From a virus: a DNA stretch of 64,000 bases. Below, one piece after another: positions 1-64,000 of this stretch. The translations under genes and the position numbers were made by a program. The stretch spans positions 1 to 64,000 of IMG/VR virus record IMGVR_UViG_3300042154_001567; one strand, written 5' to 3'. The notes under the pieces were generated by a model. That model saw nothing but the letters and a program-made list of their open reading frames with translations. It searched no databases and had not been told where the DNA came from. Positions within the stretch are counted from its first letter, which is position 1. Each line of letters starts with the position of its first letter.

Positions 1-108
1 TGGCTCTTCCCATTCGGTAACAATACAATATCTACCAAAACAAGGTTCATCAAATCCTAATTCTTTTAAAGCTAATGCTTCTTGGTATGGCATAAATTCT
101 TTTTCCAT
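1..108 (-). CDS. Small phage hypothetical protein (runs off window start)
   Basis: Read manually: MEKEFMPYQEALALKELGFDEPCFGRY..., with an A-rich leader. Not in the ORF track. Confidence 0.7.
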   Translation of the reverse strand, partial: MEKEFMPYQEALALKELGFDEPCFGRYCIVTEWEEP

Positions 109-130
109 TTTGTTTGTTGTTTAAAAGGTT

Positions 131-463
131 TTGTTAAATGTTTTTTTGGTGCTTGTTAAATATTTTAAATTTTTCAATATATTTCATACTAAAATAGTGC
201 ATTAAAACAGAACCAGTAACAGACCCTACTAAATAAGTAATTAAAATTGGTAAATTTTTAAAATTAGTTACTACTTGCTGAATTACAAGTAACCATACAC
301 CATTACTAATTAAACTTGAAATTGTATGGAATAAAAGACTATTACTATTTCTTGCTCTACTAACTAAAGTAAAACTTGCATTTTGTAGCATTGTTAATGC
401 AAACATTATTAATATTTCTTTTGTCATTTGTTAAATGTTTTTTTTGTACTTGTTAAATGTTTT
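131..463. repeat. Imperfect ~35-bp direct repeat flanking the 134..427 gene
   Basis: ttgttaaatgtttttttggtgcttgttaaatattt (131) vs ttgttaaatgttttttttgtacttgttaaatgttt (428). Confidence 0.7.
134..427 (-). CDS. Small multi-pass membrane protein
   Basis: 97 aa with about three hydrophobic segments. Confidence 0.7.
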   Translation of the reverse strand: MTKEILIMFALTMLQNASFTLVSRARNSNSLLFHTISSLISNGVWLLVIQQVVTNFKNLPILITYLVGSVTGSVLMHYFSMKYIEKFKIFNKHQKNI

Positions 464-579
464 AGTAAAGTTTCATGCACTTTGTCCAGTTAATTCATTA
501 ATAAACAGGACATTAGAGCCCTTGTAATATCTATATCTATTGGATTGTGTTAATTCCACCTACTGGTATTTGTTAATTG

Positions 580-682
580 TAGTCAGGACAGGATTTGAAC
601 ATGTAAAAGGAGACCCGTATCTCTTTCTTTGTGCTCGCGGTTTTAAGTGTTAACCTTGCGTCTACCATTCCGCCACTTGACT
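580..682 (-). tRNA. Aberrant tRNA-like element (Leu-like D arm, irregular anticodon/variable region)
   Basis: Reverse complement: AGTCAAG TG GCGGAATGGTAGACGC ... ACATG TTCAAAT CCTGT CCTGACT A. Acceptor and T stems each have one mismatch; 103 nt; no encoded CCA. Confidence 0.65.
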
Positions 683-687
683 AGATT

Positions 688-849
688 TTAATAATTCCAG
701 TTAGTTTTATCTATTTTATGCCCATTAACTAAGCAATCAAATACATAATTCCATTTTTTAGTTTTAGTAATATAATCTATTAAAATTTGGCTAAAGCCTA
801 AAGATCTAGAGCCGTTTTTGGTTTTCATTACAATATCTAATACTTTCAT
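688..849 (-). CDS. 53-aa hypothetical protein between the tRNA-like elements
   Basis: Read manually: MKVLDIVMKTKNGSRSLGFSQILIDY...NWNY*, with a poly-A leader. Confidence 0.55.
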   Translation of the reverse strand: MKVLDIVMKTKNGSRSLGFSQILIDYITKTKKWNYVFDCLVNGHKIDKTNWNY

Positions 850-888
850 TGTTTTTTTTTTAAATTGTGTGTAATTCTGTTTTTATTG

Positions 889-967
889 TAGTCAGGGCCG
901 GACTCGAACCGGATAAACAACCATTTTATTGGACTTGGGCACCATCCCGCATTACGCCCACCTGACT
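889..967 (-). tRNA. Aberrant tRNA-like element with no canonical anticodon arm
   Basis: Reverse complement has a perfect acceptor stem AGTCAGG/CCTGACT and T arm CCGG TTCGAGT CCGG; the central part is non-canonical. Confidence 0.65.
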
Positions 968-1223
968 ATATAACACCCTATTCTATCCAACTACAGGTGT
1001 TAAGGCTGTCCCCATCACTGGGTTAGGAATAAACTTATTTAAATTAGATAGTCAATCTAAATAGAACCTTGTCCTATTAGCAGTTCCATATGAGGAATCA
1101 CCTCACTTCTCATCATATTGGACATACTATTTGGTAATGAGCCAAACCGTTTCATTAAATCATAATACAAATATAAAGTTTAATTATATTGTATCAATCA
1201 TTTTAAGTTTAAATTCTTTTAGT

Positions 1224-1493
1224 TTAATGTCTACTATCTGAAAAACCTAATTCAACAGCATCAGTAGGATTAGTTTCTATCCAAGTATGACAATTTCTGC
1301 ATACTGGTAACCAAGTGGTGGTATCTAACTGATACTTTCCTCTTCCTTTTTTGTGATGAACATCTGTTGCATGCAAAGAACACTTATGGATCTTTGCATG
1401 ACAAATTGGATGTTGTGTTAAATAAACTTTGCGTATTTTAGAATACTCAGAGTTAGTCTTTGATAACTTGACTGATACTTTTTTGATTGTCAT
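1224..1493 (-). CDS. HNH-type Zn-binding endonuclease-like protein
   Basis: C..C, DVHHKKGRG and W.PVCRNCH motifs. Confidence 0.7.
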   Translation of the reverse strand: MTIKKVSVKLSKTNSEYSKIRKVYLTQHPICHAKIHKCSLHATDVHHKKGRGKYQLDTTTWLPVCRNCHTWIETNPTDAVELGFSDSRH

Positions 1494-2007
1494 TTGCTTT
1501 GAGTGTAAAAAAATTCTTTGGCAATAGGCCTTTAGACATAAATCTTAAGATTACATCTTCATAACTAATACCTAAATCTTTTAATGACAACGTGTTGTTG
1601 TAATCTTCCATTACTTCATCTTCTGGTACAGAAATGATATATTCTGCTGTTGGTCCATGAAATGTTGCACGAAAGAAGTCATTAACTCTTTTATTACAGA
1701 TAATTTGTTTCCAAGCATTTATCTCTCTTTGAGATCTTCTCCATACTTTAGATATTCTTCTTTTTTTATCCCAGTGTAGAGTTTCAATTTCTTCTTTGGT
1801 ATACACGTTAAGGCCGTGTAATACTCTTTTAAATAAGAAGTGTTGATAGGAATTCAACTTACTGTAACTTAAGTTATTAATGATTGATGCTGGATGTAAT
1901 TGGTATTCTTCCAATAATCCATAATACTGATACCGTGATTCACGGAGACTGATGAGTCTTACTGATTCATCTGTTTGGAGCTGAGTTAATTGTTCTTGAG
2001 ATAGCAT
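1453..2007 (-). CDS. Hypothetical protein
   Basis: 184-aa ORF in the operon, A-rich leader. Confidence 0.75.
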   Translation of the reverse strand: MLSQEQLTQLQTDESVRLISLRESRYQYYGLLEEYQLHPASIINNLSYSKLNSYQHFLFKRVLHGLNVYTKEEIETLHWDKKRRISKVWRRSQREINAWKQIICNKRVNDFFRATFHGPTAEYIISVPEDEVMEDYNNTLSLKDLGISYEDVILRFMSKGLLPKNFFTLKANDNQKSISQVIKD

Positions 2008-2114
2008 ACATGTTTTGTTATGAGGTTTTAAGTGTGTAACATAAAATAATAAAAAGGCTATTAAGTTTTATTTAATTTCCTCTGATGGAAAACCTTTTAT
2101 ATTATATTGGAAAA

Positions 2115-2696
2115 TTAAAGTTCAAAAGTATCTTCTTCTACAAGATCTAACTCTTCAACTTCACTAGATTCTACATCATCAAATGATGAAGCAGCTTCTT
2201 CTTTTACATTAATACCAAATGATTGTGCTGATGTAGCCACATCAACTTTAACTGATGTTTTCTTTAACATTGAACCACCACCATTAGCATCTTTGATATC
2301 TTGACCATTTGTATGAGCAATTAATACATCTTCTGCAGCTGAATCAGTTACATAAAATGTTTTCCTATAAATAGGTTGACCATCTTGACAACAAATAATA
2401 CCGGTATTACCTGCATATTTAAAATCTCTATCTGGATCTGTGCTACTGAATGGTTCAAATGATTCTCTTACTATAATTTTACCGGGTAATGATTTAGTAT
2501 TTTCAAGACCTAAGCTTTGTAAATCTTCTAAATTACCATGTAATAATGTACTTAATACGGATTTCTTAACCCAACCTGTGTTGCCAAAGGTTACTCTTTC
2601 TTGTTGTAATCTTACGTGACCAAATTCTGAATTGGTACTAGACTGACGGATAACATTTCCCATGTCATCAGCAATGATGTTTACTTTACTTTGCAT
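2115..2696 (-). CDS. Hypothetical protein, possibly ssDNA-binding
   Basis: Beta-rich N-terminus and acidic tail ending EEDTFEL, as in phage SSBs. Function is inference. Confidence 0.55.
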   Translation of the reverse strand: MQSKVNIIADDMGNVIRQSSTNSEFGHVRLQQERVTFGNTGWVKKSVLSTLLHGNLEDLQSLGLENTKSLPGKIIVRESFEPFSSTDPDRDFKYAGNTGIICCQDGQPIYRKTFYVTDSAAEDVLIAHTNGQDIKDANGGGSMLKKTSVKVDVATSAQSFGINVKEEAASSFDDVESSEVEELDLVEEDTFEL

Positions 2697-2748
2697 TTTT
2701 TTTTTGGTTTTTGATTGTGAATAATAAATGATTTGATGTATCTATGAA

Positions 2749-3042
2749 TTAGATATCATCTGAGTGGAAATCTGAGTCTTCCATTTTATCATTATATTCT
2801 ATCTCATCCAATTCCGGTTCATGTTCTATGATTAATTCATCAAGAATTTCTTCTAATGTTTCATCATCAACATCTAATGGAATATGGACTGGTTTAGAAA
2901 ATGAATTATAAAATGGATCACCCACTTCTTTTGTATAACCTGCACTAAGACCGTTTAATTCTCTAACTTCATCATCAGACAAAGATAGATACTGCTCTAC
3001 TGAGCATTCAATTATACGTCCGTTTGGCAATTGTATTATCAT
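2749..3042 (-). CDS. Small acidic hypothetical protein
   Basis: 97 aa, very acidic C-terminal half; upstream TACATTTG element on the minus strand (~3072-3079). Confidence 0.7.
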   Translation of the reverse strand: MIIQLPNGRIIECSVEQYLSLSDDEVRELNGLSAGYTKEVGDPFYNSFSKPVHIPLDVDDETLEEILDELIIEHEPELDEIEYNDKMEDSDFHSDDI

Positions 3043-3162
3043 TTATTGTTTATTTACTAAAAGTAGACTAACAAATGTATAATAATAAAACTGTTATTTG
3101 GAGCATAATTATTCTTATTTGGTGTTAATACAAAATATAAAGAGCATATATATAGCTAACGT

Positions 3163-3414
3163 TTATTTAATTATTAGCTTTCTACCTACTCTTTTTATGT
3201 AATTACATGTTTTTAGTTCCTTAATCAATCTGTTTGTAGATGATTGACTTATATTTAAGTCATCTGATAGTGTGGAGATTGATGGCCAACATGTTCTTTC
3301 TTTGTTTGCATAACAAGCAAGCATTGAATACAAAGCTTTTGCTTGCACGGATAAATTTGGATCTGAAATTACTTCATATGCAACTATTCCAAATCTATTT
3401 GATTTCTTGGACAT
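3163..3414 (-). CDS. Winged helix-turn-helix DNA-binding protein
   Basis: LSVQAKALY..L..YAN....CWPSISTLSDDLNISQSSTNRLIKEL...YI, the replication-initiator-type wHTH pattern. Confidence 0.8.
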   Translation of the reverse strand: MSKKSNRFGIVAYEVISDPNLSVQAKALYSMLACYANKERTCWPSISTLSDDLNISQSSTNRLIKELKTCNYIKRVGRKLIIK

Positions 3415-3610
3415 GATCTCTCATGATTAATAAGAGTGCTATGTTATGATCTGTTTCATTAGAAAGAGCTTCATTTAAAAAAGCATACTTGTCATTCATG
3501 TATTTACCAAAGTCTGGTATTTTAGCATTTGGTACAGAATCCGTTGATTTTTTTAAGCCTAACCAATTATCTGATTCTATTTTTAATAAGGGCATTGAAA
3601 TTTTTGACAT
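3395..3610 (-). CDS. Hypothetical protein
   Basis: 71-aa ORF tightly packed in the operon. Confidence 0.65.
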   Translation of the reverse strand: MSKISMPLLKIESDNWLGLKKSTDSVPNAKIPDFGKYMNDKYAFLNEALSNETDHNIALLLIMRDHVQEIK

Positions 3611-3612
3611 AA

Positions 3613-4137
3613 TTACATAAGTTCTAAGGTTAATTGATTTACGGTTGATTGTTCTATTGCTGATTTACTAAAGTAAGGGATATCTAACTTGTTTATTTTA
3701 ACTAATTCCAATGGAGTTGCATTCTTTTCAACAAGTTTTATTTGAAAATTTTCATCATGATAATAAAGATTTACTTTAAGTTCTCTATACATAGGATTGT
3801 AATCTGAAGATGACCAAGATGTATCACCAGTTACATAACCATAAACATTATCTTCATCATCAGATAAACCCATATCACGTAATATATCTGGCTCATATTG
3901 CTTTGACATATCATATCTTATGGGTTTCATCTTAAAATGATCATTAATAGCTAATGGTTCATAATAATCATCAGTTATAGTTAAATGAATAATTTGTTCT
4001 ACTGAATGTTTTGGTAGTTCTTTAAGTAGAATTTTACCAATTACATCTTTGTTTTCAGAGTTTGTAATACTCTCAGAGTTTATTAAGTTAAGAAATACTT
4101 TATTAAGTAGATCTTCTGATATGCTATATGTATCCAT
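3613..4137 (-). CDS. Hypothetical protein
   Basis: 174-aa ORF. Confidence 0.75.
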   Translation of the reverse strand: MDTYSISEDLLNKVFLNLINSESITNSENKDVIGKILLKELPKHSVEQIIHLTITDDYYEPLAINDHFKMKPIRYDMSKQYEPDILRDMGLSDDEDNVYGYVTGDTSWSSSDYNPMYRELKVNLYYHDENFQIKLVEKNATPLELVKINKLDIPYFSKSAIEQSTVNQLTLELM

Positions 4138-4297
4138 AATTAATTTTTAGATGAATAAAGCGACCCAGCATACAAAACAAGGTATGAACAGAAAAAAGAT
4201 GCTGAGTCACTATTATTCAATGGTTTTACAAGGCCTAACTACTAGTATAATAATATATAATATTACTGGTACTGTTAGTGTATCACCCGTGGTAGTT

Positions 4298-4669
4298 TTA
4301 AAATTTGTTTTCTTGTTTTAAATGATTGCCTTTTGGTTTTAATTTTGCAAATAATCCTTTGTAATTAAACTCAATACCAACACATCCTATTAGTAGTTGA
4401 ATAAGTCCTGCATCATCATGTGCTATAAAAACACCAAATGCCTTTACAATACTTATGTGAAATCTACTTGAGATTGTGGTTTTACTCATATGATGAGAGT
4501 AAAAGATGGCGTTGTATAATACAAACAACAAGGCAAGATGCCAAAGTATTATGTATAATACACTTAAATTGAATAGTTCTTTTATGTTATGTACATACAA
4601 GAATGCTGCTATTAATGGAATAGCAACAACAACTAAGAATTTGATTGTTTTTTTTATGATTTGTTTCAT
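4298..4669 (-). CDS. Membrane protein
   Basis: At least two hydrophobic helices. Confidence 0.7.
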   Translation of the reverse strand: MKQIIKKTIKFLVVVAIPLIAAFLYVHNIKELFNLSVLYIILWHLALLFVLYNAIFYSHHMSKTTISSRFHISIVKAFGVFIAHDDAGLIQLLIGCVGIEFNYKGLFAKLKPKGNHLKQENKF

Positions 4670-4693
4670 GATTTTTAAGTGATTAAAGGTTAA

Positions 4694-4722
4694 ACCTACC
4701 GTAACCTTAGATTACGATAGGT
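4694..4722 (-). terminator. Intergenic hairpin (terminator or processing site)
   Basis: ACCTATCGTAA/TTACGGTAGGT stem; the G-U pair forms on the minus strand. Confidence 0.5.
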
Positions 4723-4727
4723 ATTAA

Positions 4728-5012
4728 TTAGTTAAAATTAGAGTAATACTCAATGTAGTCCTCAGTTTCATCATCATGATGGATTTCTACCAGATTATTA
4801 TCTTCTGCTAGTTCTCTTAAGTGTTCATCAGCAAGAATAGCATCTCTAATTTCTTCAATTGAGGCTGTTTCTACTTGATTACGATCTACTTTGAGATGCT
4901 TGTGACCAGTAAAGAAGTTAATTTCTTTTGAGTTCTCTTCTGTGTAAAGCATGATTCCAATTTGTGATTTGTACTGTGTGAATACTTCTGGTTTTAAAAT
5001 GATTGCGTTCAT
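4728..5012 (-). CDS. Small acidic hypothetical protein
   Basis: 94-aa ORF. Confidence 0.7.
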   Translation of the reverse strand: MNAIILKPEVFTQYKSQIGIMLYTEENSKEINFFTGHKHLKVDRNQVETASIEEIRDAILADEHLRELAEDNNLVEIHHDDETEDYIEYYSNFN

Positions 5013-5013
5013 A

Positions 5014-5259
5014 TTATTTTTGGTTAAGGGTTTGTTTGTCTGTTTCTTGATAAGGGTCTGGTAAATATAACTTATTTTGATACCAAATACAAAAAGGTTT
5101 ACCTAATGTATCAGTAACAACTCTACATGTATCTATTCTTACGATGTGATTGTATTCAGGTTGATTGACTACAATTCTATTGTATTGTGTTTTAACTATA
5201 CCAATTATGATATAGTTAAAGAACACAACAACAACAATAATTAATAATTTAGTCTTCAT
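5014..5259 (-). CDS. Membrane-anchored small protein
   Basis: N-terminal hydrophobic helix. Confidence 0.65.
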   Translation of the reverse strand: MKTKLLIIVVVVFFNYIIIGIVKTQYNRIVVNQPEYNHIVRIDTCRVVTDTLGKPFCIWYQNKLYLPDPYQETDKQTLNQK

Positions 5260-5461
5260 ATTTATATGAGTTATCTAGATCTATACCAACTATAACTGCA
5301 GGTATCCATCCAAATATAAACATAAATAGAAGTGTGCCACCAGTAGTAGCAGCAGTTCTTAAGTCTTCTATATCTGTTAACAGATAAGCAAGATAGGCTA
5401 TTGAAAGCCATGTGATCAGGAATGTTACTATAATAGCAACCATGATAATTGTGTTTTTCAT
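5249..5461 (-). CDS. Two-TM small membrane protein
   Basis: Two hydrophobic helices. Confidence 0.7.
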   Translation of the reverse strand: MKNTIIMVAIIVTFLITWLSIAYLAYLLTDIEDLRTAATTGGTLLFMFIFGWIPAVIVGIDLDNSYKYED

Positions 5462-5483
5462 ATTGTTTTTGTTTTAAAGGTTA

Positions 5484-5515
5484 AAAATAGCAGGAGTTAT
5501 TACCTAAACCCCTGC
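5484..5515 (-). terminator. Putative terminator hairpin
   Basis: Reverse complement GCAGGGGTT...AACTCCTGC followed by TATTTTT. Confidence 0.5.
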
Positions 5516-5519
5516 AAGA

Positions 5520-5745
5520 AAATTGGATTGTTTCAGGCCTTGCACCTTCTTGGGAGCATATAAACCTCCAGTCTTTGTTTCTACATCTGCTAAATGTATT
5601 TGGATGTTTCATAGTGAACATCTAAGCTGCATTGTTGCATCACCGCTTATGCTATGGTTCCTTGAATAAATCCAAGGCTTTGAGTTACATATTTAAATGT
5701 AGACTCAATATTTTAATAAGACTCCGGGTGATATGGCTCTTATCC
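5520..5745 (-). ncRNA. Candidate structured ncRNA (about seven tandem hairpins)
   Basis: Consecutive stem-loops in a non-coding stretch; G-U pairs consistent with the minus strand. Confidence 0.45.
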
Positions 5746-6123
5746 TATAGAGAGAGAAGACAATAATATAAGAGAGGAAGAAGACTATGTCCAATTACTG
5801 CTGTAAGTATTGTTAGCTATATATATAATAAGAGTTCTAATGATTCTTACCTTTGTAATTAGAGTGTGGATTTGGTCCTATAAGATCACCCACTTAAACA
5901 TCAACACACAAATTAATACAAATTTCCCTGGAATAAATAGATTTAAGCACAATTAGTAACCTTGGTGCAACAATTAGCTGGGGAGCAGACTGAGGCTGTG
6001 CGAAGCGCAGCAGCTGGAGAGCAGAAAGGTATGCGTAGTAGCTGTTAGGCAGAAGAATTAGTAACACTTGCAATAGTATGCGTAGTGCCCCTCTTGAAAA
6101 ACAGGATAATTAGTAACTTAATT

Positions 6124-6154
6124 AAAAGAGAGGAGCTGTTACACTCCTCTCTTT
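6124..6154 (-). terminator. Intrinsic terminator after the 6164..6493 gene
   Basis: AAAGAGAGGAG ctgttaca CTCCTCTCTTT perfect stem with A/T flanks. Confidence 0.75.
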
Positions 6155-6163
6155 GTTCTGATG

Positions 6164-6493
6164 TTACACAGCCTCAATCCACATTAGGGTTGTTAGCTCA
6201 CCAGTTTGAATATCAACCACAGGGTTGTTACTCAATTGAAATCCTGGCATCTCATCACCAGCATTTAATTTCTTTTGCAAGGCAGCAATAGTTGGATGAT
6301 TAGCCTTCATTACCTGATTTGTTTCAGGGTCAATAAGGCTTAATACACCAAATACTACACTACCTTGAGTACGTGTTCCCACGTTCATTCCAGCAAGTGT
6401 AGTTTGCTTGCTGGTAATAGGTTTGTCCGTAGCAATGATTGTGGCTGTGCCAGTTGTTTCATTGATACGTAATTTTCTGAAGAAAACGCTCAT
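6164..6493 (-). CDS. Hypothetical protein, first gene of the leftward block
   Basis: Likely start MSVFFRKL at 6493 (AT-rich leader); the 6598 start runs through the repeat region. Confidence 0.7.
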   Translation of the reverse strand: MSVFFRKLRINETTGTATIIATDKPITSKQTTLAGMNVGTRTQGSVVFGVLSLIDPETNQVMKANHPTIAALQKKLNAGDEMPGFQLSNNPVVDIQTGELTTLMWIEAV

Positions 6494-6741
6494 AATATTA
6501 TATTTTAATTGTTTTGGGTACCACAGACGCGGGGGTACCCTCACCGCAAAAATTAGCTGGGGAGCAATTTGGTAGTAGGTACCACCAATGCAATACACAT
6601 AACATTTAAAAAAACTATTATTTTTTTTGGGGACAAAAAATTTTTTTGAGTTACCGTGATAAGGTTGTGTAAAAATTATTTTACCTTTACAAAAGGATTT
6701 TGTATATTAATGATATAAACACAACACAAATAAAATAACTA

Positions 6742-7719
6742 ATGAATAGTACGTTACAGGATATAATGGGAATGATTGCTAAGCGCAAGATAAAAGTTCC
6801 TACAGATAAAGACTACATAGTGGCTGCGGCATACACTGATACTCAAGAGGTGCTGAAGCCCCAACCAAAAATGGAAGCCAGTTTAATTAATATTGGTGCA
6901 CTAAAGAAATTTATTGGTACTGGAAATCAAGGTCCAACTGGAGCTACTGGCCCAACAGGTCCTCAAGGACCGCAAGGAGTTCAAGGTATACAAGGACAAA
7001 CTGGAGATCAAGGTCCTCAAGGATCTGCAGGTAACTCTGTAACTATACTTGGATCATATGCAAACTTAGCTGCATTTAATGCTGGAGCAGGAAGTTCACC
7101 TGGTGCTAATATAGGAGATGCATGGATACTTTTATCTGATGGTTCATTGATGAGCTGGAATGGTACAGTATGGTTTGACGCAGGAGATATAAAAGGACCT
7201 CAAGGTGAACAAGGACCGCAGGGTATTCAAGGAGTTCAGGGTATTCAAGGTATAAGTGGTACTTCTGGATTAGAAACTTATACAAGATATTCTCCAATTT
7301 TTCAAGCAACAGGAATGACTTTTACCGGAAGCGGGGCAACTTACCCTACGTATAATTCTTATTATATTAAATCAGGTTTGTTAGTTAGTTTTGTAATACA
7401 AATTGATTTTACAACAGTTACTAATTTTGGTACTGGTCAATATAAAGTCGCATTACCATTTGCTCCTGCTTTTGGATATAATCATTTTAATGGATGGATT
7501 TGGGCAGATCCTAATGTTGATCCAGACACAGGTACTGGACATACAATACTTAATGCAGACACTGCTGGTATTACAACTGTATTAGACTTACATTATTTAA
7601 AACAGTCTGGTGGAGCTAACTCTCCAATTAGAGAAGGATTATGGACACAAGCACTTCCTGTAACATTAACTTCAATTAGTAAAGCATATATTAACGGTAC
7701 TTATATTTGTACAACATAA
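6742..7719 (+). CDS. Collagen-repeat (Gly-X-Y) fibre/decoration protein
   Basis: Two GPQ/GIQ runs and a beta-rich C-terminal head domain. Confidence 0.8.
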   Translation: MNSTLQDIMGMIAKRKIKVPTDKDYIVAAAYTDTQEVLKPQPKMEASLINIGALKKFIGTGNQGPTGATGPTGPQGPQGVQGIQGQTGDQGPQGSAGNSVTILGSYANLAAFNAGAGSSPGANIGDAWILLSDGSLMSWNGTVWFDAGDIKGPQGEQGPQGIQGVQGIQGISGTSGLETYTRYSPIFQATGMTFTGSGATYPTYNSYYIKSGLLVSFVIQIDFTTVTNFGTGQYKVALPFAPAFGYNHFNGWIWADPNVDPDTGTGHTILNADTAGITTVLDLHYLKQSGGANSPIREGLWTQALPVTLTSISKAYINGTYICTT

Positions 7720-7726
7720 ATAAAAC

Positions 7727-8011
7727 ATGGCTATCAAAAAAGATTCTAGGTTAGCAAGTGCCGGAGTTGCTGGTTATAATAAACCAAAACGTACTCCGTC
7801 ACATCCAACTAAGTCACACGTAGTTGTGGCCAAAGAAGGAGATAATGTAAAGACTATTAGATTTGGTCAACAAGGCGTAAGTGGTGCTGGGGCAAATCCT
7901 ACTACAGCAGCAGGTAAAGCTAGACAGAAATCATTCAAAGCTAGACACGCATCAAATATTAGTAAAGGTAAAATGAGCGCAGCATACTGGGCTGATAAAG
8001 TTAAATGGTAA
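7727..8011 (+). CDS. Small basic protein (aquatic phage family)
   Basis: GYNKPKRTPSHPTKSHVVVAK..IRFGQQG..KSFKARH..SAAYWA..W. Confidence 0.75.
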   Translation: MAIKKDSRLASAGVAGYNKPKRTPSHPTKSHVVVAKEGDNVKTIRFGQQGVSGAGANPTTAAGKARQKSFKARHASNISKGKMSAAYWADKVKW

Positions 8012-8196
8012 TGGCAAAGGCAAAAGCAAAATCTACAGTAAACGCAGCCGGTAACTATACTAAACCAGGTATGCGTAAGAATCTCTTCAATAAGATTAAA
8101 GCAGGGAGTAAAGGTGGTGATCCAGGTGAGTGGTCTGCTCGTAAAGCACAACTACTTGCTGTTCAATATAAAAAAGCAGGGGGAGGCTATAAGTAA
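8011..8196 (+). CDS. Small basic protein, DUF5872-like N-terminal half
   Basis: YTKP.MR...KGG.PGEWSARKAQLLA..YKKAGGGY; probable start at TAATG overlap 8011. Confidence 0.7.
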   Translation: MAKAKAKSTVNAAGNYTKPGMRKNLFNKIKAGSKGGDPGEWSARKAQLLAVQYKKAGGGYK

Positions 8197-8432
8197 TGGC
8201 ATTAGCTAAATCACAACAGTCCTTAAAGAAATGGGGTAATGAGAAGTGGAAGACCTCAGACGGAAAACCGTCTAAAGGTAAGAAAAGATATTTGCCTTCT
8301 GCAGCGTGGGATGCATTAAGTGCTTCTGAGAAAGCAGCTACTAATAAAGCCAAGGCAGCAGGTAATGCCAAAGGAAAACAATTCGTAAAGCAACCAAAAT
8401 CCGTAGCTAAGAAAGCTGCAAAATATAGATAA
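8196..8432 (+). CDS. Small basic protein, DUF5872-like C-terminal half
   Basis: QQSLKKW..EKW.T....RYLP..AW..LS. Confidence 0.7.
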   Translation: MALAKSQQSLKKWGNEKWKTSDGKPSKGKKRYLPSAAWDALSASEKAATNKAKAAGNAKGKQFVKQPKSVAKKAAKYR

Positions 8433-8449
8433 CAAAAGGAGAAATAATA

Positions 8450-8737
8450 ATGGCAATACCTAAAAAAACAGAGATTAAAGTACCTTCGGCAATGCCAATA
8501 TCATTTGAGCAGTTTAGCAAGGATCCCGTAAAAGGATTATTGTTTATTGTTCTAGCCGCTATTGGTTATTTATATGTGGATGGTAAAATGAATTATACTA
8601 AGCAGATAGATAAATATAATACAGAAGTGATTATGTTAAATCAAAAGGTTGATAAGTTGACAGAGCATATTAGAAAAAGTGATTCAACGCTTGGCTATAT
8701 GATTTCAAAGGTTGAAATGTTACAAATATTAAAATGA
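8450..8737 (+). CDS. Single-TM coiled-coil protein (possible lysis accessory)
   Basis: One TM helix followed by a heptad region. Confidence 0.65.
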   Translation: MAIPKKTEIKVPSAMPISFEQFSKDPVKGLLFIVLAAIGYLYVDGKMNYTKQIDKYNTEVIMLNQKVDKLTEHIRKSDSTLGYMISKVEMLQILK

Positions 8738-9060
8738 GAATAGCAATTATACTTATACTTTTGATGACTGTTGTGCTTGCACAACCACCAAAGATGGTAG
8801 ACCCTAAAGAAAAAGAGTTAGATGCCCTTATGGCAAAATCTCAAGATAGATTAAAAAAGATTACTATTCTTACAAAACAGATTGATAAGATGTCTTCAAG
8901 CAAGGTAAGTGGCATGAAAGAAAGTATAGAAACATTACAGGAAGAAAAAATACAATTAAAAAATGAATTACAAGAAACTAAAGCAGTTGTTGAGTTTAAC
9001 TCTACTGATAAATCTACCCCTTTTAACCTTGAGCCAATCATATCCGACTCAACGAATTGA
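8734..9060 (+). CDS. Signal/anchor plus coiled-coil protein (spanin-like?)
   Basis: N-terminal hydrophobic segment, coiled coil; ATGA overlap with the previous gene. Confidence 0.6.
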   Translation: MRIAIILILLMTVVLAQPPKMVDPKEKELDALMAKSQDRLKKITILTKQIDKMSSSKVSGMKESIETLQEEKIQLKNELQETKAVVEFNSTDKSTPFNLEPIISDSTN

Positions 9061-9409
9061 GGGTAAGGATACCGTTGTTGTAATGACAAAGAAACAAGCG
9101 GAGAATATCAATATTGTATTTAAAAATACTAAAACTCAGATTGATAAACTTAAGATAGAGATTGACTCTATTACTAAGATTAAGCCTACCTTAGTCAGAG
9201 ATACGTTATATAAGCGTGGTTCTATTCTAATCCCTAATGGGAACTATTTGCTTTATAACTTTAATGAGTCAGAGAATAGATATGAACTAGACCCTAACTC
9301 TGTTATAGCGGCTAAAGGCACAGATGATGAAGCTACTACTAAGAAAGATGTAATCATTACTACTATAGGATTTATTACCGTATTTAGTTTATTTTTTATA
9401 TTATTATAA
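8963..9409 (+). CDS. Exported protein with C-terminal TM helix (spanin-like?)
   Basis: Signal peptide, short coiled coil, C-terminal TM; overlaps the previous gene by 98 nt. Confidence 0.6.
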   Translation: MNYKKLKQLLSLTLLINLPLLTLSQSYPTQRIEGKDTVVVMTKKQAENINIVFKNTKTQIDKLKIEIDSITKIKPTLVRDTLYKRGSILIPNGNYLLYNFNESENRYELDPNSVIAAKGTDDEATTKKDVIITTIGFITVFSLFFILL

Positions 9410-9419
9410 TAGAATTAAC

Positions 9420-9524
9420 ATGAAGAAGACAGATAAGAAAAAAGTAATACCCAAAGGATATCATATGATGCCTGATGGAAAGATTATGAAGGATAGTGCC
9501 CATAAAAAAACTAAAAAGAAGTAA
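9420..9524 (+). CDS. 34-aa basic peptide with HxMPDG motif
   Basis: Read manually: MKKTDKKKVIPKGYHMMPDGKIMKDSAHKKTKKK*. Confidence 0.65.
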   Translation: MKKTDKKKVIPKGYHMMPDGKIMKDSAHKKTKKK

Positions 9525-9555
9525 TGTCAATCTTCCTATTAAAGGAATATCATGA

Positions 9556-9813
9556 GTGTATATGAAAGAAATTGATTTGATTAAACTTGGATTTGAACGT
9601 TTTGATGAAACACCTGAGTCAAGTGGCAGCCCACAACCTTGGTATTATTATACTAAGGATGTGGGTGAGGTGGGGTTTTTATCTTGTGATAGTGATTCAG
9701 ATCAAGCTAAAGCCGATAAATGGACCGTTGATGTTTTAGACGGAAAAATTGTTTTTACTAAAGCGTCAGAACTGAAAATCGTAATTGCTTTATTAGAAAA
9801 AAATAAAATATAA
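9556..9813 (+). CDS. Hypothetical protein
   Basis: 85-aa ORF, LIKLGF N-terminal motif. Confidence 0.7.
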   Translation: MYMKEIDLIKLGFERFDETPESSGSPQPWYYYTKDVGEVGFLSCDSDSDQAKADKWTVDVLDGKIVFTKASELKIVIALLEKNKI

Positions 9814-9851
9814 AAAAAATCATTAAACTTTTTTTATTTAAACTATTATTA

Positions 9852-9859
9852 TATATTTG
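9852..9859 (+). promoter_or_regulatory. Bacteroidota-type -7 promoter element TATATTTG
   Basis: Matches TAnnTTTG; also intergenic at ~41081, 41945 and 42545. Confidence 0.55.
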
Positions 9860-9889
9860 TAATATATTGTTTAACTTAAAAATAAAAAA

Positions 9890-10198
9890 ATGGCACAATC
9901 AACAACCAACAATCCTTTAGATGAGAAAGAACCTATCTTAACTAAAGAAGAATTAAACGCACGTAGAGAAGAAATTAGTGCATTCTACAAAGACAACATT
10001 CCACATTTAGAAGTACAAGCAGAGTATGAAATGCTTTTAGCTACTATTGAGAAATCAAGAGCTGAAAGATTACAGGCTCAAATGTATATGGCACAAGCCT
10101 ATGCTTCTCAAAAAGAAGGTGGACAAGTACCAGCTGATTCAGAAGAAGCAAGAGCTTTTAAAGAAGCAATGGAAAATGCTGCATCTCAAATTGACTAA
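9890..10198 (+). CDS. Helical hypothetical protein
   Basis: 102-aa ORF. Confidence 0.75.
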   Translation: MAQSTTNNPLDEKEPILTKEELNARREEISAFYKDNIPHLEVQAEYEMLLATIEKSRAERLQAQMYMAQAYASQKEGGQVPADSEEARAFKEAMENAASQID

Positions 10199-10201
10199 AC
10201 A

Positions 10202-11125
10202 ATGAAGATGTTAAAAAGTGGGGATTCTGGACCTGATGTTCAGACCCTCCAATCCAAACTCTTATTAAAGCAGGATGCTCAATTTGGACCTGCTACAGAA
10301 AAAGCTGTAATCAGATTTCAACTATCTAATAATCTGCCAGTTACAGGAATTGTAGACTCAGATATGTGGACATTGTTGTTTAACAAAGTACCTACAATTC
10401 AAGAAGCTATTGATGAAGATTCAGATATATCTGATCAAATATTCAAAACTAATTATAATCAAATAATTCATAAATATTATTTATCTCCAAAAGAATATAT
10501 TAAGGGACCAATTAAAAATGAATATATATTTTTACATCATACAGCAGGAAATAACAATCCTTTTGCTTGTGTTGATATGTGGAATAAAGATGATAGAGGA
10601 GCTATTGGAACTGAATTTGTTTTAGGTGGTAAAAATTGCCACAATGGTGATGCAAAATATGATGGTAGAATGGTTCAAGCTTTTCCAGCAGGAAACCAAG
10701 GTTGGCATTTAGGTTTAACTAAATCAGGCTGGATGAATAGACACTCTGTAGGTTTAGAAATTTGTTCAATGGGGCAACTTACTAAAGATTATAAAACCTA
10801 TGTAGGAACTGTTGCTCATCCAGATGAAGTAACAACATTAAAGGAAGCTTTCAAAGGCTTTTTATACTGGCATGCATATTCAGACAAACAAATTAAAGAA
10901 ACTGAAAAGTGGATTAAGTATGTTGCTGAAAGAGATAGTGTTGATGTAAGGTTGGGTTTAAAACAATTAATACAAAAGTACGGTGCAACTAAAGCATTTG
11001 AATATAATGAAGATGCAGCTAGTGGAAAAATTAAAGGATTATTAACACATACCAATGTAAGAAAGGATAAGTTTGATTGTTATCCTCATCCTGACTTAGT
11101 TGATATGATAATGAGTTTAAAATAA
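10202..11125 (+). CDS. Endolysin: PG-binding domain plus N-acetylmuramoyl-L-alanine amidase (Amidase_2 type)
   Basis: LKSGDSGPDVQTLQ..FGPATEKAVIRFQ..L.VTGIVD PG-binding domain; LHHTAG, SVGLEIC and LTH...K.D motifs. Confidence 0.9.
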   Translation: MKMLKSGDSGPDVQTLQSKLLLKQDAQFGPATEKAVIRFQLSNNLPVTGIVDSDMWTLLFNKVPTIQEAIDEDSDISDQIFKTNYNQIIHKYYLSPKEYIKGPIKNEYIFLHHTAGNNNPFACVDMWNKDDRGAIGTEFVLGGKNCHNGDAKYDGRMVQAFPAGNQGWHLGLTKSGWMNRHSVGLEICSMGQLTKDYKTYVGTVAHPDEVTTLKEAFKGFLYWHAYSDKQIKETEKWIKYVAERDSVDVRLGLKQLIQKYGATKAFEYNEDAASGKIKGLLTHTNVRKDKFDCYPHPDLVDMIMSLK

Positions 11126-11496
11126 TGGCTATAGTAAACAAAGTAGATTTAAAATTACAAGTAGATATTAATGAAACCATTAAGTATCAGATACTTACAT
11201 ATTGTTTTTTTGAAAATATTTTAATTAGTAATTCAGATCTTAAATGTTTAATGGAATTATCCAAGCAACCAAAAATTGAATTAACTAAATTTTGTATATT
11301 TTTGACTGAACATAAAATATTTAAAAGTCCACAATCAGCTAGAAATGCTTTAGCAAAAGCAGAAAAGAAAAAATTAATAGTTAAGAATGGTGTAAATAAA
11401 AAGACTATTTCAATTAACAAAATTATTAATGTTCAAATAGATGGTTTGGTATTGTTAGACTATAAGATATTAGGTCGTGAATCCCAAGAAGCATAA
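11125..11496 (+). CDS. Hypothetical protein, possible wHTH
   Basis: 123 aa, translationally coupled to the amidase. Confidence 0.7.
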   Translation: MAIVNKVDLKLQVDINETIKYQILTYCFFENILISNSDLKCLMELSKQPKIELTKFCIFLTEHKIFKSPQSARNALAKAEKKKLIVKNGVNKKTISINKIINVQIDGLVLLDYKILGRESQEA

Positions 11497-11830
11497 GGAC
11501 TTTAAAGAGGGTATAGCTGATGAAGTTGGTGTACACCCGCGAGTAGTGGATGATTTTATATCTTTTTATTATAGTAAATTAAGAAAGAAATTATCTGCAC
11601 TTGAATATCCTAGGATAAATGTAGATGGATTGGGAACCTTTTATTTGAGAAAGACTAAATTAGAAAACTCAATTAAAAAGAATAAAAGCATGCTGGGTAA
11701 TTTAACTAAAAGAACATACAATGGTTATGCTCAAAGTGAAACTATACAAAGCAATATTGAACAAATGTGTAAAGCATTAGATCAAATGGAAGCTGATATA
11801 TTAACAAAAAAAGAATTTAAAGCCAAGTAA
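11477..11830 (+). CDS. HU/IHF-like DNA-binding protein
   Basis: IADEVGV...VDDFI...INVDGLGTF pattern. Confidence 0.7.
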   Translation: MNPKKHKDFKEGIADEVGVHPRVVDDFISFYYSKLRKKLSALEYPRINVDGLGTFYLRKTKLENSIKKNKSMLGNLTKRTYNGYAQSETIQSNIEQMCKALDQMEADILTKKEFKAK

Positions 11831-11831
11831 T

Positions 11832-12149
11832 ATGGAAGGAAAATGGAAAAAATATTTAGCAGCATTTAAAAATGTTGACCAAATAGTAGAAGGAATTAAG
11901 AATAACATATTTAAAAAAGAACACATTGAAGCTGTAGCTACAGATAGATTTCAAGTATGCATTAAGTGTTCTTTATTTGATGCTTCTGGAGATAATTGTT
12001 TAGCTCCTGGTACACAACCATGTTGTTCAGATTGTGGATGCAGTCTAGCCTTTAAGGTGAGATCATTATCAACATCTTGTCCTAAAGGATTTTGGGATTC
12101 TTTAATGACTGAAGAATTGGAAGAAAAAATAAATAAACAAATAAAATAA
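11832..12149 (+). CDS. Cys-rich Zn-binding protein
   Basis: R..VCIKC...CSDCGC.L..K.R.....CPKGFW. Confidence 0.75.
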   Translation: MEGKWKKYLAAFKNVDQIVEGIKNNIFKKEHIEAVATDRFQVCIKCSLFDASGDNCLAPGTQPCCSDCGCSLAFKVRSLSTSCPKGFWDSLMTEELEEKINKQIK

Positions 12150-12961
12150 TGGCTATAATATTTAAAGAAGATGGACATACTTATGAAAGTATAGAGGAAG
12201 ATAACATTGAATGGTTAAGTGTTACATCTCTTGTAAGTAAGTTTAAACCTAAGTTTGATAAAGAAGGACAGGCTAAAAAATCTGCAAAGAATAAAAATTC
12301 TAAGTGGTATGGTATGACTGCAGAACAAATAATAGAAGCTTGGGATAATGAAACACAAAGAGCTGTTACTCTTGGTAACTTTTATCATAACCAAAGAGAA
12401 TCTGATATGCTTGATTTTAAAACTATTGAGCGTAATGGAATTGAAGTACCTATTATTAAACCACTTATAAATGATGAGGGTATAAAATTAGCACCAGAAC
12501 AAAAGTTATCTGATGGTGTATATCCAGAGCATTTAGTTTATTTAAAATCTGTAGGACTTTGTGGCCAAGCAGATGTTGTAGAAGTTGTAGATGGTTATAT
12601 TAATATCAATGATTACAAAACTAATAAAGAAATTAAAGAAAAAGGATATACTAATTGGGAGGGTATTACAAGTAAAATGTTTAAACCTATTAATCACTTA
12701 GATGATTGTAATTTAATGCATTATTCTTTACAACTCAGTATTTATGCGTATATTATTAAAAAGCATAACCCTTCTTTAAAGATTGGTAAACTTACAATTC
12801 AACATGTTAAGTTTAAACAGATAGGTGAAGACGCAAACGGATATCCAATAAATGAACACTATAATGGAGAACCCATTTTAGATGAAATCAAAATGTATGA
12901 AGTTCCTTATTTAAAGGATGAAGTTAATTCATTAATGATGTGGTTAAAAGATAATAAATAA
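12149..12961 (+). CDS. PD-(D/E)XK exonuclease (Cas4/lambda-exo-like)
   Basis: SVTSL, G...H, E, GQAD, INDYKT and Y.LQLSIY motifs. Confidence 0.85.
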   Translation: MAIIFKEDGHTYESIEEDNIEWLSVTSLVSKFKPKFDKEGQAKKSAKNKNSKWYGMTAEQIIEAWDNETQRAVTLGNFYHNQRESDMLDFKTIERNGIEVPIIKPLINDEGIKLAPEQKLSDGVYPEHLVYLKSVGLCGQADVVEVVDGYININDYKTNKEIKEKGYTNWEGITSKMFKPINHLDDCNLMHYSLQLSIYAYIIKKHNPSLKIGKLTIQHVKFKQIGEDANGYPINEHYNGEPILDEIKMYEVPYLKDEVNSLMMWLKDNK

Positions 12962-12965
12962 AACT

Positions 12966-13235
12966 ATGGCAAGTATAACAATTACACAAATACAACTAGA
13001 AATAGCAACACTTCCAAATAGTCCTGCACCACTAAATTTATATTGGAATTCATCTAGTGCATCACAAATAAGCATAGATCCTACAAAAATTATTGGAGTA
13101 GGTTATGTTTGGGATCCTACAGCAACAGTTTATATACCAGGTATAATACAAATATATTTATCAGGTCCTTTTAATATTTATAGTACAGCTTCTTATGAAT
13201 CAATAGTTGCTTATATGAATCCTACATTAACTTAA
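12966..13235 (+). CDS. Small hypothetical protein
   Basis: 89-aa ORF filling the operon gap. Confidence 0.6.
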   Translation: MASITITQIQLEIATLPNSPAPLNLYWNSSSASQISIDPTKIIGVGYVWDPTATVYIPGIIQIYLSGPFNIYSTASYESIVAYMNPTLT

Positions 13236-13237
13236 TT

Positions 13238-13756
13238 ATGTTAGTAAGACTATTTGACATCCAGAACAGTAAGGTAATTCCATCAGAACATTGCTATGCT
13301 TTACCTTTTTTAAATGCCATTATGGAAAATTATCCTGATAGTTATTTAAAAATCTATCAGTATATATTTTATATGAGTTGTCCTAATCCAGATATGAATC
13401 CGTTTTTTAATATACCAGAACATGAAAAAGAAGATATCATTATTGAAGAAGTTCAATTAGAAGATTCACCAGAAGATCCTAAAATAAGATATGCATTAGA
13501 CATGTGTTATAAGTTATATGAAACACCTACATTTAGAGCTTACAAAGGTATTAAATCAATGCTTGATAGATTGGCTAAATACATGGAAGTAACTGCTATT
13601 GAACATGGTAGAGATGGTAACATAAACTCTATGGTAAATGCAGCATCTAAATTTGAGCAGATTAGACAATCATATAAAGGGGCCTTTATTGATATGAAAC
13701 AAGAACAAGAAAGTTCTGTACGTGGTGGTGCAGGATTAGCATATGACCAAATATAA
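13238..13756 (+). CDS. Conserved protein upstream of TerL (terminase small subunit candidate)
   Basis: Helical 172 aa; call rests on position only. Confidence 0.5.
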   Translation: MLVRLFDIQNSKVIPSEHCYALPFLNAIMENYPDSYLKIYQYIFYMSCPNPDMNPFFNIPEHEKEDIIIEEVQLEDSPEDPKIRYALDMCYKLYETPTFRAYKGIKSMLDRLAKYMEVTAIEHGRDGNINSMVNAASKFEQIRQSYKGAFIDMKQEQESSVRGGAGLAYDQI

Positions 13757-13777
13757 TAAACCATTAAAATCAAAAAT

Positions 13778-14056
13778 ATGACACAACAAGTAATACCAGT
13801 AGGTAAAAAATTATTAATTAAACAAAAAAAAGCTGAAACATTTTTTAAAAACACAAGTATTATTATACCTGATGCAGCTCAAAAATTTGAAAATAAAGGT
13901 ACTGTAGTAGCTGTGGGTGAGGGTATTACAGAAATCAAAATAGGTGATGAGGTTCAATATAGTGAGCATTGTTTACCAACGTCTATGATGCATGATAATG
14001 AAGAACATTTACTGATCCATGAAGGTGATGTATTTGCAAAATTCAAGTATGTATAA
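13778..14056 (+). CDS. groES: GroES-like co-chaperonin
   Basis: P.G.KLLI...SIIIPD.A.....GTVVAVGEG...IKIGDEV.Y......LLIHEGDV.A. Confidence 0.9.
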   Translation: MTQQVIPVGKKLLIKQKKAETFFKNTSIIIPDAAQKFENKGTVVAVGEGITEIKIGDEVQYSEHCLPTSMMHDNEEHLLIHEGDVFAKFKYV

Positions 14057-16235
14057 ATCCATACCTACATATAAAAATAATTCTTGGACAACTACGGAAT
14101 TTGATACTAGGCAAGATTTTATAGACTATGTTTTAAGTATATTTAATGTTCCTGGGCATTATGAGTTTAATGAACTTTCTTTTAAGTTTAATGAACAAGC
14201 TCAAATATTTAATGAACAGGGGTTTTATTGTAATAAACCATTTAGGTCTAAAGATTTTACTGACTATTGGGAAGATCAAAAAATCAAATGTAGAGAGGGA
14301 GTTATTTATGATGATGGAGATAAAAGCTGGTATTTAACCAGAGACTACTATATGTGGTTAAACTTCTTACCTATCTTTGATAAGGAAGAAAAGAAGTATG
14401 GTTTTGCTAAAGTACGTGATGCTCAGTATCATATGGCTTTGTATGAACAACTTGCAGAACTACATTACAAACATTCAGCTATATTAAAGAAACGTCAGAT
14501 AGCATCTTCATATTTTCATATGGGTAAAATTATTAATACCTATTGGTTTGAGGAAGGTAGTATCTGTAAGATTGGTGCATCACTTAAAGATTTTATAAAT
14601 GACAAAGGTTCATGGAAATTTTTAGATGAATATAAAACCTTCTTAAATGAACATACTGCTTGGTATAGACCAAGTAATCCAGAAAAAGTTTTGTTATGGC
14701 AACAACAAATTGAAGTTAAAATTGGTAATAGAAAAACAGCAAGAGGATTAAAGTCAAAAATACAAGGAGGTTCATTTGAAAAAAATGCAACTACTGGAGT
14801 AGGTGGACCTTGTTCCTATTTCTTTCATGAGGAAGCCGGCATTGCTCCAAAGATGTCTGAAACATATGAGTACTTACGTCCTGCTATGTCTTCAGGTATG
14901 ATTACTACAGGTATGTTTATTGCTGCTGGTTCAGTGGGAGATTTAGAACAATGTAATCCTTTGAAAGAAATGATTACTAACCCAGTAGCAAATGACATAT
15001 ATGCTGTAGAAACTGACCTTATTGATGCAGATGGTACAATAGGTATGGCAGGATTATTTATTCCAGAACAATGGTCAATGCCTCCATACATTGATGACTA
15101 CGGAAACTCATTAGTAAAAGAAGCTGAAGTAGCAATCCATGAAGAAAGAGAAAGATGGAAGAATGAATTAAATGGTGAACAGTTTCAATTAAGGATATCT
15201 CAAAAACCTTTAAACATTGCAGAAGCTTTTGCATATAGAAAAGCATCTGTATTTCCACAAGGTATTCTTAGTAGACAACAAAAAAGAATTGAAGAAAAAG
15301 AATATCCTTATGAACTTATTGAATTAGATAGAGATGAGAAAGGTATATTTGCTAAAAGAACAAACAAACTTCCAATAAGCAGATTCCCTGTAGACAGGAA
15401 ACAAGTGGATAAGACGGGAAGTATTGTTGTTTGGGAACGTCCAGTCAAGAGTCCAGAGTTCGGGGCTTATTACGCCTCTATTGACCCTGTATCAGAAGGC
15501 AAGACAACTACATCAGATTCCTTGTGTAGTATTTTTGTTTATAAGAATGCAACAGAGGTTACAAGGACTATGATATCTGGAGATGTAGAACAATTTTTAG
15601 AGAAAGATAAAATTGTAGCATCTTGGTGTGGTAGATTTGATGATATTAATAAAACACATGAAAGATTAGAATTAATTATAGAATGGTATAATGCCTGGAC
15701 TATAGTTGAGAATAACATATCTTTGTTTATACAACATATGATTTCTAGAAAGAAACAAAGATATTTAGTACCTAAACAACAAATCTTATTTTTAAAAGAT
15801 CTTGGTTCAAACAATACTGTTTATCAAGAATATGGATGGAAAAATACAGGTACATTATTTAAAAGCCATTTGATATCATATGCAATTGAGTTTTTAAGAG
15901 AAGTTATAGATGAAGAAACTGATGTCAGTGGTGTTGTTACAAATCAAACATTAGGTGTTGAAAGAATACCTGATGGAATGTTAATAAAAGAAATGCTTGC
16001 ATATTATCCTGGACTTAACGTGGATAGATTAGTGGCATTTGGAGCTTTAATAGCTTTTGTAAAAATACAACAATCAAACAGGGGTTTTTCAAAAAGACGT
16101 GAATCAGAAGAAAAATCTTTGGTAAATTCAGAAAATTTGTATAAATTAAAGTATAGTCCGTTTAAAAATATTGGACGTAGAGGAAACAATACTGGAAATA
16201 CAATTAAAAGATCAGGCTTCAAAAATTATAAATAA
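14049..16235 (+). CDS. terL: Terminase large subunit
   Basis: LKKRQIASS Walker A-like, FFHEEAG Walker B, SIDP RNase H motif, C-terminal DR; start probably MYKSIP at 14049. Confidence 0.92.
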   Translation: MYKSIPTYKNNSWTTTEFDTRQDFIDYVLSIFNVPGHYEFNELSFKFNEQAQIFNEQGFYCNKPFRSKDFTDYWEDQKIKCREGVIYDDGDKSWYLTRDYYMWLNFLPIFDKEEKKYGFAKVRDAQYHMALYEQLAELHYKHSAILKKRQIASSYFHMGKIINTYWFEEGSICKIGASLKDFINDKGSWKFLDEYKTFLNEHTAWYRPSNPEKVLLWQQQIEVKIGNRKTARGLKSKIQGGSFEKNATTGVGGPCSYFFHEEAGIAPKMSETYEYLRPAMSSGMITTGMFIAAGSVGDLEQCNPLKEMITNPVANDIYAVETDLIDADGTIGMAGLFIPEQWSMPPYIDDYGNSLVKEAEVAIHEERERWKNELNGEQFQLRISQKPLNIAEAFAYRKASVFPQGILSRQQKRIEEKEYPYELIELDRDEKGIFAKRTNKLPISRFPVDRKQVDKTGSIVVWERPVKSPEFGAYYASIDPVSEGKTTTSDSLCSIFVYKNATEVTRTMISGDVEQFLEKDKIVASWCGRFDDINKTHERLELIIEWYNAWTIVENNISLFIQHMISRKKQRYLVPKQQILFLKDLGSNNTVYQEYGWKNTGTLFKSHLISYAIEFLREVIDEETDVSGVVTNQTLGVERIPDGMLIKEMLAYYPGLNVDRLVAFGALIAFVKIQQSNRGFSKRRESEEKSLVNSENLYKLKYSPFKNIGRRGNNTGNTIKRSGFKNYK

Positions 16236-16256
16236 ATTAACTAAATTAAATTTAGA

Positions 16257-19004
16257 ATGAAAGTACTTAATGCAATGCAGTTAAAGGCTGGTGCAAAAAA
16301 AACTGAAGGACCTACCTTTTCTAGTTTAACGCAACCTATTCAATTTTTACCTTATTCTGAAAAAACAGATGATTGGGCCGCTTGGAATTTAGATTGGTTA
16401 GAACTCCAAGGTATTCAATTTTTAAAACTTAATGCCAGAAGACTTTTAAAAAATTACAAATTAGCCAAAGGAATCATAGATAAAACAGACTATATAGTTG
16501 AACCTGATAATGACTATAAAGATTTAATGGATGTTTTAACTAAAGAAAATGATTCAGCTTTAGAACTTAAATTTTATCCTATCATCCCAAATGTAATTAA
16601 TGTATTAAGTGGGGAGTTTTCTAAAAGATACAATAAAGTACAATTCAGAGCAGTTGATGATAGATCTTATAATGAAATGCTTGAGCAAAAGAGAATGCAA
16701 GTTGAAGAAGCTTTACTTGCAGATGCTGAAAGAAATTTAGTACAAAAGATGATTCAAATGGGTTTAGATCCATCATCTGATGAAGCTAAACAACAACTTG
16801 CTCCTGAAAATATTAAAACATTACCTGAAATTGAAGACTTTTTTAGTAAGTCATATAGAAGTTCTGTAGAAGAATGGGCAACCCATCAATTAAATGTTGA
16901 TGAAGAAAGATTCAAAATGCAAGAGCTTGAAGAAAGAGGCTTTAGGGATATGCTTATTGCTGATAGAGAGTTCTGGCATTTCCGTATGTTAGAAGATGAT
17001 TATGATATTGAATTATGGAATCCTGTTTTAACATTCTACCAAAAGTCTCCAGATCAAAGATATATTTCTGACTCAGCATATGTTGGTAAAGTAGATTTGA
17101 TGACAGTATCTGACGTTGTAGATAAATATGGATATTTAATGAGCCAAGAACAATTGGAATCATTACAAAGAATTTATCCAGCAAGATCAGCTCAGTATCA
17201 AGTTAATGGATATCAAAATGATGGTTCTTACTATGATGCAACAAGATCACACGCATGGAATACTAATTCACCAGGTTTAGCTTATAGACAATATACAAGT
17301 AATTACATGGCAGATCCTGCCAGAGGTGGTGATATATTAAATCAAATTTTAGGAGAGAGTGAAGACTTAGCTTATTTTGGTGATGGTAATTTAATGAGAG
17401 TTTCTACAATTTATTGGAAGACTCAAAGAAAAATTGGACATCTTACTAAGATAGAATTTGATGGTGAAGTAACTCAAGAGATAGTTGATGAAACATTTAA
17501 AGTAACAGAAAAACCTGTTTATGATACATCAATCTTCAAAAATAAAACAAAAGATACTTTACTACAAGGAGAACATCTTGATTGGATTTGGATTAATGAA
17601 ATCTGGGGTGGTGTAAAAGTAGGACCAAATGTACCTGCTATGTGGAAAAGTTCTACAAGTAGTGAAATTAATCCTATTTATTTAGGTATTAATAGAACTA
17701 AACCGGGAAGACTACCATTCCAATTTAAAGGAAATAATTCTTTATATGGTTGCAAGTTACCTGTAGAGGGTAGAGTATTCTCTGATAGAAATACAAGATC
17801 TACTTCTTTGGTAGATTTAATGAAAGCATACCAAGTTGGATACAATATGGTTAATAATCAGATTGCTGATATCTTAATTGATGAATTAGGTACAGTAATT
17901 ATGTTTGACCAGAATGCATTACCACGTCACTCAATGGGTGAAGATTGGGGTAAAAACAATTATGCCAAAGCATATGTAGCTATGAAGGATTTCCAAATGC
18001 TTCCTCTTGATACTTCAATTACTAATACAGAAAATGCAGTAAACTTCCAACACTACCAGACTCTAAACATGGAGCAAACTAGTAGATTGATGAGTAGAAT
18101 ACAATTAGCTAATTATTTTAAACAACAATGTTTTGATGCAATTGGTATTAACCCACAGAGATTGGGTGGTGCTGTATCAGCAGAAACAGCTACTGGAGTA
18201 ATGAATGCAATGCAACAATCATATGCTCAAACAGAAATTTATTTTGTACAGCATTCTGATCAGTTAATGCCAAGAGTACATCAAATGAGAACAGACTTAG
18301 CTCAGTTCTATTATAGTACCAATCCAAGTGTAAGATTAAGTTATATCTCTACGGAAGCAGATAAGGTAAACTTTACAATCAATGGTACAGATCTTTTATT
18401 AAGAGATTTCAATGTATTTGCTACAACTAAAACAAATCATAGAGCTATTCTTGAACAGTTAAAGCAAATGGCATTAACTAATAACACAACAGGTGCTAGT
18501 ATATATGAACTAGGTAATATTGTTAAAGCAGATTCTATTGGTGAAGTAACAGATATCTTAAAAGATTCTGAAGCAAGAATAACAGCTCAGAGACAAGAAG
18601 AAATGCAACAACAACGTCAAATGCAAGAACAACAGTTACAAGCACAGGCGCAGGAAGCTCAAATGAAAACACAGATGCTACAAGTAGAAGCTGAAAAGGA
18701 TAGACAGAATGATATTACTATTGCTGAAATTAGAGCTGCTGGGTATGGTGCCGGTGTAGATATAAATAAAAATGAGGTAAATGATTACCAAGATGCATTA
18801 AAGGATATTCAACAAACAACTCAATATAGAGAACAAATGAATATGAAACGTGAGGAGATGGTAAGTAAGTCATCTACAGAAGCACAGAAACTTCAAGTTG
18901 AAAGAGAAAGAATTGCAGCACAAACACAAATAGCAAAAACACAGTTAGATATAGCCATACAGAATAAAAACAAGTATGATACTAAAAAACCAAAAGATAA
19001 ATAG
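16257..19004 (+). CDS. Portal protein
   Basis: 915 aa directly after TerL; YPIIPNVINVLSGE; Gln-rich coiled-coil C-terminus typical of podovirus portals. Confidence 0.88.
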   Translation: MKVLNAMQLKAGAKKTEGPTFSSLTQPIQFLPYSEKTDDWAAWNLDWLELQGIQFLKLNARRLLKNYKLAKGIIDKTDYIVEPDNDYKDLMDVLTKENDSALELKFYPIIPNVINVLSGEFSKRYNKVQFRAVDDRSYNEMLEQKRMQVEEALLADAERNLVQKMIQMGLDPSSDEAKQQLAPENIKTLPEIEDFFSKSYRSSVEEWATHQLNVDEERFKMQELEERGFRDMLIADREFWHFRMLEDDYDIELWNPVLTFYQKSPDQRYISDSAYVGKVDLMTVSDVVDKYGYLMSQEQLESLQRIYPARSAQYQVNGYQNDGSYYDATRSHAWNTNSPGLAYRQYTSNYMADPARGGDILNQILGESEDLAYFGDGNLMRVSTIYWKTQRKIGHLTKIEFDGEVTQEIVDETFKVTEKPVYDTSIFKNKTKDTLLQGEHLDWIWINEIWGGVKVGPNVPAMWKSSTSSEINPIYLGINRTKPGRLPFQFKGNNSLYGCKLPVEGRVFSDRNTRSTSLVDLMKAYQVGYNMVNNQIADILIDELGTVIMFDQNALPRHSMGEDWGKNNYAKAYVAMKDFQMLPLDTSITNTENAVNFQHYQTLNMEQTSRLMSRIQLANYFKQQCFDAIGINPQRLGGAVSAETATGVMNAMQQSYAQTEIYFVQHSDQLMPRVHQMRTDLAQFYYSTNPSVRLSYISTEADKVNFTINGTDLLLRDFNVFATTKTNHRAILEQLKQMALTNNTTGASIYELGNIVKADSIGEVTDILKDSEARITAQRQEEMQQQRQMQEQQLQAQAQEAQMKTQMLQVEAEKDRQNDITIAEIRAAGYGAGVDINKNEVNDYQDALKDIQQTTQYREQMNMKREEMVSKSSTEAQKLQVERERIAAQTQIAKTQLDIAIQNKNKYDTKKPKDK

Positions 19005-19133
19005 TTTGCGTTAGCTATATACTGCAAAAAACTTTGCAATATTATCAAATATAATAAGTTTAGCATGATGCAAACTAATTAAAGATTTACTATATTATAT
19101 ATATAAAGTATTAATTATTAAACCAACAATAAG

Positions 19134-20432
19134 ATGAGTACCAAAAACAACGCAATGAGTAGTAATGTAGAGACTTTAGATATTGATTTAGATACAATAT
19201 TCAATGCAGCACCCAGCGGTGATGACATGACTTTGCCATCTGGAAAAGATACTAAAGCTACAAATAACATTTTTTCAGGAATAAATAAAAAAGCAGATTT
19301 TTCATTTGCTGATCCAGATGCAGATGATGCAGATAATTTAACTGATAAAGGTAAAACTCCAACATCAAGTGCAGATCTTCTTGCAGATGATGAAGATGAG
19401 ACTACACCTAAACCAACTAAAGAAGACGGTAAAAGCATTCTTGAAAGTTTAGGTGATGAAGATGATGAAGAAAAAAAAGAAACTAGAGGTAGAAAATCTA
19501 TTTCTGGAATTTCAGATGTCTTCTCAAAAATGATTAAAGAAGATAAATTAGTACCTTTTGATGATGAAAAATCTTTTGATGAATATACAGCAAAGGATTG
19601 GGAAGAATTAATTGAAGCTAATTTGGAAGAAAAAGCTAATCAAGTAAGACGTGAAACACCTAAACAGTTTTTTGCTAGCTTACCTGAAGAGTTACAAATT
19701 GCAGCAAGATACGTGGCAGATGGTGGTACTGACTTAAAAGGTTTGTTTTCTACTTTAGGTCAAGTAGAAGAAACTAAGGATTTAGATATTAAATCTGAAA
19801 GAGATCAAGAGATTATTATTAAAGAGTATTTAAATGCTACTGGTTATGGTACTTCTGATGAGATTGCTGAAGAAATTGAAATTTGGAAAGATTTAGGAAA
19901 ACTTGAACAACAAGCTGCTAAGTTTAAACCAAAGTTGGATAAGATGGCAGAACAAATTGTTATCAAGAAAGTGCAAGAGCAACAACTAAAACAAAAACAA
20001 CAAGAACAAGCATCTAAAGCTTATATGCAAAATGTATATGATACTTTAAAAGATGGCAACTTGGGAGACATTAAAGTTGATAGAAAAACTCAAGCAATGT
20101 TGTATAATGGTTTAGTTCAACCAAGTTATCCTTCAGTAAGTGGAAGGAATACAAATCTATTAGGACATCTATTAGAGAAGTATCAATTTGTAGAACCAAA
20201 TTATAAATTAATATCAGAAGCATTATGGTTATTGCAAGATCCAGAAGGATATAAAGCAAAGATCATGGATAAAGGAGCTCAACAAAGTATTGAGCAAACA
20301 GTAAGAAAACTAAAAACAGAACAGGGTAACCATAGTTCAAGTTCTCTTGGGATTCAAGATAAAGATGAAGAAACAAGAAAACAACCAACTAAAAAATTAC
20401 CTAGAACCAATAACATTTTCAAAAGGATTTAA
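19134..20432 (+). CDS. Scaffold-like acidic protein
   Basis: Acidic disordered N-terminus plus coiled coil; lies between portal and MCP. Confidence 0.7.
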   Translation: MSTKNNAMSSNVETLDIDLDTIFNAAPSGDDMTLPSGKDTKATNNIFSGINKKADFSFADPDADDADNLTDKGKTPTSSADLLADDEDETTPKPTKEDGKSILESLGDEDDEEKKETRGRKSISGISDVFSKMIKEDKLVPFDDEKSFDEYTAKDWEELIEANLEEKANQVRRETPKQFFASLPEELQIAARYVADGGTDLKGLFSTLGQVEETKDLDIKSERDQEIIIKEYLNATGYGTSDEIAEEIEIWKDLGKLEQQAAKFKPKLDKMAEQIVIKKVQEQQLKQKQQEQASKAYMQNVYDTLKDGNLGDIKVDRKTQAMLYNGLVQPSYPSVSGRNTNLLGHLLEKYQFVEPNYKLISEALWLLQDPEGYKAKIMDKGAQQSIEQTVRKLKTEQGNHSSSSLGIQDKDEETRKQPTKKLPRTNNIFKRI

Positions 20433-20477
20433 CAATCAAAAATATAAATAATTAATAACTAAAAACAATTTAAAATT

Positions 20478-22094
20478 ATGGCAACTCCAGTATTAAATAA
20501 TGGGATTTTCCTAAGAGACACTAGCTACAAAGCAAGTTCTCATGTAGATTCTTATCACTTGACTCAGATGCTTGGTTCAGCAGAACCAATGGATATGGGA
20601 CCAATTGATTTATGGGCAATGACTCAAAAAGTTGAAATGCCTCTTTATCAAATGGCTTCATTTGGTGGAAAGAACACTATCATGGTGGACAATGCTCGTG
20701 GTGAGTACAAATGGCAAACTCCTATTGCGCAAGATCTTCCATACATTGTGGCAGACATTGAACCAGCTAACGCTTCTAAAGGTGTAGATGGTACAACATT
20801 CAAAATTAAAATTTCTAAAAGAACATTTGGACATGGTGATATTATCACTTATGACAAGTACAATGGTTTAGAACTTTACATCACAGCTGATGATATCATC
20901 CCTGCTGGTGACGGTTTTATCTATACTGTTCAATTAGTAAACAACAACAACGTAGCTAGCTTAGATAATAAGTATTTAGCTAAAGGTACTAAATTCTTCA
21001 GAAAAGGTTCTGCAAGAGGTGAGTACGGAGAAAGATTTTCTGACATTGAAACAGGTTCTGGTTTCCGTGAATTCTACAACTTTGTAGGAGGAGCTGAAGC
21101 ACACGTACATTATTCTATTTCTAGCCGTGCTGATCTTATGATCAAAGGTGGTTTGAATGCAGATGGTACTGTACCTGTAACTGAAATCTGGAGAAACTTT
21201 GGTGCTAACAATGATCCTGCTGTACCTAGTATTGAAGGATTAATTGCTAACATGGGTAAAGCTGGTGCAAGAGAAGCATTTGAAAATGGTTCATTGACTA
21301 GAACATTTATCACTAACATGGAAGCTGCGCATTTATCAAAAATTGCTTCTGACATTGAAACTTACTTAATGTGGGGTAAAGGTGGTAGAATCAAACAAGA
21401 TGGTCCAGATGATATTAGATTATCTGTGGGATTATGGGCACAGTTGGATAACTCATTCAAAAGAGTTTACAACAAGTCTTCTTTCACACTTGATATGTTT
21501 AAATCTGAATTGTATAACTTCTACCAAGGTAAAGTTGAGTTCAAAGGTCCAGATCCACAAAGATCACTTGTTGTTCAAACAGGTATTGGTGGTATGCAAT
21601 TGATCAACAAAGCTATTGCTGATGAAGTATATGGTTCTGGTTTAGTACAAAATGCTAGTGATATTGGAGCTGTTAAAGGTTCTGGAATGGATCTAGATTA
21701 TGGATTTGCTTACACTTCATTTACTATTCCTTTCTTAGCTAACGTTAAGTTTGTATTGAACCCAGCGTTTGATAACTTGAATACTAATGATATTGAGAAT
21801 CCATTAATTGATGGTCGTCCATTAAGTTCTTATAGCTTTATTATCTTTGACGTAACAGATGAAGGAAATGATAACATCCATTTATTGAAATTATCTTGGG
21901 ATAATCAATTGAAATGGTTCTACCAAAATGGAACTATGGATTATATGGGAAGAACTCAAGGTTTTGCATCTACAGGTAACTTTAATGGATACCGTGTAAT
22001 GATGTCACAAACTATGCCTGCTATCTGGGTTAAAGATCCAACTAAAGTCTTAAAAATTGTAATGAGAAACCCAATTACTGGTGGATCATTCTAA
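20478..22094 (+). CDS. Major capsid protein
   Basis: 538 aa; syntenic position; high-expression codon bias; followed by a strong terminator. Confidence 0.85.
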   Translation: MATPVLNNGIFLRDTSYKASSHVDSYHLTQMLGSAEPMDMGPIDLWAMTQKVEMPLYQMASFGGKNTIMVDNARGEYKWQTPIAQDLPYIVADIEPANASKGVDGTTFKIKISKRTFGHGDIITYDKYNGLELYITADDIIPAGDGFIYTVQLVNNNNVASLDNKYLAKGTKFFRKGSARGEYGERFSDIETGSGFREFYNFVGGAEAHVHYSISSRADLMIKGGLNADGTVPVTEIWRNFGANNDPAVPSIEGLIANMGKAGAREAFENGSLTRTFITNMEAAHLSKIASDIETYLMWGKGGRIKQDGPDDIRLSVGLWAQLDNSFKRVYNKSSFTLDMFKSELYNFYQGKVEFKGPDPQRSLVVQTGIGGMQLINKAIADEVYGSGLVQNASDIGAVKGSGMDLDYGFAYTSFTIPFLANVKFVLNPAFDNLNTNDIENPLIDGRPLSSYSFIIFDVTDEGNDNIHLLKLSWDNQLKWFYQNGTMDYMGRTQGFASTGNFNGYRVMMSQTMPAIWVKDPTKVLKIVMRNPITGGSF

Positions 22095-22111
22095 TAATCA
22101 ATAATTAAAAC

Positions 22112-22140
22112 GGGAGGGGTTAACGCTCCTCCCTTTTTTT
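22112..22140 (+). terminator. Intrinsic terminator
   Basis: GGGAGGGG..CTCCTCCC followed by T7. Confidence 0.85.
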
Positions 22141-22160
22141 AATCTTTAAAAAAAAATAAA

Positions 22161-22361
22161 ATGGCACTAGATATAAAAAAAGCAAATAAAACATATGAGT
22201 TTTCAAACTTAAATGTTTCTGAGATTATTGCTTCAAAAGCTGTAGGTAAAGATATATTGGTTAGAAATTATGTAGATAATGCTGCAGCAAAAGCAGTAGG
22301 ATTAGTTAATGGAGATTTGTATCACACAGATGGAGTATTAAAAATTGTTTACGCGGCTTAA
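22161..22361 (+). CDS. Small putative virion protein
   Basis: Y.DNAAA.A.GL..GDLY...GVLKIV motif of phage structural proteins. Confidence 0.65.
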   Translation: MALDIKKANKTYEFSNLNVSEIIASKAVGKDILVRNYVDNAAAKAVGLVNGDLYHTDGVLKIVYAA

Positions 22362-22484
22362 GTCAAATAAACTGGAGTAAGAATAAAAAACTTACTTTAG
22401 AAATATTAATAATAATAATTTGTACATAATTATGTACTTTTGACTATGAAAAAACAATTATTAAATTTTAAAGAAAACCAAATT

Positions 22485-23501
22485 ATGAATGATTACACAA
22501 TTGTAGAAAAGTATCAGCAAACAAAAAATCAAACTATTGCTATACGTCCCTATTTTAACTCTTCTAAAGAGAACATGGGTTTAGAGCATTATGGATTAGC
22601 TTTGCATGATGGAGTATTTCATGAAGAAACATTAGCTTGTTTAGAAATGAATGGAGTTAAACGTTATGTTACAGGATTAAATGAATTTGCTCCTGATGTA
22701 AAAATGTTACCTCCAAAAGAAAAAGAAGCTAAAGTAAAAGAAATTAGAACTATTGTTGCTCAATTAGAAGCAGAATTAGCAGCTAATGTTGTTGCTATTG
22801 ATGACAAAGATTTTTGGAATAAGCTTACAGTAATGAAGCCTGATAATTCAAAATTTTGGGATAAGATTAGTTTAAGATGTGGTAATGATCCTGTTTTTTT
22901 AGATCCACAAAAAGATCCTTATGACTTAATTAAATTACATGCTATTCACGCAGGAGGTTTTTCTATTGTAGCAAAATCATTAAGAGAAGCAAGAGAATCA
23001 GGTAATCCACCTAAATTCTATCTTGATACAATGGAAGAAACATTAAGTACTAGAACAGAACTTAGTAAATTAAAAAATAAAGCATTAGTTGAACTACAAA
23101 AAATGTATGATTCAAATGCTTCAAAATTAATGTATGTTGCTAAAATCTGTGATGCTGATAGTGTACAGTATGTAAAAAATACACCTAATGATATTCTTTA
23201 TGAAAACATGGATGAATACATTCATGGAAATGGAGCTGAATCTTCTAAGAAAAGAGCTGCTTCACAATTCTTAGAAATATCTGGGTTATCAATGGAAGAA
23301 TTAAAAATAAGAGCTTTAATTAAAGACTCTTTATATTATAGATTTATTACTACTAAAGCTGGAGGTTGGATTGAACCAATTGATAGTGGAATAAGATTAG
23401 GTAAATCACCATCTGAATGTTTGGAATTTTTAAAGAATCCAGAGAATGAAGAAACATTGATGGCATTACTTAATAAAGTAGAGCCATACTGGAACTCTTA
23501 A
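22485..23501 (+). CDS. Conserved capsid-block protein
   Basis: Likely ATG at 22485; position downstream of MCP. Confidence 0.7.
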   Translation: MNDYTIVEKYQQTKNQTIAIRPYFNSSKENMGLEHYGLALHDGVFHEETLACLEMNGVKRYVTGLNEFAPDVKMLPPKEKEAKVKEIRTIVAQLEAELAANVVAIDDKDFWNKLTVMKPDNSKFWDKISLRCGNDPVFLDPQKDPYDLIKLHAIHAGGFSIVAKSLREARESGNPPKFYLDTMEETLSTRTELSKLKNKALVELQKMYDSNASKLMYVAKICDADSVQYVKNTPNDILYENMDEYIHGNGAESSKKRAASQFLEISGLSMEELKIRALIKDSLYYRFITTKAGGWIEPIDSGIRLGKSPSECLEFLKNPENEETLMALLNKVEPYWNS

Positions 23502-23511
23502 AAGATAAAAA

Positions 23512-24219
23512 ATGGATAATAATACGCTCTTAATTAAATTAAAGCAAAGACTAAATAAACTAGATAGCCAGGACTATGATAATATAGAATGTTGGCAATT
23601 TGTTGAAGCGTTTAATAAAGTACAGATAGACTGGTGCAGAAGAAATTTGCACGGAGGTAATATGTACAAAGAGGGTGATGAATTATCTAAAAGAAGAATT
23701 GATGATTTACAACCCCTGTTAAGAGAGTTATCTTTAACAGGAGTTGTAACTGATCAGTATTTTGAAACAGATAACTTTCCAGTAAGTACTTATTTAGAAT
23801 ACAAAAGAGTAAGCACTGATGCTACAAGTGAATGTTGTCCTGATCCTAGATCAATGACTGTATATTTAGCTGAAGAAGCTAATGTTTCTGTATTATTAAG
23901 AGATCCGTTGAAAGATCCAAACTTTGAGTGGGGTGAAACATTTTGTACAATGTTAGGAAACAAGATCAGAATCTATAGAAAACCAGATTTTAATATTGTA
24001 AATCCTGTATTGACTTATTATCAAAAACCTATCTATATACAAATACTAGGGTGTGTTGATCCGTACACAGGTGTAGTTAGTACAACTAATATACCTTGTC
24101 AGTTTAAAGATGACGTTGTTGAGGTATTATTAGATGATACGGCTTCACTTATTGCAGGAGATATAGAGAACATTTATCAACAACAAAGGGGCCAAGGTTC
24201 TGCTGAAAGAAATAATTAA
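23512..24219 (+). CDS. Head-tail adaptor / tail ring protein
   Basis: LNKLDSQDY..I......FN..Q N-terminus, YY.KP, helical C-terminus. Confidence 0.65.
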   Translation: MDNNTLLIKLKQRLNKLDSQDYDNIECWQFVEAFNKVQIDWCRRNLHGGNMYKEGDELSKRRIDDLQPLLRELSLTGVVTDQYFETDNFPVSTYLEYKRVSTDATSECCPDPRSMTVYLAEEANVSVLLRDPLKDPNFEWGETFCTMLGNKIRIYRKPDFNIVNPVLTYYQKPIYIQILGCVDPYTGVVSTTNIPCQFKDDVVEVLLDDTASLIAGDIENIYQQQRGQGSAERNN

Positions 24220-24221
24220 TT

Positions 24222-24668
24222 ATGAGAGCATTAAAAACTACTAACACTGAAGAAAAAAGTGAAAAAACTTTAAAAAGACCCAATGCTGAATTAGGTCAAG
24301 AAACAGCTCAAGTGGTTACAGCTTTAATGAATGCAGCTACTAGTTTGCATAAATTACATTTACAACTTACTGGAGTTGGTTCATATGCACAACACATAGC
24401 TTTAAATGAGTTATATGATACAATGCATGGGCATGCGGATACATTAGCTGAAGGATTTCAAGGAGCATCAGAAACATTGTTAAAATATGAAAATGATGCA
24501 CCTATAGTATTAAATAGTGTGAAAGAGGCTATTGTATATTTAAGAGAATTAACTGAAGAAGTAGTAGAATTACAATCAATTATGCCTTACTCAGAGATTG
24601 TAAATAATCTAGATCTTGTAAAAGATTCAATTAACTCAACAAAATATAAATTAATTTTCTTATCATAA
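24222..24668 (+). CDS. Dps/ferritin-like protein
   Basis: HKLH..LTG..SYAQH.AL.ELYD.....D.LAE..QG; ends KYKL.FL. Confidence 0.8.
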   Translation: MRALKTTNTEEKSEKTLKRPNAELGQETAQVVTALMNAATSLHKLHLQLTGVGSYAQHIALNELYDTMHGHADTLAEGFQGASETLLKYENDAPIVLNSVKEAIVYLRELTEEVVELQSIMPYSEIVNNLDLVKDSINSTKYKLIFLS

Positions 24669-24752
24669 TTAGAAATTAAAAACTTTTGCTTATATTATAC
24701 ATGTACACGTAGTACAAATTTATATATTTATTAACAATAAAAAACAAAAATT

Positions 24753-26216
24753 ATGGCTTATTTCAATCATGCGTTTTACAAAACGTTTGTTGCAACTTCT
24801 ACTCAGGCTTCTGCCGGAACTGCAACCTCAGCATTAACTGCTGGACAGCTTGGTTTAGTTACTGATTCAACATGGCAAACAATTGCTATTTCTGGAGGTA
24901 CTTTACCCGCTAATTCATTGGCTTATCTTGTACAAGGTAGCTATTACACTAAAGATACTATTGGAAACAATCCAGGTAACGGTGGTTACAAGGAATCTGT
25001 TAAATCAAAAGGTATCAATCCTAAATTTATTTCAAGAGTATGGGTTACCAATTGTTTATTGGCTCAACAATCTACTGCTTCTTTGTCATTAGCATCTAAT
25101 TGTGCTCCTTGTGGAAAAACTCAATTCATGAGAATGGATGTTAAGGGTTCTCCAACATTGCGTTTCTTAAATCACAATGCTTATTCTATTGGTGATAGTG
25201 CAAACATTTGCTGTATTGATGGACAAGAATTTTTAGATCCAGCATTAGTTTCTGCTACTATGGCTCAAATGGTTCTTGCTAATCCTTTAATTAAACCATT
25301 TGTTGCTGAAGGTGACGTTGATGGTGTATTGACTGCTACATTAGTTGGTGGTTCTGGATATTCTGTTACTTCTGGTGTTGCTACTACTGGTGGTTCTGGA
25401 TCAGGATTTAAAGTTAATATTTTAACTGTATCTTCTGGTGCTATTGCTACTTATAGTGTTGCTGCACGTGGTGCTGGATATGTAGTAGGTGATGTATTAA
25501 CAGTTGCTGGTGGAACTGGTGGAACTTTAACAGTTACAGCTCTTACTGCTGGTGGTGTTGTAGTTACTGCAACTACTGGTACTGTAAGTGTACAATCTGT
25601 ATATACTATTGCTCAAACTTTAGGTACAGCTGGTTCTGGAAACTATGTTCCTTCAACTGATCCTAATGGTACAACTAAAATTAGTGCTACAGTTAATTTT
25701 GTAGGAGCTTATGTTGATACTAAATTTGGTAACTGTTCATTTGATACTAGAGATCATTTTAACGCTGAACCTGTAGTTATCATTGCTTCTATTCTTGATG
25801 AAACTGGAAATCCATGTAATGATTGTGGTGTTGCTACAAGCACTCCTGGTCAAATGCAACAAACTCAAGGTGAAAACGTAGTTAGAGATTTAATCTTATC
25901 TGAATCATACAGACAATCTCCTTTCAATCAAGGAAATGTTGATAGTGCGAGAATCAGAGAAATTGAAATGTCTGATGAGCTTTTAGCTGCTGTTGATAGA
26001 TCTGCTATTTACAAAGCATACTATATTCAACATACTGTTCCAAGATTTAACAACCCAAGTGGTGTGTTTGATAATGATCAATATGTTTACCAAATATATG
26101 TAAAATGCTCTGATACAACCGCTAACACAAATGTATTAGCTTTAGTTAACAAAGTAGTTGCTTTAGCAAATACTGCTGGTAATAACATTGCATTAGAAAC
26201 TAATTCTTACTGGTAA
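24753..26216 (+). CDS. Abundant structural protein (auxiliary capsid/decoration candidate)
   Basis: High-expression codons, own promoter-like motif and terminator; Gly/Thr-rich insert. Confidence 0.6.
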   Translation: MAYFNHAFYKTFVATSTQASAGTATSALTAGQLGLVTDSTWQTIAISGGTLPANSLAYLVQGSYYTKDTIGNNPGNGGYKESVKSKGINPKFISRVWVTNCLLAQQSTASLSLASNCAPCGKTQFMRMDVKGSPTLRFLNHNAYSIGDSANICCIDGQEFLDPALVSATMAQMVLANPLIKPFVAEGDVDGVLTATLVGGSGYSVTSGVATTGGSGSGFKVNILTVSSGAIATYSVAARGAGYVVGDVLTVAGGTGGTLTVTALTAGGVVVTATTGTVSVQSVYTIAQTLGTAGSGNYVPSTDPNGTTKISATVNFVGAYVDTKFGNCSFDTRDHFNAEPVVIIASILDETGNPCNDCGVATSTPGQMQQTQGENVVRDLILSESYRQSPFNQGNVDSARIREIEMSDELLAAVDRSAIYKAYYIQHTVPRFNNPSGVFDNDQYVYQIYVKCSDTTANTNVLALVNKVVALANTAGNNIALETNSYW

Positions 26217-26251
26217 TCAATATACCTTAGAAAGATTATTCTATTAAAATT

Positions 26252-26287
26252 AGAGTAGGGGGTAAAAACTCCTACTCTTTTTTTTTT
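26252..26287 (+). terminator. Intrinsic terminator
   Basis: AGAGTAGGGG..CTCCTACTCT followed by a long T run. Confidence 0.85.
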
Positions 26288-26343
26288 CTTTGTTCTATTT
26301 TTTTTGTATATTATATATATAGTGTATAAAAACAAATATAAAA

Positions 26344-26916
26344 ATGGCTGACAAACATATATTAAGCTTAGAAATACCAACGGTATCTAACTGCAATCTT
26401 TTATGTATTAAAGATACTAGTCAGTATTCTTCAGAATTAGCTGTTGATTGTGAAGAATTATTAATAACACTTCCTGGATTTACAGTACCTATGTTACTAA
26501 AAGTAACAAAAGAATTTGATATGTGTTTAACTGCATGTACACTTGCAATACAAAAAGTTAATTGTGGTACTGTACAACAAGAAATTCCTGATGGTATTTA
26601 TGTTATTAGATATAGTGTTTCTCCAAATTTAAAAGTTTATGTTGAATACAATCACTTAAGAGTAAGCAGATTAATGACAAAATACTATGAAGTATTATGT
26701 GATATAGATGTTCAAGCATGTCAACCTCAATCATCTAAACAAGATTTATTAAATGAAATGGGTTACATTAAAATTATGATTGATGCTGCTGTAGCTAATG
26801 TTGAATATTCTCAATCTCCAGCTCAAGGTATGCAATTGTATAATTATGCAAAAGATAGATTAAATAAAGTAATTTGTCCATCAGGAAATTGTGGTGGACG
26901 TACATACCTATACTAA
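26344..26916 (+). CDS. Cys-rich structural protein (tail hub/fibre attachment candidate)
   Basis: PDGIY.I.YSV.P motif; precedes the fibre genes. Confidence 0.6.
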   Translation: MADKHILSLEIPTVSNCNLLCIKDTSQYSSELAVDCEELLITLPGFTVPMLLKVTKEFDMCLTACTLAIQKVNCGTVQQEIPDGIYVIRYSVSPNLKVYVEYNHLRVSRLMTKYYEVLCDIDVQACQPQSSKQDLLNEMGYIKIMIDAAVANVEYSQSPAQGMQLYNYAKDRLNKVICPSGNCGGRTYLY

Positions 26917-26958
26917 TAGTGTATTATAAATATTTAAATAAACCAAAAATAAATTATT

Positions 26959-27177
26959 ATGGATTGTGCAAATTGTAATAAAACGTTTACTTGTGGTTGT
27001 CAAAAAGCATTTGATGATCAAGGAATAGCCATATGTAAAACATGTGTTAATGAATGGTCTAATAAAAAATTAAGTAATCAAGCACCTTCAAAAGAATTGC
27101 CAGTAAAAGAATTGTCAACAAGAGATTTAAATTTAGAATTAGCCACTCAACAAATTAGAGATCTGAGAAATAAATAA
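26959..27177 (+). CDS. Small Zn-finger protein
   Basis: CANC....CGC........CKTC. Confidence 0.7.
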   Translation: MDCANCNKTFTCGCQKAFDDQGIAICKTCVNEWSNKKLSNQAPSKELPVKELSTRDLNLELATQQIRDLRNK

Positions 27178-27179
27178 AT

Positions 27180-27680
27180 ATGGAGCAGGCACTTATTAAA
27201 AGAATTAAGATAGAGCAAACTTTTGCAGTACAGGCATATACAAATTTTAAAGAAATTAAATTTGGTATAGAACCTTGTTGTTTTATTGATTTTGAAAAGG
27301 CTACTTTAAATAAGTATTTATGTGATTGGCAAAATAGTGCTTCTAATAAAATAGTTATTGACAGTGGAGAAATGGGTATTTTTATTGAACCATTAGCAAT
27401 AATTAATTCAGAAGCAAGTATGTCTTGCCCAGTTGTACCAACTAATGTTTGTACAATAATAGATCTTGAAAATATTTTATGTAATGTTGGAACTTATATA
27501 CATTCACAAGATGCGCCATTATTGGTTTGGGTTATAAATCATAATTTAGGAAGTTTTCCATCAGTAACAGTAGTTGATAATTTAAACCATGTTGTAGTTG
27601 GTGATATAGTTTACAATAGTTCACATACATTAACAATAACATTTAGTTCTGCTTTTGCTGGATATGCATATTTAAATTAA
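27180..27680 (+). CDS. Structural protein with C-terminal HNLG beta domain
   Basis: W.INHNLG.FPSVTVVD......GD..Y.....LTITF...FAG.AYLN. Confidence 0.7.
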   Translation: MEQALIKRIKIEQTFAVQAYTNFKEIKFGIEPCCFIDFEKATLNKYLCDWQNSASNKIVIDSGEMGIFIEPLAIINSEASMSCPVVPTNVCTIIDLENILCNVGTYIHSQDAPLLVWVINHNLGSFPSVTVVDNLNHVVVGDIVYNSSHTLTITFSSAFAGYAYLN

Positions 27681-27709
27681 ATAGAATTTAAAAGAAAAAC
27701 AAAAAAAAC

Positions 27710-29959
27710 ATGGCAATTATATATTTAAGTAGTATTAACCTAAATCAGAATGAATTGCAATATGCAGTTATTCAAAATTTAAGTACTGTACCCTCAACAT
27801 CCACGGAAGGACAAATTTATTATGACACAGTAACAGATAAGTTACAGTTAAAAACAGCTGCGGGTTGGGTTCCAATTCAATCAGGACAAGAACTTAATAC
27901 AACTTACACGTTAGCTACAGCTCCAACAGGAACTGCAATTAGATTAACGGGTAGTGATTCTACTACCAATGATGTTACTTTAACTGGTGCTGGTACTACT
28001 ACTATTACAAGAACAAGTGGTACACAGTTAACAATTACAACAGCTGATCAGTTTGTTGGTACAGTAACTTCAGTAGCTGCCGGTACAGGTATATCTGTTA
28101 CTGGAACTGCTACTATAACTCCTACAGTTAATATTCTTTATGCTGGTGCATCAAATGCTATTTTAGCTGCTACTACTGCTGTTCCATTAGGTGAAGATAC
28201 ATTATGGTTTAGTGATGCTACAGATAGTACAATTAAAAAAAGTTTACTTTCATTATTTCCTGGATTTGGAAAAGATGGTACAGTTACAGAAGTAACAGGT
28301 GTTAACTCTACATTTATTTCAACTGCAGTTGCTAATGGAACATCAACACCTGCTATTACAGTTAGTTTAAGTGCAACAGGTTCACCAAGCGCATCTACTT
28401 ATTTAAGAGGTGATAATACATGGGCATCTCTTCCCAGTCCTTATACATGGTCTATAGGTGCTACTACTGGACTTTCTCAAGTTGTTGGAAGTGGTGCATT
28501 AGTAAAAATTTTAGCGGGTTCTGGTATAACAAGTACGGTAGCACCGAATGGTGGTGATCCAACTGTAACTATTGTAAATACAGGGGTTCTTGCACTTACT
28601 GCTGGTACTAATATAAGTATAACAGGTACACAAGCAAACTTAACTATTAATGCAACTGACCAATACCAAGGTACAGTTACATCTATTACATTAGCTGCTG
28701 GATCAGGAACCGGTACTGCAATTACTTCAAGTGGTACATTTACATTTACGGGAGGTACTGGTATTACAACTTCAGTATCAGGAACTACTGTAACAATTAA
28801 TGCTATAAATTTAGGTACTGTAACAAGTGTTGCTACTGGTTCTGGTTTAACTGGTGGTACTATTACTTCTACTGGTACTATTTCTGTTCAATATACTGGA
28901 GCAAGTAACATTGTAAATTCAGCACCTACTCAAGTAGTTGCATTGGGTGGTGATTCAATTTTAATTAATGATTTTTCAACAGGTAATGCGGCTAAAGCAT
29001 TAATTTCAAGTATATCATTAAGTCAATTAGGTTTACCTACTGCAGACTTAAGCATTGGTGGTTATAAATTAGAAAATGTTGCTAATCCAACTGTTGCTCA
29101 AGATGCTGCTACTAAAAACTATGTAGATACTACATTAGCTGGTTCTGGTGCTTTAATTTATCAAGGCGGTTATAATGCTTTAACAAATACACCTAACTTA
29201 GATACACCTCCTACAGGTACTATTAATAGAGGATTTACATATACTGTTACAGTAGATGGTTTATTTTTTACTGAACAAGTAAGAGTTGGTGATTTACTTA
29301 TTGCAAATATTAATACTCCAACTGTATTAGCAGATTGGACGAGAGTTCAAAATAATATTGATTTAGCTACTACAACTACTGTGGGTATTGCTAGCTTTGC
29401 TGCTGCAAGTTTTGCAGTAAGTGGTGCTGGTGAGGTTACTATTAAAAATGGTGGTGTTATTTTAGGTACACAAACTACTGGTTCTTATAACCCTACTGTT
29501 GGTACAACAGCAAGTGTTGATATTGGAAATAACACTACATCTGGTATTGAGGTATTTAATACTGTTTCATTAACAAATGGTGTAATTACAGCATATACTA
29601 CTGAGTATATCCAATCATCAAGTACAACTAATCCTGGTGTAATTTTAATTGCAACAGATGTTGAAGCAACTGCTGGTTCAGTTACTACTAAGGCAGTTAC
29701 TCCAGCACAATTAATTTCTAATGCAACTACAGTAGCTAATACTGCTATAACAAGTAGAGAGTTTAAAATAACTATTGCTGCATCAGGACCTGTAACGCAT
29801 AATATGAATTCATATGATGTTATGGTACAATTATATGATTCAGTTACAATGGAAACTGTATATGCTGATGTAGTTAGAACAAGTTCAAATACTGTTACTG
29901 TTACATTTGGAGCAGTTTTAGTTAACCCTATTAAAGTGTTAATTATTAAAATAGGGTAA
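27710..29959 (+). CDS. Tail/capsid fibre protein
   Basis: GTVTSV..GTG repeats, VANPT.AQDAATKNYVD, C-terminal THNM..DV.VQLYD domain. Confidence 0.8.
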   Translation: MAIIYLSSINLNQNELQYAVIQNLSTVPSTSTEGQIYYDTVTDKLQLKTAAGWVPIQSGQELNTTYTLATAPTGTAIRLTGSDSTTNDVTLTGAGTTTITRTSGTQLTITTADQFVGTVTSVAAGTGISVTGTATITPTVNILYAGASNAILAATTAVPLGEDTLWFSDATDSTIKKSLLSLFPGFGKDGTVTEVTGVNSTFISTAVANGTSTPAITVSLSATGSPSASTYLRGDNTWASLPSPYTWSIGATTGLSQVVGSGALVKILAGSGITSTVAPNGGDPTVTIVNTGVLALTAGTNISITGTQANLTINATDQYQGTVTSITLAAGSGTGTAITSSGTFTFTGGTGITTSVSGTTVTINAINLGTVTSVATGSGLTGGTITSTGTISVQYTGASNIVNSAPTQVVALGGDSILINDFSTGNAAKALISSISLSQLGLPTADLSIGGYKLENVANPTVAQDAATKNYVDTTLAGSGALIYQGGYNALTNTPNLDTPPTGTINRGFTYTVTVDGLFFTEQVRVGDLLIANINTPTVLADWTRVQNNIDLATTTTVGIASFAAASFAVSGAGEVTIKNGGVILGTQTTGSYNPTVGTTASVDIGNNTTSGIEVFNTVSLTNGVITAYTTEYIQSSSTTNPGVILIATDVEATAGSVTTKAVTPAQLISNATTVANTAITSREFKITIAASGPVTHNMNSYDVMVQLYDSVTMETVYADVVRTSSNTVTVTFGAVLVNPIKVLIIKIG

Positions 29960-29976
29960 TTAATAAAATTTATATG

Positions 29977-30014
29977 AAGGGGGATTTCATAAATTCATGT
30001 TTTCCCCCTTTTTT
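29977..30014 (+). terminator. Intrinsic terminator
   Basis: AAGGGGGA..TCCCCCTT followed by a T run. Confidence 0.7.
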
Positions 30015-30062
30015 ATAAATAAAAAATTGTACTTTCGGTGCAGATATTAAATAAAATTATAG

Positions 30063-33000
30063 ATGGCAATAAAATTTTTAACCAGTCAAAATATACAAGC
30101 AGGTACATTAACTGTATCAACTATAGCCAACTTAACTACAGCATCAAATACTTTTTTAGTTTCAGATGGTGGTTTAGTTAAATATAGAACTGCTGCAGAA
30201 GTGCTTTCTGATATTGGAGCAGGCACAGGTTCAGTAACATCTATTACAATAACTCCAGGTACAGGAATAAGCGGTGGAGGAACAATTACATCATCAGGTA
30301 CACTTACTATTACAAATACAGACTTGGGTTCTTCTCAAGCTATATTTAAAAATATTGCTGTTGCAGGCGAAAGTACTATAGTTGCTGATTCTAATAATGA
30401 TACATTAACTTTTATTAATGGATCTAATATTGCTATTACTACTAATGCAACAACTGATACAATAACCATATCTGCATCTGATACTAACAATTATCCAACT
30501 AGTTTAGCTTGGGATACAGCAACAGGTATTTTAACTTTAGGTAGAAATGGTTTATCTTCTTTAACTGTAGATTTAGATAATAGATATGCAGAATTAGGAA
30601 CTCAAGTTACAAATAAACTTACTAAGTGGAATGGTTCAAATGTTATTACTGAATCTATTATTTATGATAATGGTACGAATGTAGGAATAGGGACTACGAC
30701 ACCAACAGTCGCATTACAAGTTAATGGATCTGGATCAGCAAATAATTATCGAGGAGTAATAAGAATAATTAATAATTCAGCAGAACAATGGAGTGGATTA
30801 TCATTACCAGATAATGCATCTAGTGATGCTAATTCTTCAAATTATTATTTTATAGGTAGAGGTAATTCACTTGCAAATAGAGAACTTAGTTTTCATATTC
30901 CTACAGCTGCTAATTATGGTTCAGGGGATCAACCATTATTTCGATTTGCTTCAACTGGAGCTGATAATTTAATGACTATACAGGCAGTCACAGGAAATAC
31001 ATATATAAAAGGTAATGTAGGAATTGGGACAACTAGTCCAATAGACGTTTTACACGTTGTTGGTGGCATATCAAGTACATCACTTTCTAATACATTAAAT
31101 GGTAGTATTGGTTCAATACAAATGGGTTATGATGGAACTAATGGTGTAATTAGAACTTGGAATTCATCTCCTATAATAATTGCTGCTTACAATTACCAAG
31201 CATTTGAAACAACAGGTGCTGAAAGAATGCGTATTGCTACTTCAGGTAATGTCCTAATCGGAACTACTTCAGGTTCTTTCCCACTTACCGTAGTTGGTAA
31301 AATAGGTGCTAATATATTTGGAGATAGTTATTTAGAATTCCCATCAAATGGACATGCAATCTTAAAAGCAAACAACGATGTCTTTGTAGGTTATTCACAA
31401 AACTTTGTTGTTAAACAAAATGGATATGTAGGTGTCGGAACAACAAACCCTTTATATAGATTAGAATCAACTACTACAGCGTTGTTTGGTACAACTGCTT
31501 ATGGTGTTCTTAATATAGCAGGGGATAATCCTGCATACATAAAAATTAAAACAAACATTCCTTTTTCTTATGGTGCTCAAGGATACACAGTAAATATTAA
31601 AGGTTTCCAATATGGAAGTGCTCAAACATTAGATTTACAAGTATGTTGGCATCAATATGCTGATGCATTTACTAGTCCAACAATTACGTCTAAAGGATCA
31701 TTTGCTCCTGTAGTTAGGTTAGCTAGAGAGAATGGATTAGTAGTAATCGTACTTACTTGGGGTCAATATTGGCCGAAATTATATGTAGAGTCTGTTCATA
31801 ATTATATTAATGACGGATATGCAAATGGTTGGACGTGGGTTGATGAAAATGTTACAGGTGATAAAACGGTTACCTTATCTTACAAGAATGACTTCGGTGA
31901 TGGCTTTGTAAAGACAGCAGCAGGATTAGTTGGTATAGGGACAAGTAATCCTACAAAAAAACTTGATGTTATTGGTCAAGCAGCAATAGGATCTGGTGCT
32001 CAAGCAATTGTTGGAACAGATGGAACTTATGCTGGATATTCTACTATAGGATTTGGTGGTACAACAAATGGATACAATAGAGTATTTGGAAACAATGGAA
32101 CGGGTGATGGTTTATTTTTAGCAGCAGCAACAAGTCAAGGTATTTCTTTTTGGACAAATGGTGCTAATAATAGAATGTATATTACTTCAAGTGGTAATGT
32201 TTTAATAAATACAACTACAGACTCAGGCTATAAGTTAGATGTTAATGGTACTGCAAGGGTGAGTGGTCAAGTTGTATCAGATACTAAATTTTTTGTTGCT
32301 GGCACTCCTAATGTTAATAGTGGAGATTTAATAAGTGTAAGAGATTTAAGTGCAACTGGTTCTAATACTACTTTTGGTGGTGTGTTTTTTAATTCAAGTC
32401 CCGGTAATGATTACTCAATAGGTAAACTAACTGAAAATAGTGTTGGATTTTTACAAATTAGAAATGGTAATAATGGTGCAGAATTATTAAGAATTGGTTC
32501 AACAGGTGTAACTACCATTACAAACCTTGCAGGCACAGGTAGCAGAATGGTCGTGGCTGATGCGTCAGGTGTTTTATCTACTCAAGCTATTCCTACAGGA
32601 ACTGTTACAGGTACGGGTACAACAAATTACATTTCAAAATGGACTAGTGGGAGTGCTTTAGCGAATAGTTCTATTGTAGATGATGGAGCGGGGAATGTCT
32701 ATGTATATAGTAGATTATTTCAATCAAATGGAACTAACCAAATGATATTTGGTCAATGGGATGGAGTAAATAATAGAATTGAAGGCTCAAGTGGATTACC
32801 TATGTATATGGTAACTTATGGGTCTGCATTAAAATTTGGAGTTAGTGGAGATGAAAAAGCACAAATTAACTCTTCAGGTAATTTACTTATAGGAACTACA
32901 ACTGACGCAGGGTATAAACTTGATGTTAATGGAAGTATCAAATCACAAGGTATACTATTTGAAAAATCTCCATATGAAACAAGGAGTATTGGATTAGATA

Positions 33001-35486
33001 CATATGGTTGGTATTTTTATAATAATACAGACAGCCGTTATGATATGCTTATTGATGCATCAGGTAATGTTGGTATTGGTACAACAAGTCCGGGGGCTAA
33101 ACTTGAAGTAAATGGTAATATAAAATTAAGTGGTGCTGCTGGTGCTACCTCAACTCCAAGTTATATTTGGTTAGGTAATGACTATAGTAACGGTGTAACT
33201 AGAGATAAATTAAAAATATATTTATATAATTCAGGTGTAGAACAATATGGTTTTACTGTAGGTTCAATTGGTGATGTACAATATCACTCAAATGCATTTC
33301 ATGATTTTTATACTAATAACTCACTTTCTTTAAGAATTAACAGTAGTGGTAATGTAGGAATAGGAACGACTATACCTAATGGTAAGTTAAATGTTGTAGA
33401 TACTTTAAATAATGGTACTTATGGTGCTGTTAATATCACAAATAATGTGGCGAATGTTTCTTATGGACATGGTCTTATTATTAATGTACCTAATTTTGCT
33501 GTGGGATGGGGAGGTAATACAAACTACTCATTGGCAAAATTTATGGATGCGGGAGGGGATGCAGCGTGGATAGGAGGTGCACAATCATATTTTAGAGGTA
33601 ATGTAGGAATAGGAACAACTACTCCTGCAACTAAATTAGAAGTAGTCGGTGGATACATTAGTACTAAAGATGATGCTACTTATGGTGGTGCTTTTATGGA
33701 AGGTGCTAATGGGATTGCTTATTTTGGTTCATTAGGTAATGATGTTATTTCATTATATAGTGGTGGGGCAATTAAACTACAAATTAAATCTAACGGAAAT
33801 ACTTTAATCGGCACTACTACAGATTCAGGATATAAATTTTATGTAAATGGAAATGTATCTTTTGAATCAGGAAAAATATACACCGTAAATAATGCTAATG
33901 GAAATTCATTAGATATATATAATCATGCAGGTACAGGAGCTAATGCTTGGAGGCATATTTATGGTGGGTCTGGGACTGGGTATGGTGTTGGAGTAGGAGG
34001 ATATGGCATATATTACAATGGGAATTCAGGCTATAATCAAATAAACTTTCCAAATGGGGATGTTTATTTTGGGTATAACGTAGGTATTGGAACTAATAGT
34101 CCTATAGCAAAATTGACTGTTAATGAACTTCCGGTTGCAGAATTAGGGTCTACATCTTATGGGTCAGCAGTTATTCATGGAACAAATTATAATTTAAGCA
34201 ATACTCAAAGAGGAATTGTTGATATAAATTACATAGATGTTGCAGCTCAAGATAATGGTTCAACCTTGACATTTACTAATAACGCTGGTATGTTTGGGTA
34301 TGGATATTCTTATGTTGGAGTTGGACTAAAAGCTGGTAAAGAAAACTCTACTAATCAAAATCAAGCTACATATTTTGCAATTTCAACAAATAGTAATAGT
34401 GGATTTGCTGAAAGATTTAGAATATCTTCAACAGGTGCAGCAACCTTTTCTTCTTCGGTAACTACGGGTGGGGATATTATTGTTAATAATAGTACAAATC
34501 CATATTCAAGTACAAATCGTGGAGCTATATTTTTAAATGGAGTTACTAATTCGCTTTATGGATTTGGAGTTGGAGGTGTGGCTAAAGGGTATTTGTATCA
34601 TGAAGGTACTAATATGTATTTTGAAAATACGGTTAGTGGTGGATTTTTTAATATAGTTCAAGTTGGTGCGGGTTATATCGGGTTTCAAACAAATGGTTCT
34701 GAAAAAATGCGACTTAATTCAAGTGGTCAATTACTTTTAGGGACAAGCACAAGTAGTTCGTACTTGTTAGATGTAAATGGAGATACAAGAGTTACAGGAA
34801 CTTTATTAGCAGTATCAGCAGGTGGACAACCTGCAATGCAATTAAGTGGTAATAACCCTGATTATGCTCAATTAAAATTAATTAATACAAATGGTTATAA
34901 TTATGCTATAATATCAGGAATAACATCTCTTACAAATGCAGGATTTAGTATTAGAAATATAACATTAGGAACTGATATATTAACTCTTGCAGCAGCGGGT
35001 GCAGCAACATTCTCATCTTCAGTTACCGCTACCAACTTCATAGTACCCGGTGGAACATCAGCACAATTCTTAAAAGCAGATGGCTCATTAGATTCAAATG
35101 TATACCTTACATCAACAAGTAGCACATTCAGTTATACTTCAAGTGTAACTTTATCTCCTACATGGCAGAATACAGGCGTGAGTAGTACTAACTTAGGAAC
35201 AGGGACTTACCTTGTAAATTGTTTTGTTAATGATCACGCTGTAGGTGGGGAACAATATAGTTGCACCTATGCAGGGATTATGTATTTTTATGCAGGTGGA
35301 ACAAACGGATCAGATGCAAACGAGATTGTATTACACCATTCAGGTCATGCTGATCAGGGAAGATATCTTTATTTAAGAACATTAAATACTTATAATACGG
35401 ATGGTAAAACATACTTACAGATAAGCGGAAACGGAACAAATTCAGGAGCATCAAACTACCAATTTACATTTAAAAAATTATTATAA
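30063..35486 (+). CDS. Long tail fibre protein 1
   Basis: 1807 aa; many GNVGIGTT.P..KL.V.G repeats. Confidence 0.85.
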   Translation: MAIKFLTSQNIQAGTLTVSTIANLTTASNTFLVSDGGLVKYRTAAEVLSDIGAGTGSVTSITITPGTGISGGGTITSSGTLTITNTDLGSSQAIFKNIAVAGESTIVADSNNDTLTFINGSNIAITTNATTDTITISASDTNNYPTSLAWDTATGILTLGRNGLSSLTVDLDNRYAELGTQVTNKLTKWNGSNVITESIIYDNGTNVGIGTTTPTVALQVNGSGSANNYRGVIRIINNSAEQWSGLSLPDNASSDANSSNYYFIGRGNSLANRELSFHIPTAANYGSGDQPLFRFASTGADNLMTIQAVTGNTYIKGNVGIGTTSPIDVLHVVGGISSTSLSNTLNGSIGSIQMGYDGTNGVIRTWNSSPIIIAAYNYQAFETTGAERMRIATSGNVLIGTTSGSFPLTVVGKIGANIFGDSYLEFPSNGHAILKANNDVFVGYSQNFVVKQNGYVGVGTTNPLYRLESTTTALFGTTAYGVLNIAGDNPAYIKIKTNIPFSYGAQGYTVNIKGFQYGSAQTLDLQVCWHQYADAFTSPTITSKGSFAPVVRLARENGLVVIVLTWGQYWPKLYVESVHNYINDGYANGWTWVDENVTGDKTVTLSYKNDFGDGFVKTAAGLVGIGTSNPTKKLDVIGQAAIGSGAQAIVGTDGTYAGYSTIGFGGTTNGYNRVFGNNGTGDGLFLAAATSQGISFWTNGANNRMYITSSGNVLINTTTDSGYKLDVNGTARVSGQVVSDTKFFVAGTPNVNSGDLISVRDLSATGSNTTFGGVFFNSSPGNDYSIGKLTENSVGFLQIRNGNNGAELLRIGSTGVTTITNLAGTGSRMVVADASGVLSTQAIPTGTVTGTGTTNYISKWTSGSALANSSIVDDGAGNVYVYSRLFQSNGTNQMIFGQWDGVNNRIEGSSGLPMYMVTYGSALKFGVSGDEKAQINSSGNLLIGTTTDAGYKLDVNGSIKSQGILFEKSPYETRSIGLDTYGWYFYNNTDSRYDMLIDASGNVGIGTTSPGAKLEVNGNIKLSGAAGATSTPSYIWLGNDYSNGVTRDKLKIYLYNSGVEQYGFTVGSIGDVQYHSNAFHDFYTNNSLSLRINSSGNVGIGTTIPNGKLNVVDTLNNGTYGAVNITNNVANVSYGHGLIINVPNFAVGWGGNTNYSLAKFMDAGGDAAWIGGAQSYFRGNVGIGTTTPATKLEVVGGYISTKDDATYGGAFMEGANGIAYFGSLGNDVISLYSGGAIKLQIKSNGNTLIGTTTDSGYKFYVNGNVSFESGKIYTVNNANGNSLDIYNHAGTGANAWRHIYGGSGTGYGVGVGGYGIYYNGNSGYNQINFPNGDVYFGYNVGIGTNSPIAKLTVNELPVAELGSTSYGSAVIHGTNYNLSNTQRGIVDINYIDVAAQDNGSTLTFTNNAGMFGYGYSYVGVGLKAGKENSTNQNQATYFAISTNSNSGFAERFRISSTGAATFSSSVTTGGDIIVNNSTNPYSSTNRGAIFLNGVTNSLYGFGVGGVAKGYLYHEGTNMYFENTVSGGFFNIVQVGAGYIGFQTNGSEKMRLNSSGQLLLGTSTSSSYLLDVNGDTRVTGTLLAVSAGGQPAMQLSGNNPDYAQLKLINTNGYNYAIISGITSLTNAGFSIRNITLGTDILTLAAAGAATFSSSVTATNFIVPGGTSAQFLKADGSLDSNVYLTSTSSTFSYTSSVTLSPTWQNTGVSSTNLGTGTYLVNCFVNDHAVGGEQYSCTYAGIMYFYAGGTNGSDANEIVLHHSGHADQGRYLYLRTLNTYNTDGKTYLQISGNGTNSGASNYQFTFKKLL

Positions 35487-35487
35487 T

Positions 35488-38400
35488 ATGTCAGTAAAAA
35501 TATCAAGCCTAAATACAGCTTCAACAATTTCTTCAGGGGATGACATTAACATTGCTGGAAACAACCCACTATATTTTAGTGATTGGGGTGGCGGATGGTT
35601 TATGCAGGATTCAGCTTGGATAAGGTCATATAACTCAAAGTCGTTATGGATTGGTGCAGGGGTTATTGGTGGGGATGGTGGTTTGACAATTGGATATGGT
35701 GGTACAAGTTATGGTACAAATAATGCTATTATAGCAGGGTTAGTAGGTATTGGAACGACAAGTCCTAGTGCTAAATTACATATTGGAGAAAGTGGAGCTG
35801 CTGCTCAATTATGGCTTCAAAGAACTGACGGTTATAACCCTATTAAATTAATTGGAGGAACATTGTCTGATGGGAATGGGTTTAAAATAACAATGAACAC
35901 TACTGATGCTTTTGCTATCACCTCCACAGGCAACGTAGGAATAGGAACGACTAGTCCTTTGGCTAAGCTAGATGTAGAAACATCAGCTGCCGGATATGCT
36001 GCTATAATAAAAAATACTAGTGCAGGAGGGGATTATCTTAAAATGATAGGCGACTCAGGTAATACGGTTTTTGAGTTTGGTTCAGGAGGTACAGGTGGAG
36101 AAGGATTTGTTAATATATATTCAGACGCAGTCCAAAAAATACTTTTTGATGCAAACGGTGCTTCTTACTTTAATGCAGGTAATGTTGGTATAGGGACAAC
36201 AAGTCCAAACTCAAATTTAACTGTTAGTGGAACAACAAGTTTATTTAATGGAGCTTCAACTGCGGGGGCTGTTGAAGCTGGACACTCAGAAATAATAACA
36301 ACTGGATTTAATATAGATGCGGGTGCTTCTCTTGATATTAGCAATATTAATGTTACATTAAATAAATGGAAAGTTATAATTAAAGGAGGATTTGCAAATA
36401 ATTATGAAGGAGCAGGTTTAATTTCATCATCTTTAGAAATTGAAGTAGATAGTAATTCTCCAACAATAGATATAGGTTCAACAGATTTAACTTTTTCTAG
36501 AAATAGTAGTACAGGTAAGTTACAAGTAACAAATACTAATAGCTCTGGGTTTAGAGTTGGTTTTGTTGGAACAATACAAATAATAAATTATCCAATATCT
36601 ATACTTCCTACTACTTCAAAAATTATCCTTGGTAAAGTTGGTATAGGTACAACTACTCCTGCAACTAAATTACAAGTAGTTGGCGGGTATATTAGCACTA
36701 AAGATAACGCTGCTTATGGTGGTGCTTTTATGGAAGGTGATAATGGTGTTGTTCATTTTGGTTCGTTAGGTACTGATAATGTAAGTTTATACTCAAGTGG
36801 TACTCGTTTATTTATAAATGGAACAACAGGGAATATTGGAATTGGAACAACAAATCCTAGTGCTAAATTACAAACAGTATCCTCAGGTTTAGGAGATGGA
36901 GGAGGTATTAGAATTACTAACACCGGAGCAGGAGGAGATGATTATAGAATATGGCCTACAGCAACAGTAAATGGTGAAGGTGCTGGTAAACTTATATTCT
37001 CTAATAATGGAGGAAATGTATTAACATTAACAAGTGGAGGAAATGTAGGTATTGGGACTACTAGTCCTAGTGCACCACTTACTGTAGCGGGCACAACTGA
37101 TTTAGCTTGGGCAGCATCAACATCTAAATTACAAATATCAAGAAATTCAACAGTTGCAAGGCTTCAAAACTACGAAAACGGATCCGCCTCTACTAACCTA
37201 GCACTCCAGTGGGAAGGCGGTAACGTAGGTATTGGTACTACTAGTCCAAACAGAACATTAAGTGTAAATGGTATTATAGGAGTTGCTTCGGGAACTGCTA
37301 ATACACAACAATTAGTATTTAATATAGATAGCGGAGCAAGTTATATTACATCTTCTTATTTTGGTTCATCTTCATATGTACCTATGTATTTTGAAACAGG
37401 GGGTGCAGTTAGATTAGCAATTCAAACTAATGGTAATATTGGAATCGGCACAACCACAGATGCAGGCTACAAGTTAGACGTAAATGGTAGTGGTAGGTTT
37501 AGTTCAATTTTAACAATTTCTACTGCTATTAGTATAAACCCAGCGGACTATGTTAACAATGTTGTAATTGGAAATGTTGGTGATAGTGCTTGGAGAGCAA
37601 AAGGAATTGGTGGAAGTGCAGCGGCTAATCATAATTGGACTATTGCTCACAATGGATCAAATTTATATTTTGGAATATCTAATGGGGTTACAGCAAGTCT
37701 GGTAAGTTGGTTAGTAGTTTCTCCTAGTGGTGCAGTAGAATTCAATTCTCTTGCAGGCACAGGTAGCAGGATGGTAGTGGCGGATGCATCAGGTGTTTTA
37801 TCAACCCAAACAATTCCCACAGGAACTGTTACAGGAACAGGAACAACTAATTATTTACCAAAGTTTACAGGAGCAAGTGCTTTAGGGGATTCTCAAATAT
37901 TTGATAATGGTAGTGGTGTAACAATTAATGGAACAACAGTAGGAGAGAAATTTAATGTTAATGGTTATATTGGATTGCAAAACGCAGGTGTTCAAAAATG
38001 GCACTTTGGAGCAAATGCAAGTAATGCTTTAGTATTCTCAAGGAGTGGTGTTGCTGATAGAATGGTATTAGATTCTGATGGTAATGTAGGAATAGGAACT
38101 ACTACTCCAAATAGAAAATTAACTATTGAAGGGACTTCTAATGCTTATATGTCTTTTAATGCAACTTCAAATAGAAATACTACAATAGGAAGTGATGGAG
38201 TTGGTAATTTTGTTGTATTTGATGATACTTTTGGAGATTATAGAATGGCTATATTTTCAGATGGAAATCTTGCTATAAATAGAAGCACCAACGCAGGCTA
38301 CAAGTTAGATGTAAATGGTACTGCAAGAGTACAAGGTCAATTATCGGTTAATCATTCTTTAAGTAGTAATTATGGTGCTGTTATTTATAACACATCAGCA

Positions 38401-39846
38401 ACAGGCGAAGGTTTAGTAGTAAGAGGTGGTTCAACTGCTTCACATACTTCTTTTGCAGTTCAACCTTATGATGGTTCAGTTGCTTTATTTAGTGTTGTAG
38501 CTTCAGGTGCAGCAACTTTTTCTTCTTCGGTAACGGCTACAAACTTTATAGGAGCAGGTACAGGATTAACAGGGACAGCATCTAGTTTAAGTATTGGGGG
38601 TAACGCTACTACTGCAACAAACATATCTAATACAGGTACTGTAACTCTTGCAACTGCAACTGAAGCAAATAGTATTTATATTACACAACCTTCATATACA
38701 ACTGACACTCCTGTAAAATTATTAAACTTTGCTTGGTATAGTGATGTATGGCAAATGGGTAATATTAGAAGTGGGGGTGTTGCTTCAAATGGATTTGGAA
38801 TATATTTATCTGGTTCTGAAAAAATACGCATTGCTACTTCAGGTAATTTACTAATTGGCACAACAACAGATTCAGGCTACAAATTAGATGTAAATGGTAG
38901 TGGTAGGTTTACTAATAGTGTTTATTCAGAAAGTGTAAACGCTTATGTTTTAAACCAAACAGGCAATATAACTGATACTAAAATATGGTCAATTCAAAAC
39001 TTGCCTTCAAGCGGACAATTAAGAATAAGAGCATTAAATGATAATCTTACAAGTGGTATAAACGCTATTGTAATTTCAAGAACAGATATATCAAGCGTAT
39101 CACTTGATTTTAATGGTGCAGCAACTTTTTCTTCTTCGGTAACTGCAGTAGGTGCATTATTTACTTCATCTACAGAAACAAGAGGTAATATAAGAACAAC
39201 ATTTACAAGCGATAATTCATATTATAGTTTATTTAGTAATGATGGAGCTTTAAATTTAGATACTTATGGAGTAGGTGGTTTTATGAACTTTAAAATATTA
39301 GGTTCAACTAAATTTACAATAGCTAATTCAGGTGCAGCAACATTTTCAAATAGTTTAACTACTACAAATGGATATATTTCTGCAAATTATAATGCAGGAG
39401 ATGTAATAATTTGGGGTGGTATAGCCCCTTACGCAAATGTATATGGAGCATTATCTTGGGATGTTGATAAAGCGATTGTTAAAGGAAGAGGTGGTTATGC
39501 ATTAGGACTATATGTAGATAATAATGTTTCTAAGGGGATTACTATTGCTACTTCAGGTGCAGCAACTTTTTCTTCTTCGGTAACGGCAGGTTCATTTATA
39601 AAATCAGGTGGTACAGCCGCTCAATTTTTAAAGGCGGATGGTAGTATTGATTCAAATACCTATGCAACAACATCGGCATTAGCTGCTTACTTATCATTAT
39701 CAGGTGGCACAATTACAGGCGATTTAACGGTAAATAACAAGGTTTATGTAGGAACACATGGTTGCTACTTTGAAGAGGTTTTAATAGGCTCTACATACGA
39801 ATTAAGGGTAGTAGATTCAGCAGGTAACATGACGGTATTATCATAA
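35488..39846 (+). CDS. Long tail fibre protein 2
   Basis: 1452 aa; same repeat family. Confidence 0.85.
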   Translation: MSVKISSLNTASTISSGDDINIAGNNPLYFSDWGGGWFMQDSAWIRSYNSKSLWIGAGVIGGDGGLTIGYGGTSYGTNNAIIAGLVGIGTTSPSAKLHIGESGAAAQLWLQRTDGYNPIKLIGGTLSDGNGFKITMNTTDAFAITSTGNVGIGTTSPLAKLDVETSAAGYAAIIKNTSAGGDYLKMIGDSGNTVFEFGSGGTGGEGFVNIYSDAVQKILFDANGASYFNAGNVGIGTTSPNSNLTVSGTTSLFNGASTAGAVEAGHSEIITTGFNIDAGASLDISNINVTLNKWKVIIKGGFANNYEGAGLISSSLEIEVDSNSPTIDIGSTDLTFSRNSSTGKLQVTNTNSSGFRVGFVGTIQIINYPISILPTTSKIILGKVGIGTTTPATKLQVVGGYISTKDNAAYGGAFMEGDNGVVHFGSLGTDNVSLYSSGTRLFINGTTGNIGIGTTNPSAKLQTVSSGLGDGGGIRITNTGAGGDDYRIWPTATVNGEGAGKLIFSNNGGNVLTLTSGGNVGIGTTSPSAPLTVAGTTDLAWAASTSKLQISRNSTVARLQNYENGSASTNLALQWEGGNVGIGTTSPNRTLSVNGIIGVASGTANTQQLVFNIDSGASYITSSYFGSSSYVPMYFETGGAVRLAIQTNGNIGIGTTTDAGYKLDVNGSGRFSSILTISTAISINPADYVNNVVIGNVGDSAWRAKGIGGSAAANHNWTIAHNGSNLYFGISNGVTASLVSWLVVSPSGAVEFNSLAGTGSRMVVADASGVLSTQTIPTGTVTGTGTTNYLPKFTGASALGDSQIFDNGSGVTINGTTVGEKFNVNGYIGLQNAGVQKWHFGANASNALVFSRSGVADRMVLDSDGNVGIGTTTPNRKLTIEGTSNAYMSFNATSNRNTTIGSDGVGNFVVFDDTFGDYRMAIFSDGNLAINRSTNAGYKLDVNGTARVQGQLSVNHSLSSNYGAVIYNTSATGEGLVVRGGSTASHTSFAVQPYDGSVALFSVVASGAATFSSSVTATNFIGAGTGLTGTASSLSIGGNATTATNISNTGTVTLATATEANSIYITQPSYTTDTPVKLLNFAWYSDVWQMGNIRSGGVASNGFGIYLSGSEKIRIATSGNLLIGTTTDSGYKLDVNGSGRFTNSVYSESVNAYVLNQTGNITDTKIWSIQNLPSSGQLRIRALNDNLTSGINAIVISRTDISSVSLDFNGAATFSSSVTAVGALFTSSTETRGNIRTTFTSDNSYYSLFSNDGALNLDTYGVGGFMNFKILGSTKFTIANSGAATFSNSLTTTNGYISANYNAGDVIIWGGIAPYANVYGALSWDVDKAIVKGRGGYALGLYVDNNVSKGITIATSGAATFSSSVTAGSFIKSGGTAAQFLKADGSIDSNTYATTSALAAYLSLSGGTITGDLTVNNKVYVGTHGCYFEEVLIGSTYELRVVDSAGNMTVLS

Positions 39847-40328
39847 TGGGATTATCAACGACATATAAATTAAATACCGAAAGGCAGACTTGGGAGGACA
39901 ATAATGTCACCGAAGATGCTGACCATAATGTAGGCACATTTTTTGTATCAAAATATAATAATCAATCAGGGCAATACCCAATGACTACCTTTAAGATAAT
40001 TGTTGCCTATAAGGACACAGCTAATAGCATTGTTGATGCGGAGTTATATGTAGTGGTTATAGATTTAAATACAACTATAGAGTTTTTACCTGAAGGGGAT
40101 ACTGTACAAAACTTTTTCCCTTTAACCGCACCTACAGATTGGACAAAATATGGGCATTTGATAGCTACACATATTTCTAATGTAGAAGATTTTTTCTCTA
40201 TTACATTGTCTTATAATACTACTACTGGAGAAGGGCACCTTTATGATGTTATTGTACATACGCCAAGATTAATAAGTGGTACAGCAACAATGATTGCAGA
40301 TGTTTATACTTATACATTGATACAATAA
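39846..40328 (+). CDS. Small beta-rich fibre-associated protein
   Basis: TAATG coupling to fibre 2. Confidence 0.65.
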   Translation: MGLSTTYKLNTERQTWEDNNVTEDADHNVGTFFVSKYNNQSGQYPMTTFKIIVAYKDTANSIVDAELYVVVIDLNTTIEFLPEGDTVQNFFPLTAPTDWTKYGHLIATHISNVEDFFSITLSYNTTTGEGHLYDVIVHTPRLISGTATMIADVYTYTLIQ

Positions 40329-40684
40329 TGGCTACAAAATTAATAAGATACGATGGGGTTAATGACCCACAACAGAATATAGTGACAATAGATTTATCAG
40401 CTATTACAAGTTCGAATTGTTTTACGATAGATATACTATATTCATGTAGAAATTTAACTAATTCAACTATGGAGGAAGCTGGATTATATAGATATATTAA
40501 TACCTATGCTAAATACGGATCAAGTAGTTATGCTGTTTTAGATGAGCGTTTAATTTTAGAGTTTTATTTGGGTACACTCCAATATAATATGACATCTAAT
40601 ATTTCGGGTAATACTTTATATTTAGATTTATCAAGCACCAACACAGATTCAACTGTTTTATTTGACTGTAAATTAGAATATTAA
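40328..40684 (+). CDS. Small beta-rich fibre-associated protein
   Basis: TAATG coupling. Confidence 0.65.
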   Translation: MATKLIRYDGVNDPQQNIVTIDLSAITSSNCFTIDILYSCRNLTNSTMEEAGLYRYINTYAKYGSSSYAVLDERLILEFYLGTLQYNMTSNISGNTLYLDLSSTNTDSTVLFDCKLEY

Positions 40685-41070
40685 TGTATACCTACAGAAA
40701 GAAAATACAATTATCTCATTCAGCTACAGCAAGTGGCTTTAGCGATATTAATGTATTAAGTTTATCAGGATTTGGCACAAATAAAATAGCAGATGTTGAG
40801 GTAAAGGTAACTGCATATGATGTAGCTAACGCAAAATCTTCTATAGTATATTATAGAAATGTTGAAGTTATAGACTCAGCTGCTGCCCCCTCGTACTATA
40901 ATTCTAATGATTCTTCATTTTTTTATAGGGAGGATACTTCAACAGCCGCCTATGTTTATGATGTTGCATACAACCAAACTACTTCAAATATTGTTATTAG
41001 GGCTTCTAATCCAACCGCTACTACCTTAAATACTATTTGTATAATAGACTATAAAATCAATTTTTATTAA
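40684..41070 (+). CDS. Small beta-rich fibre-associated protein
   Basis: TAATG coupling. Confidence 0.65.
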   Translation: MYTYRKKIQLSHSATASGFSDINVLSLSGFGTNKIADVEVKVTAYDVANAKSSIVYYRNVEVIDSAAAPSYYNSNDSSFFYREDTSTAAYVYDVAYNQTTSNIVIRASNPTATTLNTICIIDYKINFY

Positions 41071-41135
41071 AAAAAATACTTATATTTGCTTAAATTAGAA
41101 AAATAAATACTTACCTTTACTTAAATTAAAAAAAA

Positions 41136-41414
41136 ATGGAAACAACACCTATGACAAATGGCTTAAAGCCTATCGAACCAGTAGTAGTACCCACATTAGG
41201 AACAGCTACTCAATTGTATGTACAAGCTAATAGCTTCTCAGCTTCAGCTGTAAATTGTACTTTATACTATTACTTAGCTGATGCTAATGGTATGCAATTA
41301 TTACAAGGAAATGTGCAAATGACTGACGAGCAATTCGCAACATGGGGTACTGATAACTCAGTATTGTATGAAATTGTTGCTGATGAAAAAGGCTTAGTTC
41401 TTATTGAAGAATAA
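41136..41414 (+). CDS. Small fibre-associated protein (chaperone/cap candidate)
   Basis: 92 aa; position after the fibre genes. Confidence 0.65.
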   Translation: METTPMTNGLKPIEPVVVPTLGTATQLYVQANSFSASAVNCTLYYYLADANGMQLLQGNVQMTDEQFATWGTDNSVLYEIVADEKGLVLIEE

Positions 41415-41431
41415 TTTAAATTTAAATCTAT

Positions 41432-41890
41432 ATGAATCAAAAGAAAAAAGCTACACTAAAGCTATCTCAAATCATGTCTTTAGAGGCAGAGATAGGCGGT
41501 TTACAAAACCAACAAACAGGTGAATCAATTTTAAAAGGCTTATTAAGTCATAAAATGCCAATGATTGCCAAGTTTAAATTAAAAATGTTACTTAACTCTT
41601 TGTCAACTATTAAGAAGGCAAATGATGAGTTAAGGGAAGAGTTGATTAAAGAGTATGGTACGGAAGGTGAGAACGGTTCTATTTCAATCCCCATGTATGT
41701 AGATGCAGAGGCAGAAGTAAAAGAGTTTAACCCTAAGTACGTTGAGTTCGCTAACAAAATGGAAGAGCTATTAGCTAAAGAAATTGAGTTTGAATTTGAA
41801 GAAATTTCTATGGAAGAGTTGAAAGACCTAGATACTGAGGAGTCATATCCTGCGTTCATGGACTTGCTTATCTTAGTAATGGAAAAGTAA
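41432..41890 (+). CDS. Acidic helical protein (fibre chaperone candidate)
   Basis: R.ELIKEYG...F...MEELL..E pattern. Confidence 0.65.
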   Translation: MNQKKKATLKLSQIMSLEAEIGGLQNQQTGESILKGLLSHKMPMIAKFKLKMLLNSLSTIKKANDELREELIKEYGTEGENGSISIPMYVDAEAEVKEFNPKYVEFANKMEELLAKEIEFEFEEISMEELKDLDTEESYPAFMDLLILVMEK

Positions 41891-41912
41891 TAGCACATTC
41901 TCTACCCAAATT

Positions 41913-41941
41913 AAGCCACGCAGAAATGTGTGGCTTTTTTT
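41913..41941 (+). terminator. Intrinsic terminator
   Basis: AAGCCACGCA gaaa TGTGTGGCTT followed by a T run. Confidence 0.85.
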
Positions 41942-42017
41942 ATTATATTTGTAATATTAAATAATGACTATATAGAATTAAAGAAGGTAAATTTTAATTT
42001 AAATAAAAAATAAAGTT

Positions 42018-42536
42018 ATGAAAAAACCAATTGCTAAAATGTCTATTGCAAAAAAAGAGGTGGTCAAGAAGGTGGTCAAGGGGGTGGTCAAGCAAATTCC
42101 AATTGAAAAACCTATAATTAAAAAACCAATTAAAGCAAAACCAAATGCTAAAACTCTTAGTAAAGAAGTTAAGGTTATTACTAAAATTATTAAACCTTCA
42201 TTTAAAAAACCAATTGTACCAGAAATTATTTATAGTTGGGATTTAGAAAATATTGAAATTAACAACTCAACTAATGTTATTGTTCAAATAACCTATGAAT
42301 TTATTGGTACTTTAAATGATCAAAAATATGCATTAGCAGGAACGATTACTTTGCCAAAAGATGTAAATCCTAATAGTAAAGTAGAAACAGGTGATTATAG
42401 AAATTTATTAAAAGAGGAAATTATAGATTATATTATAAACAATGTATCAGAAAGACATATTGAAACAATGAAAGGTTTGATTATTCAAAATTTCAATGGA
42501 AGTAAAATAATTGATAAAACTTTTTGGAAATCCTAA
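42018..42536 (+). CDS. Protein with Lys/Pro-rich N-terminus and small fibre-associated domain
   Basis: KKP repeats, then YSWDL..IE.....VIV.I.Y domain. Confidence 0.65.
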   Translation: MKKPIAKMSIAKKEVVKKVVKGVVKQIPIEKPIIKKPIKAKPNAKTLSKEVKVITKIIKPSFKKPIVPEIIYSWDLENIEINNSTNVIVQITYEFIGTLNDQKYALAGTITLPKDVNPNSKVETGDYRNLLKEEIIDYIINNVSERHIETMKGLIIQNFNGSKIIDKTFWKS

Positions 42537-42577
42537 ATAAATTATATATTTGTAAACAATTTAATAAACCAATAAAA

Positions 42578-42862
42578 ATGGCAAAGACAAAGTTACCACA
42601 AGAAAAAACTGTTGAAGTTAAGAAACTTACAACAGAAGAATTAGAAAATCTAGTTAATGTTCAACAAAAGATTAATAACATTACTTTAAATTTAGGTAAT
42701 GCTGAATTGGCTAAACAAACAATGTTTGTTGAATATTCTAAAATTAAGGCTGAATGGGATGCTGTTGCAAAAACATTACAAGACAAATACGGTGATGTTA
42801 ATGTTAACCTATCTGATGGTACAATTGCACCAATAGATCCCTCTGCTAACCCATTAGGGTAA
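42578..42862 (+). CDS. Small coiled-coil protein
   Basis: ATG at 42578; L..KYG.VNVNL.DGTI C-terminus. Confidence 0.75.
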   Translation: MAKTKLPQEKTVEVKKLTTEELENLVNVQQKINNITLNLGNAELAKQTMFVEYSKIKAEWDAVAKTLQDKYGDVNVNLSDGTIAPIDPSANPLG

Positions 42863-42886
42863 ATTCTTTATTCATAAGTATTTTAT

Positions 42887-42933
42887 AAAAAATTTTATAA
42901 CTGAACTTTTCTTGTTTGGTTATAAAATTTTTT
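42887..42933 (+). terminator. 15-bp perfect inverted repeat / long hairpin abutting a promoter-like motif
   Basis: AAAAAATTTTATAAC-17 nt-GTTATAAAATTTTTT. Confidence 0.55.
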
Positions 42934-42991
42934 GTATATTATAATTGTATAGAGCACAATAAACTATCACATTATAGTAAATAAAATATTT

Positions 42992-45250
42992 ATGATACCA
43001 ACAAATTCAAGTAATACAACAAATGGATGTGATAGTATCTCATCTAATTGTGTCATTTGGCAAGGTCCAGATATTAGTTGTATAAACCTTTGTAATGGAG
43101 ATACAATAAGTGATGTAACAGCCAAATTAGCTACATTAGTATGTTCTTTAATTGAAGATGGGGTTGCTGCTAATCCAAACTTAACAGGTTTAGACTTATC
43201 ATGTCTTAATATTCCTGGTACAACGCCTACTACATTAGTTCCTGTTTTACAACAAATGGTTAATGCAATATGTGAGACAAATACACCAGCAGGACCTACT
43301 TCAATATATATTCAAGCAAACCTTCCTATGATGACTTTGCCTGCATGTTTAATCTATGATGATGCATCAGGTAATCCTGTAACACAATTACGTTTAGATA
43401 ACTTTACTGTTTTATTAGCAAACAAAATTTGTGATATACTTTCATCTATAGTACTTATTAATTCAACTTTAAGCAATTATAATACTAGATTATTAACATT
43501 AGAAGCATGTGTATTACCATGCTCAGGTGCTGTAGCAGAAACGCAAGTAGTTCCAACATGTATAATTAATGTTGGTCAATTAACAAATGTATCTGTTTTA
43601 TTACTTGCTTTAGAAGTAAGATATTGTGCATTAGAGACAGCAGTGGGTTTACCTGCTGCAATTAATGCTGCTATTAGTCAGGCTTGTATATTATCAACTA
43701 CAAGTACATTAGCTAATTCAGCTGTATCATATGGTTCAAAAACGGGTTGGAATAATACCCCTATTAATTTAGCACAAACAGTTCAAAACATGTGGATTGT
43801 ATTGTGTGATATGTATGAATCTGTTTCAAGTATCAAAACTAACTGTTGTCCTTCAGGTTGTGATAGTGTATCTTTTGGATATAATGTAATAAATGTATTA
43901 AGTGGTGAAGGTACAATAGCAGGTCTTAATTTTAATTTTCAAAATACAACAGGTAATGGATCTGTTATTCCAGTAGGATTTAATGATTGTGCGGGTAGTA
44001 CAGTTATAACTATTAGAGACATTAATAATGTTACTATTACTAGTACAGTAAGTGTTACAGCTTTACAAAATTCTGCATCAGGAGTTACTATTTCAGTACC
44101 GGGTTTAAATACTTATGGAGCATTAACTACAAGTGTGGCATTCTGTGTTACAAATGGTGGTGATACATGTAGTGATACAATAGTAAAATCAGTTACAGGA
44201 GTTATTCCTTGTCCATTACCAGTTATGAGTGCAATTACAACAACAGGAGCTACTGTTACATTTACAAATATGTTAGGTTCAACAGCAACCTATATTATAG
44301 ATATTCTTAATGCTTCAACAAATCTTGTTGTAAGTACATATACACAAAATAGTCCAGGTCCTACAGTAACACGTGCATTTACGGGGTTAGTTGCAGGAAC
44401 ACAATATAAAACAAGAATAACAGTTCAAATTGGTGGTCAAACACAAGTTTGTACTAATACAGTAACATTTACAACTACAAGTGCAGCTGTTCCATGTAGT
44501 AATGGATTAGATGTAGTGTTTGTAGTAGATTATACAGGAAGTATGAGTGAGGTTATTACCGAAATTAAAACAGGTATACCATCTACTATAAGTGTAATAC
44601 AGTCAGCATCTGGAAGTAATGATTATAGATTAGGTTTAGTTTTAGCTGATGAAGGAAATGATAATACACCAACTTATGCTACATCAACAGATTATCTTGC
44701 ATTACCAAGTAACCAAAGAGTTATAAACACAGGTGTTGGTAGTAAATGGCAGTATATTACTGCGGTAGAAAAAATGGCTACAAATAATAGTACATCATTT
44801 ACAACTCAATTAAATAAAGTTTATAATGGTACAAATGGTGTTGGTGGTCCTCCACCTACATATTGGCCAATAGGTGAGGGTGGTGGTGCACCAGAGCCAG
44901 TAGATATGGCTATTGGTTTTGTTGTAGAATCAAATGCATTTGCCGGTTCATTTAGATCAGGTGTTGCTAAATATGTAATAATTTATACAGATCAGTATCC
45001 TAGTGGAGATGATGATATTTTCAATGCTACAGATATAACAAGATTAGCTTCATTAGCACAAACTTGTTTAACTCAAGGTATTAAGTGTTTTGTATTAGGA
45101 GGCGGTGTATCATTACCATATACACCACCAGGTGGAACAGTAACATATCCTTGGCAAAATTTTGCTGTAGCTACAGGTGGTTATTATAATACATCTTATA
45201 CAACAGCAGCTGTAAATGCATTGATTACTAATGGTTGTGCTTTAAGTTAA
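42992..45250 (+). CDS. Cys-rich structural protein with FN3 and vWA domains
   Basis: FN3: FTGLVAGTQY. vWA: LDVVFVVDYTGSM, GGG.PE, IIYTD. Confidence 0.8.
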   Translation: MIPTNSSNTTNGCDSISSNCVIWQGPDISCINLCNGDTISDVTAKLATLVCSLIEDGVAANPNLTGLDLSCLNIPGTTPTTLVPVLQQMVNAICETNTPAGPTSIYIQANLPMMTLPACLIYDDASGNPVTQLRLDNFTVLLANKICDILSSIVLINSTLSNYNTRLLTLEACVLPCSGAVAETQVVPTCIINVGQLTNVSVLLLALEVRYCALETAVGLPAAINAAISQACILSTTSTLANSAVSYGSKTGWNNTPINLAQTVQNMWIVLCDMYESVSSIKTNCCPSGCDSVSFGYNVINVLSGEGTIAGLNFNFQNTTGNGSVIPVGFNDCAGSTVITIRDINNVTITSTVSVTALQNSASGVTISVPGLNTYGALTTSVAFCVTNGGDTCSDTIVKSVTGVIPCPLPVMSAITTTGATVTFTNMLGSTATYIIDILNASTNLVVSTYTQNSPGPTVTRAFTGLVAGTQYKTRITVQIGGQTQVCTNTVTFTTTSAAVPCSNGLDVVFVVDYTGSMSEVITEIKTGIPSTISVIQSASGSNDYRLGLVLADEGNDNTPTYATSTDYLALPSNQRVINTGVGSKWQYITAVEKMATNNSTSFTTQLNKVYNGTNGVGGPPPTYWPIGEGGGAPEPVDMAIGFVVESNAFAGSFRSGVAKYVIIYTDQYPSGDDDIFNATDITRLASLAQTCLTQGIKCFVLGGGVSLPYTPPGGTVTYPWQNFAVATGGYYNTSYTTAAVNALITNGCALS

Positions 45251-45268
45251 TTTAAATAAAATATAAAG

Positions 45269-45829
45269 ATGGCATGTAATTGTTCAAAATGTAGTAGTAA
45301 TTGTGGTTGTGCTGATACAGCATTAACAAGTCCATGTACATATACTGACTGTAGTGTTGGTAGTGAAAGATGTGATGATATACAATGTGCAGAATGTGTT
45401 AGTTATTGTGGAACCTCTTTTCAAATAGGTTCTGCAGGGTCATTATTACAAATAGCTAAAGGTGAAAGACTTGATTCTATTATTCAAAAATTTGCTATGA
45501 TAGTATCTAATGGTTTAGGAGCATGTACATCTAATGATTTACCACATGATCCATTCAATGTATATGCGGGTGTTATTACAAGTAACAGTGTATCAGTATT
45601 ATGGAATGGTACTTGGAGTGGAAGCACTGGAGTAAACATTTATTATAATACTCAGATAGCTCCTACTACGTGGGTTTTAGCTAATCCTGTACCAATTGTG
45701 CCAACCATATTTAACTTTACAATAACAAACCTTTTGTCTACTACAGCATATAAAGTAAAAGTGGTAAATGTGGGTAACTCATCATCATGTAAACCAATTG
45801 AAATACTATTTTCTACACTAGCAGTATAA
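45269..45829 (+). CDS. Cys-rich protein with FN3 domain
   Basis: 11 Cys in the first 47 aa; ITSNSVSVLW...ITNL...TAYKVKV. Confidence 0.75.
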   Translation: MACNCSKCSSNCGCADTALTSPCTYTDCSVGSERCDDIQCAECVSYCGTSFQIGSAGSLLQIAKGERLDSIIQKFAMIVSNGLGACTSNDLPHDPFNVYAGVITSNSVSVLWNGTWSGSTGVNIYYNTQIAPTTWVLANPVPIVPTIFNFTITNLLSTTAYKVKVVNVGNSSSCKPIEILFSTLAV

Positions 45830-45883
45830 CATTAAAAAACAACAATAGTGGCGGTTTGTTGGTTTTCTGTCACAGGCGTTGCA

Positions 45884-45915
45884 AGAGGCTGGGGAAACCC
45901 AGTCTCTTTTTTTTT
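45884..45915 (+). terminator. Intrinsic terminator
   Basis: AGAGGCTGGG gaaa CCCAGTCTCT followed by a T run. Confidence 0.88.
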
Positions 45916-45976
45916 AAATTAATCTTTAATATTAAAAAAAAAATTTACATTTACACAATTAATTTAAAAATGTTCT

Positions 45977-47182
45977 ATGAGTTATTTAAAAAATAAAATA
46001 CTTGAGTCATTAAAATGGAAAAAATCACCAGCTTATTGTGCTTCAAAACTAGGAATATCAGAAGAAGAATACATTAAAATTAAAGATCAGATTCTGAGTA
46101 AATTTAAAAAAGTATATAAAAAACAAGATTCTAAAATAAGTGAGTCTGTAGATTTAGAAAAGGGTGAATCAACAATTTCAGGTTCTTTTGCATATGAACC
46201 AAAATCAGCAGAAGAGATAATTAAACTTTTAAAAATTGATACAAAAGTTTGGAAGTTATCACAATATTGGAATAAACAAATGGGAGACCATTGGAGAGTT
46301 TCAGCTTTAATAACTAAAATTAAAGAAAATACAAAAGAAGATTTATTAATAAATTTATTAAACAATTGGAAACCAAAGGTTTATAAAATAGATACTATAA
46401 AAAAACCCTATGACTCTAATAAAGCAGATGTATGCGGGGTAATATCTTTACAGGATATTCATTTTGGAAAACAAGGAAATGAAACCATTGATAAAGATTT
46501 TGAAAATACAATAAAAAACTTATTAAACAAAGGTACTGCATCACATAATATTAAAGTATTGTACTTTGTGGTTGGTGGTGACTTAATCAATATGGATACC
46601 TTTAATGGTTCAACAACAAGTGGAACACCTCTTGATAACTGTATGTCTGCAACGGATGCTTATATGCAGGCTTTTGATGCAATGCATTGGGCTATAAATT
46701 ATATAAAACAATATTGTGAAGAACTTGTAGTGGTATATGTTCCGGGTAATCATGATAGATTATCCTCTCATCATTTGGTGCATGCCCTATCTAAATCTAT
46801 TTATAATGATGGAGATATAGAATGGGATATAAAGTATGAAGAAAGAAAAGTGCATGTATGGCATAATAATTTTAATGCATTTGAGCATGGTGATAAATCA
46901 AGTAAAAACAATCCTTTAATATATGCATCAGAATACCCAAAAGAGTGGGGTAGCACAACGAATAGGACTCTATATAAGGGTCACATCCATACTGACAGAA
47001 AAGTAGAATACATGACATCTAATGAGACGGCAGGATTTATAGAGAAGACACTTCCTAGTTTAGGTAAAACAGACTATTATCACTATAGCAATAAATATAC
47101 TGGCAATAGAAGATCAGGTAAATTAGAATTACAAGATCCAATTCTAGGCATCATATGTGAATTAACTCATCAATCAGTATAA
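45977..47182 (+). CDS. HTH plus calcineurin-like metallophosphoesterase
   Basis: DIHFG, GGD, PGNHD, EHGD and GHIH motifs. Confidence 0.88.
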   Translation: MSYLKNKILESLKWKKSPAYCASKLGISEEEYIKIKDQILSKFKKVYKKQDSKISESVDLEKGESTISGSFAYEPKSAEEIIKLLKIDTKVWKLSQYWNKQMGDHWRVSALITKIKENTKEDLLINLLNNWKPKVYKIDTIKKPYDSNKADVCGVISLQDIHFGKQGNETIDKDFENTIKNLLNKGTASHNIKVLYFVVGGDLINMDTFNGSTTSGTPLDNCMSATDAYMQAFDAMHWAINYIKQYCEELVVVYVPGNHDRLSSHHLVHALSKSIYNDGDIEWDIKYEERKVHVWHNNFNAFEHGDKSSKNNPLIYASEYPKEWGSTTNRTLYKGHIHTDRKVEYMTSNETAGFIEKTLPSLGKTDYYHYSNKYTGNRRSGKLELQDPILGIICELTHQSV

Positions 47183-47240
47183 AGAAGCAACTTAAATTTC
47201 ATTAAGTGGTCTTTTTTTTGTAAATTATAAATATAAGTGT

Positions 47241-47807
47241 ATGATAAACAATTTTAGAAAACCAGATTTAAAGGCACCAAGATATAGAGAAAAAAGATTA
47301 GGTTTATTAAATGAAGAAACCATAAAGGAATTTAAAGAAAAAAACCCTTTATATTATAGTATAGATAACAATAAGTTAAAGAAAATAATAAAGCTTTATA
47401 ATACAAACTTATGGGAAGCAGTAATTAAAAATAGAGATGGTGTAGAGTTACCTGACTCATTAGGATATTTGTTTATTGGCACATGTCCTTCTTCTAAAAC
47501 GGTAAATACAAACTATGCACTATCTCAACAATACGGTAAAGTTTTGCAAAACAAAAATTGGGAAACTGATGGTAACTTGGGTAAAATATTTTATACTAAC
47601 TGGTCAACAAAATATAGATTTAAAAATAGAGAGTTATGGAGATTTGTAGCTTGTAGAGAATTTAAAAGATCAGTAGCTAAAACATATCCAGAAAGCTGGA
47701 CTAAATATGTTGTAATGAAAAACAAATATAGAGTGGCTCATTTATATGATATGAATACAGAAGAAACCAAAAAAGAATTAGAGTTTTATAATGAATTTGA
47801 AACATAA
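47241..47807 (+). CDS. HU/IHF-like protein of the tail block
   Basis: II......WEAVI....GVELP..LG.L.I; syntenic with crAss-like IHF genes. Confidence 0.6.
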   Translation: MINNFRKPDLKAPRYREKRLGLLNEETIKEFKEKNPLYYSIDNNKLKKIIKLYNTNLWEAVIKNRDGVELPDSLGYLFIGTCPSSKTVNTNYALSQQYGKVLQNKNWETDGNLGKIFYTNWSTKYRFKNRELWRFVACREFKRSVAKTYPESWTKYVVMKNKYRVAHLYDMNTEETKKELEFYNEFET

Positions 47808-47812
47808 ACATA

Positions 47813-48490
47813 ATGTCACAGATAATAATAGGAGAAGCAGTATCAAGAATAAGAGGACAGGTTAAAGCTGAAGTCCAAGATTCTTTTGTTACAGATAGAT
47901 ATATTTACAGTTTAATAGAAAAGTTTTCTCAGGTTTTAATGAGGAGACAAGATTCATTAAACAAATTAATGAAATTTAACTCTGTGTGGAAAGCTCTTCC
48001 ATATGTTGAATTAATTGATGTAGATAAAGTAGAAGCAGGTTGTTCTGGAATAACTAGCGGATGTACAATAAAACGTACAAAATTAAGATTACCTTCTATG
48101 ATTGAAGGTTATTGGGGTCCACTCATTCGTACTGTAACCTCAATAGATAGTTCACAAGAACTTCAAGCAACATATCCTGGGGTATATACATCCATGACAA
48201 AAACAACATCTTTTAAATATAATAGAACAAAATATTTCTGGTGGTTAGATGGATATATTTATTCACCTAATATTGAATGGGATGCTATTAGAGTTGAAGG
48301 TGTGTTTAATGATGATGTTACAAACTGGAATTGTGATACAAAAGATGATTGTATTCCTAGATATAAACAACCAATCTATGTACCTGAAGCAATGTTTGCT
48401 GAGATAGAATCTCAAATCATAAATGTTATGATGAATACAATGAAGGTACCAAGTGAAGATTCTGATAATAAACAAAATATAAATAGATAA
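47813..48490 (+). CDS. Tail ring/tubular protein
   Basis: Position before the muzzle; KYFW..DGYIY.PN motif. Confidence 0.65.
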   Translation: MSQIIIGEAVSRIRGQVKAEVQDSFVTDRYIYSLIEKFSQVLMRRQDSLNKLMKFNSVWKALPYVELIDVDKVEAGCSGITSGCTIKRTKLRLPSMIEGYWGPLIRTVTSIDSSQELQATYPGVYTSMTKTTSFKYNRTKYFWWLDGYIYSPNIEWDAIRVEGVFNDDVTNWNCDTKDDCIPRYKQPIYVPEAMFAEIESQIINVMMNTMKVPSEDSDNKQNINR

Positions 48491-49434
48491 TGGGAGTATC
48501 ACATAAATATAGAACATTCAGTCAATTATATGAAGATGTTGCAGTTGACTTTGCATCTTATTCATTAGAAGGATTGATTGAACCACAACAGTTAATTAAA
48601 GTTGCTACTAGAATTAATTATGAACTTGGTTTAAAAATACATAGAACTAAGGAAACTATAATTGATGTAGAACATGGTAGAGCTCAATTACCTAGAGATT
48701 TTGCATATATCAATTATGCATTTCTTTGTGGTGAGTATCATATCAATGCATCAATGCCTTCAGGTACACACGTTGAAACTTTTAATGATGTACCATATGT
48801 ACCAGCACCGGGTGAAGTTGCTTCATGTAGTACAGGAACAGGATGTGCTGATGTATGTGTAGTTCAAACATGTGAAGATAAAAATAGTTATCAATTAGTT
48901 CAAAGAATTTCTCCAAATCAATATAGAACTTATAGTACTTGGACTCAATTAAAAATTCAAGATATAAATCAGAAAAGTTGTTTTTGTCCTGATTTGGCAG
49001 CACAAGCTCCAGACATTGCTCAAATAGTTGATGGTTTTTTACTTACTAATTTTAATAGTGGTAGAGTTTATATAAGTTATCAAGGAGCAATGGAATCACC
49101 TGATGGAGATTTATTAGTTCTAGATCAACCTCTTTGTAATGAATATTATGAATATGCATTAAAGCAAAGAATATTAGAAAATATGATTTGGCAAGGAGAA
49201 CAAGTATCTCCTCAATTGCAATTAGTTGAAGCACGTTTAAGACCTGCAAGAAATAATGCATTATCATTTGTTAATACACCAGATTTTGCAGAAATGCAAA
49301 AAGTCTTTGTAATGAATAGAAGAGCTCAATACCATAATTATTATAATATGTTTATGAGTTATGCTCCTTATAATCCAAGACTTCATAGAGGAATTAATAC
49401 ATCAAGTAGTATTAATAATCCTACACACCAATAA
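48490..49434 (+). CDS. Tail ring/tubular protein with Cys-rich insert
   Basis: A.LP.DF, TNF.SG.VYISY, YYEYALK motifs. Confidence 0.65.
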   Translation: MGVSHKYRTFSQLYEDVAVDFASYSLEGLIEPQQLIKVATRINYELGLKIHRTKETIIDVEHGRAQLPRDFAYINYAFLCGEYHINASMPSGTHVETFNDVPYVPAPGEVASCSTGTGCADVCVVQTCEDKNSYQLVQRISPNQYRTYSTWTQLKIQDINQKSCFCPDLAAQAPDIAQIVDGFLLTNFNSGRVYISYQGAMESPDGDLLVLDQPLCNEYYEYALKQRILENMIWQGEQVSPQLQLVEARLRPARNNALSFVNTPDFAEMQKVFVMNRRAQYHNYYNMFMSYAPYNPRLHRGINTSSSINNPTHQ

Positions 49435-49449
49435 AAGAATTAAATTATT

Positions 49450-52400
49450 ATGGCACAACAAAATGAAAATCCTGGGACATCCTCTGTAAATACTAATTCA
49501 TTCATTAAAGGAATGAATAAAGATATCACGCAGGCAATGGAACCAAAAGAAAGTTGGTGGCATGCACGTAATGCAATGAATAATTCTACTGATGGAGATC
49601 TTGGTGTAATAGGTAATGAACCATCAAATTTACAATGTGGTGTTATACCTTATACAATTATTGGTGCTATACATAGATATGGTGATCAATGGATTGTATA
49701 TTCTACTGATGATATAAATTCTGAAATTGGAAGATTTGATGATAGTGAATGTAAGTATGAAGTTATTGTAAATGATCCTTGTTTAAATTTTAATAGAAAA
49801 CATTTAATAATTGGTGCAGCAAAAGAGAATTTTGATTGTACTTGGCAAGTATATTGGGATGATGGAAACAATCCTTCACGTTCATTAAACATTGATAAAG
49901 TTCCTTGGATTCAAACTGTGTCTTCTGCACCTGGTGATTCTTGTATTACTTTTGCTGATACAACGTCTTTAAATTGTGAGAAAATAAGATTAGCTCCTTT
50001 AGTAGATACACCTTGTGTTACTTTAAGTAAATCAATAGATGGTGGTATGTTACAGAATGGTGCATATCAAGCATTTATTGCTTATACAGAAAATGAACAA
50101 AAAGTAACTGATTATATTGGTGTTTCTAATATTCAAACATTATGGTCACATTCTGGTACAGCTGGTTCATTAAATGTTAAATTAAGTAATTTAGATAAAG
50201 ATTATGATTACTATGAGTTAGTATTACTTGTTAGAAATCAAGGTCAGATATATGCTAAACGCATAGGTCTTTATAGTACACAACAACAAGATATTAATAT
50301 TGATTATATTGATGATACATTAGTTGCTGTAAGTTTAAAAACAATACCTCAAAGAAGTCCTGCTTATGAAAAATCAAATGCAATGTATGTTGTAAATGAT
50401 TGGTTAATTAGACAAGGACCCGTAAGTCAATTTGATTTTAACTATCAACCAATAGCAAATGATATTAAAGTTAATTGGGTAGCAAATCAAATAAATGCTA
50501 GTTATTATCATTTAAGTGGTAATAAGATGGGATTCTTAAGAGATGAACAATATGCATTCTTTATTAGGTGGATTTATAACACAGGAGAAAGATCTTCTTC
50601 TTATCATATTCCAGGAAGAGCACCAAGGCCATTTACAACCCCTTCAGGAACATATCTTGAAACAGATACTATATACGGCAATAATGTGTTAGATGCTGCT
50701 GGAGATCCTTTATATAAGGTTTATAATACAGGAACAATTACAGCACAAAATTTAACTGAAGTTCAACCAGATGGTTCATTAGTTATTGCTAGAGGTGAAA
50801 TGGGATATTGGGAATCAACCGAAAGATATCCTGCTAATAGACCAGATATTTGGGGTGATCTTTGCGGTAAACCTATTAGACATCATAAGTTTCCTACTGA
50901 AGAAGTAGGAGGTGCAAATTCACCATTACATATAAGTACAACAGCTGGAGATTTAATTAATATCTTGGGTGTTGAATTTACAAATATTGGAAGACCAAAA
51001 AATAATGACGGAACATATATATCAAATGTAGTTGGTTATGAAATATTAAGAGGATCTAGAGCAGGTGCAAAATCTATTTTAGCAAAAGGGTTATTTAGAA
51101 ATATGCGTAAGTATACTATACCTAATGCAGAAAATCTAATAGGTAATTCTGTTCAAGGTTTATATCCTAATTATCCATACAATGATTTAAGACCGGATGT
51201 TTACTTTCATGATGGTGCTGCAAATTCTATCAATAGAACAGAAGGTTGTGATAACTATACTGAATCAATACGTGATTTTAAACCATTAGGTTCAGCACCT
51301 GCTATAGCCGGTGATCCATCTGGATATTCAAAAACAGTATTTAGTTTTTCTTCACCAGATTTAATGTTTACTAAACCTTTTTTAAATGCTTATGAAACAA
51401 GATTATATGGTGAAGTAAGTGGTAATTCAAGTGGTTATTTTAAAGCATCTGAGGATCATCCACAATTTAAATTATTAAGAAATGGTGCTGCAATAATAGC
51501 TTCTGTTATTGGTGTTGGTTATGCTATGCATAAAGTATTAGGAACAAGAAGTACAACAGTGGAAGGTGCTAGAGGAAATTTTGATTCATCAAGTTTTCTT
51601 ATGGCAGGTCTTTCAAGTGGATTTGGTCCAAACCCTCTTGTACTTGTTCCATATATAGTTGCAGGAATGGGAGCAGTTGGAGCACAATCAGCTGCTGCAG
51701 TAGTTATAGATGTATTACTTGGAGACGCTGCAGGATTAGCAGATCTTTATCTTACTGGTGGAACAGCAACATATTCAAAAGATATGCTTAATGCAGGAGC
51801 CGCTATTGCTGCTGGTGCTTTTCCTGGTGTAACAGGTGGTACTATAACTAAAACACAAGTTAATGATTCATCAGAATCATCATTACCTACAATTGTAAAG
51901 CTGTTTGTAGCTTCAACTATGGCTAAAACTAATATAGCAATTGGTGGAAATGAAATATTAGAATTAATTTATAACTTAATTAATAAATCTGATTTTGCAT
52001 TTAAATATAATTCTTATGGATTTTTTAATTCATATCAAAAAATTAATACAGGATTATTTAGAATTAAAAATACAGATTCAAATTATTTAGGTCAATCTTT
52101 TCAATCATTTGATAGTGGGAAGTATAAAATTAATAATTTATTTAGACCATCTACTGTAGCTGTTTCATTAAGTAATCCTGTAACGGAACCAAGTATAATT
52201 GATACATCAAGATTTACAATTGGGGGTTCTGTTAGTACTACTGGTAGTGTTAATGTTACAGATGGAAATATAACTAATCCATCAGTTAAACAAAAAACGC
52301 CTATATCAGCTTATTATGGTGCTCTTAAATTTAATTTTGATAATCAGTATGGTCAATTAGATGGCATTAAGCAAGTTCAAATGAGAGGTTGTGTAGAATA

Positions 52401-54891
52401 TTTAGATCCTACTAAACCTGATGCTTTTAAATATTCTAGTTCAGCTATATTTAGTGGTGATATATTTATTACTAGATATACTGAAAAAGTTATTATGCCT
52501 ATATTTGCTCAATATTTATTAGGACAACCTGATGAATTTACATATGATTATTCTCAACACGTTAATATACCATATCCAAGATTTTGGTTAAATTCTCAAA
52601 AATTTGATATGAGTACTTTAGCTGAGGAAATTGCTTCTCTTGGTTTTGCAAGTTCTGGTGAATTGGATAATGTTTTTCCTAATGATTTGTTTTATTTAGA
52701 TAGAGGATCAGATAGTTGTGCTAGTGGTTTAAGTGCAATCTTTGGTGGTAGTGGTGATCCTAATCCTAAGTTTGCTATGAGATATGCTTATATGTATACT
52801 CACGTTAATGGCATATTAGATTTCTTTGTAGAGTCTGAAGTTAACTTAGCTAATAGAGATTGGGAAGATAGAACAGAAGCAAGAATATATGATGTATATG
52901 GATATAATGATATAGATGAATTATTTCATGCACAAATAGAAAAGAAAGATAACTTCTATAAATATGATGAATCACTAAGTCCATCTAAATTTGTAACGCA
53001 GCTGGGTAGTTTTGGTGAAATTCAACCAAGATACTATGATCCATATACTGCAGAAAATTGTTATGTTAGTTATCCAAAAAGATTAATCTATTCATTACAA
53101 GCACAAAAGGAATCTAAGAAAGATTTTTGGAGAGTATTCTTACCATTCAATTATCAAGACTTTAAAAATAAAGTGAGTGTAATTAAACCTATTAATAAAA
53201 ATGGTGCTATTATATTCTTTCCTTTTTTATCTCCGCAAATGTTTCAAGGAGTAGATACTTTGAGAACATCTTTAGATACTAAACTTACTATTGGTGATGG
53301 TGGATTATTTAGTCAACCATTCCAAAATATTGTTAATGCAGATTTATCAAATGAGTATGGTTCATGTGAAAGTTTAAGAAGTGTTATGAATACACCTGTA
53401 GGTTTGTTTTTTATATCTCAAGCTCAAGGTAAAATATTTCACTTTACTGGACAAACATTAGATCCAATATCTAATGCAGGAATGAAATGGTGGTTTAATA
53501 AATACTTACCATCTCAACTTGTTAAACAATATCCTCAATTAGAAGCTTCACCATTGTCAGATAATCCTGTAGTTGGTGTTGGTTGTCAAACAATCTATGA
53601 TCCTAATGATGATATAGTTTACTTTATGAAAAAAGACTATAGAGTTAAAGCTACATATATTGCTGATGTTACATATACAGAAAATAGAGGATTTGCTTTA
53701 TTAGGAAACCCTATTACATTAGGTGATCCAATTTATTTTGATGATTGTTCTTGGACTGTAAGTTATGATCCTAAAGCTAAAGCTTGGATATCATTTCATG
53801 ATTGGCATCCAGAATTTGCATTACCTAGTATTAATCATTTCTTTACTACTAAGACTATGACTACTACTATTCCACAATGTCCTCCAGGTTATACATATAA
53901 TGCTGCTAATGGACTATGTGAACAATCAATCAATATTAGTGAGCGTGCTATTATTACAATAGAAGAAGTTAATTCTGTTATTAGTGGCGGATTTCCTAAT
54001 CCTTTTATTTGTAATTGTCCTCCGGGTTATACAAAAGTATTTTATAATTCTACAACCAATGTTTATACTTCACCAACTGGTATATGTAATAATATTAAAC
54101 CACCTATCTGTAGAAAAGTTACTTGTGCGTGTCCTATATCTCCTGTAGGTACAACAACTACAACAACAGGAAATTGTGATGATGTTTATTTAGTTGGAAA
54201 TCCAACATATGTAAATCCAAATCCAAGGATTTGTAATTATTTTAAATATGAATCTACACCAGCTAATTTTAAAGTTGGTTCATTTTGGAGACATAATTCA
54301 AGGTGTGATAGTTTTGCTAATTTTTATGGTACTAATTATCCATGGGAAGTAGAATTAGTTTCTAATACAGGACAAATGGTTAATACTGTTAGAAGTATGG
54401 AATACCAATTAGAAACTTATGTATATAAAGGAGACATGGGATTTGCTTGTAATGATGATAGATGGGAAGATTTAAACTTTAACTTTGACCAATCAATTAT
54501 TTATAATAATGAGCAGGTATCTGGTTTATTACAATTAACTCCAACACCATATAATAATCCTGTATTAGAATTGAGTTATCCTATTATTAATACAAATAGT
54601 ATAAATATACTATGTTCTAAAGTAGAACAGAAATATAGATTCAATCAGTTCTATGATATCACTAAAGATAGAGGAGAATTTACAAATGCTGAACAGGCAA
54701 TATGGGATACTCAACCAAATGGATATATTAAAGTTTTAAATACTATAAACTTAAATTATAATAAACCTCCATTACAACATAAGAAGTTTAGACATTACTA
54801 TACTAATGTTATTTTGAGAAGAGTTAAATCAGAAAATAGAAAGATGTTATTAAGATTGAATAACACTAAATTACTTTTATCAATGAGATAA
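49450..54891 (+). CDS. Tail muzzle/stabilization protein (P22 gp10-like)
   Basis: 1813 aa; NSFIKGMNKD..ARN N-terminus, VYW.DG.NP.R, WT.SY....WISFHDW. Confidence 0.8.
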   Translation: MAQQNENPGTSSVNTNSFIKGMNKDITQAMEPKESWWHARNAMNNSTDGDLGVIGNEPSNLQCGVIPYTIIGAIHRYGDQWIVYSTDDINSEIGRFDDSECKYEVIVNDPCLNFNRKHLIIGAAKENFDCTWQVYWDDGNNPSRSLNIDKVPWIQTVSSAPGDSCITFADTTSLNCEKIRLAPLVDTPCVTLSKSIDGGMLQNGAYQAFIAYTENEQKVTDYIGVSNIQTLWSHSGTAGSLNVKLSNLDKDYDYYELVLLVRNQGQIYAKRIGLYSTQQQDINIDYIDDTLVAVSLKTIPQRSPAYEKSNAMYVVNDWLIRQGPVSQFDFNYQPIANDIKVNWVANQINASYYHLSGNKMGFLRDEQYAFFIRWIYNTGERSSSYHIPGRAPRPFTTPSGTYLETDTIYGNNVLDAAGDPLYKVYNTGTITAQNLTEVQPDGSLVIARGEMGYWESTERYPANRPDIWGDLCGKPIRHHKFPTEEVGGANSPLHISTTAGDLINILGVEFTNIGRPKNNDGTYISNVVGYEILRGSRAGAKSILAKGLFRNMRKYTIPNAENLIGNSVQGLYPNYPYNDLRPDVYFHDGAANSINRTEGCDNYTESIRDFKPLGSAPAIAGDPSGYSKTVFSFSSPDLMFTKPFLNAYETRLYGEVSGNSSGYFKASEDHPQFKLLRNGAAIIASVIGVGYAMHKVLGTRSTTVEGARGNFDSSSFLMAGLSSGFGPNPLVLVPYIVAGMGAVGAQSAAAVVIDVLLGDAAGLADLYLTGGTATYSKDMLNAGAAIAAGAFPGVTGGTITKTQVNDSSESSLPTIVKLFVASTMAKTNIAIGGNEILELIYNLINKSDFAFKYNSYGFFNSYQKINTGLFRIKNTDSNYLGQSFQSFDSGKYKINNLFRPSTVAVSLSNPVTEPSIIDTSRFTIGGSVSTTGSVNVTDGNITNPSVKQKTPISAYYGALKFNFDNQYGQLDGIKQVQMRGCVEYLDPTKPDAFKYSSSAIFSGDIFITRYTEKVIMPIFAQYLLGQPDEFTYDYSQHVNIPYPRFWLNSQKFDMSTLAEEIASLGFASSGELDNVFPNDLFYLDRGSDSCASGLSAIFGGSGDPNPKFAMRYAYMYTHVNGILDFFVESEVNLANRDWEDRTEARIYDVYGYNDIDELFHAQIEKKDNFYKYDESLSPSKFVTQLGSFGEIQPRYYDPYTAENCYVSYPKRLIYSLQAQKESKKDFWRVFLPFNYQDFKNKVSVIKPINKNGAIIFFPFLSPQMFQGVDTLRTSLDTKLTIGDGGLFSQPFQNIVNADLSNEYGSCESLRSVMNTPVGLFFISQAQGKIFHFTGQTLDPISNAGMKWWFNKYLPSQLVKQYPQLEASPLSDNPVVGVGCQTIYDPNDDIVYFMKKDYRVKATYIADVTYTENRGFALLGNPITLGDPIYFDDCSWTVSYDPKAKAWISFHDWHPEFALPSINHFFTTKTMTTTIPQCPPGYTYNAANGLCEQSINISERAIITIEEVNSVISGGFPNPFICNCPPGYTKVFYNSTTNVYTSPTGICNNIKPPICRKVTCACPISPVGTTTTTTGNCDDVYLVGNPTYVNPNPRICNYFKYESTPANFKVGSFWRHNSRCDSFANFYGTNYPWEVELVSNTGQMVNTVRSMEYQLETYVYKGDMGFACNDDRWEDLNFNFDQSIIYNNEQVSGLLQLTPTPYNNPVLELSYPIINTNSINILCSKVEQKYRFNQFYDITKDRGEFTNAEQAIWDTQPNGYIKVLNTINLNYNKPPLQHKKFRHYYTNVILRRVKSENRKMLLRLNNTKLLLSMR

Positions 54892-57464
54892 TGGAGAAAA
54901 AAATACAACATAAAGAAAGTAGAGGATTACCCGGTGGTCCAAATGAGATGTTTACTTATACCACAGGTATATTTTCTACAGAAGGATTTAGGATGGATAG
55001 TCCAGATGTTAATAACTATGAAAACATTATACCATCTGGATCTATTACTATGAAAGAAAAAGATGGTAGCCCTTTAAGAAAGGGACCAATCTATGGTGTA
55101 GATAATCTAGGTAATGAACAGTTAATGTATCCAGGATATGATTATGAATTTCCCGGTACACAAGTAAAAGAAACATTGCTAGCTAAAATGGGTGGTGGCT
55201 TATTAGATAAAACTATTAAGTGTTCTAGTTGTGGTTGGGAATGGAAAGCTGCTGATGGTGGTTCAGATATTATGGATTGTCACAAGTGTGGTGGGGAAGG
55301 TATGGTAAAAGCACAAAAAGGAGGAAGAGTTTCTATTCCTGTAACTGATCGTAATGATCCAAGACTTAAAAACTACAGTGATAGTTTGAGTGTTTTTAAT
55401 ACAGGTACTAACTTGAAAAATAAACTTATGAATTTTCATAATAGTTTGCCAAATGGATTAGAAAAAGAGAAAGAAGTTTTTGGTGATGATAATTATGAAA
55501 AAGGAGTAAAATATAATATTGCGTTAGTTGAAGGTAAGGATAACAAAGATAAATATAGAAAGTTAAGAGGTGACTATGTTAAGTATATAAATGAACATTT
55601 TGGCACTAGGACATCACCCATGATAGATTATACTAGACAAGTAGGTACATATTCTCCTAATGCAGGTGGTTCATCAGAATGGGTTTATAATTTTAAAAAA
55701 CCTGAACAACCTTATTATCTTGAAAGATCAAACATGGATACAATTCCATCAAGAGGTATTTCAAATATTGATGCAAATGATAATCTTTCTTTAAAACCTA
55801 TGTCAGTTGATAGCAATCAATACGTTCCTGATAACAAAGTTTATGTTATGAGAAATCCAAATGGTACTGAATCTATTATAGATAACGTTGAAGCACATTC
55901 AATGATTAAAAGAGGAGTTCCTGGTATATATAGCAGAAAGGTTGATAATATAAAAAGAGAAAATATTAGTAATCCTTATGATGAAAGTATTGCTCAAAAT
56001 TATCAAACAGGAGGTTCTACAGGTGAAGAAGATTTAATGACTGAATATGGCAAAAGAATTGTAAAAAAGGTTGCTCAGTATGGTGATAAACTAAGACCTG
56101 CATCTTTTTCAAACAAAGCAGCTGATATGGCTGAAGCAAAAGGATTTGGATTTGGTGAAGATAATCAAGGACCATTAGATGCTGTAAGACATGCAAGTGC
56201 TGCAGCAAGTGTTGCATCTAATTTACCTGTACCATCATTTATGAATAATATTTTGTCAGGATCTGAACAAGCAATAAGAGAATATGGATCAAGAGCATTA
56301 GGTGCTTTATATGAAGTAGCAAACTATAATTCTGAAGGTAGAGATATGGATTTTTATAATAATAAGATTGGTGCACAAATAGGTTCTATACCAGGACTTA
56401 CAGATGAGCAACGTTTAAAGCTTATCAATAATGCACTACTTAATAAGCAACTACAAATAGATAATAACAAACGTATCAAACCTAAGCAAGAAGGTGGAGA
56501 ACAAGAAGATACTCCATGGACAGCATATTTAAATCCAGCAAACTGGGGTACATCTAGATATGATGATGCGGGTACATTTAAAAAAGCATTTAGAGCAGCA
56601 CGTATAGAAGGAGACTCTGATTTCTTATATAAAGGTAATAGGTATTCAACAGAATTAAAACCTGCTGCTCCTCCTTTAAAAGGAATAACACCAGAACTTT
56701 TAATAAGACAAGCATATAGAGAATCTACATTTAACCCCAATGCTGTTTCACCTGCTGGATTTAAAGGTATAGGTCAAATTGGAAAGGCTGTAATAAAAGA
56801 TTATAAAAAAGCTAATAATATTACAGGTGAAATAGATCCTTTTAATATAAAGCAAAACTCTGATGTCCAAAAATATACAATGAATGAATTGTATAATTCA
56901 AGTTTTATTGATAAACCGGGACAATCAGAAGAAGTAAGGCTTGCTAAAACTTTAGCTTCTTATAATTTAGGTAGGACTAAAGTTTCTGATTTATTAAATG
57001 ATTTAAAAGAAGAGGGTGTTGATATATATAATAGTTTAGATTGGATTAATAAATTACCTTCAGAATCAAGAAAATATATTAATGATATATTATTACAAAA
57101 AAATACTACTTTTAACAGTGATTTTTCTAAAGCATTAAGTGATAAAAAGAATATACCAATAAAACGTTTATATGGTTTTAGAGATGGTGGTGAATCAAAA
57201 CCAGGTCCATTAATGAAGGCATATAACAGACTTCCAATGGAAAAGAAAATGGGAGGTGCTATTGTCAATAAAAAACAATTTGGTGGCCAATTAAATTCTG
57301 GTAACATTACCATGTATAAAGATTATATAAAAGGTAATATTGAAAATGAAACAGAAGCAGTAAAAAACTATGATAAGTTAAATAGAATTTATTATAGTAA
57401 AGCAAAAGAACTAGGAATGAGTGCAGCAAATTACATAATGACGCATGTTGCAGACAACTCTTAA
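54891..57464 (+). CDS. Modular cargo/ejection protein: Zn ribbon, DAxRH domain, lytic transglycosylase
   Basis: CSSC..CHKC; DAVRH..MDFYNN; RESTFNPNAVSPAG.KG.GQI..LASYN.G. Confidence 0.75.
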   Translation: MEKKIQHKESRGLPGGPNEMFTYTTGIFSTEGFRMDSPDVNNYENIIPSGSITMKEKDGSPLRKGPIYGVDNLGNEQLMYPGYDYEFPGTQVKETLLAKMGGGLLDKTIKCSSCGWEWKAADGGSDIMDCHKCGGEGMVKAQKGGRVSIPVTDRNDPRLKNYSDSLSVFNTGTNLKNKLMNFHNSLPNGLEKEKEVFGDDNYEKGVKYNIALVEGKDNKDKYRKLRGDYVKYINEHFGTRTSPMIDYTRQVGTYSPNAGGSSEWVYNFKKPEQPYYLERSNMDTIPSRGISNIDANDNLSLKPMSVDSNQYVPDNKVYVMRNPNGTESIIDNVEAHSMIKRGVPGIYSRKVDNIKRENISNPYDESIAQNYQTGGSTGEEDLMTEYGKRIVKKVAQYGDKLRPASFSNKAADMAEAKGFGFGEDNQGPLDAVRHASAAASVASNLPVPSFMNNILSGSEQAIREYGSRALGALYEVANYNSEGRDMDFYNNKIGAQIGSIPGLTDEQRLKLINNALLNKQLQIDNNKRIKPKQEGGEQEDTPWTAYLNPANWGTSRYDDAGTFKKAFRAARIEGDSDFLYKGNRYSTELKPAAPPLKGITPELLIRQAYRESTFNPNAVSPAGFKGIGQIGKAVIKDYKKANNITGEIDPFNIKQNSDVQKYTMNELYNSSFIDKPGQSEEVRLAKTLASYNLGRTKVSDLLNDLKEEGVDIYNSLDWINKLPSESRKYINDILLQKNTTFNSDFSKALSDKKNIPIKRLYGFRDGGESKPGPLMKAYNRLPMEKKMGGAIVNKKQFGGQLNSGNITMYKDYIKGNIENETEAVKNYDKLNRIYYSKAKELGMSAANYIMTHVADNS

Positions 57465-57524
57465 ACCTTAAAAATTAGTAAATCTATTGATTTATTTGTA
57501 TATTAATAATATAATATAAGTACC

Positions 57525-59237
57525 GTGAAAGTAAACAAAATAAGTTTAAAGCAAGAAGGAGGACAAGCTACTGAACAAGTTGGGGCACAACCACAACAAT
57601 CAGTAGATCCTGCTATACAACAAATTTCAGATTTTATTTCTCAAGCAATTAACCAAGGACAAAATGCTGCAGAAGTTGTTATGTCTTTAGTTCAGCAACA
57701 AGTTGATCAACAAACTATTGGTCAAGCTTTAATGATGAATGGTTTTGAAGAAGATGATATTATGTCTTTGTTTGAACAAATGAGTCAAGGTCAACAACCA
57801 GAAGAACAAGTTGGTGGTGAACCTGATCCTGCTAATTTAAATCAAACTCCGGAACAATTAACTCAAGATGAAAGAATGCATGCTGATGATATGTCTGCAA
57901 AAGAAACTGAAGAAGCGGGATTATCTTTAGGTAAATCTGGTATAGAAATTAAACCTGAAAATGAAGGTAAGTTTACTAGATGGGCTCAAGCACGCGGTAT
58001 GTCTGTACAAGAAGCTGCAAGTAAAGTTATGGCAAATACAGATGAGTATCCGCCAGCTGTAGTTAAGATGGCAAACTTTGCTAAGAATGCTGCCGGATGG
58101 AATAAAGAATATGGTGGTGAAAATTATCAAATGGGTGGTGTTCCTCAAGGTAAAGTAGCAGCAGTCAATAATGTATCTGTAGGTAATAAAGATATGAATT
58201 GGCAAAGGGCTCCATTATATATTAATCCAATGGAATTTGAATATACAAATGATAACTTTAGTTTAGGTAAAGCTGCTGCTGTTGCTTATGGTGGTTATAA
58301 AGAATTTTTAAGTGGTGCTGATGAAAATAAAGATGGTATTAAAGATGGTTTCTTTAGAGATGGTTCTAAAAAATCTGCAATAAGGGATGCATCTAAAGGT
58401 AATTACTATAATTATAAAATTACTCAGGATGCTAATGATATAAATAAACAAAATTCAATGATACCTACTGGAGATAATGGTCAACCCGCTCCTAGTATGT
58501 TTAATACAAAACCAGCAACATCAATGATGAATGCAATTCCTTCTGCTTCAACTAATATTCCACAAAAATCATTTAAACAATGGTATAGTTCAGGGGATGC
58601 TATTAGAAATCAAGGTAAAAGTTCTGATCAACTTAAGTCTGAATATGATGCTTATCTTAATAATGGATACATGTATGGTGGAGATATAATGCAATTTGGT
58701 GGTCAACTAATGTCCAAAGATGAATGGATGAGTGAAAATGGAAGGGGTATGATTGGACAAGAGTTAATAGATGAAAATGATTATCAAACTTATGTATCTA
58801 CAATGGAACCCATTCCTGCATCTCAAACAACAAGTATACCAGCATTTCAACCAATAAAAGTAGAAAGAACAAATAATTTTGAAGGTGGTCTTAATAGATT
58901 TATAGATAGTCCGGGTGTACAAGGCTATGGAAAATTGTCTAACTTTGCAGTAAAAGGTGCGGATGTTATTAATGATTATTTTAGAGATAAAAATATTAAT
59001 CAAGCAAGAGAAGATAACTTTAATAAATTGGGTGCTGATTTTCAATACTCTACTGCAGAAGATCCTTTTAATAAAAGAGGACTATTTGATATTAATACAG
59101 GAACTGCAGGAAGTGAAGGAGATAGAACAACTGGTTTATATATGAGCAAATACGGTGGTGAAAAGAATACTGTAAATGTTGATTCAAATTTATTAGCAAA
59201 ATTAATTGCAGCGGGAGCTGACATTGAAATATTATAA
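57525..59237 (+). CDS. Gln-rich modular cargo/ejection protein
   Basis: GTG start; low complexity; IKPENEGKFT..ANFAKNA..W module. Confidence 0.7.
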   Translation: MKVNKISLKQEGGQATEQVGAQPQQSVDPAIQQISDFISQAINQGQNAAEVVMSLVQQQVDQQTIGQALMMNGFEEDDIMSLFEQMSQGQQPEEQVGGEPDPANLNQTPEQLTQDERMHADDMSAKETEEAGLSLGKSGIEIKPENEGKFTRWAQARGMSVQEAASKVMANTDEYPPAVVKMANFAKNAAGWNKEYGGENYQMGGVPQGKVAAVNNVSVGNKDMNWQRAPLYINPMEFEYTNDNFSLGKAAAVAYGGYKEFLSGADENKDGIKDGFFRDGSKKSAIRDASKGNYYNYKITQDANDINKQNSMIPTGDNGQPAPSMFNTKPATSMMNAIPSASTNIPQKSFKQWYSSGDAIRNQGKSSDQLKSEYDAYLNNGYMYGGDIMQFGGQLMSKDEWMSENGRGMIGQELIDENDYQTYVSTMEPIPASQTTSIPAFQPIKVERTNNFEGGLNRFIDSPGVQGYGKLSNFAVKGADVINDYFRDKNINQAREDNFNKLGADFQYSTAEDPFNKRGLFDINTGTAGSEGDRTTGLYMSKYGGEKNTVNVDSNLLAKLIAAGADIEIL

Positions 59238-59239
59238 CT

Positions 59240-61591
59240 ATGGCAAAAATTAAAATAAATAGTTTACCTGCAGGCTTTAAATTAGTTAATGGTAAAGTAG
59301 AAGAAGATCAAATGATGAGAGAAGGTGGTTATGTAACTGGTGATCAAGCTGGTTATGGATTAGTTACTTTACCACAGGAGTATTATAATAATGCTAATAT
59401 AAATACCACAAGAGATGAATCTGTTAGATACAGTTTATCTAGCGTACCTAGAGACAAAGCAAATATTGAAGCTGAGGGTGGTGAAACGGTATTAACTGAT
59501 TTAAACAATGACAATCAATTTGGTCTGTATAATATAACAGGACCAAGACACTCTAAAGGTGGTGTGCCAATGTTTTTACCAGAACAATCTTTTATCTATT
59601 CTGATACAGATAAGATGAGATTTAATCAAGAAGAGCTTACTGAGTATGGTATAGAGACTAAATTAAAAATGACTCCTGCTCAAGTATCTAAAAGATATGA
59701 TCTTAATAAGTACTATGGTACTATGAAAGATCAATTTGCTGATGAGATAACAGCGCGTAGTTCTGAGATTATGTTAAAGAAAAACATGATGGGTTTGTCT
59801 AAGTTAGCATTTGGTCAAGAACTTAAAAAGAAATTTGATGATGGTGTACCTTTAGCGGCTCATCCATACTTAGTTTCTATTGGAGAAGATCCAATTGAGT
59901 TTACTGCTAAGGTGGAAAACATTACTAAGAAGCAAGCTCAGATGAAAGCCTTTGCTGCTTTGCCTCCTGATCAACAACAACAATTAATATTGTTACAAGA
60001 AATGATGGCACAGATGGATCAACAACAACCTCAGCAAGAACAGTCTTTTGAAGATCCTTCAATGCAAGAACAACAATTAGCTATGGCTGATGAAGATGTT
60101 ATGGATAATGAGGAAATGGCAAGATATGGTAAAGAAATAGGAATGTATCAAGATGGTAAAGAAACTCCTAAATTTAAAGCAGATAAAGAAGCTCAATTAA
60201 GAAAAGAAAAAATTTCAAGTCAAAATCAAAAAGGACAAGGTTCTGTATCTATTTATGGTGAAGATCTTATGGGTCAAGAAAAAGCAATGAATGAAAGTCC
60301 TATTGGTTTATATAAATATGGTAGATTATCACAAGGTAATAGACCTGAATTTCAAAATAGAATTGGAAATGCATATGGTTCTGCAGATATTGCTTTACCA
60401 GAATCAAAAGCTGATTTTTATGATAGATGGGGAGATGTTGTAGCAACAATACCAGGATTTGATTATGATAATCCAGATGCTCCTCAGTGGGGACAGTTTC
60501 AAAGAAAAGCTGAAGATACTAGAAAAAAAGAACACATTGCTGCATTTGGTAATCTTGATAATTATATACCTTACTTTAAAGAAAAAGGTGATAAAGGTTA
60601 TGTTAAGGGTGAAGGATTTGATAGTAAATTAGGATTACGTACATACAATACACCACGTTTTAAACTAGGTGATATACAACCTAGTAATGCTACAATTAAT
60701 AGTAATGTTCCACCAGTATCAAAAACTCCTTTAGAAGTTCCACCAGTTAACGAATATATGCCACCTCAACCAGAATGGTGGAGACAAGATGTTAATAATC
60801 TAAATGCATTAAGTTTAATTGATGATAATTTATATTTACCATGGGCACCAGATGCTGCACCAGCTAAAGTAGATTATGTATTAGATGATTGGAGAGGTAA
60901 TGCTAATGCAAATTTAGCAGCTGCAAATACTATGGCTCAAGCATTAGGTGCTGTCGGTGGACCACAAGCTGTTGCTGCTTCAAATATTCAAGGTACGGCT
61001 ATGGATAACATTGCTCAAGGTATTAATAATGTCAATACCAATAATGTGCGTATAATGAATCAAGTAGCTCCAATGCAATCACAATTGAATATGCAAGTTG
61101 ATGCTATCAATCAAGCTAGAAATATGAAAGTTTATGATGATACTCAAAAGACTTTGCAATCTAGTGATAACTTTCAAAATTGGAAGATTGGTAAAGAGAA
61201 TGAATTATTTAATGCTGCACTTACTAATAGAGCTAATACAGCTAATTTAAATTCAATATATGATAATTATTCAATTGATCCTACAACTGGAGGTATTATT
61301 GGATTTAAAGGTGCTAAAGCTCTTCAAAAAGTAGGTAAACAACCTGATTTAATTAAAAACTTTTATGATCAAGTTGTTGATTATGAAAGACAAACGGGTA
61401 AACCAATGCCAGATGCTCTTATTAATAAATTATTTCCAGGACAAACAGCAATTGATCCTGATATAACTAATGCACAATTAGAGGCACAAAGAAGAGGTGC
61501 TCCAATAGGTTATCCACAGACTCAGAGTAAATCAGGAAAAGAAATAAAAAGAATGGTGGTGCCATTCTATACAGGAAAGATGGGAGCATAA
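59240..61591 (+). CDS. Cargo/ejection protein
   Basis: NIEAEGGE..GPRH.KGGV..FIYSD domain; Ala/Asn/Gln-rich helical C-terminus. Confidence 0.7.
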   Translation: MAKIKINSLPAGFKLVNGKVEEDQMMREGGYVTGDQAGYGLVTLPQEYYNNANINTTRDESVRYSLSSVPRDKANIEAEGGETVLTDLNNDNQFGLYNITGPRHSKGGVPMFLPEQSFIYSDTDKMRFNQEELTEYGIETKLKMTPAQVSKRYDLNKYYGTMKDQFADEITARSSEIMLKKNMMGLSKLAFGQELKKKFDDGVPLAAHPYLVSIGEDPIEFTAKVENITKKQAQMKAFAALPPDQQQQLILLQEMMAQMDQQQPQQEQSFEDPSMQEQQLAMADEDVMDNEEMARYGKEIGMYQDGKETPKFKADKEAQLRKEKISSQNQKGQGSVSIYGEDLMGQEKAMNESPIGLYKYGRLSQGNRPEFQNRIGNAYGSADIALPESKADFYDRWGDVVATIPGFDYDNPDAPQWGQFQRKAEDTRKKEHIAAFGNLDNYIPYFKEKGDKGYVKGEGFDSKLGLRTYNTPRFKLGDIQPSNATINSNVPPVSKTPLEVPPVNEYMPPQPEWWRQDVNNLNALSLIDDNLYLPWAPDAAPAKVDYVLDDWRGNANANLAAANTMAQALGAVGGPQAVAASNIQGTAMDNIAQGINNVNTNNVRIMNQVAPMQSQLNMQVDAINQARNMKVYDDTQKTLQSSDNFQNWKIGKENELFNAALTNRANTANLNSIYDNYSIDPTTGGIIGFKGAKALQKVGKQPDLIKNFYDQVVDYERQTGKPMPDALINKLFPGQTAIDPDITNAQLEAQRRGAPIGYPQTQSKSGKEIKRMVVPFYTGKMGA

Positions 61592-61650
61592 ACTTTAAAA
61601 GTTTTATGATTTATCTTGTTAAACTTAATAAATTTTAGTAATTTACAATT

Positions 61651-64000
61651 ATGGCAACATACGTACCAGGAGCAGAAACATATTTACCCGACATTAAACC
61701 ATTTACACCAGACTATAAATTTTTGTCTGCTGTACTTGATGTCAGAACAGATAAGTATAATACTAATTGGAAGGCAACTAATGATCTTTACAATAAAGTT
61801 GTCTATGCAGATTTGTCTAGAACAGATACCAAAGAACAAAGAGACCAATATATAAATCAATTAGCTCCATCTTTAGAGAAGATCTCAGGGATGGATTTAT
61901 CATTGGCACAAAATGCAGATTCTGCTAAGTCAGTGTTCGCTCCATTTTTTGAAGATGATTTAATAGTTAGTGATATAATGCATACTTCTAACTATAGAAA
62001 AGAAATGGATTATGCAAATAGACTTATTGATTCTCCTGATCAAAAGCAAAGAGAAAAATATTCTCAAGATGGAGTAAAAGGTTTACAATATCATATGGAG
62101 GATTTTATTAACTCTTCTCCTGATAAAGCAATTAAAATGGGATTACCTAAGTTTGTTGAAGATGCTGATTTATTTGAATTAGCACAAGAAACATTAGGTG
62201 CAATGAAACCTCCTTTAAAAGTAAAGGTAGATCATTATGGTATGAATCCCAATGGTACAGTAAATACTGATTGGATTATTACAGAACAGAATGGTAATTT
62301 AGTTACTGGTCCTGCATTACAATATATTCAAAAAGCTTTATTAGATGATCCAAGAGTTGTTAGACATTATCAAAATCAAGCTTTTGTAAGAGGTAGAGAT
62401 TTTGCTGCAGAAGGTATGGCTAATGGAATATTTGCAACTAAAGAAGAAGGTCAAGCTGCTTGGGCATCTGAAACTATTAATAGAATTAATCAACAAAATG
62501 AATATTATTTAAAGAAAGATATAAAAGCTTTAGCTAATGCTCAAGATGTAAATGTTAGATGGGATAACTATAAAATAAGTAATGGTGTTGTTCCGGGTTC
62601 AGATGATGAAAAAGCAATGCTTGCAGAACGTTCATCTTATGAAGCTACTAAAGCAGCTTTAGATGCAAAGTTTAATATTCAAAAAACAGCTAATGCACCC
62701 GTTAAAGATTTTGAAGGAACATTAAATAAAGCTTATAATCTTTTAATGCAAAATAATATAGCTAAAGATATGCAAGCTGCTGCTCAAGCTTATGGTGCTA
62801 GAGATATGGAGTATACTATGAAAGTTAATGAGTATGCTAAACAACAAAAGCAGTTTCAATTTGATATGGCTAAAGTTACACAACAACATTTAAATGCAAT
62901 TGAGTTAGCTAATATTAAAGGTTCAATTGATTTTGAATTGGCAAAAGCAAAAGGTGAACTTGTATCTCAAAATCCTTTATTAAATACATTATTAGGTGGT
63001 GAAGCTTCTATTGGCGATGCTAGAAATACAGAATTTAAAGTAGGTCCAGATGGATTGCCTGATCCAAATACAGAAATGTATACTAAATTAATTATTGATT
63101 ATGATAAACCAAGAAACGAAGCTAGAGATAAACAACTTAATGTTTTAACTAATGTATTAACATTTTTAAATCCTGCAGGAGATATAGATAATTCTGGTAA
63201 ACCTACACAAAAGTATACAGTAAAAGTGGAAGGTAAAGATTTTATAGGAACAATTGATCAAATAAAAAATAAACTTGGTACAAAAGACGAAAAGGGTAAT
63301 TATATATATGCATCTGATATAGATAATTTGTATCAACAACAATCTAAAATATTAGATGATCCAAAACAAATGGCTAAGTATCCAGGTAAAGGTAAGACCA
63401 AAACTTATGATGATTTGTATAAACAAATATATTCTGATAAAGGTCTTAATACAACAATTGAAGTACTTGATAAAACATTTCAAACTGTATCTAATAAATA
63501 TAAAAATACTCATGATAAAGCTATAGAATTAGTTAAAGGTGAAGATGCTAACGTTAAATCTTTAATGGAAAATGCAGGTATGCCGGGAATATATAAAACA
63601 CTTCCTAGTGGTGTACAACGTGAATTAACTAAACCTGAATATATTAATAATGTAATATCACTTATTAATCAAGGAAAAGTTAAAAATATAGATTTAATTG
63701 GATGGGATACTGGTACTAGTAATAGCAAGTATATGCATACTGTTAAAAAAGGTACAGGTCAATATTATACTGTTAGAGATGGTCAAGGTGGTACTGAACA
63801 AAGAGAACGTATGACAACAGTTACCGAATTAGATAAAGCTGCTATTGAAGCTGAAGCTGGTTTAGTATATGATAAAATTAAAGCAAAAACTAATAGTGCT
63901 TTAACAGGACATCTTGGTGATAAATTTGAAACAGGAACATTTAAAGGTACTTTGTATGGAAGAACTGGTGCTTCTGATATGACTATATCACCAGTTTATA
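61651..64000 (+). CDS. Large cargo/ejection protein (truncated by window end)
   Basis: Read manually: MATYVPGAETYLPDIKPFTPDYKFL..., apparently open to the window end; absent from the ORF track because it has no stop. Confidence 0.8.
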   Translation, partial: MATYVPGAETYLPDIKPFTPDYKFLSAVLDVRTDKYNTNWKATNDLYNKVVYADLSRTDTKEQRDQYINQLAPSLEKISGMDLSLAQNADSAKSVFAPFFEDDLIVSDIMHTSNYRKEMDYANRLIDSPDQKQREKYSQDGVKGLQYHMEDFINSSPDKAIKMGLPKFVEDADLFELAQETLGAMKPPLKVKVDHYGMNPNGTVNTDWIITEQNGNLVTGPALQYIQKALLDDPRVVRHYQNQAFVRGRDFAAEGMANGIFATKEEGQAAWASETINRINQQNEYYLKKDIKALANAQDVNVRWDNYKISNGVVPGSDDEKAMLAERSSYEATKAALDAKFNIQKTANAPVKDFEGTLNKAYNLLMQNNIAKDMQAAAQAYGARDMEYTMKVNEYAKQQKQFQFDMAKVTQQHLNAIELANIKGSIDFELAKAKGELVSQNPLLNTLLGGEASIGDARNTEFKVGPDGLPDPNTEMYTKLIIDYDKPRNEARDKQLNVLTNVLTFLNPAGDIDNSGKPTQKYTVKVEGKDFIGTIDQIKNKLGTKDEKGNYIYASDIDNLYQQQSKILDDPKQMAKYPGKGKTKTYDDLYKQIYSDKGLNTTIEVLDKTFQTVSNKYKNTHDKAIELVKGEDANVKSLMENAGMPGIYKTLPSGVQRELTKPEYINNVISLINQGKVKNIDLIGWDTGTSNSKYMHTVKKGTGQYYTVRDGQGGTEQRERMTTVTELDKAAIEAEAGLVYDKIKAKTNSALTGHLGDKFETGTFKGTLYGRTGASDMTISPVY

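Follow-up and report, generated by a model that had tools for sequence, protein, structure and literature searches.

A recurring Gly-Gly peptide marks the exchange points of swappable modules in three probable cargo proteins of an uncultured crAss-like phage

INTRODUCTION

Few known phages are as abundant as the crassviruses. The DNA studied here, positions 1 to 64,000 of IMG/VR record IMGVR_UViG_3300042154_001567 (this whole 64,000-nucleotide stretch is termed the window), comes from a crAss-like phage that is itself uncultured and whose capsid protein is merely 23-29% identical to those of the nearest isolates. Three consecutive genes of the window, here called A, B and C, encode large proteins that are punctuated by a short peptide ending in Gly-Gly. 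The original prediction for this locus was that the three products are polyproteins whose interchangeable effector modules are loaded into the head and either cut apart at this peptide by a protease of the Ulp1/adenain type before injection or tagged for loading by it. The question is therefore twofold: does the peptide mark the borders of exchangeable modules, and is it cut?

RESULTS

Position of the locus. Genes A, B and C lie directly 3' of the muzzle gene and 5' of the RNA-polymerase block (Table 1), which is where crAss001, with the gene order gp44-gp45-gp46-gp47, has its cargo proteins. Their predicted cargo identity agrees with this position, and we infer that A, B and C are probably virion cargo (ejection) proteins, packed into the particle and injected. 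Protein A had no tblastn match in 50,697 phage records. The 1062-aa product of the next ORF shows merely a weak collinear N-terminal match to gp46 and no enrichment of the motif. The copy of the following giant ORF in a complete relative carries a DFDID motif. An ORF between the portal and capsid genes encodes an acidic, helix-rich protein that, judged from its sequence alone, is scaffold-like.

Table 1. Coordinates of the genes, modules and seam peptides of the locus
Feature	Nucleotides	Residues	Strand	Evidence or remark
Muzzle gene (context)	49450..54891	1813 aa	+	PF25731 crAss_MUZ, E 6e-29; 0 motif copies
Gene A (probable cargo)	54891..57464	857 aa	+	Translation, Pfam, AlphaFold2, mosaic homologues
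A leader		12-16	+	GLPGG (aa 12-16) ends the leader; translation
A N-domain		30-98	+	Conserved, beta-rich
A seam AKMGG	55182..55196	98-102	+	N-domain/Zn ribbon border; 22 homologue breakpoints; pLDDT <50 over aa 99-105
A Zn ribbon (CxxC...CxxC)		103-140	+	Between AKMGG and AQKGG
A seam AQKGG	55311..55325	141-145	+	After Zn ribbon; 26 breakpoints
A seam YQTGG	56001..56015	371-375	+	Inside low-pLDDT stretch aa 352-456
A DUF6973-like module		407-515	+	Between YQTGG and KQEGG; E 1.3e-4, under the Pfam cut-off
A seam KQEGG	56484..56498	532-536	+	Before SLT block; 14 breakpoints; pLDDT <50 over aa 518-540
A SLT lytic transglycosylase		597-702	+	Pfam E 1.1e-9; between KQEGG and FRDGG
A three-seam cluster FRDGG, KKMGG, KQFGG	57177..57287	763-767, 785-789, 795-799	+	Between SLT and C-terminal module
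A C-terminal helical module		801-857	+	Conserved
Gene B (probable cargo)	57525..59237	570 aa	+	GTG start; aligned with five relatives
B seam KQEGG	57549	9-13	+	Behind short N-terminal leader
B module IKPENEGKFT...WNKEYGGENYQ	57936..58130	138-202	+	Homologous to crAss001 gp45 374-433
B tandem seam KEYGG/YQMGG	58104-58139	194-205	+	Translation, alignment with five relatives
B tandem seam YMYGG/MQFGG	58668-58703	382-393	+	Translation, alignment with five relatives
B seam SKYGG	59145	541-545	+	Translation, alignment with five relatives
Gene C (probable cargo)	59240..61591	783 aa	+	AlphaFold2 model
C leader			+	Starts MAKIKINSLPAGF...; conserved
C seam MREGG	59315	26-30	+	Behind leader
C core		61-265	+	Conserved; pLDDT above 90
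C degenerate tandem seam ARYGK/YQDGK	60119-60160	294-307	+	Low-pLDDT stretch in AlphaFold2 model
C end ...PFYTGKMGA	61574-61588		+	Motif closes the extreme C-terminus
ORF after C	61651..64000 in window; ends at contig base 64839	1062 aa	+	Position is that of crAss001 gp46
Giant ORF past window	Contig 64881-75832+ (numbered as window)	>3650 aa	+	Open at contig end

Number and distribution of seams. We use the term seam for a short conserved peptide that ends in Gly-Gly, with the consensus [K/A/Y/M/F]-[Q/K/E]-x-G-G; a Glu often comes next (39% of 256 distinct seams). All motif copies listed in the original prediction, which used the looser pattern [AKYFMS]-[QKREM]-x-G-[GK], are present at the positions given there in the ORFs starting at 54891, 57525 and 59240. 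This pattern occurs 18 times in the 2,210 residues of A, B and C versus 5 times in the 15,491 residues of the 37 other ORFs of the window (Fisher p 9e-13). The motif does not recur in the capsid, portal or muzzle proteins (0 copies each), as had been noted, and the linkers between domains of the window's other large virion proteins lack it. As the pattern is a post hoc fit, we added a less fitted test of Gly-Gly context, in which 15 of 26 Gly-Gly dipeptides in A, B and C had the upstream context versus 3 of 105 elsewhere (p 2.5e-10). None of 2000 residue shuffles reached the 8 copies observed in A (expected 1.3), nor did any of 2000 reach the 6 observed in B (expected 0.9), while the 4 copies in C (expected 0.9) were reached by 20 of 2000; with strict Gly-Gly endings only, C shows no enrichment (observed 1, expected 1.1). 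Hence, the predicted enrichment is strong in A and B and weak in C.

Seams at module borders. The placement of recognisable modules between motifs proved correct for the Zn ribbon, the DUF6973-like stretch and the SLT domain of A, and for the IKPENEGKFT module of B, which lies between a GKSG variant and KEYGG. Between the Zn ribbon and the DUF6973-like module, A holds variable modules, some helical and some small. In the AlphaFold2 model of A, 7 of 7 seams, including the three-seam cluster (pLDDT <50 over residues 766-800), fall in linkers of pLDDT <50 between folded blocks, in agreement with the linker location that had been anticipated.

Module exchange at seams. The homologues of A (n = 75) are mosaic, and 81 of their 125 internal HSP ends (65%) lie within 6 aa of a seam versus 13% expected; counted as distinct positions, 23 of 53 breakpoints are near seams (p 9e-8). 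These homologues vary from 471 to 1499 aa while the flanking genes are near-identical, and they combine SLT, LysM, YkuD, SET, PG_binding_1, DUF5754, DUF6973-like and HExxH modules. Relatives of A have about 70 additional residues in the gap between KKMGG and KQFGG, and a close relative of B has a 93-aa cassette exactly between the KQDGG and YQMGG halves of a tandem seam. A, B and C are strings of swappable modules whose exchange points are marked by the motif, and in this respect the original prediction was right. The Gly-Gly codons used at seams are those used at other Gly-Gly pairs, so that selection acts on the peptide and not on a DNA recombination signal; we rejected the latter explanation on this evidence. 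No description of the seam pattern was found in the published literature, and searches for crassvirus cargo processing or for Gly-Gly sites in phage ejection proteins returned nothing relevant.

Each orthologous seam retains its own flavour (AKMGG, AQxG[GK], KKMGG or K[QE]FGG). The Gly-Gly is invariant at KKMGG in 33 homologues and at NKK[QE]xGG in 34. AQKGG, the second seam of A, ends in Lys in 10 homologues (AQxGK), in Gly in 7 (AQxGG) and in another residue in the rest.

Leaders and the ends of C. Similar short leaders followed by a Gly-Gly motif begin A, B, C (Table 1) and crAss001 gp45 (seam at residues 17-21). The suggestion that modules are tagged for loading stays plausible given this shared start of B, C and gp45. 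In C, representatives at 50% identity share the Gly-Gly behind the leader, a Gln-rich linker joins the core to the degenerate tandem seam, and a conserved C-terminal half lies 3' of it. The conserved seams of C are limited to MREGG and this one tandem copy; SKSGK (nt 61526), which had also been listed, is not conserved in relatives. The C terminus reads GKMG and then a single variable position in 119 homologues. Pfam assigned no family to B or C.

Comparison with gp45 of crAss001. Protein B matches gp45 over residues 138-202 and 374-433, respectively (BLASTP E 3e-6; hhalign E 2.4e-4, probability 44%, 42% identity over 60 columns). The match is limited to one module of 60-65 residues in B, and in it the tandem seam of B is aligned to NAFGG-WLNTQ-GG (424-435) of gp45. 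A and C have no significant match to gp45, and profiles of C fail to detect it. An equivalence of the N-terminal domain of C with the portal-binding domain of gp45 (425-552) was considered but is not claimed: BLASTP, hhalign and a PDB-sequence profile search gave no match, and Foldseek and VIA-align searches with a good model (pLDDT 81) yielded nothing convincing beyond weak rows of the NSF-N-like and helical-hairpin type, all with Z <7. In the virion structure of Bayfield et al. (2023, PMC10172136; PDB 7QOG and related entries), gp45 residues 425-552 are described as ordered density on the portal wing, in one segment. The residues on both sides of G428 and of G435 are hence in a single segment, an argument that applies to one tandem seam and rests on the residue range stated in the paper, not on coordinates. 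Four other gp45 seams (residues 208-211, 262-265, 330-333 and 371-374) fall between the pieces bound to the tail and those bound to the portal and could be cut without contradicting the map. None of the crAss001 peptides reported in the text of that paper spans a seam; the strings "cleav", "proteoly" and "protease" are absent from it, and it mentions neither the motif nor processing (PMC10172136).

Search for a protease. The cysteine-protease search covered three families in the contig and in two relatives, one complete (118 kb) and one 95% complete: PF02902 (C48) and PF00770 (C5) have no match at E<=1 in any of the three, and PF03412 (C39) is likewise absent. Neither Pfam nor PHROGs revealed a protease among the roughly 35 ORFs of the structural module of the window, a prohead protease included, and A, B and C of the window have no HExxH and no peptidase module of their own. 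The earlier statement that no cognate protease is visible thus held for the window, but the search beyond it, negative for C48, C5 and C39, found a zincin-like HEAFH in the giant ORF (contig 71001-71015), about 7 kb past the window end. All 120 homologues of this ORF retain YHEAFH and the EYYEEY helix downstream of it without change, and crAss001 gp47 has YHEAFH at residue 2157. The nearest ESM Atlas clusters of the giant ORF bear polyvalent-protein domains, and homologues of this giant neighbour have ART-PolyVal and AlkB-like domains. The giant protein is a candidate co-packaged protease, and cleavage of the cargo stays possible because a conserved zincin lies in a giant cargo protein just past the window. 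However, the seam motif occurs in the giant zincin-bearing proteins at 0.057 per 100 aa, which is background level, so that the seam is not their own processing site.

A second HExxH occurs as an optional cassette in 20 of the 75 A homologues, with about 1 expected by chance as estimated from residue frequencies. We rejected this cassette as the universal processing enzyme: its HMM matches nothing in the contig or the complete relative, though both have seam-rich cargo. Apart from one matrixin match (E 0.1), Pfam recognised no peptidase family in the HExxH cassettes or in the zincin region of the giant protein, and phmmer against the PDB gave no match. Among its non-structural genes, the complete relative has a DUF2201_N metallopeptidase with a VWA domain and a weak AAA-ATPase match.

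DISCUSSION

Our results suggest, with a probability of roughly one half, that the cargo consists of a conserved frame with cassettes whose seams are uncut joints and perhaps handles. Each of A, B and C would be such a frame holding exchangeable cassettes, and each cassette would end in a seam peptide that breaks secondary structure. Seams may be the only places where modules can be gained, lost or swapped without harm to their neighbours, and two back-to-back seams would be an empty slot. Left uncut in the particle, they would act as sequence-specific flexible joints, perhaps as handles, and the chain could be loaded, stored and then driven out through the portal and tail like a string of beads. 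This agrees with the proposal of Bayfield et al. (2023, PMC10172136) that gp45 is kept in a partly unfolded state and leaves N terminus first. We infer the absence of cutting in this phage, as well as the joint or handle role. The presence of the motif at the C terminus of C and behind its leader suits a handle rather than a joint that needs cutting between modules.

Some observations run against uncut joints. Residues are conserved on both sides of the Gly-Gly, which together with the seams behind leaders has the look of protease sites and propeptides; a passive hinge would need no conserved positions -3 and -2. The zincin-like module of the neighbouring giant cargo protein and the HExxH cassettes of A homologues also belong here.

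It is possible, though we consider it doubtful, that A, B and C are polyproteins in the strict sense. The seams would then be cleavage sites at which a protease frees the modules once the chains are inside the procapsid or have been ejected into the host, and the short leaders would be removed as propeptides. Candidates for this protease are the giant-protein zincin, an optional zincin cassette, an enzyme of the host and, from the replication module, the DUF2201-type metallopeptidase. A sequence-specific motif with preferences on both sides at nearly every module border, its recurrence behind similar leaders as far as crAss001 gp45, the invariant YHEAFH shared with gp47, the excess of HExxH cassettes and the DUF2201_N protein of the complete relative are all as expected from cleavage. 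The modules also seem aimed at different compartments, with cell-wall enzymes beside SET and Zn-ribbon modules. There is precedent in the polyvalent proteins, whose zincins are predicted to process them, and in DdrB of phage P1, which is cut before packaging; however, the virion RNA polymerase of phage N4 has a zincin domain and yet is packaged unprocessed (PMC5512222). The evidence leans against cutting inside the particle. Cutting by a Ulp1/adenain-type enzyme before injection, as first proposed, finds no support, as no C48, C5 or C39 peptidase was found in the contig or the two near-complete relatives, Lys outnumbers Gly as the last residue of one seam, a cut at the terminal motif of C would release nothing and the gp45 counterpart of a tandem seam lies within a segment reported to be ordered. 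The background frequency of the motif in the giant proteins and the lack of the optional cassette in the contig and the complete relative also count against a polyprotein. A specific version of it, in which the giant-protein zincin shared with gp47 cuts the seams in trans, in the capsid or just after ejection, freeing effectors and cell-wall enzymes and removing loading leaders, appears to us rather unlikely. If seams were cut by a co-packaged zincin, crassvirus cargo would be a polyprotein payload system with swappable cassettes, and injected phage proteins would, to our knowledge, have their first defined polyprotein-processing code.

Seams might also be passive scars, that is, a functionless linker inherited from an ancestral cassette, spread by duplication and recombination and tolerated as a flexible Gly-rich stop. 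Their location in disordered linkers, the separate flavours of orthologous seams, which do not converge on one consensus, and the dispensable second Gly at one seam would be compatible with such an origin. We nevertheless regard it as improbable, because the same pattern is found from the present phage to crAss001 and across 50%-identity clusters whose flanks have diverged, the Gly-Gly of KKMGG and NKK[QE]xGG is invariant, the motif stands at chain ends where a linker is needless, and the interdomain linkers of other large virion proteins do without it. A chance or compositional artefact of a loosely defined pattern is very improbable: the pattern was post hoc, C is barely enriched and the GK variants SKSGK and ARYGK are weak, but for A and B the shuffles, the breakpoint coincidence and the Gly-Gly context test refute it, and relatives' genes and the complete genome give independent confirmation.

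These findings bear on how crassviruses load, store and eject several megadaltons of protein. Seams would explain how close phages can carry very different injected payloads, as protein A can be as short as 539 aa or as long as 1403 aa in near-identical genomes. The seam peptide also offers a simple rule for parsing otherwise unannotatable cargo proteins into modules, and a concrete, mutable target for testing cargo loading, threading or cutting.

Gly-Gly-X sites are processed by Ulp1/adenain-like cysteine proteases in African swine fever virus (pp220 and pp62, by pS273R) and in adenovirus precursors (by adenain), structural polyproteins with sites that end in Gly-Gly as seams do, and YQTGG of A resembles the Q-T-G-G end of SUMO. 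Unlike in those systems, no C48 or C5 peptidase was found in the contig or the near-complete relatives and the second Gly is not obligatory (AQxGK; ARYGK and YQDGK in C). The double-glycine leaders cut by C39 peptidases have the consensus LSxxELxxIxGG, which in our reading MAKIKINSLP...MREGG of C does not fit, and PF03412 is absent. A, B and C resemble the internal or ejection proteins of podoviruses (T7 gp14/15/16, P22 gp7/16/20) and the internal proteins of T4, which are stored in the capsid and ejected ahead of the DNA; T7 gp16, like A, has an SLT-type transglycosylase (PHROG 342, "internal virion protein with endolysin domain"). The T4 proteins have a short N-terminal capsid-targeting sequence that is removed by the prohead protease, whereas no such protease was detected here, and these podovirus and T4 proteins have fixed architectures, with no cassette slots and no repeated seam peptide.

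Polyvalent proteins are large, multidomain proteins delivered with the DNA whose effector domains recombine freely, and a zincin-like HExxH, predicted to process the chain, is their commonest module (Iyer, Burroughs, Anand, de Souza and Aravind 2017, PMC5512222). Homologues of A likewise join a wide range of unrelated effector domains, and even close relatives differ in domain architecture; HExxH cassettes, and the ART-PolyVal and AlkB-like domains of the giant-neighbour homologues, add to the likeness. In contrast, A, B and C of the window have no zincin-like metallopeptidase domain, and their modules are small (40-230 aa) and lie between conserved N- and C-terminal modules that form a fixed frame. 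The word "linker" is absent from the text of the polyvalent-protein paper, which shows no junction peptide (PMC5512222).

A close likeness is to cargo protein C1 (gp45) of Bacteroides phage crAss001, which also follows the muzzle gene and precedes the RNA-polymerase block. It shares with B a homologous module that includes the tandem Gly-Gly seam, has aromatic-Gly-Gly peptides of its own (AYGG, AFGG twice, AYGG) and begins with a MAKKKIK... leader followed by TGG. Unlike crAss001, the present phage has three genes in place of one gp45-like gene, its protein A carries a lytic transglycosylase and variable cassettes, and its seam consensus is [KAYMF]-[QKE]-x-G-G where that of gp45 is A-[FY]-G-G.

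Genomic setting

The contig is incomplete (75.8 kb; CheckV completeness 65%), with the window as its first 64 kb, and the phage is, judging from its late genes (see table), crAss-like. Downstream of the three putative cargo ORFs A, B and C lie an ORF of 1062 aa and a giant ORF of >3650 aa, open at the contig end; the latter has 4502 aa in a complete relative. At the equivalent position, the cultured Bacteroides phage crAss001 encodes two cargo proteins, gp45 (C1) and gp46 (C2), and after them gp47, gp49 and gp50, which are associated with RNA polymerase; all of these were detected in virions (PMC10172136). The rightward late block of the window opens with an ORF encoding collagen triple-helix repeats. 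In the complete relative, the non-structural genes (~23.7-51.3 k; L009, L010) include one for Cpn10 (GroES-like).

Features of the window and of the cargo region past its end
Feature	Position	Length	Remark
Collagen-repeat ORF	6742-7719	325 aa	PF01391, E 1.8e-9; 15% Gly
Terminase			late gene; PHROG 6681
Portal			late gene; P22-like
Capsid			late gene; Crass_capsid PF23898
Muzzle protein		1813 aa	PF25731, E 6e-29
A	54891-57464 (+)	857 aa	after muzzle gene
B	57525-59237 (+)	570 aa	after muzzle gene
C	59240-61591 (+)	783 aa	after muzzle gene
Core of C	59420-60040		aa 61-265
Gln-rich linker of C	59960-60110		aa 240-290
Zincin-like YHEAFH of giant ORF	71001-71015 (contig)		HEAFH; giant ORF spans contig 64881-75832, just past window (locus L015:881-11830); zincin region about contig 70.4-71.6 kb
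HExxH cassettes, A homologues listed			P0006, P0024, P0026, P0027, P0032-P0039, P0043, P0052, P0053, P0055, P0061, P0064-P0066, P0075

Recurrence of the seam peptide

Each copy of the peptide [AKYFMS]-[QKREM]-x-G-[GK] ("seam") originally listed for the cargo ORFs was found at its position in the translations of A, B and C. The pattern occurs 18 times in the 2,210 aa of A-C versus 5 times in the 15,491 aa of 37 other ORFs (Fisher p 9e-13); capsid, portal and muzzle, where no such recurrence had been noticed, have 0 copies. As this pattern was a post hoc fit, we added a second test, the share of Gly-Gly dipeptides with the upstream context, which was 15/26 in A-C versus 3/105 elsewhere (p 2.5e-10). 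Residue shuffles never reached the observed count for A (8 copies, 1.3 expected) or B (6 copies, 0.9 expected). For C the excess was marginal (4 versus 0.9) with G-K variants included, and strict Gly-Gly alone gave no enrichment (1 copy versus 1.1). The recurrence noted in the cargo ORFs is confirmed for A and B and in part for C. One A homologue, P0073, has 20 copies in 1450 aa.

Seams at module borders

Three independent lines, from predicted structure, mosaic homologues and a filled slot, bear out the original prediction that the motifs fall at module borders and that the modules are interchangeable. In an AlphaFold2 model built for A from an alignment of 45 sequences (mean pLDDT 63), 7/7 motifs lie in low-confidence stretches (99-105, 140-174, 352-456, 518-540 and 766-800), as predicted for linkers. 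The folded blocks between these stretches include an N-terminal beta domain and an SLT domain (both pLDDT 85-97) and the Zn ribbon.

Homologues of A are mosaics (n=75, 471-1499 aa) that share 75-90% identity with A over only 5-60% of its length, and the gene encodes 539-1403 aa across six syntenic viral contigs, with near-identical flanking genes in the five closest. When internal BLASTP segment ends (identity >=50%) were counted, 81 of 125 (65%) lay <=6 residues from a seam versus 13% expected, in agreement with the anticipated coincidence of breakpoints and motifs; of the distinct positions, 23/53 were near a seam (p 9e-8, indicative only since the sequences are related). One B relative has a 93-residue cassette that separates, exactly at their junction, the two parts of a tandem seam (KEYGG-ENYQMGG in B of the window); therefore, tandem seams are empty slots, with a cassette bringing its own C-terminal seam. 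Pfam modules in the 45 aligned A homologues are SLT, LysM, YkuD, SET, PG_binding_1, DUF5754 and DUF6973-like, and some cassettes of P0013, P0042, P0073, P0076 and P0077 are DUF5754 or DUF5872.

Chain ends and protein C

The N-termini read MKVNKISLKQEGG in B, MAKIKINSLPAGFKLVNGKVEEDQMMREGG in C and MAKKKIKRRGKMPPNIFDTGG in crAss001 gp45; by our own reading of these short sequences, made without statistics, the three leaders seem to resemble each other. The C leader and its Gly-Gly are kept among representatives clustered at 50% identity, and in 119 homologues the C-terminus of C is ...PFYTGKMG followed by a single variable position (G, A, S, T, Y or R). Seam-like peptides thus also occur at chain ends, where there is nothing to join.

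The core of C (about 1,600 representative clusters in the family) is confidently folded (pLDDT >90). Its invariant residues in 79 diverse homologues, E77, E79, E82, G101, H104, G107 and G108 (EAEGGET...GPRHSxGGVP), look like a putative active site or a site that binds metal; no convincing match to the fold came from Foldseek or VIA-align. A low-complexity linker, LPPDQQQQ...QQQPQQEQ, just before the tandem seam ARYGK/YQDGK, draws spurious poly-Q matches (TATA-box-binding protein, huntingtin) in profile searches.

Are the seams cut?

The original prediction proposed that the modules are separated at these sites prior to injection, or tagged for loading, and pointed to di-glycine proteases; the cutting is not supported, and several results speak against it. 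A search of the contig, of the complete relative (118,325 bp, terminal repeats) and of a 95%-complete relative revealed no Ulp1 (C48), adenain (C5) or C39 peptidase, and no prohead protease was apparent between the genes for portal and capsid. Residues 138-202 of B are homologous to gp45 374-433 (BLASTP E 3e-6; hhalign E 2.4e-4, 42% identity), and the seams align, WNKEYGG-ENYQMGG of B with WNAFGG-WLNTQGG of gp45. Residues 425-552 of gp45 are reported as ordered on the wing of the portal (PMC10172136); by this published range, the residues either side of G428 and G435 lie in one reported segment. In all, gp45 (about 91 kDa) has seams at aa 208-211, 262-265, 330-333, 371-374, 425-435 and 560-563. 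At the seam after the Zn ribbon, the second Gly is Lys in 10 A homologues and Gly in 7. The C-terminal seam of C also counts against cutting, as there is nothing there to release.

That a co-packaged zincin or an enzyme of the host cleaves the seams is a serious rival reading, which we rate as less probable than uncut seams. Cutting would be compatible with a motif that is specific on both sides and follows the leaders like a propeptide site. Candidate proteases are encoded outside the window. The giant ORF, which starts at contig base 64881, contains ...GVRVGAFVL...TVNGTLFTGAKSPFKYHEAFHGVFRML...EQEYYEEYLADEF; its HExxH and a downstream Glu-rich EYYEEY helix are invariant in 120/120 homologues (57-92% identity), and the corresponding stretch of crAss001 gp47, at aa 2157, is TTYHEAFHVVF. 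The arrangement is in keeping with that of zincin domains in polyvalent proteins, which are predicted to process such proteins (Iyer et al. 2017, PMC5512222). Polyvalent-protein domains are found in the closest ESM Atlas clusters (score 0.92), which is no more than a lead, and no Pfam peptidase model matches the region. Against a link of the seams to this zincin, the giant proteins have the motif at background density, 0.057 per 100 aa versus 0.93 in A and 1.05 in B. Some giant ORF homologues also carry ART-PolyVal, AlkB-like or PF08719 domains, and 21/120 have a second HEQDH module.

A motif scan of all 75 A homologues found HExxH cassettes in 20, of several subtypes (HEFSH, HETGH, HEFGH, HE[RK]VH, HEYAH, HE[IV]GH), which share an E/H-x-x-[AR]-x-[LM]-R...G element ~70-100 residues downstream and are detected by no Pfam peptidase model. 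The cassette is absent from the window contig and the complete relative, so it is no general processing enzyme. Among its non-structural genes, the complete relative encodes a DUF2201_N putative metallopeptidase with a VWA domain as well as a protein that matches AAA-ATPases weakly, both outside the region covered by the window contig.

Nature of the seam

A logo built from 609 distinct Gly-Gly contexts of homologues shows K/A/Y/M/F at position -3 and Q/K at -2; of 256 distinct seams, 39% have Glu directly after the second Gly. Seam Gly-Gly codons have the same usage as other Gly-Gly codons; therefore, it is the peptide that is conserved rather than a DNA-level signal. That the seam is an inherited linker without function we regard as improbable. 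The complete relative also has, after its RNA-polymerase block, a 94-aa ORF (L008:4273-4557) that is absent from the window contig, has no family match and consists mostly of four seam-like peptides (CREGG, MRKGG, YKMGG and KYRGGG).

Our preferred reading, to which we give about an even chance, takes the cargo proteins as beads on a string in which the seams remain uncut and act as sequence-specific joints or handles. Literature searches found no published account of the peptide, and the texts of the crAss001 paper (PMC10172136) and of Iyer et al. (PMC5512222) do not describe a junction peptide. The closest known systems are gp45 of crAss001 and the polyvalent proteins described in the latter paper.
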